Below are positions 1 to 24,000 of a stretch of 24,000 bases of DNA, one piece after another. Made by a program: the position numbers and the translations under genes. Location of the stretch: positions 504,798 through 528,797 of the forward strand of contig HG934468.1 of assembly GCA_000723505.1 (NCBI GenBank), read 5' to 3'. This DNA is from Mucinivorans hirudinis (GTDB taxonomy: Bacteria; Bacteroidota; Bacteroidia; Bacteroidales; Rikenellaceae). Under the pieces are notes generated by a model. It searched no databases. It was not told the DNA's origin and saw only the letters and a list, made by a program, of their open reading frames with translations. Within the stretch, counting starts at the first letter, position 1. Each line of letters begins with the position of its first letter.

Positions 1-151
1 CTATGGTTAATGGTAGTATGTAAAATTTTATATTGACTTTATTTTTAATCTCATTAAGTAGACTTAATAAATATGAAGTAGCCTCATTAGATGGATTGTC
101 GTGAAGATCTAATAAAGTTAATAGAAAATTAGTATCAACAAATACTCTAAG
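1..151 (-). pseudogene. 3' part (runs off the window) of an IS-interrupted AT-rich gene, with a PIN-like motif
   Basis: The minus-strand frame is open from 151 to 1: LRVFVDTNFLLTLLDLHDNPSNEATSYLLSLLNEIKNKVNIKFYILPLTI... Deleting 152..1495 (IS plus one AAG copy, 1344 nt = 448 codons) joins it in frame to codon 235 of ORF 1472..2197. VFVDTNFLL resembles the first acidic motif of PIN-domain nucleases (from memory, not searched). Confidence 0.6.
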
Positions 152-244
152 TATAATACTTCCCTCTCTTCGGACAGTTTTTGTATCTGCTTAAGATAGT
201 ATTTGTTTCTTTGCTCTCGGGTTATTGTTAGTTGTTGTTTTAGT

Positions 245-290
245 GTTTGTTTCATTTCGTTGCCCTTAAGGGCAACGAAATGAAACAAAC
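245..290. repeat. Perfect 21-bp-stem palindrome inside the IS3 element, between the orfB stop and the IR
   Basis: GTTTGTTTCATTTCGTTGCCC TTAA GGGCAACGAAATGAAACAAAC (arms 245..265 and 270..290), followed on the plus strand by TTTTT (291..295). Confidence 0.9.
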
Positions 291-295
291 TTTTT

Positions 296-1150
296 CTATG
301 CCGCCGTCATATAGACCTCACTCGGAGTCTTGTATTCAAGCGATTGATGTAGCCTTTCGGTGTTGTAAAGACGAAAATAGTCAGTCAAGCCATCATATAA
401 CTCTTTGCCGCTGCCGGGGTTCGACAGGTAAATATACTCATATTTTACGCTGCGCCACAACCTTTCGACAAAAATATTATCCAAAGCCCTACCTTTACCG
501 TCCATACTTATCTGTATCTCATTTTCTTCAAGTATCTTAACGAACTCCTTGGCCGTTAACTCACTCCCTTGGTCGGTGTTGAATATCTCCGGCTTGCCGT
601 ATCTGGCAATAGCCTCTTTGAGCAACTCTTGGCAGAACTCGCTATCGTGAGTATTGCTTATCCCCCAAGCCAACACAAAGCGCGAATGCCAATCAATGAT
701 GGCGCACAGGTACATATAACCTCCATTCATTGGGATATAGGTGATGTCGGTACTCCAAACCTGATTTACCCTGTCAATAGTTAATCCTCGCAATAGATAG
801 GGGTATATCTTATGCTCCTTATTATGCCACGTGGTGTTAGGCTTGGGGTAGATAGCACTGATGCACATATCCCGAAAGTAACGACGCACTCGCTTAGGGC
901 TTATCGTAAAACCCTTCTTTCGCAAGTGTTCAGTCATCCGCTCGACACCATAGAAAGGCATTTTGGTATAGGTGCGGTCTATCTCTGCTTTAACAGCAAG
1001 CTCATCTGCACTTGCTCTTCCTTTGCTCGCATAGTATATGCCACTGCGGCAAATGTTTAGCAATATGCACTGCTGAACTAAACTCAGCCGAGGATGATTC
1101 TTTTCTACCATCTCTCTACGCTCGGCTAACGAGATTTGAGTAGCTCCCAC
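296..1150 (-). CDS. IS3-family transposase OrfB (DDE/rve integrase core), expressed as an OrfAB fusion by -1 frameshift
   Basis: It carries WSTDITYI, FNTDQGSE and ERLWRSVKYE motifs, which form the DDE triad context of the rve domain. The frame is -1 relative to orfA and overlaps it at the A-run. Confidence 0.85.
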   Translation of the reverse strand: MGATQISLAERREMVEKNHPRLSLVQQCILLNICRSGIYYASKGRASADELAVKAEIDRTYTKMPFYGVERMTEHLRKKGFTISPKRVRRYFRDMCISAIYPKPNTTWHNKEHKIYPYLLRGLTIDRVNQVWSTDITYIPMNGGYMYLCAIIDWHSRFVLAWGISNTHDSEFCQELLKEAIARYGKPEIFNTDQGSELTAKEFVKILEENEIQISMDGKGRALDNIFVERLWRSVKYEYIYLSNPGSGKELYDGLTDYFRLYNTERLHQSLEYKTPSEVYMTAA

Positions 1151-1425
1151 TTTTTTTTTAAGAACTCGTTCTCTATCTCAAGCTGACCAATCTTGCGATA
1201 AAGATTGTTCTCTACCTGCTCATCAGACTTGACTTTACGCTCCTTGTCAGTCGAGAAAATGGCGGTCGCTCCCTCCTTGAACTGCTTCTTCCATACCCCA
1301 ACCTGCGTCGGATGAACTTCATAAATCGAAGCAATCTCATTGACTGTCTTCAAGCCCTTGATAGCTTCCAAGGCTACTGCCGCTTTGGTCTCTGCCGAAA
1401 TCTTTTTCCTCATAGTTTGTCTCAT
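1126..1425 (-). CDS. IS3-family transposase OrfA (HTH DNA-binding part)
   Basis: A 99-aa ORF ending in the leucine-zipper-like LEIENEFLKKKWELL. It is typical of IS3 orfA and lies immediately upstream of, and overlapping, orfB. M5 (1413) is a possible alternative start. Confidence 0.85.
   Translation of the reverse strand: MRQTMRKKISAETKAAVALEAIKGLKTVNEIASIYEVHPTQVGVWKKQFKEGATAIFSTDKERKVKSDEQVENNLYRKIGQLEIENEFLKKKWELLKSR
1151..1159 (-). promoter_or_regulatory. Programmed -1 frameshift (slippery) site of the IS3 transposase
   Basis: The minus strand reads TTA AAA AAA AAG TGG, a run of nine A before G in the orfA/orfB overlap. This matches the classic A AAA AAG motif of IS3 elements. Confidence 0.7.
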
Positions 1426-1492
1426 TTTTTATGAGACCAAAGATAACCAAATTATAGCTTAAACTGCTGTCCTATTTTGGGGGAGTATTATA

Positions 1493-2197
1493 AAGATTTG
1501 CTTGAGTTTTTGAACTTTTATATATTTCATCAACTTCCTTTGGTTCCAAACTGCTTGCTTGAATAAAGAAGTAGGCATCTCTGAGAGATAGAATGTATTT
1601 CTTTACATATTCGTTTTTGAAATCTAAGAAGTCAATAATTACTCTTCTTATTCCATCTTGATCTGATTGATAGTTACATATGAAATGTTGAAAAACTGAA
1701 TTTTCTTCAATTTTTATTTCCTCTTTTCCACTTATCCAGCTTGTTGTTTTTGCTCCGATTGATTTTATTATTGGTATCAACAAACGGCTTTTAAAATCGT
1801 CCCAAATTGATTTTCCAATCAAATGAGGAAGATGTGTAGTACATAGAGTAAGAAAGAAATTATATGTTTTTTCTTCAATATCAATTTGCTCTGATAACTG
1901 TTGTTTAAAATCTTGATATATACTTTCAGCTAATATATATCCAGTTGGTGTTAATTCTATTTTTGCTGTATTTTTAAGTTTATCTATCTCATTATCGAAT
2001 GTTTGCCTGTTCAAGTTGCTATTTACTTCTTCTGTTAATATCTTAAAGATTTGTTCAGCCGAAATAGGCATATTATCATTATGATGATTGCCAATTGTAG
2101 AAATAATCAAACTTTGGATTGACTTTTCTTGCCATCCAGCTTCATTTAATTTAATGTGATGTATTAAAGAAATAACACCTGAAGACAGTTCTTGCAT
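1493..2197 (-). pseudogene. 5' part of the IS-interrupted AT-rich cargo gene (hypothetical protein)
   Basis: In ORF 1472..2197, only the first 235 codons are native. The last 6 codons (YNTPPK) and the stop are read from the IS3 terminal repeat. Composition is visibly more AT-rich than the tra genes. I recognise no family for the N-terminal 235 aa. Confidence 0.65.
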
Positions 2198-2240
2198 AGT
2201 TATCTTAGATTAAAAAATAAATTATATGCAAAGTTAATCA

Positions 2241-2277
2241 CAAAAAAGCACCCAACAAAATAATATTGGGTGCTTTT
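2241..2277 (-). terminator. Rho-independent terminator ending the tra operon
   Basis: The minus strand reads AAGCACCCAA-tattattttg-TTGGGTGCTT followed by TTTTTG. This is a 10-bp GC-containing stem (2246..2255 / 2266..2275) about 25 nt after the traQ stop. Confidence 0.8.
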
Positions 2278-2298
2278 AATCAGTTTATTGCAAAATTT

Positions 2299-2730
2299 TT
2301 ACTCCTCTTTGTCAGAATCATCCTGAAACGAAATAGAGAGGTCATATCGCTGCCCGAAGTTGTCCCAAATGTAGATGTCTATCTGTTGTTGGTCGGTGCA
2401 GTGGGAAGTGTAGTAGAGCCGAAAGGTATCTTTGTTCAACTTGTAGATGTCGTTGGGAGAGAAGACCAAGCCTTCATCGTTGCGGAGTTCGCCTTTACCG
2501 TCAGGTTGGAAGTAGCCGATGTAGAATTGTGCATCGGCATAGTTGCCCGACTTGTGGAGTTGGCAGCGGATTTCGGCTGTTTCGCCTTTGACGATACGTT
2601 TCTGTACGGGCATTGTTGAGAGCGAGAAGTCGTACATCTGCTGAATGTCGAGTTTGTCGCTACACGAGGTGAGCGAGAAGATAGTGCCACAAACACAGGT
2701 GGCAATCAGTATAATAAATGCAATTTTCAT
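2299..2730 (-). CDS. traQ: Conjugative transposon lipoprotein TraQ (DUF3872-like)
   Basis: Start taken at MKIAFIILIATCVCGTIFSLTSC (lipobox), codon 26 of ORF 2299..2805. It resembles remembered TraQ sequences (...ETAEIRCQL..., ...FRLYYTS...). It is the last gene of the operon. Confidence 0.75.
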   Translation of the reverse strand: MKIAFIILIATCVCGTIFSLTSCSDKLDIQQMYDFSLSTMPVQKRIVKGETAEIRCQLHKSGNYADAQFYIGYFQPDGKGELRNDEGLVFSPNDIYKLNKDTFRLYYTSHCTDQQQIDIYIWDNFGQRYDLSISFQDDSDKEE

Positions 2731-2738
2731 AGTTCCTA

Positions 2739-3305
2739 TTAGTTTATGATGAATTTCAGCCCTACGCCAAATTGCGTATGGAAATGCCCGATGGAGCTGC
2801 CCCACATTATCCGCTCTCGTGCGTTTACAAGTAGCACCAAACGGTCGGTCAGATAGGTTTCGAGTTCCAGCGTGATAGCTCCGCCATAGATAAAAGCATC
2901 TTTATTGCGGAGTGTTGCCCCGTCAAAGAGCATTTTTTCGCCCCAATTACTCGTTTCGTAACCTGTCAATGCTGAACCCCCGATACTCAAGAAGAAAGTT
3001 TTCGAGGGGTCAGATAGGAATTTGACATAGTAGCCTGCTTCGCCTGTAAACTGAGATTTAGGGATATAAATATCCTTGTAGGCATACTCCTTTGAGAGAT
3101 ACTCCGCACCCAATACCCAGCGATTGCCGTTTTTGGTGTAGGTCGAAAGTCCTGCTCCGAAGTAGTAATTGGTAGGTTTTTGAACTCCGTCCACAAAACC
3201 GCCTTTGAGTTCTATCCCCCGCATTTTCGGGAGATAGCGTTGGGCGTGTGCCTGCCCTGCGGTCAGGGCAAGCAATGCAACCAAAATCATTAGATAACGC
3301 TTCAT
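2739..3305 (-). CDS. traO: Conjugal transfer protein TraO (outer-membrane beta-barrel-like)
   Basis: 188 aa with a signal peptide (...AGQAHAQ) and alternating beta-strand pattern ending in GLKFIIN. It occupies the expected position after traN. Confidence 0.8.
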   Translation of the reverse strand: MKRYLMILVALLALTAGQAHAQRYLPKMRGIELKGGFVDGVQKPTNYYFGAGLSTYTKNGNRWVLGAEYLSKEYAYKDIYIPKSQFTGEAGYYVKFLSDPSKTFFLSIGGSALTGYETSNWGEKMLFDGATLRNKDAFIYGGAITLELETYLTDRLVLLVNARERIMWGSSIGHFHTQFGVGLKFIIN

Positions 3306-3306
3306 A

Positions 3307-4224
3307 CTATTTCACTTTGAGTTCGTTAATAACTCGTGCACGCACGATGTCGTCGTTCTCGATGATGAACGATTGATGACGACCGCCTGACTTTTCGTGA
3401 AGCTCCACGACCAACTGTTTGTCGTCCGGAATGGTGAATTTCTCCATTGTGAATACGGTTCGCTCATCTTTGTTGCCTGCAATGCGTGTGGCATAGTTGT
3501 AGGCACGGAGAGGGAAAATCACTTGTTCTTGAATGGCAGTGCGTTTCGCCACTTTCTTGTCAACAATCTTAAAGACAATGAAATCTACATCGAAAGGTAC
3601 GTTGGAGGTGTTGCGGATTTGTGTATGAAAATACAACAGCCCGTTGTGGGTGTATAGCCCTTTCAGCAGATACTGAATGCCAAAAGACTTTGAGCCGATA
3701 TGCTTTACCTCTCGGTTGTCGTTCTTGTGGATTGACTTCATAATCAGGTGCACGAGTTTCGGCGATTCGCTGCCAAGCTCCTCCAGATAGATATCGAGAG
3801 CATTATTCGGGCGATTGACCGCACTGCCATCGTGGATAAAGTCTTTCATCTCAATGTTTAGCAGCAGCGGTTCATCGGCATATTTTACATTGAATGTGTA
3901 AAAACTGCCGCTCTCGGTAATCACCGAAAAGTTGGTTTCGGTGCGGAAATTCTTAACCGTTGCCTTGACACGGATAACATTCTCCGCTCCGTCCGCCTTA
4001 CCTGCAATAAGGTTAGGCGAACCCAAATCGACGTAGCGAACTGCCGAGGGGAAGATGATGTGCACCGTCTTATCATACGTTACCTCGATACCGTGAGGCG
4101 GTATCATACGGTCAAACGTTACCTTTTTGGTCAGACCGTGATAGAGGTCGCCTGTTGTCTCCTGTGCATTGGCTGCACCGATTACGCCCAGCATCAGGGC
4201 AATAGCTAACATTACTTTTTTCAT
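3307..4224 (-). CDS. traN: Conjugative transposon protein TraN
   Basis: Start taken at MKKVMLAIALMLGVIGAANAQ (codon 13 of ORF 3307..4260). The motif VTYDKTVHIIFPSAVRYVDLGSPNLIAGKADGAENVIRVKA is characteristic of Bacteroidales TraN. Confidence 0.85.
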   Translation of the reverse strand: MKKVMLAIALMLGVIGAANAQETTGDLYHGLTKKVTFDRMIPPHGIEVTYDKTVHIIFPSAVRYVDLGSPNLIAGKADGAENVIRVKATVKNFRTETNFSVITESGSFYTFNVKYADEPLLLNIEMKDFIHDGSAVNRPNNALDIYLEELGSESPKLVHLIMKSIHKNDNREVKHIGSKSFGIQYLLKGLYTHNGLLYFHTQIRNTSNVPFDVDFIVFKIVDKKVAKRTAIQEQVIFPLRAYNYATRIAGNKDERTVFTMEKFTIPDDKQLVVELHEKSGGRHQSFIIENDDIVRARVINELKVK

Positions 4225-4279
4225 TTTTACTATGGATTTTAGTGGGAGGCATAGCCTCATTTGTTTGTAATAAATGTTC

Positions 4280-4519
4280 TTAATTTTTCTGTTGATAAAG
4301 CATCAGGTTATACCCTGCTTTGAGGTGGACTTTGATAATCCGCATCTTCTTGGCAATGTACTGCGAAGTGCCTTGTATCGCCCCTTTGCCGAGGTCGGTC
4401 AGCAGTTGGTCGTCTGCACTCTGTTGCGAGATGTTGATGGAGCTGCCGAGACCTGCACCCATATTGGCGGCAACCTCTTTAATGGCACTCATCTCCATCG
4501 AGCCGGGGATAAAAATGCC
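4280..4519 (-). CDS. traM: traM exon 2 (C-terminal 79 aa of TraM)
   Basis: GIFIPGSMEMSAIKEVAANMGAGLGSSINIS...KVHLKAGYNLMLYQQKN is the conserved TraM C-terminus. The 42 codons upstream in ORF 4280..4645 are read-through of intron domains V and VI. Confidence 0.85.
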   Translation of the reverse strand, partial: GIFIPGSMEMSAIKEVAANMGAGLGSSINISQQSADDQLLTDLGKGAIQGTSQYIAKKMRIIKVHLKAGYNLMLYQQKN

Positions 4520-4582
4520 GTAGGCTAAGCATCCGCTGCCAGTCACCACATTTCTGTGGTAGGATTGCGGATACTCGCCCCC

Positions 4583-4616
4583 GAACCGTACGTACATGTC
4601 TCCACGTATACGGCTC
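4583..4616 (-). ncRNA. Group II intron domain V (intron 1)
   Basis: GAGCCGUAUACGUGGAGACAUGUACGUACGGUUC. This is the canonical 34-nt domain V with the AGC triad and the GUAC...GUAC helix, 19 nt downstream of the IEP stop. Confidence 0.9.
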
Positions 4617-4634
4617 TCCATTAATATCATCAGC

Positions 4635-6458
4635 CTAATTGTCATGTACCCTCTTGTTACAGTGCTCGCATACTACCAGAGTTTTACGGTTCTTTTTCAT
4701 CATTAAACGTTCCCAGTCTTTTTCACCTTTCAATTTCTTGATGTTTTTGACTTGGAACATAACGACTTCACCATTTGCTCCGCAGAGTTCACATTTGCGG
4801 GTTTGCAGTCTTTTTATTAGACTGGGCTCCTTTTGAATGTATCTGCTTGGCAGTAAATCACTGTAAAGGATTTTTGGACACTTTTTCTTGCGTTTGAATC
4901 CTTCATTATAGAATTTCCGATATTTAGTTACTCCTTTTTCATCATTATATGGTATTGCAAACTCTTTATTTATTTTGAACTTGTTTATTACCTTACTGAC
5001 AGAGCTTTCAAGTTTACCGGAGAAAGTTTTATACATACTGTACTCCATAATGTGGTAGAAAGAATTTATGTATCCACTATTGTTTGCTAAAGAGTAGTAA
5101 TTGTAGAACCCTCTGATTTCTGCGTTGTATTTGTCCAGTATATCCAGTAGACTATAGTTTATGAGAAATTTTCTTGCTTTTGACTCCCATGCTTCCTTCC
5201 CTTTCGGGTAGGTGTATTGTATCGCATCATAGCTTTCTAATTTCTGCCTAATAGTATCTGTAGTGATATACAGTACGACTTTACCATTGAACGCACGCTT
5301 TAGTATTCCATTCTTATCTCTTTTGGTATCGTATGATTTACGCACAAAGATGTCGTATCCCAGAAATTTTGCCGGTTCTTTCGCATTGGTTATCAGAGTT
5401 TTTTCTGCGGACAATTCCAATTTCAGACAATTCTCCATATATTGAGAAATATCCTTTTTGAGTTGGATACAATCTGCTTTACTACCCGTAATTCCAATTA
5501 GAAAGTCATCAGCATATCTGACGTATTTTAATCGTCTGTACCTATCATCCATTTCGTTACCATGTGGAATTTTTGTTCTTTCTTTCTCAATTTCTCGAAT
5601 GGAAGAGGCTAATTGCTTTCTTACATTCGGATCTTTTTCGATTTTAAGCTTTGTAGACAGCCGACCTTTTCGCACTGTTAATGTGCCGCTTCTCGTATCT
5701 AATCTCCTTTTCTTTCCACAATCGAAGTTTTGGATATACTCTTTCATGTATTTGTCGAACTTGTCAAGGTAGATATTAGCCAATATTGGGCTAATGATAC
5801 CTCCTTGAGGTGTTCCACTATACGTTCTATGAAATGTCCAGTCTTCGACGTACCCCGCATTCAAGAACTTTCTGATGAGATTTATAAACCGTTCATCATC
5901 AACCCTTTCTTTCAGTATATTTATCAATATTTGATGATTTATATTGTCGAAGAAGCCTTTTATATCTCCTTCGATAAACCATTTTACACCACTGAATGTG
6001 TTTTGAATGTTTGACAATGCAGTATGACAACTTCTTTTTGGTCTAAACCCATGAGAAGAATATTCAAAGTATCCTTCATATATGGCTTCCAATACCATTC
6101 TTATGACTTCCTGCACTAATTTGTCTTCAAAAGAGGGTATTCCAAGTGGGCGTTTTTTGCCGTTTTTCTTTGGAATATAAACCCTCTTTGAAGGGTGTGG
6201 TTGGTACGTCTCATTTTTGAGCGTATCAATTAGATTTTCGATTCGAGACAAACTCATTTGGTCAGCAGTCCTTCCATCTAACCCTTTAGTCATATTCCCT
6301 TGATTTGCATATATGTTCTGATAAGCAACATAATACATCTCTTCGTTGAACATGATACGGTAAAGACGGTTGTACTTATAAGCCGAATTATCGCTATGTC
6401 CCATTAGACTGTTTAATACTTTCTCCGAATTTCTCATAATGTCTCTCACATTTTTCAT
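4635..6458 (-). CDS. Group II intron-encoded reverse transcriptase/maturase (LtrA-like)
   Basis: 607 aa. RT motifs include RPLGIPSFEDKLVQE, GFRPKRSCHTAL, TPQGGIISPILANIYL and YVRYADDFLIG. A maturase (X) region and a Cys-rich C-terminus (CELCG...CEHCNKRVH) follow. Confidence 0.92.
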   Translation of the reverse strand: MKNVRDIMRNSEKVLNSLMGHSDNSAYKYNRLYRIMFNEEMYYVAYQNIYANQGNMTKGLDGRTADQMSLSRIENLIDTLKNETYQPHPSKRVYIPKKNGKKRPLGIPSFEDKLVQEVIRMVLEAIYEGYFEYSSHGFRPKRSCHTALSNIQNTFSGVKWFIEGDIKGFFDNINHQILINILKERVDDERFINLIRKFLNAGYVEDWTFHRTYSGTPQGGIISPILANIYLDKFDKYMKEYIQNFDCGKKRRLDTRSGTLTVRKGRLSTKLKIEKDPNVRKQLASSIREIEKERTKIPHGNEMDDRYRRLKYVRYADDFLIGITGSKADCIQLKKDISQYMENCLKLELSAEKTLITNAKEPAKFLGYDIFVRKSYDTKRDKNGILKRAFNGKVVLYITTDTIRQKLESYDAIQYTYPKGKEAWESKARKFLINYSLLDILDKYNAEIRGFYNYYSLANNSGYINSFYHIMEYSMYKTFSGKLESSVSKVINKFKINKEFAIPYNDEKGVTKYRKFYNEGFKRKKKCPKILYSDLLPSRYIQKEPSLIKRLQTRKCELCGANGEVVMFQVKNIKKLKGEKDWERLMMKKNRKTLVVCEHCNKRVHDN

Positions 6459-7022
6459 TAATTGTATTAAAGATATTAACTGCTCCCCTTCGCCATGTAC
6501 GAGGCTTTCCCTCGCTCAGACTACTACGAGAGCTCCGTTACCATGCTGGATATTCAGAGGCTTCACCTCATAGCCCTTAGGCATTCCAGTTTAGGTAATC
6601 CTCGTTTAGTTGTGTAATAACTTAGCTTGATGAATTGTCGGATACGACTTTCGTCCTTTTATGCTTATTGCAATTGCGTCGTGATAAGTTCCATTGCTCT
6701 AACCTCCAAGAGGGTAAGGTAGAGTATCACGATTAAACGTTATTGTCTAAATTCTTTCAGTCAATATTAACTGCCTTACGTTTTAGCTTACGGTCTAACC
6801 GCTCAGACTATCGTTCAATCAATCCAGATTTTATCCTCATATTCATCGTTTCATCTTGCCATTCAGTCGCAACTTGGCAATTAGTTGACTTATGGCTTTC
6901 CTGACATGCTACACTCCCTGTCGCGTTTCCTTGAACAGATAAGTCAGTTGATGATAGGTTTTTCGAACACTAACCTAATCTCTTGCCAAAGAGATATTTA
7001 TTACACACCCTTACGAGCGCAG

Positions 7023-8201
7023 CTCTTGTCCATCGGAGTCGATAACCGTCAGTGTTACAGGGATAATCAAACCCTCGTATTCGAGTGAGGTGATTGAGAT
7101 ACCGAGCCGTTCGCCTTGAATCTTCGCCATTCCGGTAACGAGTGCATTGCGTGGGACAATAGTTTCGCCAGCTCTCATCGGTTCGAGTAGTCGCATTCTG
7201 ACTGCCTGACCGTCCGTAATGGTTTGGTTATCGTGAATGCACGCTTTAATCGTGTTCTTCTCCGACTTACCCTCCGTGCCGACTGCCGTGTGAAAACCCA
7301 TATTTCGCTCCTGTGAGTAGTCGGCAATGAATTCCGAATCGCTAACAGGTTGCGTAAGTCCCGACACAATCCGCTGCTGAACCTGACCGATAGGGGTCAT
7401 TTGTGCCTTGCCGTTTTTGTAGGCTTCTACGGGTTTGGCGGTTTCAGTTATCGAAACAGTGGGCTGTGTCGGTGGCGTTGCTCCGCTCTGACCTGACGGC
7501 AGATACTTCGCTGCCAATTCGTATGACTTCTCCATAAGGGCAAGTTGCTCATCCATTGCATTGCGTGGCGACTCTGCCTGTTCCAATCGTGCGTTCAGCT
7601 CCTCCAACTTCAACCGCATCTCCTCCTTTTGCATAAATTCGGCGTCGTTCGGCAATCCAAGCCTATGGCTTGATTGCTCTCTCTCCTTAGAATTTTCAGG
7701 GTCTTCTTTGGGTGTTTCGTAGAAATTACCCAAGGTGCGATTGATGTCCTGATAGGCATTTGCCGAGGCATAGATGGTTTCACGAGGTCGGGAGCTTCCG
7801 CCACCACTGCCATAGCTGCGTTGCGGCTCGGTGTAGGGTTCGGAATAGTCCTCTTCGTATTCATCATCGCTGCCAAACATAGAGGCTAAATCCTGCATCT
7901 GAGAGCGACGCTCCTCTTGCTTACGATCCATTAAATCCTGCTCGTAGGCAGCTTGTTTGTCTCCGACCATCTGTTTATTAGTGGGTGAGGGAACTTCGGT
8001 ATTGTAGCCTGCCTGCTCCTGCTCTTTCGCCTTATCCTCGTCTGAGGGTGCAAAAATCAGCCACATAGCACCTACGAACATTGCCACCATCAGCGGATAG
8101 ATAAATAGCTTCTTGCGTTTCTGACGCTCCGCTTCGGTCAGCTCCTTACGTGGTTTGTCAGGCTCACTGTGAGCCTTTGTTTCAATCTTGTTTTCGTCCA
8201 T
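7023..8201 (-). CDS. traM: traM exon 1 (N-terminal 393 aa of TraM)
   Basis: MDENKIETK...KKLFIYPLMVAMFVGAMWLIF (TM segment)...AKIQGERLGISITSLEYEGLIIPVTLTVIDSDGQE. The ORF continues 3 codons (LRS) into the intron before a stop at 7011. Confidence 0.85.
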
Positions 8202-8460
8202 TGTTGTTGAAATTAAATTGGTTAATACTATCTTTTTGTTGCAGCTTCAGCCCCTCGATGTGTTCAATTTCGATACGTTGCCCCTCGTTTTTGCCTATCT
8301 GATAGATTGCCGAAACGAATATGTAGAGCGAGGTGATTCCGAACACGGCAAACATTAGAAGGATGACCGCCAGCCGCTTTTCGGGGGTTATCCGTCCGCA
8401 CAGGTGGCGAAGTTTATCTTCAGTCCAATCCTGAATTTTGATTACTATGCGGCGTATCAT
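8182..8460 (-). CDS. traL: Conjugative transposon protein TraL
   Basis: 92 aa with a single TM segment. It lies between traK and traM, with overlapping stop/start junctions typical of the operon. Confidence 0.7.
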   Translation of the reverse strand: MIRRIVIKIQDWTEDKLRHLCGRITPEKRLAVILLMFAVFGITSLYIFVSAIYQIGKNEGQRIEIEHIEGLKLQQKDSINQFNFNNNGRKQD

Positions 8461-9080
8461 CGCTTTTGCGTTTTGATGTCCTTATTCTCGACCACCTCAA
8501 AGGCTTCGATGATAAAGCCGTGAGGGTTGTTGTCTGAGCGGACAGAGTTCAATAGGTTACATTTTGTAACCAGACTACGCTCGGTGACGTTGCTCTCTCG
8601 GATAATCATCTGACGTGCATAGGTATTGACCTTGTACGGATATGTATCAAAGTTGCACGCTACACTATCCACCTGCACCACCTGATTGACGTTGCCGGCG
8701 ATAATGCGGTTGTAATACCCCTTTTCGGCAAAGTCGGTGTAGTAGTTAAATGCACTTTTGTCTGCCAAGAGCAGTGCTCGTTTGATGTTGCTCTCAATCG
8801 CATTTTTATCGGGCGAGAGGGTGAAAAATAGCTCGTGAAAACGCTTGACGTGTTCTCGTGCTTCGACAGGTCGGTTTTGCGACAAGTCTTGCGAGAGGGC
8901 GAGCATCAACGATTTGCCACCGTCCAACACGTAAATCTTTTGGCGTTGTGCTTCGGCAAATGTGTAGGAGCTCCAAATGGAGTATCCCGCAATGCCTACG
9001 CACAAGCTGATGAAGATGATAGCGAAGAGGCGTATCTGCTTGAAACTGCTCTCGATGTTTTTTAATGACTTAAATTCCAT
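8457..9080 (-). CDS. traK: Conjugative transposon protein TraK
   Basis: 207 aa. MEFKSLKNIESSFKQIRLFAIIF... plus a TM segment matches the remembered TraK N-terminus. It sits immediately after traJ. Confidence 0.85.
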   Translation of the reverse strand: MEFKSLKNIESSFKQIRLFAIIFISLCVGIAGYSIWSSYTFAEAQRQKIYVLDGGKSLMLALSQDLSQNRPVEAREHVKRFHELFFTLSPDKNAIESNIKRALLLADKSAFNYYTDFAEKGYYNRIIAGNVNQVVQVDSVACNFDTYPYKVNTYARQMIIRESNVTERSLVTKCNLLNSVRSDNNPHGFIIEAFEVVENKDIKTQKR

Positions 9081-9100
9081 TGCTTTTTTATTTTTACATT

Positions 9101-9125
9101 TCTAATAAAAGGGTCTGTGACCCCC
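9101..9125 (-). repeat. Copy B of a conserved ~24-nt motif with a GGGTC/GACCC mini-hairpin, upstream of traK
   Basis: Plus strand TCTAATAAAAGGGTCTGTGACCCCC. It matches 17696..17718 with one indel and one mismatch. It ends about 20 nt upstream of the traK ATG. Confidence 0.7.
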
Positions 9126-9141
9126 TGCGGTGGCTCACCGT

Positions 9142-9660
9142 TTATTTACCAAGAAGGCGACCTGAGATATTTCCTGCTGCCGCACCTGCTCCGGCTCCTG
9201 CCATTGAGCCTGCTTTGCCAGCGGTTGAGTTGACATTCTTGCCATAATTGCCTGCACCACCCGATTGGATAATCCACCCTGCTACGGTAGGAATGGTGAA
9301 GTAGCCGATGATGCCGATAATCATAAATACCAGATACACACCGTTGCTCGCTTCAATCGAAAAGTTGGGGTTATTCTGCAATTCGGATATATCGTTTTGG
9401 AGCATCAAGACTTGAATTTTGGCAAGTATGGAGCTGAACAGATCCGACACGGGTAACCACAGATAGACCGAAATGTATCGTGTTATCCATTGAGTTAACG
9501 TACTCTGGAAACCGTCCCAGACCGAAATTGCGAAAGCGATTGGTCCTAAAATGGCAAGGACAATCAGAAAGAAGGTGCGGATAGTGTCTATCACGAGTGC
9601 TGCTGCCGCAAAGAGCAGTTCGAGCAGCTCTCGAAACCAATCCCTCATCGACTTTTTCAT
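9142..9660 (-). pseudogene. traJ: traJ 3' fragment (C-terminal ~170 aa of TraJ)
   Basis: MKKSMRDWFRELLELLFAAAALVIDTIRTFFLIVLAILGPIAFAISVWDGF... is the conserved second half of TraJ. An IS separates it from the first half. Its ATG lies in the duplicated ATGAAA. Confidence 0.85.
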
Positions 9661-9931
9661 CTGTGTATATTTTTGTATTAATTTGTATAATAGCTATTTA
9701 AGGTATAATTAAGAGATTAAATTTTCATCTTCGTACTCCGTGCCTATAAAGGCAGTGGTAACACCTGTTGGTTCTTAATTTTGTGCCCAAATCTCTTTGG
9801 ACATAGGTCAATTTCATACTCAAGCTCTTCTAAGGGAAGTCTCAGAAAAAATGCGACCTATGTTGTTGCCTTAAATATAATGCTTGCTTAAAACGAAATA
9901 AAAAATGTAGCTTGGTGAGATGCAGCCCATT
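9661..9931 (-). ncRNA. Candidate bridge RNA / seekRNA in the 3' non-coding end of the IS110-family element
   Basis: A 270-nt non-coding stretch lies downstream of the recombinase. It holds three copies of the flanking hexamer ATGAAA. It has a 10-nt identity to the left junction (9809..9818 = 11231..11240) and a 9-nt identity to the right junction (9722..9730 = 9654..9662). An 8-bp stem CATAGGTC...GACCTATG encloses one of these matches. Confidence 0.45.
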
Positions 9932-11157
9932 TCATAAAAATACACTAACATCAACACCTAATGCCGATAAACGATTCAAATAGTTCCGTATCTGCTTCTT
10001 CTGCTTGCGAGGATTTTTGTCGTGTAACTCAGGCTCACGATATGGTTGTTTGTTCAACAAAATGAAGTATGCGGCTACAATAATTTTATGCCCAATGGCT
10101 ACAAGTGCTCGCTTCTTACCTCGTCTGCCTACCAAACTCTCATACTTTCGCTTCAAATAGCAATCCTTCTTACGTGTCGCCCCCCACCCACACTCTACCA
10201 ATATCGAAGTAATATGGCTATTACCCTTTATGGTCTTTGTACTTTTTTTTTACCGGCACTCTCATTATTGCCCGGACTTACACCACAATAAGAACTTAAA
10301 TGGTTCTCATCAGGAAATCGTTCCATATCAACACCTATCTCGCTTATAATACCAATGGCACTATCTCGCCCAACACCCGGTATGGTCTCTAATAGCTCCA
10401 ATTCAACTTCATAATCAGAAACAGCCTTGGCTATTTCTGCATCCAACCGCTCTAACATAGCGTCATCATTAGCTATCACATCTCGATGAAACTGCAACAT
10501 AAAACGATGATGATAGCTAACCTTACCTTGCAAAGCTTTGACAAACTCACTACGAGGCGTCTTTATCTTGCCGTGATAAAACCGCATTAATTGATTTACA
10601 TCACTCTCTCCATCTATCAATGCACTGATGATATTGCGACCAACGGCTCCATCAACATCACTCAATACACTTGATAACTTGATATTGCAATCCTCCAATA
10701 TCTTGATTATACGATTCTTCTCTGATGCACTATGAGCTACTAACTTCTTCTTGTAGCGAACTAAATCTCGTAAATCTCTTATGTCGCGTGGAGGGATAAA
10801 GCTACCCTTGAGTAGTCCGCTTACCAATAATTTGCTCAACCATTTGCTATCCTTCTTGTCGGTCTTATGACCAGGCACATTCTTTACGTGCCGAGCATTA
10901 ACCAAAAGAACCTCAAAATCATCCTCCAAAATATTGAATACAGGCTTCCAATAAACACCCGTGCTCTCCATTGCAATATGAGTTACGCCCTCATCTTTGC
11001 ACCAATCTCGCAACGATTCCAATGAAACGGTAAAACCGTCAAACTCCTTTGTGCCGACAACTTCGTTGCCTCGCTGAATAGTTGCAACTATCAAATCCTT
11101 ATGGACATCAATCCCGCAACCAACCCCAATGTAGGGGGTAAATAGTATCTCTTCCAT
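9932..11157 (-). CDS. IS110-family DEDD/serine recombinase (transposase), split by a frameshift in an A9 run
   Basis: N-terminal RuvC-like motifs GIDVHK, MESTGVYW and HKTDKKD are present. The C-terminal domain reads ...GVSPGNNESAGKKK then continues in the -1 frame as STKTIKGNSHITSILVECGWGATRKKD... ORFs 10228..11157 and 9932..10201 join at the homopolymer 10243..10251. Confidence 0.85.
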
Positions 11158-11224
11158 TGAACATAGTGTTAGTTAATCAATAGGCAAAGATACTCATCTC
11201 TGTTGGTATGCTCAAAATTTGAGA

Positions 11225-11734
11225 TTATGACAATTTCATATTATACATACCTCGTTCGATATACATCCCCGTCATCGTCATCATATCACCCGGACTCCAG
11301 CCGAGTTCTTCCAACTGTTTGTCGAACTCCTCATTGGAGACTAAATAAGCTGTTTCGGGATTACGCATCATAGCTTCGTATTCGAGTTTATCCTTTTGTT
11401 GTCGGTACTTGTTCATATCCATCGTCTGCGACTCAAGCATCTGATGTGTACCTTTGACAACAGGCGACATTACGCCGTTAATCGTTCCAAGCACGAGCGA
11501 GGGGAAGAACATAATGCAGATGCCGATAGCAAATGGACGGAGCATTGGATATACATCAATCGGTTCGGCACGAGCCAAGGATTGCCACACACGGGAGGCA
11601 ACATAAATCAAGGCTCCGAGTCCGGCGATACCCTTTGCGATACCTGCCATATTGCCGCACAGGGGCATCATCTCTACATACAGATTTCGTAGAATCTGGT
11701 GCAGGTTTGAAAAATCTACTGATAACATCATCAT
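11225..11734 (-). pseudogene. traJ: traJ 5' fragment (N-terminal 167 aa of TraJ plus 2 IS-derived codons)
   Basis: ...FSNLHQILRNLYVEMMPLCGNMAGIAKGIAGLGALIYVASRVWQSLARAEPIDVYPMLRPF...GMYIERGMYNMK is the conserved first half of TraJ. The frame then reads L-S-stop inside the IS. Confidence 0.85.
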
Positions 11735-11737
11735 TGC

Positions 11738-12169
11738 TTACCAGTATCTATCGTTAGCATTGCCGTAGAGAGCCATCACACGGTCAGTGTCGCCCTGCTT
11801 TTGGGCACGTAGGTAGCTGACGGAGATGTTTTTGTTGGTGTAGTATCCCACCAAATTGCGGTACTGTTTCACCGAGTTGTAACAGCGATCTACCACATCC
11901 ATTCGCTCCTTGTCACTCATCGAGAGGGTCGAGATATTAACCACCGATTTGAGTTCATTGAGCACTCCTGCGCTCTCTTCCAAGAGTTTGGCGTACCCAA
12001 AGGCGATTGCCCCCAACTCCTCGACACGGTAATTCGGGTCTCGGAGCATTCGCTGAAAGTTCACTACATAGATGTCCGAGATTTCGCCAATCATTAGGAT
12101 AGTCTGCTGTACCTTGCGAGCGTCCTTAACAAGATTATTTACAGCCTTTAACGCATCGTAATACTTCTT
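11738..12169 (-). CDS. traI: traI exon 2 (C-terminal 143 aa of the DUF4141-type transfer protein)
   Basis: KKYYDALKAVNNLVKDARKVQQTILMIGEISDIYV...YTNKNISVSYLRAQKQGDTDRVMALYGNANDRYW matches the remembered C-terminal two-thirds of Bacteroidales TraI/DUF4141 proteins. The 41 upstream codons of ORF 11738..12292 are intron domains V and VI. Confidence 0.8.
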   Translation of the reverse strand, partial: KKYYDALKAVNNLVKDARKVQQTILMIGEISDIYVVNFQRMLRDPNYRVEELGAIAFGYAKLLEESAGVLNELKSVVNISTLSMSDKERMDVVDRCYNSVKQYRNLVGYYTNKNISVSYLRAQKQGDTDRVMALYGNANDRYW

Positions 12170-12210
12170 GTCGGGTAGGTCGGGGACATTGCTGTCCCTT
12201 TCCCCCCTAA

Positions 12211-12244
12211 GAACCGTACGTGATACTTTCGCATCATACGGCTC
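12211..12244 (-). ncRNA. Group II intron domain V (intron 2)
   Basis: GAGCCGUAUGAUGCGAAAGUAUCACGUACGGUUC. This is the canonical 34-nt domain V with a GAAA tetraloop. Confidence 0.9.
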
Positions 12245-12281
12245 AAGCAACTCAAAATTCATAATATGAATTTGACTCATT

Positions 12282-13949
12282 TTATCTTCCATTTTTATTA
12301 GACTTCATTCTCCATTTGCGGCAATCATCGTGAAACAATACCTTTTCCGTTTTGCCGTTTACCAATCTCTCGGTAATACTCCACGGGGTGCTTTTTCTGA
12401 TAGGTTCGCCACAAATTACACATCTGCGTTTTTGCTTTTCCCACATCCGTACAATGACACTTTTGCCATTGGCTGATAGCAACATTTGACGGGTTTCCCT
12501 CTTGTCAAAGTATGCTTTCCAATCGGTGTCATAGGGATTGGCATCGCATTTGAGTTTGGCATATCGGGTTACTTTTGTGTCAGATAACCTTTTGACAGAG
12601 TGGTAAGTCACTGCTCCGTTCTCTTGGTGTTTTACAGCAAAAGTCCAGCTTCTGCCTCTGACGTTGTGGAAATATTTATCCGCAACCCAATGTTTCCCTT
12701 TGGCAGGGTGTCGCCTTAACGACCATTGCATAAGTTTTCGATAAATCTCGAAATCCATTCTTTGGAACGTCTTTGCAGTAACACAATGCTTATAGTAGTT
12801 TACCCACCCCGTTATTACGGGGTTGAGAAGTCGGATTAGGGATTCCTGCGGTATAGCTTTATGGTCATTGATAATGCCCCTTAACTTTTCGAGGAATTTC
12901 TTTTGTCCTGCCTTAGAGGGTTTGATTAACAGCACTCCTTTGTACTTACGAATGTTGAAGCCAAGAAAGTCAAAACCTTCGTCAATGTGAGTTATCTTCG
13001 TCTTCTCTTCTGATAGGGTAAGTCCCCGTACTTGAAGAAACTCTTTGACCATTGGCATAATCTCTTGTTCTAACATCTCCTTGTTTCTGCTGGTGATTAC
13101 AAAATCGTCGGCATAGCGGATGAGATGTACTTTCGGGTAGTACGACCTTTTAGGGCTGTATAAATCGACTCTCTTAAACTTTTCTTCGAGCATTGTTTGC
13201 AAGCCGTCAAGGGTAATATTTGCCAGAGTTGGGGAAATGATGCCTCCTTGCGGAGTACCCTCTTCTGTTGGGAAAAGCTCATTGTTGAATACGAAGCCGC
13301 ATTTTAACCACTTTTGTAGCATCACCCTATCCATAGGGATATTGTTTAGCAGCCATTCGTGGCTAATGTGGTCGAAGCAACCTTTGATGTCTCCCTCCAA
13401 AATCCATTGCGGAGATGATTCTTTTGACAGATTAATGAAGCATTGATGAATAGCATCACCCGTACATCTCTCCTTGCGGAATCCGTATGAGTGATTGTCT
13501 GCCGTGGTTTCAGCCACGGGGTCTAATGCCATTAAATAAAGTGCCTGCATTGCTCTGTCTTTCATCGTTGGTATTCCCAATGGACGTAACTTCCCATTAC
13601 TCTTTTTGATATTTACCCGTCTGAGCGGTTGAGGCGTATAACCCCGTCTTTTGAGTTCCTTAATAGCATTAACTTTTGCATTTGGTGAGTGCCAAAGAAC
13701 TTTGTCAACTCCCGATGTGTTTTTGCCTTTGTTGGAAGTCACTCGTCTTATTGCCAATACTTTGGCATAATACGAGTGAGTGAGTATCCACTGTAAAGAT
13801 TTGACCTTACCGTGTTTACCCTCTTTTTGAGCCTTTACAATACGTGCTTGTAGCTTACGAACTTCAGTTTCGCACTTGTTCCAGTCGATACTTTCCCAAG
13901 TGGTTGACTTGCTGTCAGTAGATGCACACGATGTCTTAATTTCGTTCAT
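12282..13949 (-). CDS. Group II intron-encoded reverse transcriptase/maturase
   Basis: 555 aa. RT motifs include LRPLGIPTMKDRAMQ, SYGFRKERCTGDA, TPQGGIISPTLANITL and IRYADDFVITS. A maturase region (GWVNYYKH) and a short Cys/His C-terminus (CVICG...HDDC) follow. Confidence 0.92.
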   Translation of the reverse strand: MNEIKTSCASTDSKSTTWESIDWNKCETEVRKLQARIVKAQKEGKHGKVKSLQWILTHSYYAKVLAIRRVTSNKGKNTSGVDKVLWHSPNAKVNAIKELKRRGYTPQPLRRVNIKKSNGKLRPLGIPTMKDRAMQALYLMALDPVAETTADNHSYGFRKERCTGDAIHQCFINLSKESSPQWILEGDIKGCFDHISHEWLLNNIPMDRVMLQKWLKCGFVFNNELFPTEEGTPQGGIISPTLANITLDGLQTMLEEKFKRVDLYSPKRSYYPKVHLIRYADDFVITSRNKEMLEQEIMPMVKEFLQVRGLTLSEEKTKITHIDEGFDFLGFNIRKYKGVLLIKPSKAGQKKFLEKLRGIINDHKAIPQESLIRLLNPVITGWVNYYKHCVTAKTFQRMDFEIYRKLMQWSLRRHPAKGKHWVADKYFHNVRGRSWTFAVKHQENGAVTYHSVKRLSDTKVTRYAKLKCDANPYDTDWKAYFDKRETRQMLLSANGKSVIVRMWEKQKRRCVICGEPIRKSTPWSITERLVNGKTEKVLFHDDCRKWRMKSNKNGR

Positions 13950-14559
13950 TTGCTTTTCTGCTTTAGTAAGTTCTTAAAGTTTCTTGTAAAGTGTTACCTT
14001 ACGCGGAAGTCTGCCCACTTTCGTGTGGAGTGATGTCTCAACTCCTATCCGCTCCATTACAGAGCGACGTTCGCTTTTTCCGCAATCCTATACCCGCACT
14101 CCATTCGGCTTATCTTGCGACTTGCTTACCTATCAACTGATAGGAGAAATACGGGCTTACCACGTTTTACATAAGTGACGAATGAGTGACTTAGGTTCTG
14201 TCTATACACCGGCAGTCGTTGTGTCCGTGTAATCTCACAAGGTTCGAGATTATCCGACTGCGCACCATTTTGGTTCAAGCCTGTCAGCATAATTTGGCTT
14301 GTTTCATACGTTACGATGCGTCAATAACAGTTCATTTGCATTAACCATATCACTCAGCCTCGCTCCCCAACCCCCTAATGCTGGCGGTCATTGCTTCTGC
14401 CTCACGGCTTCTGCTTTTCCTTGCGGAAGGGCTACTTTGTCTGGGTAGCTTCGTACAAACCAATCACTTGAAATGCACGTACCCATAGGCTACTACTGAC
14501 GGAACAGTAGGTTTAATCTTGTTGTTAAACAATCACTTATGCAACTATACGTGTCGCAC

Positions 14560-14757
14560 GCCCTGCTCGTAAATCTTCACGGTCTCCTTGAAATTGTTTA
14601 TCATATTCGAAGCCGTCGAGGAGGTTTGCACAATCTGTTTAGTGGTGTTTACTATACCCTGTGCAAGATTGGCAGGGTCGAACACCGCCCATTGTGCATT
14701 GGCTTTGCCGACAAAAAAGAGACAGACGGCAAAAAGCATTAAAATTTTTGTTCTCAT
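14560..14757 (-). CDS. traI: traI exon 1 (signal peptide plus N-terminal 66 aa)
   Basis: MRTKILMLFAVCLFFVGKANAQWAVFDPANLAQGIVNTTKQIVQTSSTASNMINNFKETVKIYEQG. The ORF then reads VRHV-stop from the intron 5' end GUGCGACACGUAUAG. Confidence 0.8.
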
Positions 14758-14769
14758 CGTTTGTTGGAT

Positions 14770-15138
14770 TTATTCGTTAATACTTGCTCTGGTGTAATCT
14801 CCATTTGGCGAGAAGGTCAGTACATCGGTTGCCTCGTTGTACGCCACATCGATCCGAAAACCTGTGTTGAAGAAGAGATTTTCTCCCTCTCGGACTATCA
14901 GATAGGTTTCGGGCTTGACTTTTCGGGTTACGCCTGAGCGTTTGAAAATGGTTATTTTGTACTGCTCGCCCTCTTTGAAGATGAGCACGTCGGGCTTACC
15001 GCCTATGCTCACCCAGTTGCCGCATAACTTGTTCAAATCGGGCTCTTTCACCTCTGCGCAAGCGGTCAGCAGTAGCGAAGTCAGGACAAGGGCATAGCCA
15101 GCCAACTCTAAAAGTCGGCTCTTTGAAATGGTTGTCAT
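14770..15138 (-). CDS. traH: Small lipoprotein at the TraH position (DUF3876-like)
   Basis: 122 aa with lipobox LLLTAC. It lies between traG and traI. The name is assigned by gene order only. Confidence 0.6.
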   Translation of the reverse strand: MTTISKSRLLELAGYALVLTSLLLTACAEVKEPDLNKLCGNWVSIGGKPDVLIFKEGEQYKITIFKRSGVTRKVKPETYLIVREGENLFFNTGFRIDVAYNEATDVLTFSPNGDYTRASINE

Positions 15139-15152
15139 AATGTTGATTGTTC

Positions 15153-17657
15153 TTAAGTTTTACTTCGTTTTTTGTCGGCAAGCTGTTTGATTGCCAACTC
15201 TATATCACCTCCCAACTTCTCGGCAAGGTTCAGCACCTCAATCTTTTCGGTCTCCTCGGTGGTGTAGGTTAGATACTCCTCTGCCGACACTTCTGTGGCA
15301 TAGACTGCCGAGTGCGTACCGCCGAGTCCGATCCATACCTCTTTGTAGAGTCGTGAGGGGTTGTTCGCCTGATTGATAGAGAGTATCTGACCACGTTCTT
15401 TTTCGGTCAAACCCAGCAGGGCTTGAATAGAGCCGAACTTGTTCATGTACTTGCGTTGGTCGAGCAAGATTTTACAGTCAGAGTTATTGATAATCGCCTC
15501 CTTGACTACAGGGCTGGAGATAATATCATCCACCTCCTGCGTTACGACAATGGCTTCCCCGAAGTATTTACGGACAGTTTTGTACATATATTTCAGATAC
15601 TCAGCCATTGACGGAGAGGACAACGCCTTCCAAGCCTCTTCCACAATGAGCTGTTTGCGAATACCTTTCAAGCGACGCATTTTGTTGATAAATGCCTCCA
15701 TTATGATAATCGTCACCACAGGGAAAAGCTCCTTGTTCTCTTTTATGGCATCAATTTCAAAGACTATAAAGCGTTTACTGAGTAGGTCGATATTCTTATC
15801 GGAGTTGAGCAGAAAATCAAATCGTCCACCACTGTAATACTGGCGCAGCGTAGTGAGGAAATTGTCGATATTAAAGTCCGCTTTGCTCACCTTAATATCT
15901 CTGTTTTCCAACTCCGTGCGGTAGTCGTCTCGCATAAATTCGTAGAAGCTATTGAAATTCGGAACGATACTGCGGTCATCTTTGATACGGTTGATGTAGG
16001 CGGTTACCGCACTACCTAACTCGCCACTTTCCGTTTTGGAAATTTTATCCTCTTCGCTCTTCCACAAGGTCAGCAACAGTGTCTTGATACTGTCCTTTTT
16101 CTCCACATCGAAATGGTAATCATCGGTGAAAAAGGGATTAAAACTAATCGGATTCTCCTCCGTGTAGGTGAAATACACACCATCGTCTCCTTTGGTCTTT
16201 TTGTGTATCATCTCACACAAACCCTGATAGCTGTTACCCGTATCGACAAGCACCACGTGCGTGCCCTGCTCGTAGTATTGGCGGACAAGGTGGTTCATGA
16301 AGAAAGATTTACCGCTTCCCGACGGTCCCAAAACAAATTTGTTTCGGTTGGTCGTGATGCCTCGCTTCATCGGCAAATCGGAGATGTCGATATGGAGCGG
16401 TTTCCCTGTCAATCTATCTACCATTTTAATTCCGAATGGTGACGGTGAAGATTGGTAGTTGGTCTCTTGCGTGAAGAAACAGACCGCCTGTTCGATGAAC
16501 GTATAGAACGATTCTTCCGAGGGAAAATCCGCCTCATTGCCCGGAATACCAGCCCAAAATAGTGTCGGCGTATCAACGGTGTTGTGTCGGGGCTTGCACT
16601 CCATTTGTGAAAGTTGCGACCCCACATCGTTTTTGATATGCTTCAACTCCTCACGGTCGTCGCTCCACGCCATCACATTGCAGTGGCAACGTACCGAGGT
16701 GAGCCCGTAGCTGTGCGCTTCGTTCAGATATTGGTCAATCCACTCCTTGTTGATTTGGTTCGAGCGGCTGTACTTCGATAGCGAGTGCATATTCTTGGCT
16801 GCTTTCTCAAACTTTTGCAGATTGGCGGCACTGTCATCAATAAACACAAACTGATTATAGATGTGGTTGCACGACAACAGCAGTCCAACAGGAGCGGCAA
16901 ACGAGAGACGGCAGTCGCTTCTATCCGTTGAGAGTTTCTCGTATCGCATATCAGTGGCGGCACGGCTTGGCATATCCTCCGCATCGGAAAGCGTATGCAA
17001 ACAGATATAGTTGTCGCCGATTTTCATTTCATCGGCTGCCAGTGCTATATCCTGCAAACAGGTTGTATCACTTTGCGACAGCGAAAAATACTTTTCAATA
17101 ATCCCCGCTTCGCTATCCGTTCCGACAATTTCGTCAGAGGTCAGGCGGTGCAGCTTCACAAATCCGCTCTCATTCATAATGCTTGCGAATTGCCCAACCG
17201 CCTCAATAAACTTCGTTACCGTTTCGGTGTCCTTAATCTCTTTCGGGATGATGAACCCACGACACAGCGTTGAAAAGTTGCTTTGCGTGCGGCTACGCTC
17301 CTTGGTTGTTTTCGTCAGAAATAAGTAGCAGTAGTGATTTAGATAGGGTCGCTCATTGAAATGACGCTCAAAAGACCGGCTCAAAAAACTCATCTCCCCG
17401 TCTATTTGTGGTTGGTACTCCTCACGGATAAAAATATCCTGTTTGTGGACGATGCTGTAATCGGGCAATACTTTCATCGCCTTGACCCAAGCCGAGTGTA
17501 CAGCTTCGTACTCCGCTGACGTTACGGTGTAGAGTTCGGGCAGCTCCACCCGAAACCCTACCGTCACATCAGCATCTTTGCTCACGATACAATCGTGTTC
17601 CACAGAGAGTAGCGGAAACTTACTCTCTAATGTGGTTGCTTTTAATGTATTTCTCAT
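15153..17657 (-). CDS. traG: TraG, VirB4-family type IV secretion ATPase
   Basis: 834 aa. It has Walker A GPSGSGKS, a Walker B-like LIVFEID / VEEAW, and the typical N-terminus ...LESKFPLLSVEHDCIVSKDADVTVGFRVELPE. Confidence 0.92.
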   Translation of the reverse strand: MRNTLKATTLESKFPLLSVEHDCIVSKDADVTVGFRVELPELYTVTSAEYEAVHSAWVKAMKVLPDYSIVHKQDIFIREEYQPQIDGEMSFLSRSFERHFNERPYLNHYCYLFLTKTTKERSRTQSNFSTLCRGFIIPKEIKDTETVTKFIEAVGQFASIMNESGFVKLHRLTSDEIVGTDSEAGIIEKYFSLSQSDTTCLQDIALAADEMKIGDNYICLHTLSDAEDMPSRAATDMRYEKLSTDRSDCRLSFAAPVGLLLSCNHIYNQFVFIDDSAANLQKFEKAAKNMHSLSKYSRSNQINKEWIDQYLNEAHSYGLTSVRCHCNVMAWSDDREELKHIKNDVGSQLSQMECKPRHNTVDTPTLFWAGIPGNEADFPSEESFYTFIEQAVCFFTQETNYQSSPSPFGIKMVDRLTGKPLHIDISDLPMKRGITTNRNKFVLGPSGSGKSFFMNHLVRQYYEQGTHVVLVDTGNSYQGLCEMIHKKTKGDDGVYFTYTEENPISFNPFFTDDYHFDVEKKDSIKTLLLTLWKSEEDKISKTESGELGSAVTAYINRIKDDRSIVPNFNSFYEFMRDDYRTELENRDIKVSKADFNIDNFLTTLRQYYSGGRFDFLLNSDKNIDLLSKRFIVFEIDAIKENKELFPVVTIIIMEAFINKMRRLKGIRKQLIVEEAWKALSSPSMAEYLKYMYKTVRKYFGEAIVVTQEVDDIISSPVVKEAIINNSDCKILLDQRKYMNKFGSIQALLGLTEKERGQILSINQANNPSRLYKEVWIGLGGTHSAVYATEVSAEEYLTYTTEETEKIEVLNLAEKLGGDIELAIKQLADKKRSKT

Positions 17658-18001
17658 TCTTCTTTTCTATTTTGCTTATTTGAGGGACGACGAAATCTAA
17701 TAAAGGGTCTATGACCCCGTCGGTTGATAATGTATTTCGGGTGGCTGCCACGGGCTTGAAGTTTCATCAATCCGTGTTCGCCATATTTGGCGTTCAAGGC
17801 GAATGTCTGCCACACCAGAACTGATGCGGCAATGACCCCAAACCCGATGCAGAACCACTGGTTGATGCCAACCATATACATTATCACAAAGAGGATAAAA
17901 GTTGCCAACAGTCCACCCACGAAGATGAATAGGTATTGACTTTTGAGCCCCTTAAACTCAACCGACTTGCCAATCCCTCTGTTGATTGGAAACTCTGCCA
18001 T
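17654..18001 (-). CDS. traF: Conjugative transposon protein TraF (DUF4133-like)
   Basis: Start taken at MAEFPINRGIGKSVEFKGLKSQYLFIF (codon 20 of ORF 17654..18058). It has two TM segments and overlaps the traG start by 4 nt. Confidence 0.8.
   Translation of the reverse strand: MAEFPINRGIGKSVEFKGLKSQYLFIFVGGLLATFILFVIMYMVGINQWFCIGFGVIAASVLVWQTFALNAKYGEHGLMKLQARGSHPKYIINRRGHRPFIRFRRPSNKQNRKEE
17696..17718 (-). repeat. Copy A of the same motif, upstream of traG (inside the traF 3' end)
   Basis: Plus strand TCTAATAAAGGGTCTATGACCCC. It ends about 40 nt upstream of the traG ATG (17657). Confidence 0.7.
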
Positions 18002-18006
18002 AGCCG

Positions 18007-18306
18007 TTAAAGGAAGAATGAGCGAAGAATAGTAGCAGCCACAATCAGGAAGATGCACGCCCCGAACCAGCTTGCCGCTGTTTTTGAGGTGTCGGGGTCG
18101 CCCGATGAGAACTTGCCGTAGACCTTCACACCGCCGATGAGTCCGACAACGGCGCCGATGGCGTAGATGAGCTTGGTCACGGGGTCGAAGTAGGAGGTTA
18201 CCATATTGGTCGCCTCGGTGATACCCGCCGTACCGTTACCTTGTGCCATTGCGGAGGAGGCTGCCAAGAGGCAGGCTACTGAAAATAAGATTTGCTTTTT
18301 AGTCAT
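18007..18306 (-). CDS. traE: Conjugative transposon protein TraE (DUF4134-like, pilin-like)
   Basis: Start taken at MTKKQILFSVACLLAASSAMAQG (codon 16 of ORF 18007..18351). The C-terminus reads ...GDPDTSKTAASWFGACIFLIVAATILRSFFL. Confidence 0.8.
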   Translation of the reverse strand: MTKKQILFSVACLLAASSAMAQGNGTAGITEATNMVTSYFDPVTKLIYAIGAVVGLIGGVKVYGKFSSGDPDTSKTAASWFGACIFLIVAATILRSFFL

Positions 18307-18458
18307 AAATGCTTTACTGTTTTTTGCTGACGGGCAGAGGTTTTTACTCATGTGCCTCTGTCAGGGGTTAATACTTGTTTTACTTTTGGATTTTAGTGGT
18401 GGCTACTCACTCTTTCAGCCGTAATCATACTTGCTCATTGCTTTGCGTTTTTTAGTTG

Positions 18459-19160
18459 TTATACAAAATCCCGAATGTCGAACCCGCTGATGTCGGCAGG
18501 CACTTTCACCTCGGTGTTAGTCCGGGGATGGAGTGAAACCCCAACTGCTTCCCCCTGCTCGGAGATAGGCTTGTTTAAGATTTCATCCATTAACCCCGAT
18601 ATTCGTTTAGCTCTATCGGAGCTGCTTCCTATTATCTTGCTGAACAAATCGTCTCCCTCCATATCTGAAAAGAGTTGTCCCGCCTGTTTTCGCTCCTGCG
18701 GTGTGGCAGATGGATTTTCGGCAGTCTTTATCGCTGCCCCTATCTCCTCGAAGCTCGCTCCGCTGGCGTACCCTTTGGACGGAAGTCTCTCTTGTTCGTC
18801 TTCATCGTACTCCTGTGGAACATCTGAAATCCGAATATCCTCAAACGCCTCGTCTATCTGCTCGCCGGACAACCGTGCGGAGGGAGTATCTTCGTTCTCG
18901 TCGGCAAATGTAACGGCAATATCCGTAATATCTTCACCTTCAGGCTCTGTGGCAGCTTGTGGCTTCGGAATGGAAGCTACTTGCTCTTTCGGTTTCATTT
19001 TGAAGCGGCTCTTGCCGACAATTTCGTCCGTCTGTTGTGTGGGCTTGTCGGGTGCTCGCTCCTTCACTGAGCTATTATCTTTCTTCTTTCGCCCGGACAG
19101 GATATAGGCGACCAACCACGCATTGTAAAGCAGCAGCAGGCATATCAATAGTGTTTCCAT
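18459..19160 (-). CDS. traD: Conjugal transfer protein TraD (N-terminal TM, acidic low-complexity body)
   Basis: 233 aa. METLLICLLLLYNAWLVAYILSGRKKK is followed by a D/E-rich region. It occupies the position between traC and traE. Confidence 0.75.
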   Translation of the reverse strand: METLLICLLLLYNAWLVAYILSGRKKKDNSSVKERAPDKPTQQTDEIVGKSRFKMKPKEQVASIPKPQAATEPEGEDITDIAVTFADENEDTPSARLSGEQIDEAFEDIRISDVPQEYDEDEQERLPSKGYASGASFEEIGAAIKTAENPSATPQERKQAGQLFSDMEGDDLFSKIIGSSSDRAKRISGLMDEILNKPISEQGEAVGVSLHPRTNTEVKVPADISGFDIRDFV

Positions 19161-19162
19161 AA

Positions 19163-19468
19163 TTAAAAAATAGACTTGCTGTGCTTATTGTACAATTCCG
19201 TAATCTCGTCTTTATGAAGCCTGAAGTGTTCTTCAATAACATTATCAATAAATCCGTAGATGGAGGTGTCGTTTTGACCTATGACACTTGTAATAAGTTG
19301 AATCCGCTCGTGGTATTCTTTTCTTATGTATGCCAGTTTACCTTCTTTGGCTTTGACATTGGGTTCTTTCAAGAAGGACTCCTTGTAGCTTGAACTTTTC
19401 GATTCATTCTGTTGCGTTTCCGATGTTGGAGATGCTTGTTTTGCGGAGAAAATTCTCTTTAGTTTCAT
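19163..19468 (-). CDS. traC: TraC (DUF3408-like)
   Basis: 101 aa. The C-terminal block YIRKEYHERIQLITSVIGQNDTSIYGFIDNVIEEHFRLHKDEITELYNKHSKSIF is paralogous to TraB. Confidence 0.75.
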   Translation of the reverse strand: MKLKRIFSAKQASPTSETQQNESKSSSYKESFLKEPNVKAKEGKLAYIRKEYHERIQLITSVIGQNDTSIYGFIDNVIEEHFRLHKDEITELYNKHSKSIF

Positions 19469-19487
19469 AATATTGTTGTTTTAATTG

Positions 19488-19916
19488 TTAAAAAATGGAT
19501 TCATTATTTTTATTGTACAATTCGGTTATCTCATCTTGGAATGAGGCGAAATGATGAGCCAATACGTTGTCTATATAGCTAAACAAGGAGACCTCATCTC
19601 TACCGATTACCCTGACTATACGTTGTATCCGCTCGTGATACTCTTTGCGTACATAGGTGGTCTTTCCGAATCTTGCCGAAATGGTTGCCTCTTTCATAAA
19701 TAGCTCGTGATACTCCTCGTCTTTACTTTTTTGTTTTCGACGACGGGGCTCTTCGGCTATCGTTTTTTGAGATGTAGAGACTATTATCGGCTCTGATTGT
19801 TCTTCGGCTCGCACCTGTTCAGAGTGTTCTTCTGCCACAGGTGCGAGTTCATCCTGCCTAAATGAGTTTATGATGAAATTCTCATCAATGTTATCTATTT
19901 TCAACTTTTTAGCCAT
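19488..19916 (-). CDS. traB: TraB (DUF3408-like)
   Basis: 142 aa. The C-terminal block YVRKEYHERIQRIVRVIGRDEVSLFSYIDNVLAHHFASFQDEITELYNKNNESIF is paralogous to TraC. Confidence 0.75.
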   Translation of the reverse strand: MAKKLKIDNIDENFIINSFRQDELAPVAEEHSEQVRAEEQSEPIIVSTSQKTIAEEPRRRKQKSKDEEYHELFMKEATISARFGKTTYVRKEYHERIQRIVRVIGRDEVSLFSYIDNVLAHHFASFQDEITELYNKNNESIF

Positions 19917-19922
19917 CGGGTA

Positions 19923-20675
19923 CTATTTTATGATGGTTATAATTTCCTCTACAAGTGCATCCAGATTACTGCCCCGAATGAGCATCTTATCAGCAGGAAA
20001 GATGGTGGAGCGAAACACTTGTTTACGTTCTGTTGCCGCCTCTTTGCGAAATCGCTTGCTGTCGGGCAAAAAGGTTTTCATAACAGGAAGTGCCATCCGG
20101 GCACATACCTTTTCGTACATTTCGTAGAGTTCGCTTTTTTCTCGACCATCTACCATATTCCATAGTAGATGAAATCCTTTGATGTTTGTTTTACCCGTAC
20201 TCATTAGGTGCTCGTGAACTACCGTGGCAAAACGGATAGAACTCTCCATCACCACACGATCCGCAATAATGGGACAGAATATGTAGTCCATCGTAGCAAT
20301 CGTATTGACAACACTGGCATTGTTAATCGTACCGGGCAGGTCGAAGAAGATAAAATCAAGAGGCTGTCCCGAATTGATTAGTCGGATAGCTGTGTCGGCA
20401 GCATCTTCAGGGCGGCTTTCAACAACGATGTAAGCCTTCTTTTGCAGACGCGTAAATTGTTCATAAGCCATCATTTTGTAATGGTCATCGTTTGTTACTG
20501 ATGCTAAATCCCGCTCTCGCATATCTTTTATGCTGTACTGCGGAAAGTCGCAATCTACTACTGCTACATTGTAGCCTTTAACATAGTGGAGATAACTGGC
20601 GGCAAGCACCGTTAAAGTTGTTTTGCCTGCTCCACCTTTCTGGGTGGAGAAAGCTACATAAATTGGTTCGTTCAT
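19923..20675 (-). CDS. traA: TraA, ParA/MinD-family ATPase
   Basis: 250 aa with a deviant Walker A, STQKGGAGKTT. It is the first gene of the tra operon, divergent from mobA. Confidence 0.9.
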   Translation of the reverse strand: MNEPIYVAFSTQKGGAGKTTLTVLAASYLHYVKGYNVAVVDCDFPQYSIKDMRERDLASVTNDDHYKMMAYEQFTRLQKKAYIVVESRPEDAADTAIRLINSGQPLDFIFFDLPGTINNASVVNTIATMDYIFCPIIADRVVMESSIRFATVVHEHLMSTGKTNIKGFHLLWNMVDGREKSELYEMYEKVCARMALPVMKTFLPDSKRFRKEAATERKQVFRSTIFPADKMLIRGSNLDALVEEIITIIK

Positions 20676-21030
20676 TTTTACATTTGTTTTATTAGTGATA
20701 CAATCGTTTTTTTATCTGTTTTTACCAAGATTAGTTTTCCAATTTGGGTACATAGTGAAATATTTATTCTGCTATATACTCCAATCTTTATACTGACCAA
20801 TGTTGCGATAGAACAACAGAGTGATGTTGTGCTGTTTGTTAAAAGCGATCATTCGACAATCAGTTTTAAGTCGTACCGGTCATTGTATAATTAGGTTGGT
20901 TTTTGCGTTGCCGCAATAAATATCGAAACGGTCTTATGTTCGATTATTCCAATATTCATCCGGCTATGACAACCAATTCTTCGACAAATAAACAATGAAT
21001 AATGAGCAGTTGTATCCCTTTTAGCCCTCG

Positions 21031-21074
21031 TGGCAGCTTGTGGCGTTGGAATGGAAGCTACTGGCTCTTTCGCA
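21031..21074. repeat. 44-bp traD-derived fragment, a direct repeat of 18949..18992
   Basis: GTGGCAGCTTGTGGCGTTGGAATGGAAGCTACTGGCTCTTTCGC versus GTGGCAGCTTGTGGCTTCGGAATGGAAGCTACTTGCTCTTTCGG. They are 41/44 identical (final bases C versus G included as a mismatch outside the count), in the same orientation. Confidence 0.85.
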
Positions 21075-21168
21075 TCTCAAAATCAGCTCTATAAACCCCC
21101 TAACTTTGCACCCAAGCAACAAGGCTCACCGATGATGTTCGCCGCACCGTTGAGATAAGCTCTCTCCA

Positions 21169-21440
21169 ATCCGTCCCCCTGACGGATTTTTATGTTCATC
21201 GGAACATAGCAAGGTGTCTTTTGAGTTACTCAAAAGGCAATGGGTTACTCCCATCGCACCTTGCTCTTGCAGAGGGCTGGGTTATTTACTCGGAACTCGT
21301 AAATAACTCGGTGTCGCCGTGGCGACCCTCCGAAGTCGGAAAGCCCTTTTTCATACCTGCGGTAGGCGTTAAGCGGTGGCTTATGTGGCGAAACCACAAA
21401 ATTCTTAGGAGCGAAGGCAAACGAGCTTGCTCGGTTTGCT
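21169..21440 (+). promoter_or_regulatory. Candidate oriT / mob promoter region, a cluster of hairpins
   Basis: Inverted repeats: AATCCGTC/GACGGATT (21169..21189, then T-run), ATGTTC/GAACAT (21193..21208), CTTTTGAG/CTCAAAAG (21219..21237), GTTATTTAC/GTAAATAAC (21282..21308), GTCGC/GCGAC (21314..21327) and GCAAACGAGC/GCTCGGTTTGC (21418..21440). They lie immediately upstream of mobA, where CTnDOT-type oriT sites are found. The nic site was not identified. Confidence 0.4.
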
Positions 21441-21477
21441 GAGTGACGACAGAATTTATGCAAAATCCACAGTTAAA

Positions 21478-21903
21478 ATGAGAGAAAAACAGAAGAGAAC
21501 GGGACGAGTCCCGAAGTTGAACCCCAAGACGCACTGCGTGATGGTGCGTTTTGATGATGAGGAACACGCCCGTTTCCTCACGATGTACGAGCAATCGGGA
21601 GAGTATGCCAAGGCGGTTTTTATCAAAGCACGGGTCTTTGGTGAGGTGTTCAAGGTGATAAAAGTGGATAACTCCACACCCGAATACTACGCTAAACTCT
21701 CCGATTTGCACGCACAATTTCGTCGCATCGGAGTTAATTACAACCAAGTTGTGAAAGAGTTAAAGAGCCGATTTTCGGAGAAAAAGGCGTTGGCACTGCT
21801 CTATAAGTTGGAGGAAATCACACGGGAATTGGTTGTCGTGAGCCGTGAAGTGTTAGTCTTGACACAGAAATTTGAACAGCAATGGTCGCAAAAATCAATG
21901 TAG
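21478..21903 (+). CDS. mobA: MobA, relaxosome accessory protein (MobC-family/RHH-like)
   Basis: Start taken at MREKQKRTGRVPKLNPKTHCVMVRFDDEEHARFLTMYEQSG (codon 18 of ORF 21427..21903). It overlaps the relaxase start by 22 nt. Confidence 0.8.
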   Translation: MREKQKRTGRVPKLNPKTHCVMVRFDDEEHARFLTMYEQSGEYAKAVFIKARVFGEVFKVIKVDNSTPEYYAKLSDLHAQFRRIGVNYNQVVKELKSRFSEKKALALLYKLEEITRELVVVSREVLVLTQKFEQQWSQKSM

Positions 21904-23138
21904 GCAGCAGCCTCTACGGAGCGTTATCCTACAACGGAGAGAAGGTAAACGAGGGAGAAGGCAAACTCCTTACCTCAAATAAAATCTTCGATAACGGTAC
22001 GGGAACGGTGGACATCGCTCGTGCGATGGCGGACTTCGAGCGGTATCTGCCCGAGCGTATGCGAACAGAAAAACACGTGATGCACATCTCGCTAAATCCG
22101 CATCCGGACGATAAACTGACCGATACCGAACTGGCAGACATCGCCCGTGAGTATATGGAGAAAATCGGTTATGGCGAGCAGCCCTTTGTTGTTTTTAAGC
22201 ACGAGGACATCGACCGCCAGCACCTGCATATCGTCTCCGTCCGTGTGGGCAAAGATGGCAAGCGGCTCAATAACGACTACATCCACCGCCGCAGCAAACG
22301 GGCGACCGAGGCTCTGGAAAAGCAGTACAACTTGCGTCCGTCGGGTAGCCGTCGGCAACGGATGGAGCTGGGGGCGTTGCACAAGGTGAACCCAGCCGAG
22401 GGCAATGTGAAACGGCAGGTGGGCAATGTACTCAAAAGCATTTCGGGCAACTACCGTTTTCAGACGCTCGGTGAATATCGTGCCTTGCTATCGCTCTATA
22501 ACATCACCGTCGAGGAGACACGAGGCAAGGTCAGCGGTAGGGAGTATCGGGGCTTTGTCTACTCGGCATTAGACGAGAAAGGCAACAAGGTTGGCAATCC
22601 GCTCAAAGCCTCCCTTTTTGGCAAGTATGCCGGATGTGATGCTTTCGATAAGCGGTGCAGTAGCTCCAAAACGGAGATTGAAAGCAAAGATTTGGGCAAG
22701 TACACCAAAGGGAAAGTGTTTGCCGCTATGGGCAAATCTTCGGGCAAGCAGGAGCTAATCACCAACCTCAAAGCCAAAGGTATTGATGTGGTGTTGCGTG
22801 AGACGGACACAGGGCGGATTTACGGAGTAACATTTATCGACCACAACACAGGGTGCGTGCTCAATGGCTCACGAATGGGCAAAGAGCTTTCGGCAAATGC
22901 ACTGGAACAGTGGGTAGAGCGAAAAGAGGCTCAATATGCCGACAAGCCCGCCTATACTCCGCAAGGCGAAGCACCTGAGCAACGAGAGCTATTTGAGAAA
23001 CAGAGCGAGAACGATTCGCCAACGGGAGGGTTGTTCGACAACCTATCGTTGCTCCCCGATGGGACAGACCCCGAAGAGGAGGCGTTCCGTCGTCAGATGC
23101 AACGCAAAAAGAAGAAGAGAAAAGGAATGAAAATTTAA
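21882..23138 (+). CDS. mobB: MobB relaxase (relaxase/mobilization nuclease domain)
   Basis: 418 aa. The N-terminus MVAKINVGSSLYGALSYNGEKV carries candidate catalytic Tyr residues. The histidine motif is HEDIDRQHLHIVSVRV. Confidence 0.9.
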   Translation: MVAKINVGSSLYGALSYNGEKVNEGEGKLLTSNKIFDNGTGTVDIARAMADFERYLPERMRTEKHVMHISLNPHPDDKLTDTELADIAREYMEKIGYGEQPFVVFKHEDIDRQHLHIVSVRVGKDGKRLNNDYIHRRSKRATEALEKQYNLRPSGSRRQRMELGALHKVNPAEGNVKRQVGNVLKSISGNYRFQTLGEYRALLSLYNITVEETRGKVSGREYRGFVYSALDEKGNKVGNPLKASLFGKYAGCDAFDKRCSSSKTEIESKDLGKYTKGKVFAAMGKSSGKQELITNLKAKGIDVVLRETDTGRIYGVTFIDHNTGCVLNGSRMGKELSANALEQWVERKEAQYADKPAYTPQGEAPEQRELFEKQSENDSPTGGLFDNLSLLPDGTDPEEEAFRRQMQRKKKKRKGMKI

Positions 23139-23158
23139 CAACTTAAAAATCAATTATT

Positions 23159-24000
23159 ATGTCACAACAAGAGGACGATTTAAGGGCGTTAGCCAAGATT
23201 ATGGATTTCTTACGAGCCGTAAGTATCCTATTTGTAGTTATCAACATCTATTGGTATTGCTACGAAGCAATTAAACTATGGGGTGTAAATATCGGTGTGG
23301 TAGATAAGATTCTGATGAATTTCCACCGCAGCGCAGGGCTGTTCGGCAGCATTGTTTACACCAAACTTGCCGCCGTATTGCTACTCGCACTATCCTGTCT
23401 GGGTACGTCGGGGGTGAAGGAGGAGAAAATCACGTGGACAAAGATATGGACGTTTATGTGCGTTGGCTTTGTCTTCTTTTTCCTTAATTGGTGGGTACTT
23501 GCCCTGCCGCTGGGGGCAGAGGCAAATACGGCTCTCTACCTGTTTTCAATGACGGTGGGCTATATCTGCCTATTGATGTCGGGACTCTATATGAGCCGCC
23601 TTTTGAAAAATAATATGATGGACGACCCGTTCAATATGGAGAACGAGTCGTTTATGCAGGAGACAAGGTTGCTTGAGAATGAATTTTCCATCAACCTGCC
23701 TACACGTTTCTACTATAAAAAGAGGTGGAACAACGGCTGGATTAACGTGGTCAATCCGTTTCGTGCCAGCATTGTGTTGGGCACTCCGGGCAGTGGAAAA
23801 TCTTATGCAGTGGTAAACTCTTTCATCAAACAGCAGATTGAAAAGGGCTACTCGCAATACGTTTACGATTTCAAGTTTCCCGACCTGTCGATGATTGCCT
23901 ACAACCATCTTGTCAATAATTTAGATGGGTACAAGGTCAAGCCGAAGTTCTACGTGATTAACTTTGACGACCCACGCCGCTCACACCGTTGCAACCCCAT
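23159..24000 (+). CDS. mobC: MobC, type IV coupling protein (TraG/VirD4 family), 5' partial at window edge
   Basis: ATG at 23159 and open to the window end (not in the ORF track because there is no stop). MSQQEDDLRALAKIMDFLRAVSILFVV... is followed by TM segments and Walker A GTPGSGKS. Confidence 0.85.
   Translation, partial: MSQQEDDLRALAKIMDFLRAVSILFVVINIYWYCYEAIKLWGVNIGVVDKILMNFHRSAGLFGSIVYTKLAAVLLLALSCLGTSGVKEEKITWTKIWTFMCVGFVFFFLNWWVLALPLGAEANTALYLFSMTVGYICLLMSGLYMSRLLKNNMMDDPFNMENESFMQETRLLENEFSINLPTRFYYKKRWNNGWINVVNPFRASIVLGTPGSGKSYAVVNSFIKQQIEKGYSQYVYDFKFPDLSMIAYNHLVNNLDGYKVKPKFYVINFDDPRRSHRCNP

Follow-up and report, generated by a model that had tools for sequence, protein, structure and literature searches.

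Why is each of three transfer genes in one operon interrupted by a different selfish element? In the 24-kb stretch of DNA analysed here (hereafter, the window), whose proteins are CDN30647-CDN30673 of Mucinivorans hirudinis M3, a CTnDOT-type tra operon lies on the minus strand. Its traI and traM genes each contain a group II intron, and its traJ gene contains an IS110-family element. An earlier note on this DNA had read the three insertions either as an unusual gate on conjugation or as the mark of a decaying element that gives retroelements a safe harbour. Its description of the locus was borne out: Rfam and Pfam matches identify the elements, the TIGR profiles of TraJ and TraM are broken, in-silico removal of the elements gives full-length ORFs, and all three elements point the same way as the operon, on the minus strand. 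As for the explanation, I consider it likely that the window holds one copy of a multi-copy CTnDOT-family transposon in M. hirudinis M3 that has been colonised independently by three selfish elements. The threefold interruption is a pile-up of known kinds of parasites and not a new regulatory design.

M. hirudinis is a leech-gut bacterium, and its genome, which was assembled from PacBio data as a single contig, has more than 200 mobile-element ORFs (PMC4319616). The operon is of the CTnDOT type by its ordered traA-traQ genes, the family-specific profiles, and a divergent mob/relaxase module. The operon matches the profiles of TraG, DUF3876, TraJ, TraK, TraL, TraM, TraN, TraO, and TraQ, and further matches in the window are DUF4133, DUF4134, DUF3408 (twice), ParA, MobC_2, and Relaxase. 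Besides the three broken genes, every tra and mob gene within the window has a full-length profile match, and the profile searches found no stop codon or frameshift in the other tra genes of the window. The intact genes, all on the minus strand, include traG (15153..17657) for a VirB4-type ATPase of 834 aa (Pfam P-loop_TraG 1-412/413 and DUF3875), the gene at the traH position (14770..15138; 122 aa; Pfam DUF3876 2-92/92), traK (8457..9080; TIGR03781 1-202/202), traL (8182..8460; Pfam TraL_transposon), traN (3307..4260; TIGR03780 1-285/285), traO (2739..3305; Pfam TraO 1-168/168), and traQ (2299..2805; Pfam TraQ_transposon 2-132/133). A gene for the coupling protein begins near 23160 and continues past the window edge. 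The integrase/excision module and the element ends lie beyond the 24 kb, and an IS3-family element lies within the window immediately past traQ.

The traI gene starts with an ATG at 14757. Its first exon (14560..14757, minus strand; 66 codons) ends in ...TACGAGCAGGGC, which abuts the GUGCGAC of a group II intron of 2,390 nt (12170..14559, minus strand), and its second exon (11738..12169, minus strand) has 143 codons and a stop codon. The intron belongs to the IIB/chloroplast-like (CL) lineage; Rfam RF02012 was found in domains D1-D4 at 14511-14363 (121.8 bits) and RF00029 in domains V-VI at 12246-12170 (68.7 bits). GUGCGAC begins at 14559 and CCCGAC finishes at 12170, in agreement with the GUGYG...AY rule. 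Joining 14757-14560 with 12169-11738 in silico produces a TraI of 209 aa with the predicted ligated junction TACGAGCAGGGC/AAGAAGTATTAC. This TraI is 98% identical to the uninterrupted 209-aa TraI of a 94%-identical sibling element (L174), whose empty site has the junction exactly as predicted; the intron is thus a presence/absence polymorphism at a precise site. At the codon level, the empty sites of relatives read KIYEQG/KKYYDA.

The intron-encoded protein (IEP) of the traI intron (12282..13949, minus strand) has 555 aa with the Pfam domains RVT_N, RVT_1, and GIIM and a YADD motif, while Pfam detected no endonuclease domain in it. Among proteins of solved structure, the T.el4h maturase/RT (6me0) is the best match, over the full length and with an E value of 9e-174. 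An identical protein is encoded twice in M. hirudinis (CDN30478 and CDN30661), and the 90% cluster to which it belongs comprises 137 members. The EBS1 loop ACCUUGU, within the stretch GAACCTTGTGAG at 14245-14234 of the window, pairs at six of seven positions with GCAGGGC in the window, with the mismatch at the last exon nucleotide, and at all seven with ACAAGGU in L043. In related introns, CCAUUCU pairs 7/7 with GGAGUGG (L105), and CCCUUGU pairs 6/7 (L077). Across the family of the traI intron, EBS1 covaries with IBS1 in relatives that are inserted at other sites.

The second intron interrupts traM, and the TraM profile TIGR03779 is broken at 333/334. The first exon (7023..8201, minus strand; 393 codons) matches the profile to position 333 and ends in ...GGACAAGAG, with its ORF continuing three codons into the intron (LRS*). 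The second exon (4280..4519, minus strand; 79 codons and a stop codon) matches positions 334-410. Joining 8201-7023 with 4519-4280 in silico produces a TraM of 472 aa, with the predicted ligated junction GGACAAGAG/GGCATTTTTATC. The intron itself (4520..7022, minus strand; 2,503 nt) is of the IIA, LtrA-like (ML, mitochondrial-like) kind. Its domains V-VI were detected by RF00029 at 4618-4520 (61.6 bits against a gathering threshold of 40), and the bulged A of domain VI, in CUU-A-GCC, precedes the 3′ end by 7 nt. The EBS1 CUCUUG (6712-6707) pairs at all six positions with the IBS1 CAAGAG, and the two adjacent C residues of delta (6714-6713) pair with two G residues in the 3′ exon; for EBS2, no confident assignment emerged. 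The IEP of 607 aa (4635..6458, minus strand) has a YADD motif and the RT, maturase X, and HNH endonuclease domains (Pfam RVT_1, Intron_maturas2, and AI2M-like_HNH). It matches LtrA (5g2x) over the full length, residues 23-604, with an E value of 2.5e-147, and an identical protein is encoded twice in M. hirudinis (CDN30472 and CDN30652). The two IEPs are only about 31-33% identical to each other, one LtrA-like (IIA/ML) and the other T.el4h-like (IIB/CL), as expected for the two distinct introns that had been claimed.

The traM intron has one peculiarity. Its 3′ end (..CCUAC) follows the AY rule, but its 5′ end is CUGCGCU, which deviates from GUGYG at position 1 only. All six copies of this intron have C at +1, whereas eight of eight relatives have G (GUGCG). 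G at position 1 of group II introns is nearly universal. Peebles et al. are said to have found in 1993 that a change at this position slows the splicing of model introns. For specialists of group II introns, a C-start intron that looks mobile provides a case from nature in which the function of the first nucleotide can be tested.

Are the three insertions linked to one another? Five sibling copies of the transposon (L170-L174) from another assembly, ERZ28675667, are 90-97% identical to the window copy at the nucleotide level. The traM intron is present in all five. The traI intron is present in three of the four siblings that retain traI (L170, L171, and L173, but not L174). The IS is absent from all four siblings with a complete traJ (L170, L171, L173, and L174), and their TraJ of 332 aa is intact. 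Thus, the three insertions separate when the related copies are checked for co-occurrence. It was also revealed that the introns are much more similar than their surroundings. The traI intron is 99.87-99.96% identical to the copies in L170, L171, and L173, and for the traM intron the identity across L170-L174 is 99.92-100%, while the exons around the introns are only 80-98% identical between copies (dS 0.14-0.62; dN/dS 0.03-0.06). The exons flanking the traM intron diverge by 4-6% among the six copies. Such near-identical introns in diverged exons point to a recent retrohoming invasion. The exon differences begin 9-17 nt from the intron junctions, which fits retrohoming and not long-tract gene conversion. 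Since retrohoming requires forward splicing, introns that have recently retrohomed must splice; to judge by these sequences, both introns almost certainly do.

The junctions were assessed by blastn against 80 related genome loci. The relatives are collinear exactly across 4519/7023, 9660/11234, and 12169/14560, and the codon-level empty sites of 70-80 relatives agree with the three junctions. Thus, the two intron junctions proposed in the earlier note (7023/4519 and 14560/12169) are exact. Empty sites of traI and traJ were found in the siblings and those of traM in more distant relatives; close relatives yielded no traM allele that lacks the intron. Of 160 related loci, about 19 (about 12%) have an intron of these two lineages in traG, traI, or traN, indicating that introns are common in these genes. 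The commonest host is traG (five sites); the other hosts are traI (two sites) and traN, and two of the approximately 19 intron-bearing loci have two introns within traG. An intron with 86% nucleotide identity to the traI intron was found at the same traI site in unrelated metagenomes, where the traI intron occurs alone. Group II introns have been reported in 9% of conjugative T4SSs (PMC7306698).

The traJ gene is interrupted by an IS. The match to the TraJ profile TIGR03782 divides near position 160/161, with one part in the ORF 11734-11225 and the other in the ORF 9660-9142. The 5′ part (11234..11734, minus strand) encodes residues 1-167 (profile positions 1-161 of 323) and has an ATGAAA core at 11239-11234; its ORF extends two codons into the IS (..NMKLS*). 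The 3′ part (9142..9660, minus strand) encodes residues 166-337 (profile positions 160-323 of 323), begins with an ATGAAA core at 9660-9655, and is an intact ORF whose first codon is an internal Met codon. Between the two cores lies an element of 1,573 bp (9661..11233, minus strand), which has the domains DEDD_Tnp_IS110 (PF01548; E 3.1e-27) and Transposase_20 (PF02371; E 5.1e-14) of the IS110 family, as had been noted. Its left end of 76 nt and right end of 271 nt correspond to the IS1111-group layout as described in PMC11208160. ATGAAA is present at both junctions of the IS and only once in the empty sites of L170, L171, L173, and L174, with no other target duplication.

The transposase of this IS is not encoded by a single uninterrupted ORF. 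A run of nine A residues (A9; 10243..10251, minus strand) breaks the frame between an ORF of 309 aa (11157-10228) and a downstream frame to 9932, and a -1 shift or one additional A at this run would give a protein of 408 aa. Full-length relatives are 404-430 aa in length, with thousands of homologues. The A9 split is kept in 72%-identical IS relatives from many independent assemblies, short-read ones among them. I found at least eight copies of the 309-aa ORF in M. hirudinis. L161 contains a 97%-identical copy of the IS, whose left flank, TATGATATGAAA, is similar. IS110-family elements are capable of scarless excision, and the RNA guide of the IS1111 type is encoded in the long right end (PMC11208160). 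No Rfam match for a guide RNA was found in the IS, and its complementarities were only partial. The right end contains a match to the core plus the left end (UAUGAAAUUG), a stretch similar to the circle junction (AGAUGAAAAUUUAAUCUC), and the complement of the left target flank (UAUUAUACA); the fold of the right end has a z-score of -2.1. The IS may be an example of programmed slippage in the IS110 family and of targeting to Met-Lys-Lys start codons, two points that bear on the current interest in bridge-RNA recombinases.

Taken as independent colonisation, the locus would work as follows. In traI and traM, each with an active, site-specific, sense-oriented group II intron, the transcript of the tra operon would be a precursor that each intron leaves with the help of its own maturase, and excision would restore the frames of the 209-aa TraI and the 472-aa TraM. 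Once released as a lariat-protein particle, each intron could go on to invade, by reverse splicing, traI or traM alleles that lack it in other copies of the transposon. The two introns belong to lineages specialised on conserved sites of Bacteroidales tra genes. The traJ gene was hit separately, in this copy only, by an active multi-copy element of the IS110/IS1111 type that recombines at the ATGAAA core. The IS is probably an independent and inactivating hit. TraJ is assumed to be essential from its conservation in this type of T4SS, and its split at residue 167 most likely abolishes the autonomous transfer of the window copy. The hit is potentially reversible, by analogy with other IS110-family elements; transfer might be rescued by scarless excision of the IS or by an intact TraJ from a sibling transposon in the same cell.

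Is the window copy simply dead? In a reading of plain decay, the traM intron has lost its splicing with the change to C at +1, and the identity of the intron copies is due to DNA duplication or gene conversion. The G in the eight relatives, the host genome crowded with mobile elements, and the IS3-family element past traQ would fit, as would the lesions in the sibling copies, which are truncated by IS256-like and IS4-like elements, one of them with a split TraO. However, the traM intron is nearly invariant over 2,503 nt in six copies with clearly diverged adjacent exons, and the sharp edges of the divergence are those of retrohoming and not of duplication or gene conversion. Nor is there damage to the IEP ORFs, domains V-VI, EBS1, or delta, or to the other tra genes in the window. 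Plain decay is therefore unlikely, though more probable than the other alternatives. The safe harbour in the earlier note comes closer to the evidence than its gate; the word "decaying" suits the IS hit but not the introns.

Two regulatory readings fare worse. It is rather improbable that the traM intron with C at position 1 is a natural attenuated splicer that throttles TraM and that the IS is a reversible off-switch of traJ, so that the copy is silenced but recoverable. If this is true, a translatable C-terminal half of TraJ remains behind the ATG regenerated by the IS. Still less credible is a coordinated gate at three points, in which two splicing events and either IS excision or the assembly of TraJ halves are kept together by selection. 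Both introns are probably splicing-competent, and the IS family offers scarless excision, with IS492 as a known excision-based switch (PMC11208160). The IS also recreates an ATG-AAA start directly before the 3′ half of traJ, and IS relatives are similarly placed before genes that are presumably still expressed. Ll.LtrB modulates relaxase expression and conjugation (PMC6003770, PMC7293003). However, the insertions are unlinked: siblings have one or two introns without the IS, the traI intron occurs by itself in relatives elsewhere, the genome has at least eight other copies of the IS, and the sibling copies have suffered unrelated, destructive IS hits. Moreover, both introns are much more recent than the transposon copies that carry them, and thus the combination shows no sign of long-term selection.

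An assembly artefact, that is, chimeric joins of repeats, would suit a repeat-rich genome with early PacBio data and an A9 frameshift that could be a long-read error, but it is effectively refuted because identical intron-exon junctions recur in an independent assembly, the junctions lie exactly at the codon-level empty sites of the relatives, the duplicated core expected for the IS is present on its two sides, and the A9 split recurs in short-read assemblies of relatives.

Several known systems come close to this locus. Ll.LtrB in the ltrB relaxase gene of pRS01 and the Lactococcus sex factor resembles the traM intron in being a IIA intron with an RT/maturase/HNH protein that lies, in the sense direction, within a gene carried by a conjugative element; with such an insertion, expression of the host gene depends on splicing in both cases. 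The traM intron differs in that its host is a mating-pore gene and not a relaxase gene, that it lies in a CTnDOT-type transposon of Bacteroidota, and that it starts with C and not G. In plasmid pAW63 of Bacillus thuringiensis, two tra genes are host to different group II introns (B.th.I1 and B.th.I2), and intact homologues on sister plasmids serve as empty sites (PMC1196294). In contrast to the M. hirudinis locus, this Gram-positive plasmid has one intron without an ORF and no additional IS in a third gene; both M. hirudinis introns are protein-coding and belong to lineages widespread in Bacteroidales elements. In Bacteroides thetaiotaomicron, CTns have introns in or beside traG, and CTns of gut Bacteroides are disrupted by introns or IS (PMC10434189, PMC8759732), the same phenomenon in the same family, although the traM intron site was found only in the Mucinivorans copies. 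In the literature found on Bacteroides CTns, introns appear in gene lists or in passing, without a site-by-site description.

The case illustrates that conserved transfer genes of conjugative transposons are homing sites for retroelements. The two lineages have been retargeted to at least 10 sites in traG, traI, traM, and traN across Bacteroidales, and the introns spread through the transposon copies far faster than the copies themselves diverge. For gene-flow studies of gut Bacteroidota, annotated split tra genes should not be taken as dead elements.

Like the IS1111 group and IS492, the IS combines the domains DEDD and Transposase_20 with unequal ends, the left one short and the right one long. 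It also has the same core at both junctions, targets of similar sequence, and multiple copies. Unlike them, its transposase is split at A9 and requires a -1 shift, and it has inserted within a gene, where Met-Lys-Lys codons internal to the reading frame are the target. Finally, the numbering of the accessions hints at a second transposon copy inside M. hirudinis itself: the IEP pair CDN30472/CDN30478 is six gene numbers apart, while the pair in the window is nine apart.

On the minus strand, the CTnDOT-type transfer operon extends from about 20675 to 2299. It comprises traA (ParA-like), two DUF3408 genes, a traD-position gene (no PADLOC match for its protein), traE (DUF4134) and traF (DUF4133), followed by traG (834 aa), a DUF3876 gene, traI, traJ, traK, traL, traM, traN, traO, and traQ. 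A divergent MobC_2/relaxase/coupling-protein module starts at 21427 on the plus strand. By exact look-up of ten proteins, the window proteins correspond to CDN30647-CDN30673 of Mucinivorans hirudinis M3. It had been noted from the sequence alone that traI, traJ, and traM are each interrupted by a different selfish element, and either a three-point gate on conjugation or a decaying safe harbour was proposed. The coordinates in that earlier note were found to be exact, as judged from Rfam matches, profile breaks, in silico repair, and empty sites, and all three elements are indeed co-oriented with the operon. The TraJ profile is broken near position 160/161, and the break in the TraM profile falls at 333/334. 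Removal of the three elements in silico yields clean ORFs for TraI (209 aa), TraJ (337 aa), and TraM (472 aa), and the other tra genes of the window copy are undamaged. Empty sites do exist in related transposons: the window and 80 related genome loci show collinearity precisely across 4519/7023, 9660/11234 (with a 6-bp overlap), and 12169/14560, and codon-level empty sites in relatives match the junctions. The threefold interruption thus stands, while no evidence was found for a coordinated gate. The best explanation of the locus is that three selfish elements, each of a known kind, colonised one transposon copy independently; such elements are rampant in this genome.

The exon-1 ORFs of both intron-bearing genes run into the introns. 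The traI ORF gains VRHV and a stop codon (14559-14548), giving an annotated 70-aa "protein", and the traM ORF gains LRS and a stop codon (7022-7011), giving an annotated 396-aa "protein". These fixed lengths are handy database markers for intron-bearing alleles. Through cluster mates of the 396-aa ORF in the assembly ERZ28675667, five sibling copies of the tra region (L170-L174) were reached, with 90-97% nucleotide identity to the window. L170, L171, and L173 have both introns, as the window copy does, and an intact traJ of 332 aa. In L171, traO is split (14897-15824), and in L173, traG is truncated by an IS4-like element (2804-4468). L172 has the traM intron and a traJ truncated by an IS256-like element (7405-9101); traI is absent from this truncated copy. 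L174 has the traM intron, no traI intron, and an intact 332-aa traJ. The three insertions are therefore not linked: the traM intron is present in 5/5 siblings and the traI intron in 3/4, while the IS110-type element that splits the window traJ is present in none. IS attrition of this transposon family appears to be general in Mucinivorans. The searchable genome and metagenome collections did not contain an identical element. Exact look-ups of the window proteins in the gene-position index, from which the M. hirudinis genome is absent, gave no match, and when genomes and metagenomes were scanned with the repaired TraJ, only relatives at ≤90% amino acid identity were found. Both intron proteins are present a second time in M. 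hirudinis (CDN30472 and CDN30478), six gene numbers apart versus nine in the window. Going by accession numbering only, this second pair would be consistent with a sibling transposon copy that has both introns and no break in traJ.

The introns of the window and the siblings are 99.87-100% identical (0-3 differences per about 2.4-2.5 kb), whereas identity in the adjoining exons is just 80-98% (traM exon 1, 93.9%; traG, 89%; the 5′ part of traJ, 82%; traN, 89-98%). The first exon differences lie 9-17 nt from the intron junctions. The simplest reading of these sequence comparisons is that both introns entered already diverged transposon copies by retrohoming, a process that requires forward splicing and lariat formation. 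The exons have dS values of 0.14-0.62 and dN/dS values of 0.03-0.06, showing past purifying selection. Since the exon divergence greatly predates the introns, these ratios are uninformative on function after intron arrival. The intact intron-encoded proteins (IEPs) with a YADD motif and the exon-binding site (EBS) pairing support the predicted competence of both introns, which probably splice and act as harmless passengers. The most unusual features of the locus are an evidently mobile intron with C at position 1, the breadth of tra-gene sites occupied by the two intron lineages, and a slippery split transposase.

The traI intron (14559-12170, minus strand; 2,390 nt) runs from GUGCGAC to CCCGAC and encodes a 555-aa RT/maturase. 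Rfam detected group II domains V-VI at 12246-12170 and a D1-D4 match at 14511-14363 on the minus strand. The IEP is intact with a YADD motif and aligns with the T.el4h RT (E 9e-174); thus, the intron is assigned to IIB. A hairpin loop, ACCUUGU, has 6/7 pairing with the exon and covaries with the exon in relatives inserted at other sites; no convincing EBS2 or EBS3 was assigned. The predicted ligated exon junction is GATTTACGAGCAGGGC joined to AAGAAGTATTACGATG. The sibling L174 has an uninterrupted 209-aa traI that is 98% identical to the predicted spliced product, and the junction lies precisely at the predicted position. The same traI site holds an 86%-identical intron in elements from unrelated metagenomes, where traJ and traM are intact, and the 90% cluster of the intron protein has 137 members.

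The traM intron (7022-4520, minus strand; 2,503 nt) encodes a 607-aa RT/maturase/HNH protein and has group II domains V-VI at 4618-4520 (Rfam). The IEP is intact with a YADD motif, and the intron is assigned to IIA because this protein can be aligned over its full length with LtrA of Ll.LtrB (E 2.5e-147). Its EBS1, CUCUUG (6712-6707), perfectly complements the last six exon bases, and the CC beside EBS1 pairs with GG of the 3′ exon; no convincing EBS2 was assigned. The predicted ligated junction is GATGGACAAGAG joined to GGCATTTTTATCCC. The intron starts with CUGCGCU, not the near-universal GUGYG (first base at 7022 in the window and at position 11180 in L170-L174). C at +1 was found in 6/6 Mucinivorans copies from two assemblies, and related introns at other tra sites start with GUGCGCC, with G at +1 in 8/8. 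Since it is 99.9-100% identical across diverged transposon copies, the intron is evidently mobile despite C at +1. Shifted splice sites giving G at +1 were considered and rejected; they need a broken frame or a non-AY 3′ end, and the pairing of EBS1 with the intron-binding site IBS1 stops exactly at 7023. This insertion site appears to be particular to Mucinivorans.

About 19 of the 160 related loci from the genome and metagenome scans carry an intron of either lineage. The LtrA-like lineage occupies traG (two sites), traI at residue 72, and traN in these loci, and the T.el4h-like lineage occupies traI at residue 66/67 (the site in the window) and three sites in traG. Two introns lie within traG in L105 and L050. 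Together, both lineages have settled in at least 10 distinct sites in Bacteroidales conjugative transposons, spread over traG, traI, traM, and traN, and EBS1 changes to fit each site (for example, L075, L050, L045, L073, L117, L077, L055, and L105). It is known that group II introns occur in 9% of conjugative T4SSs (PMC7306698), that pAW63 has two introns in tra genes (PMC1196294), that synteny in a Bacteroides CTn family is disrupted by an intron or IS (PMC8759732), and that ltrA-type genes lie beside traG in B. thetaiotaomicron (PMC10434189). I found no site-by-site description of these introns in Bacteroidales tra genes in the literature.

The element between the traJ halves encodes DEDD_Tnp_IS110 and Transposase_20 domains. 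It is 1,573 bp long between two ATGAAA cores (11239-11234 and 9660-9655), and its end layout, with a left end of 76 nt and a right end of 271 nt, is that of the IS1111 group. Members of this group have a guide RNA in the right end, and the IS110 family excises scarlessly as a circle (PMC11208160). The predicted circle junction is ...AATATACACAG-ATGAAA-TTGTCATAATCTC..., and the traJ sequence predicted after loss is ...GGTATGTATAATATGAAAAAGTCGATGAGG.... TraJ is split at residue 167, in a hydrophilic stretch before the C-terminal membrane segments, and the predicted ORF of the downstream half opens with a regenerated ATG. The insertion is probably a copy-specific knock-out of traJ, for which reversion or complementation would be possible in principle.

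The transposase frame (11157-9932) is broken at a run of nine A residues (10251-10243) into frames of 309 aa and about 100 aa. A 408-aa transposase, which matches homologues of 404-430 aa, results if the frame shifts by −1 or the run gains one A. According to accession lists, the 309-aa ORF has at least eight copies in the genome. The same split at the A9 run (305 + 112 aa) was found in 72%-identical relatives (among them L162-L169) from dozens of independent short-read assemblies. The split thus looks programmed rather than a lesion or a sequencing error, and its conservation suggests programmed ribosomal frameshifting or transcriptional slippage. No description of slippage in the IS110 family was found in the literature.

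Another copy, in L161, is 97% identical, and its left flank TATGATATGAAA is similar to that of the window, TATAATATGAAA. In L162-L169, the right end is immediately followed by ATGAAAAAR, which supplies the start codon of co-oriented genes whose products begin with Met-Lys-Lys (for example, a sulfatase, a saccharopine-dehydrogenase-like gene, and two signal-peptide proteins). At the traJ target (9655-9660), an internal M166-K-K (ATGAAAAAG) resembles a start of this kind, and this lineage may target gene starts. The right non-coding end (9661-9931; 271 nt) is a candidate guide (bridge/seek) RNA region. It contains UAUGAAAUUG (core and left end), AGAUGAAAAUUUAAUCUC, which resembles the circle junction, and UAUUAUACA, the complement of the left target flank. 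Its fold z-score is −2.1; k-mer matching and folding give hints only. Rfam matched no bridge RNA within the element, and a scan for sigma-70 promoters and terminators, a method not made for promoters of Bacteroidota, was uninformative.

Beyond traQ lies a fourth mobile element, an IS3-family IS (296-1425, minus strand). Its 99-aa HTH ORF overlaps a 284-aa rve-integrase ORF, the usual arrangement in two frames. Between this IS and traQ, a low-GC stretch (about 32%) holds a 241-aa ORF (1472-2197, minus strand) with neither a Pfam nor a PADLOC match. At this position, the sibling transposon copies have DUF3873, PcfJ, and PcfK genes instead.

Follow-up and report, generated by a model that had tools for sequence, protein, structure and literature searches.

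The Ll.LtrB intron of Lactococcus lactis is a group IIA intron located in the relaxase gene ltrB, as found in pRS01, the sex factor and pFI430. Few positions of group II introns are as strongly conserved as the first nucleotide, G1, which corresponds to the G of the spliceosomal GU if spliceosomal introns are taken to descend from group II introns. [quoted passage not shown] Natural departures from the boundaries 5'GUGYG...AY3' include C.te.I1, fungal rRNA IIB1 introns, and RmInt1 with its 3' CC (PMC4024640, PMC4424553, PMC4238363). According to a passage of PMC4238363, which cites Chanfreau and Jacquier 1993, G1 joins a first-to-penultimate contact without which the second step is inefficient, while the title of Peebles 1993, as cited in PMC4770220, describes accurate but slow splicing in yeast intron G1 mutants.

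The stretch of DNA analyzed here (the window; 24,000 nt) comprises positions 504,798-528,797 of the forward strand of Mucinivorans hirudinis contig HG934468.1 (GCA_000723505.1). It contains a group IIA intron in the traM gene of a CTnDOT-type integrative conjugative element (ICE) of a Bacteroidales host; this intron and all features given below lie on the reverse strand of the window. The preferred reading, at a probability of roughly three in four, is that the intron is retromobile and is spliced and retrohomes with C, not G, as its first base. The window copy of the ICE also contains a second intron, in traI. Its traJ is broken by an IS110 element, and thus there would be no current selection for TraM from that copy.

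The intron spans 7022..4520 (2503 nt; 5'-CUGCGCUCGUAAGGG to GCUUAGCCUAC-3') and separates traM exon 1 (8201..7023; 393 codons ending ...VIDSDGQE, from the ORF list and Pfam) from exon 2 (4519..4280; 79 codons plus stop, starting GIFIPGSMEM). Both exon lengths are divisible by 3, and joining 7023 to 4519 yields a 472-aa TraM with the predicted RNA junction GACAAGAG|GGCAUU. Two empty-site alleles (L015 and L016) read gacaagag^ggcatt, base-for-base equal to the ligated exons. The Pfam TraM profile PF12508 is divided between the exons, with profile positions 1-76 in exon 1 (amino acids 318-393) and 77-144 in exon 2; the break at 76|77 coincides exactly with the exon junction, and the match is contiguous in the spliced product, as expected of a CTnDOT-type TraM. 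The spliced product was 92% identical to the uninterrupted TraM P0121 over 100% coverage. A total of 6535 TraM proteins matched it, and among the 120 matches listed nearly all were 440-478 aa in length and covered 96-100% of the spliced TraM. Furthermore, the motif DGQ(E/Q)GIFIPGSME spans the junction in all 12 uninterrupted homologues inspected. Without splicing, the exon 1 reading frame continues through three intron codons (LRS) to a stop, giving a truncated TraM of 396 aa; no homologue ending ...DGQELRS was found among the matches listed, the window's own truncated ORF excepted. Gene callers divide traM into ORFs of 396 aa and 121 aa. An earlier note on this DNA had proposed an Ll.LtrB-like IIA intron splitting traM into exons that rejoin in frame and restore the conserved TraM junction; its coordinates, 2503-nt intron and 472-aa product all hold against the PF12508 junction, the empty sites and the uninterrupted homologues, to which exon 2 aligns, and the matches listed gave no independent example of the ending ...DGQELRS, which the note had named as evidence to the contrary.

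The catalytic 3' portion of the intron was recovered by covariance search, as the note had suggested for 4520..7022. Rfam RF00029 (domains V/VI) matched 4618..4520 with 61.6 bits (gathering score 40; E=4.2e-10) and stopped at 4520, precisely where the 3' splice site had been proposed, while the Rfam D1-D4 models gave no match to the traM intron at gathering score. Domain V (4583..4616; 34 nt, GAGCCGUAU...ACGGUUC) contains the AGC catalytic triad according to the RF00029 alignment and fold. Domain VI (4522..4580) folds with a bulged branch-point A at 4526 (-7), at -49.7 kcal/mol (z=-6.0), in an architecture shared by relatives; both domains and the position of the branch A bear out the first reading. 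The 3' end reads ...CCUAC, its AC (4521..4520) agreeing with the AY boundary, and relatives retain the penultimate A. The earlier observation of a stretch close to Ll.LtrB RNA was likewise sound: the domain IVa-like stretch GGAUUACCUAAACUGGAAUGCCUAAG (6576..6601; intron nt 422-447) is homologous to the region of Ll.LtrB upstream of the ltrA start, its counterpart having been found by alignment to an actual Ll.LtrB copy, that of pFI430. In Ll.LtrB, this region is where LtrA binds with high affinity.

Exon recognition elements were located on both sides of the insertion. IBS1 (CAAGAG, 7028..7023; exon -6..-1) abuts the 5' splice site and pairs in six of six positions, all Watson-Crick, with EBS1 (CUCUUG, 6712..6707; intron nt 311-316) in an 11-nt D1 loop, and a sister allele reading CAGGAG pairs via G.U. 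Directly 5' of EBS1, the delta nucleotide C310 (6713) pairs with G+1 (delta'), the first base of traM exon 2; delta-delta' pairing was present in 15 of 15 relatives whose EBS1 lies in the homologous loop. A boundary shifted by 1 nt (GCUGCG...CCUA, with DGQD-GIF in frame) was ruled out by the L015/L016 empty sites, by delta-delta', which would become C.C, and by the homologues, which have E or Q and not D. The second contact is tentative. Its loop, a D1 hairpin, was located by a family-wide complementarity signal, and a strict search of the homologous loop for a 6-bp EBS2 was negative, leaving a 4-bp candidate: CCGU (6790..6793; intron nt 230-233) with candidate IBS2 AUGG (7033..7030; exon -11..-8), which is ACGG in sister copies, a pairing of CCGU with A(U/C)GG that amounts to only 4 bp in the window.

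The intron-encoded protein (4635..6458; 607 aa) comprises reverse transcriptase (RT), X/maturase, DNA-binding and HNH endonuclease regions, with the Pfam domains RVT_1, Intron_maturas2 (PF01348) and AI2M-like HNH (PF21368). It aligned to LtrA (PDB 5g2x) with E=2.5e-147 across residues 23-604, with 44.6% identity over the full length, in line with the LtrA-like protein first proposed. Assignment of the traM intron to subgroup IIA with a mitochondrial-like (ML) protein class, of Ll.LtrB type, is supported by these alignments together with the domain V/VI fold and the delta-delta' pairing. Compared with a sister lineage (two C1 sub-lineages), the intron protein has a dN/dS of 0.055 at dS 0.80 and, by this measure, is under strong purifying selection.

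[quoted passage not shown] Positions 2-5 fit GUGYG and G1 alone is replaced; by homology the intron is still a group II intron, filed as a variant. The earlier note is silent on the identity of base 1. C1 is common to seven near-identical copies, six of them 99.9-100% identical to the window intron, and to a relative (L012) of 88% nucleotide identity; all seven copies and L012, from other samples, read ag|CTGCGCTCG. A sequencing error or private lesion is ruled out by these seven copies and the 12%-diverged relative. In a first-base survey of ~65 sampled from ~8000 intron-protein homologues, base 1 was G in ~55 other family members. Every non-G start (C, C, C, A) fell within a single clade, in which the traM lineage and a lineage residing in a topoisomerase gene have C, a further copy begins CUACG and another begins AUGCG. 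The ribozyme parts of the two C1 sub-lineages share 92-93% identity, while differences occur at 49% of synonymous sites.

A sequence alignment with Ll.LtrB and ~55 relatives defined 193 highly conserved ribozyme columns, among which only six changes were specific to the traM lineage (nt 7, 77, 121, 421, 2459 and 2479). The change at nt 7 falls in a small GUAA hairpin, where it turns a C-G pair into U.G, while nt 2459 and 2479 lie in distal D6; the branch-site A and D6 are conserved despite C1. A search for compensation, made across every column with a conservation of at least 90-93% among ~50 G1 relatives, yielded no consistent partner for C1, and the private changes were absent from the other non-G lineages. 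A metagenome scan with the 18-mer TGCGCTCGTAAGGGTGTG returned nine matches, all unrelated high-GC chance matches. A search of the searchable open literature for a natural CUGCG start returned construct sequences only and nothing relevant, which is not proof of absence; a description of a traM-specific intron lineage or of a non-G start was also not found there. Taken together, the comparisons tilt somewhat toward an ICE-borne Bacteroidota IIA clade that gave up G1 and may yet be spliceable and retromobile, with the penultimate A unchanged.

Evidence of mobility came from comparison of intron copies and their flanks. The same intron (0-4 differences per 2503 nt) was found in at least four traM allele backgrounds, and the alleles hosting it differ by up to 27% (137/500 and 15/240 exon positions). 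Beside identical introns the nearest flank differences lie at -4 and +9, with no co-conversion tract. Since near-identical introns sit in divergent alleles with flank differences this close, the sequences indicate that the traM intron retrohomed recently into divergent traM alleles. Spread by recombination or ICE duplication was rejected on account of the same flank polymorphisms.

Under the preferred reading, the intron would be transcribed within the tra operon and its RNA would fold with help from its own LtrA-like protein. The 5' splice site would be found by the pairing of EBS1 with IBS1 (CUCUUG/CAAGAG), probably aided by a short EBS2-IBS2 contact, and the 3' exon would be recognized through delta-delta' (C310:G+1). 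Branching from the bulged A at -7 followed by exon ligation would give the 472-aa TraM, whereas unspliced mRNA would give the truncated 396-aa protein. The excised lariat-protein particle would then reverse-splice into intron-less traM at GACA(A/G)GAG^GGCAU, which would account for the presence of the traM intron in several ICEs of one genome. We infer from these sequence features that splicing and branching occur; splicing here may be inefficient, because the literature ties G1 to the second step and to splicing rate.

An unlikely alternative is that the intron is active with a chemistry shifted by C1, through first-step hydrolysis to a linear intron or through inefficient splicing, such that it acts as a brake on TraM and conjugation and moves via minority lariats or a linear-intron route. 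The failure to find a compensating partner for C1 in the conserved columns of ~50 G1 relatives is consistent with this. However, the junctions are precise at both ends in every copy, the product of full lariat reverse splicing, and the conserved bulged A at -7 argues for retained branching. A statement in PMC4024640 holds that the lariat is required for both reverse-splicing steps.

Slightly less probable still is that the G1-to-C change left the intron splicing-dead, in which case traM would be a pseudogene in each of these ICEs and the intron would have spread passively by ICE duplication or recombination between ICEs. The presence of G1 in ~55 other family members, the importance attached to G1 for splicing rate and the second step (a passage of PMC4238363; the Peebles 1993 title in PMC4770220), and the IS in traJ of the window ICE copy, which fits a decaying element, would all agree with such a loss. 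Against it, the occurrence of the same intron in four or more alleles with flanks differing at -4/+9 would require crossovers within 3-8 nt, and C1 was kept throughout while the intron protein held a dN/dS of 0.055 over dS 0.8. Furthermore, the ribozyme core is conserved, traJ is intact in the sister ICEs L005-L007 and L010, and traI is also intact in L009 and L010.

The origin of the C1 intron was considered in light of its base composition and relatives. The exons have a GC content of 50-51%, the intron 37.8% and the intron ORF 35.9%, confirming the AT-richness of the ORF described earlier, from which the note had drawn a low-GC, Firmicutes-like donor. In a set with each GTDB species represented by a single genome, the best-matching intron proteins (55-65% amino acid identity) all came from Bacteroidota, while Bacillota intron proteins reached 54% or less; the closest metagenome intron proteins (65-69%) were in Bacteroidota-type conjugative-element genes. 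Two plasmid relatives, in a traG-like gene (L001) and in traI (L002), are members of this IIA family, with 68-70% nucleotide identity, and an IMG/VR scan with the intron protein found only five distant relatives (55-62%), all G1. The GC content of Bacteroidota-borne relatives was 36-45%, and low GC is, on this sampling, a trait of the whole intron family. Recent horizontal arrival from a Firmicutes donor is thus very improbable and this part of the earlier account is not borne out, for although the GC contrast with the exons, the many Bacillota members of the family and Ll.LtrB as its archetype speak for it, every one of the nearest relatives (55-69%) either comes from Bacteroidota or sits in an ICE gene of Bacteroidota type, Bacillota copies are at or below 54% (LtrA 44.6%), relatives in Bacteroidota share the low GC, and two sub-lineages at dS 0.8 both reside in traM, implying long residence.

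Introns in conjugation genes are well known, and in this respect the traM intron adds one to their number; it would make TraM, and hence ICE transfer, dependent on splicing. The less ordinary point is a natural C1 lineage within a small C/A clade that carries sequence signatures of function and of recent retrohoming. If this reading is true, neither branching nor exon ligation nor reverse splicing mechanistically requires G1 in a natural IIA intron assisted by a protein. The clade would then supply natural variants, already tested by evolution, with which the part played by G1 in branching, the second step and reverse splicing could be dissected, and a naturally occurring system in which to ask what this counterpart of the spliceosomal GU contributes. 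It would also be a warning to annotation pipelines anchored on GUGYG. Because gene callers split traM into the 396-aa and 121-aa ORFs, surveys of ICE completeness will score these elements as traM-defective.

In comparison with known systems, the traM intron is most readily set beside Ll.LtrB. The two share their class, a length of ~2.5 kb, a domain IV ORF with RT, X, D and HNH regions, a homologous 11-nt EBS1 loop with delta directly 5' of EBS1 pairing with 3'-exon +1, domain V, the bulged A in domain VI and the D4a stretch. In both a conjugation gene is interrupted, so that, by analogy, transfer would depend on splicing. They differ in that the traM intron has only 44.6% protein and ~55% RNA identity to Ll.LtrB, resides in a Bacteroidota ICE with traM and not a relaxase gene as its target, has C at base 1, and appears to have a short, 4-bp EBS2-IBS2. 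The introns of Bacteroides conjugative transposons are likewise ML-type or other group II introns in CTnDOT-type tra regions, but those examined start GUGCG. The yeast aI5gamma G1 mutants also have the first intron nucleotide substituted; however, they are laboratory-made and in a IIB intron, whereas C1 of the traM intron is natural, fixed, kept over ~12% nucleotide divergence with recent mobility, and accompanied by an unchanged penultimate A. In introns with altered splice sites, either the site has moved upstream of an intact GUGYG, with mobility or branching lost, or the 3' end has changed. In the traM intron, by contrast, the site keeps its canonical position with respect to EBS1 and the substitution falls on G1 itself, in an intron that is protein-encoding and, by its distribution among alleles, apparently mobile.

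The traM gene of the window is represented on the minus strand by a TraM-domain ORF of 396 aa (8201..7011), whose stop lies three codons past ...VIDSDGQE, and by a short ORF holding exon 2 (4519..4280), the last 79 codons, which begin GIFIPGSMEM; a reverse-transcriptase ORF of 607 aa (6458..4635) lies between them. Joining 7023 to 4519 excised 2503 nt and kept the frame, yielding a TraM of 472 aa, and the 3' splice site was the exact end of the Rfam group II domain V/VI match at 4618..4520 (61.6 bits, E=4e-10). The intron bisects the TraM domain cleanly: positions 1-76 of the Pfam TraM profile close exon 1, and positions 77-144 start with the opening residue of exon 2. Spliced TraM had 6535 TraM protein matches, nearly all of the 120 matches listed being 440-478 aa long with 96-100% coverage, and the junction read DGQ(E/Q)GIFIPGSME in 12/12 uninterrupted homologues inspected. 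In the nearest alleles without the intron (92% aa) the sequence is gactccgatggacaagag^ggcatt, the same as in the window's ligated exons, so the intron boundaries are unambiguous at 7022 and 4520. Moving both boundaries by 1 nt would also be in frame; this was excluded by the empty sites, by the delta-delta' pairing of the intron and by the conserved E/Q residue. The proposal of the earlier note, that an intron splits traM and the exons rejoin in frame with the conserved junction restored and the C-terminal 79 aa aligning to TraM, was confirmed in every detail, as were its expected matches to a group II model and to TraM proteins.

Gene callers break traM into a 396-aa ORF (7011..8201) and a 121-aa ORF (4280..4645); the latter starts within the intron, where it overlaps the intron protein ORF at its end. 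Elements with this intron will come out of automated ICE annotation with a broken traM. The window TraM also carries a 22-aa insertion, NSKEREQSSHRLGLPNDAEFMQ, after ...EDPE (residues ~170-191; window ~7610..7675, minus strand), which the most similar uninterrupted homologues (P0121, P0123 and others) lack.

The intron protein contains RVT_1, an Intron_maturas2-type X domain and an AI2M-like HNH (Pfam), and LtrA (PDB 5g2x), the protein of the Lactococcus lactis group IIA intron Ll.LtrB, aligned with it over residues 23-604 (E=2.5e-147). Compared with a real Ll.LtrB copy from pFI430, the intron protein was 44.6% identical and the non-coding RNA ~55%, including the D4a stretch that had been quoted earlier for its closeness to Ll.LtrB RNA and was found in the alignment. 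Domain V (4616..4583, minus strand) and domain VI (4580..4522, minus strand; bulged A at 4526, -7) fold like those of relatives. EBS1 (CUCUUG, nt 311-316) is a perfect complement of CAAGAG, the six bases that close exon 1, and still pairs with CAGGAG of sister alleles via G.U. C310, directly 5' of EBS1, and base 1 of exon 2 form a pair, in keeping with the IIA-specific delta-delta' rule, which held in 15/15 relatives with an unambiguous EBS1 at the homologous loop. EBS2 was placed in a D1 hairpin loop by family-wide complementarity, and only 4 bp are possible for the window candidate (CCGU with A[U/C]GG at -11..-8). The LtrA-like protein, domains V and VI, EBS1 and delta-delta' together place the traM intron in class IIA, as the first reading of the sequence had held, branch A at -7 included, and in the mitochondrial-like class.

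The 5' start of the traM intron is CUGCGCUCGUAAGGG in place of GUGCG. Four plasmid relatives start GTGCGCCCGTA, as do 49/49 reference-genome relatives with a readable 5' end. An error or private lesion at this C (C1) was ruled out by further copies. One ENA assembly contains six more, three of which share a 2.6-Mb contig; they are 99.9-100% identical, and each has ag|CTGCG at the 5' junction. A relative that comes from different samples and has 88% nucleotide identity (91% aa in the intron protein) likewise has ag|CTGCG and is also followed by traM exon 2.

The C1 lineage belongs to a small clade with variable G1. Among the introns sampled from the nearest clade, that of P0013 (topoisomerase gene; two independent samples) starts CUGCG, that of P0006 (coupling-protein gene) CUACG, that of P0003, at the same site, AUGCG, and those of P0004 and P0014 GUGCG. 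In a neighbour-joining tree of intron proteins, a rough distance tree with a few ORFs possibly mis-extracted, all non-G introns and one G member formed one clade, while ~55 other family members had G at base 1. Across all non-G lineages no other conserved position was found to covary with base 1, and the penultimate A was kept. This implies either a single loss of G1 plus a reversal or at least two losses; in both cases G1 seems to be less constrained in this clade. At the site ccagctccaa^gggcag of a T4SS coupling-protein gene, three related introns (L101, L111 and L048/L058) start CUACG, AUGCG and GUGCG, respectively, so that one genomic context offers a natural series of alleles differing at bases 1 and 3. 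Another clade member, L113 (JGI 3300042590 contig), has the 3' end ...CCUGC at locus position 2489, with a penultimate G where an A is otherwise invariant; the contig does not reach its 5' end. This G could bear on first-to-penultimate nucleotide covariation.

Between two C1 sub-lineages, dN/dS of the intron protein was 0.055 at dS 0.80, and ribozyme segments were 92-93% identical with 49% of synonymous sites different. The C1 lineage deviates at only 6/193 conserved ribozyme columns (the same in at least 93% of ~50 relatives), namely nt 1, 7, 121, 421, 2459 and 2479. Near-identical introns (0-4 differences in 2503 nt) occur in at least four traM allele backgrounds, whose differences reach 137/500 nt for exon 1 and 15/240 for exon 2. 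Homologous recombination as mover of the intron was rejected, since the nearest flank differences lie 4 nt upstream and 9 nt downstream and crossovers would have to fall too close. Precise insertion without co-conversion is a retrohoming signature, which needs a spliced, reverse-splicing-competent RNA; judged from sequence, the C1 intron is probably alive and has probably retrohomed recently.

Acquisition from a low-GC, Firmicutes-like donor, as suggested earlier, is unsupported. When each GTDB species was represented by one genome, the nearest intron proteins (55-65%) were all from Bacteroidota (Tannerella, Porphyromonas, Dysgonomonas, Bacteroides, Prevotella, Myroides and others), and Bacillota copies reached 54% or less only. 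The closest metagenome relatives (65-69%) are inserted in conjugative elements of Bacteroidota type, where they occupy relaxase-adjacent, coupling-protein and topoisomerase genes; plasmid relatives occupy traG-like and traI genes on plasmids from Bacteroides. Low GC is a family property: Bacteroidota-borne relatives have 36-45% GC, with flanks averaging 45%, and the 37.8% of the window intron is low for this range but still within it. Two sub-lineages dS ~0.8 apart both reside in traM, so traM residence is old.

A second group II intron, unrelated to the traM intron, occupies traI (DUF4141) at 12170..14559 on the minus strand, with boundaries taken from alignment to the intact traI of a sister ICE (L010). 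It starts GTGCGACACG at 14559, matches RF02012 D1D4-7 (121.8 bits, 14511..14363) and RF00029 (68.7 bits, ending at 12170), and encodes a 555-aa protein (12282..13949) with RVT_N, RVT_1 and GIIM, without an endonuclease domain; it is also present in sister ICEs L005-L007 and absent in L009 and L010. An IS110-family insertion sequence of ~1.56 kb (~9661..11233, minus strand) splits traJ into N-terminal (11734..~11234) and C-terminal (9660..9142) parts, both on the minus strand. Its transposase is itself split, with DEDD_Tnp_IS110 and a truncated Transposase_20 at 10228..11157 and the rest in another frame at 9932..10201. Because traJ is split, the window's ICE copy is probably transfer-defective unless complemented; traJ and traI are both intact in some sister ICEs of the other assembly. 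That assembly, ERZ28675667 (ctg1924 x3, ctg2025, ctg2207 x2), holds at least six CTnDOT-type ICE copies (L005-L010), all with the traM intron and varying in other insertions (traI intron present or absent, a Transposase_mut IS in L008 traJ, traO split in L007); this genome seems to bear a heavy load of ICEs and of the parasites of ICEs.

Introns in conjugation genes are a known kind, of which this is one more example, and group II introns are mentioned in passing for Bacteroides conjugative transposons (PMC8759732; PMC10434189). The group II consensus is 5'GUGYG...AY3', and the first base is proposed to touch the penultimate one once the lariat has formed (PMC4238363, citing Chanfreau and Jacquier 1993), and known departures are shifted splice sites, per review (PMC4424553; PMC4024640). 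The open-access literature yielded no description of a mobile group II lineage in nature whose first base is other than G; such a base in an apparently functional, recently mobile lineage is a genuine oddity, and a testable one.

Most likely, the tra operon transcript would include the intron, whose own protein would help it splice and so restore TraM, and the spliced intron would home to empty traM alleles at GACA(A/G)GAG^GGCAU. Going by the title of Peebles et al., G1 mutants of a yeast intron reportedly splice accurately but slowly; that C1 slows splicing and so throttles TraM is speculation. For the window's ICE copy the dependence of TraM on splicing is moot, since traI carries a second intron and traJ is interrupted by an IS, which is unable to splice out. 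Unspliced message would give a TraM whose conserved domain has lost its C-terminal half, so conjugation would be expected to require splicing, as with Ll.LtrB in ltrB.

Follow-up and report, generated by a model that had tools for sequence, protein, structure and literature searches.

An IS110-family element interrupting traJ in Mucinivorans hirudinis probably encodes a bridge (seek) RNA downstream of its recombinase

Two kinds of RNA-guided system provide the closest precedents for the element described here. The first is IS621, a member of the IS110 group, whose bridge RNA has been described in detail (Durrant et al. 2024, PMC11208160; Hiraizumi et al. 2024, PMC11208158). A DEDD/Tnp recombinase is served by a single RNA with a target loop and a donor loop, both internal. 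One strand of either loop corresponds in sense to the left flank plus the core and pairs with the bottom strand; the other strand of the target loop complements the right flank. Target and donor have the core in common, and the target is not duplicated. Each of these features has a counterpart in the element described here. The second precedent comprises the seekRNAs of the IS1111-type elements ISEc11, ISPa11, and ISKpn4 (Siddiquee et al. 2024, PMC11187229). Such RNAs derive from the non-coding region downstream of the transposase, and the stretch that complements the top strand precedes, in the 5′ to 3′ direction, the one that complements the bottom strand, as is also the case here (PMC11187229). 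The two matches also overlap in the target, again as in the present element. Short seekRNAs of 82–96 nt are the predominant form bound to IS1111-type transposases, and some IS110-type elements also carry a downstream non-coding region (Siddiquee et al. 2024, PMC11187229).

We analyzed a 24,000-nucleotide stretch of M. hirudinis DNA, hereafter the window, in which an insertion sequence designated IS-A interrupts the traJ gene of a conjugative transposon. The 3′ non-coding end of IS-A very probably encodes a bridge (seek) RNA of ∼160 nt that is oriented in the direction of the recombinase and whose loops match the target and the right end of the element. Systems of this kind are already known from the 2024 papers, and NCBI names the protein family “RNA-guided.” What is new here is an uncatalogued RNA, a variant layout, and an unexplained donor feature. 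The recombinase, the guide RNA, the donor ends, and an interrupted target that can be reconstructed all lie in one window, which makes this a complete natural example, and three of its four guide segments are assigned by comparison with relatives. Related loci are labeled with L and a number.

IS-A occupies positions 9661–11233 on the minus strand, with a left end of 76 nt and a right end of 271 nt. It is bounded by copies of ATGAAA at 11234–11239 and 9655–9660, one of which belongs to the target. The proximal half of traJ (11234–11734, minus strand) has the 3′ end ...TATAAT-ATGAAA, and the distal half (9142–9660, minus strand) carries PF07863. When IS-A and one ATGAAA are removed, the rejoined gene encodes a protein that matches TIGR03782 over 1–323 of 323 positions with 598 bits. 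Since the rejoined TraJ is full-length, the insertion is precise, and ATGAAA is common to target and element. The core at 9655–9660 corresponds to internal Met-Lys codons of TraJ. Insertion is therefore site specific, with the core at both junctions and no duplication of the target.

Two copies of IS-A were examined, and the right junction is present in only one of them. The second copy (L082, on ENA contig ctg382 of another assembly) is 97% identical and has the same first base next to a different flank (CCTATGAT followed by ATGAAA), which likewise has T before ATGAAA. This copy and an IS fragment (L081) were the only loci recovered through cluster members of the window recombinase ORF, and a DNA search of a plasmid collection yielded no match. 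The second copy is cut off ∼40 nt before the stop codon by a Transposase_mut (IS256-like) element and adjoins a DDE_Tnp_1 element, forming an IS nest.

The recombinase gene (9932–11157, minus strand) comprises ORF1 (10228–11157, 309 amino acids) and an extension in the −1 frame to a stop at 9932, for a total of 408 amino acids. The product contains PF01548 (E = 3e-27) and PF02371 (E = 5e-14) and has the N-terminal DEDD RuvC-like domain and C-terminal Tnp domain with conserved serine that are expected of the IS110 family. It scores 246.8 bits against NF033542, “IS110 family RNA-guided transposase” (cutoff 140), and distantly matches the IS621 structure 8WT6 (E = 4e-10). The motif GVSPGNNESAG is visible in its translation. 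Residues 222–305 also match NF052498 (TIGR-Tas RNA-guided endonuclease), although at 28.7 bits this is far below the cutoff of 100.

The reading frame is broken at a run of nine adenosines (A9, 10243–10251) directly after the catalytic ES(A/G)G motif, so that an active recombinase requires slippage or frameshifting. The 408-amino-acid protein would result from a −1 shift at this run or from a single additional A in the mRNA; it aligns with its relatives (404–430 amino acids) over residues 1–404. Because ORF1 ends after 309 amino acids at A9, IS-A might be regarded as a dead relic with a frameshifted gene, whose RNA and guides are fossils of one past insertion; moreover, the 3′ end of the second copy has been lost to another IS. 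We consider this improbable. At least eight M. hirudinis copies all encode a product of the same 309-amino-acid length, and the run is found at exactly this codon position in about 25 other divergent Bacteroidota loci. Loci with A9 at this position include L005, L007–L009, L017, L018, L021–L024, L026–L029, L031, L036, and L037, and further L048, L059, L062, L070, L074, and L081–L092. In five relatives the run is an in-frame A10, and it is absent from distant ones. In addition, a 72%-identical family, IS-B, has the same split (305 + 112 amino acids) at no fewer than six different sites. This pattern is in keeping with programmed slippage rather than decay, and the A9 run looks like a site of programmed slippage or frameshifting.

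In relatives whose recombinases are 44%–72% identical, taken from genomes and assemblies, the regions downstream from the gene align with 9862–9704 of the window. The putative RNA gene (9704–9862, minus strand, ∼160 nt) directly follows the recombinase gene and has a consensus structure of five helices with compensatory changes and two internal loops, as judged from 24–80 relatives. The target-binding domain, loop 1, is enclosed by the arms of P1 (9854–9862 pairing with 9802–9810, minus strand) and includes P2, which bears a variable hairpin. The donor-binding domain, loop 2, is enclosed by the arms of P5 (9774–9782 pairing with 9705–9713, minus strand) and includes P3 (UGUUAC/GUACG) and the variable hairpin P4 (together 9732–9763, minus strand). 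A linker hairpin, CCAAA...UUUGG (9786–9801, minus strand), lies between these domains and is confined to IS-A and its IS-B relatives; its arms read CCAAA/UUUGG in IS-A versus CCGUU/AACGG in L086.

Support for this structure comes from two alignments. In a MAFFT alignment of 24 sequences (A1), 83% of cells are paired and 92 double changes were counted; sliding the partners lowers the paired fraction to 31%–47%. In an alignment of 66 distinct sequences fitted to the model, 91% of cells are paired, with 353 double changes versus 104 in shuffles. The core pairs of P1 are kept through changes on both sides in eight of 24 sequences, P3 is 99% paired, and all six P4 pairs covary; P5 has changes on both sides at all 10 pairs, in an alignment fitted to the model. 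P1, P2, and P3 include invariant G–U pairs, which are compatible with the recombinase strand alone. A covariance model (R1) scores 108.6 bits at 9704–9862 and identifies 80 homologous sites adjoining related recombinases. Thus, the covariance analysis that the initial annotation had proposed supports five helices and a structured non-coding RNA encoded in the long non-coding end. That annotation had also predicted a stem closing its first junction match. This stem is present as a perfect 9-bp inverted repeat, CAUAGGUC/GACCUAUG (9855–9863 and 9801–9809), that is part of the minimum free energy fold.

No family match for the guide RNA was found in Rfam 15 at either gathering or permissive thresholds. 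A scan of the sequence flanking the RNA gave no sigma-70-like promoter or terminator, and in most relatives the RNA starts 4–60 nt after the stop codon. For these reasons, the RNA may depend on the recombinase transcript. A Bacteroides-like TATATTTA at 9872–9879 was considered as a promoter for the RNA, but no claim is made for it, as it is not conserved in relatives.

Short exact matches between this region and both junctions of IS-A had been noted from the window alone, together with three occurrences of ATGAAA in the region. Both observations hold. ATGAAA occurs at 9930–9935, 9812–9817, and 9723–9728, and also at the junction (9655–9660). The 10-mer TATGAAATTG is found only at 9809–9818 and 11231–11240, and the 9-mer AGATGAAAA only at 9654–9662 and 9722–9730, all on the minus strand. 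Matches of this kind could be chance repeats of an A/T-rich hexamer, or repeats bound by the recombinase as DNA, with no guide RNA involved. ATGAAA is enriched across the window (38 copies versus 25.7 expected), and among 100 shuffles of the window, two or more copies of the 10-mer appeared in three and of the 9-mer in 12. Because the matches are short and the fold of 9661–9931 has a z-score of −1.8 in the AT-rich window alone, their significance rests on the relatives. There, the five helices stay paired through compensatory changes, which points to selection on RNA and not on duplex DNA. Furthermore, the loop strands change together with the junctions of the relatives (0/20,000 permutations), and one strand is complementary and the other identical to the target, as expected for pairing with both target strands. 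An origin of the matches by chance or as DNA-level repeats is accordingly extremely unlikely. The third ATGAAA (9930–9935) overlaps the recombinase stop codon, and 9916–9936 is 76% identical over 21 nt to 11220–11240, which covers the left junction together with the first bases of the left end. Both features were set aside as specific to IS-A, since they are absent from relatives.

To relate loops to junctions, the same best-match procedure was applied to cognate and permuted pairs, with 20,000 permutations. Junctions of single-copy loci were placed by best match, and the resulting bias was controlled by using the identical procedure in the permutations. A statistic based on strictly best cognate guides produced ties between guides whose only differences lie beyond the matched stretch; being uninformative for this reason, it was replaced by the whole-matrix permutation. 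The covariation of guides and flanks across copies that had been put forward as a check was found for three relationships, each at 0/20,000 permutations among loci of which many are contigs of metagenome-assembled genomes and in which related sequences are not independent. Boundaries and guides are confirmed by multicopy relatives (L012–14, the IS-B family L083–92, and L063/66/67). In two loci on contigs of metagenome-assembled genomes, L044 and L048 (a 1,951-nt contig), the guides do not fit their own junctions, and the two guides of L048 look swapped relative to its sister L059. These misfits could reflect chimeric assembly or recombinants.

The 3′ strand of loop 1 (AGU-AUGAAA-U, 9811–9820, minus strand) is the candidate left-target guide. 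Within it, UAUGAAAU is identical to the left flank, the core, and the first IS base: UAUGAAA corresponds to the left-flank T plus the core (11240–11234), and the last U to the first base of the element (11233). The corresponding strands of relatives include TATTGAAA, AATAGAAA, ATTTGAAA, AATATGAAA, GGATGAAA, and AAAAGAAA. Cognate strands and left junctions give a sum of 195, versus 147.3 ± 4.7 for permuted pairs (0/20,000). The base after the core (U or C), which was not used in placing junctions, equals the first left-end base in 27 of 27 elements, compared with an expectation of 0.56. The first match as originally drawn, UAUGAAAUUG, was slightly too long. Its UAUGAAAU portion stands as guide, core, and one handshake-like base, whereas the final UG lies at the start of the closing stem P1, where UUGRYY is conserved in all relatives, irrespective of their left end.

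The 5′ strand of loop 1, CAUUUUUUC (9845–9853, minus strand), complements the last core bases and the right flank and is the candidate right-target guide. It pairs with the top-strand sequence GAAAAAGT, such that C9845–A9852 face G9658–T9651 through seven Watson–Crick pairs and one G–U pair. This is the U-rich strand that had been seen opposite the first match, and in relatives it does track the right flank by complementarity, with 108 Watson–Crick pairs versus 84.5 ± 5.3 for permuted pairs (0/20,000; 44 relative/flank pairs). Clear cases are L025 (AAGAUU/AATCTT), L042 (CGC/GCG), and L033 (GTCG), and in the three independent copies L063/66/67, UUUUUUGAC faces GTCAAAAAA. The target loop thus has two strands that match both target strands around the core. 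Since both strands of loop 1 combine, the guides of IS-A would specify ∼11 bp, T-ATGAAA-AAGT, a sequence that lies in the window at an internal Met-Lys-Lys of traJ. Such a target is unusually short and A/T-rich, and Bacteroidota genes typically start with ATGAAA(AA), encoding Met-Lys-Lys.

In loop 2, the 3′ strand (AAG-AUGAAA-AU, 9721–9731, minus strand) is the candidate left-donor guide. It contains AGAUGAAA, which is identical to the right IS end AG plus the core (9662–9655). The sum for cognate pairs of this strand and the right IS end is 160, compared with 108.1 ± 4.9 for permuted pairs (0/20,000). End and core variants in relatives are followed as well, as seen with CAGGGGAAA, CAGAGGAAA, CAGAAGAAA, GTGTGAAA, and GAATGAAA, and further with ACATGAAA, GGATGAAA, and AGAAAAAA. 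Core variants, which include AAGAAA, GTGAAA, and GGGGAAA, change together in loop 2, in the right end, and partly in loop 1. Both of the original matches therefore lie on the 3′ strands of the two internal loops, and in relatives the strand of loop 1 varies with the left junction and that of loop 2 with the right IS end. For the second match, AGAUGAAAA, the portion corresponding to right end and core is retained, whereas its final A is without a consistent partner in the right flanks of relatives.

A simpler arrangement would be that only loop 1 guides, as a short seekRNA, and that loop 2 is a protein-binding scaffold whose likeness to the right end reflects common descent of ATGAAA segments. 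The 3′ strands of loops 1 and 2 are alike in sequence, no canonical right-donor guide was found, and short (82–96 nt) seekRNAs predominate on IS1111-type transposases (PMC11187229). However, the 3′ strand of loop 2 takes the sequence of the right end rather than that of loop 1 in elements where these diverge (GTGTGAAA versus GGATGAAA in L012–14, and CAGGGGAAA versus ATTTGAAA in L045/L025), and cognate pairs again exceed permuted ones (0/20,000). We therefore give little credence to guidance by loop 1 alone and favor an RNA in which loop 2 reads the donor.

Homologous RNAs occur on either side of related recombinases. In 47 loci from Bacteroidota, Desulfobacterota-like, and related lineages, the RNA lies downstream, 4–158 nt after the recombinase match; this is the arrangement of the window and of L001–L042. 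Another 19 loci, which belong to Chloroflexota, Bacillota, one Methanocrinis, and others, have it upstream, 21–66 nt before the match. The upstream arrangement is that of L043, L046, L047, L050, L052–54, L056, L057, L061, L063–69, L073, and L076–78, and guides of this type again fit the junctions (L063/66/67).

The donor loop has a further peculiarity. Its right-end side is matched as described above, but left-end bases +1 to +16 are without a complement, and a sense copy is found at +19 to +38. When all RNA columns were scanned against bases +1 to +16 of the left end, no complementarity of the kind expected for a canonical right-donor guide was found, and for this reason the IS621 scheme explains the donor loop incompletely. 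Instead, in every element the 5′ strand of the element's own loop 2 recurs in sense orientation 19–38 bp inside the left end, where it is followed by (C)ATGAAAAT. In IS-A, this strand is AACCAACAGG (9764–9773, minus strand), and its sense counterpart is the left-end motif at 11200–11207. The subterminal module of the left end (11191–11223, minus strand) consists of the hairpin CTCAAATTTTGAG (11211–11223), the motif ACCAACAG (11200–11207), and then ATGAGTA. Both element types have, in their left ends, a module of the form N4-CAT-(hairpin)-CAC-variable-(C)ATGAAAAT (e.g., L043, L005, and L040), with the palindrome usually between the left-end start and the motif. The longest common strings of motif and loop 2 5′ strand sum to 118 for cognate pairs versus 81.8 ± 5.0 (0/20,000), and the same test on elements with upstream RNA gives 61 versus 49.4 ± 3.6 (75/20,000). 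No reverse-complement copy of the motif was found within the elements. The A/B boxes of ISPpu9 (PMC12288879) were considered as a precedent for the motif but are not comparable.

Two readings of the left-end motif can be offered. In one, the RNA would pair with the subterminal site through its bottom strand while the palindrome is looped out. In the other, the left end would serve as a regulator that mimics the donor loop, either as DNA or as an mRNA leader. It is conceivable, although we regard it as rather doubtful, that this clade reads its donor in a manner unlike that of IS621, through the sense copy of a motif 19–38 bp inside the left end, and that bridge-RNA “end-switching,” with the RNA gene downstream in one clade and upstream in its sister clades, is traceable as a shift of the crossover point. 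The motif is also a possible extra donor determinant, so far unused in the engineering of bridge recombinases.

Covariation among relatives demonstrates, at the sequence level, the RNA structure and three guide/junction relationships, and the insertion into traJ is precise. We propose a scheme like the IS621 mechanism, with the order of the loop strands reversed. The RNA would be transcribed, possibly as the 3′ part of the recombinase transcript, and would form a complex with the recombinase. The 3′ strand of loop 1, UAUGAAA, would pair with the bottom strand of the target, and the 5′ strand, CAUUUUUUC, with the top strand GAAA/AAGT (core plus right flank). The 3′ strand of loop 2, AGAUGAAA, would pair with the bottom strand of the joined ends, probably in a circular intermediate. 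The DEDD/Tnp recombinase would then exchange strands within the shared AAA or ATGAAA, and exchange within a shared core would account for insertion without target duplication. We infer the exact crossover only to this extent, since the loops of distant relatives share just AAA, GAAA, or AG, which does not place it within ATGAAA by sequence.

Several features set IS-A apart from IS621. Its RNA is 3′ of the recombinase, whereas that of IS621 is in the left end, and the order of guide strands within the loop is reversed. Target and donor share the long ATGAAA in IS-A but only a CT dinucleotide in IS621. The handshake-like base of IS-A is on the bottom-strand guide, whereas the handshake guides of IS621 adjoin the top-strand guides. 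In IS-A, furthermore, no right-donor guide was found that would complement the first bases of the left end, and its recombinase has 408 amino acids rather than 326–328.

An IS1111-type layout had been suggested for IS-A, and this is correct for the position of the RNA and the order of the guides, but the results do not support placing IS-A in the IS1111 subgroup. IS-A has the downstream long non-coding region with an RNA whose top-strand match is 5′ of the bottom-strand match. However, two of the four hallmarks of the IS1111 subgroup that were checked, the inverted repeats and the transposase length, are not those of IS-A. No subterminal inverted repeats (7–17 bp in IS1111) were found between the ends of IS-A or in the aligned ends of relatives, and its transposase has 408 amino acids rather than 330–350, with the catalytic motif G--P----SAG. 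A further difference from the IS1111 type is the homologous RNA located upstream in sister clades of IS-A. The upstream RNA and short right end of the IS110 subgroup are likewise not features of IS-A, although they are seen in its Chloroflexota and Bacillota relatives. IS-A fits the downstream minority of IS110-type elements (PMC11187229). The split between IS110 and IS1111 is blurred, in that neither the position of the RNA nor the order of the guides is tied to it; a single covariance model locates the RNA before or after recombinases with 44%–67% identity. Relatives such as L008/L009 and L025/L045 resemble the IS110-type ISEc21 and ISMch6, whose seekRNAs (PMC11187229) also show retargeting between relatives by few guide changes. 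In contrast to IS-A, the RNA of those elements is upstream, and the strand matches are in the opposite order.

Relatives tend to insert at the right ends of one another, a form of self-directed insertion that yields head-to-tail arrays. In L011, three copies lie head to tail, with junctions at 849, 2368, and 3887. At L008, L017, L024, L027, L059, and L060, the right end of another family member forms the left flank, and a left end may form the right flank. L008 and L009 mirror each other, in that the target guide of each matches the right end of the other.

The IS-B insertions (L084, L085/86, L088, L089, and L090) mostly have a core ATGAAA that is the start codon and first Lys codon of a downstream gene. 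These genes (MKK...) encode a sulfatase, a saccharopine dehydrogenase, and lipoproteins, and their ORFs are intact but severed from the upstream region.

A metagenome scan with the 22-nt right end returned a 24-nt exact copy of the right end plus core of IS-A, ACAAAAATATACACAGATGAAA, in two unrelated contigs (L093, 1381–1404; L094, 7602–7625), with no IS attached. These copies could be natural target-like sites or solo remnants.

The conjugative-transposon region of the window also holds an ORF for a reverse transcriptase/maturase of 555 amino acids (12282–13949) with a YADD motif. Group II intron RNA domains were detected on the minus strand, with RF02012 at 14363–14511 and RF00029 at 12170–12246 and 4520–4618.
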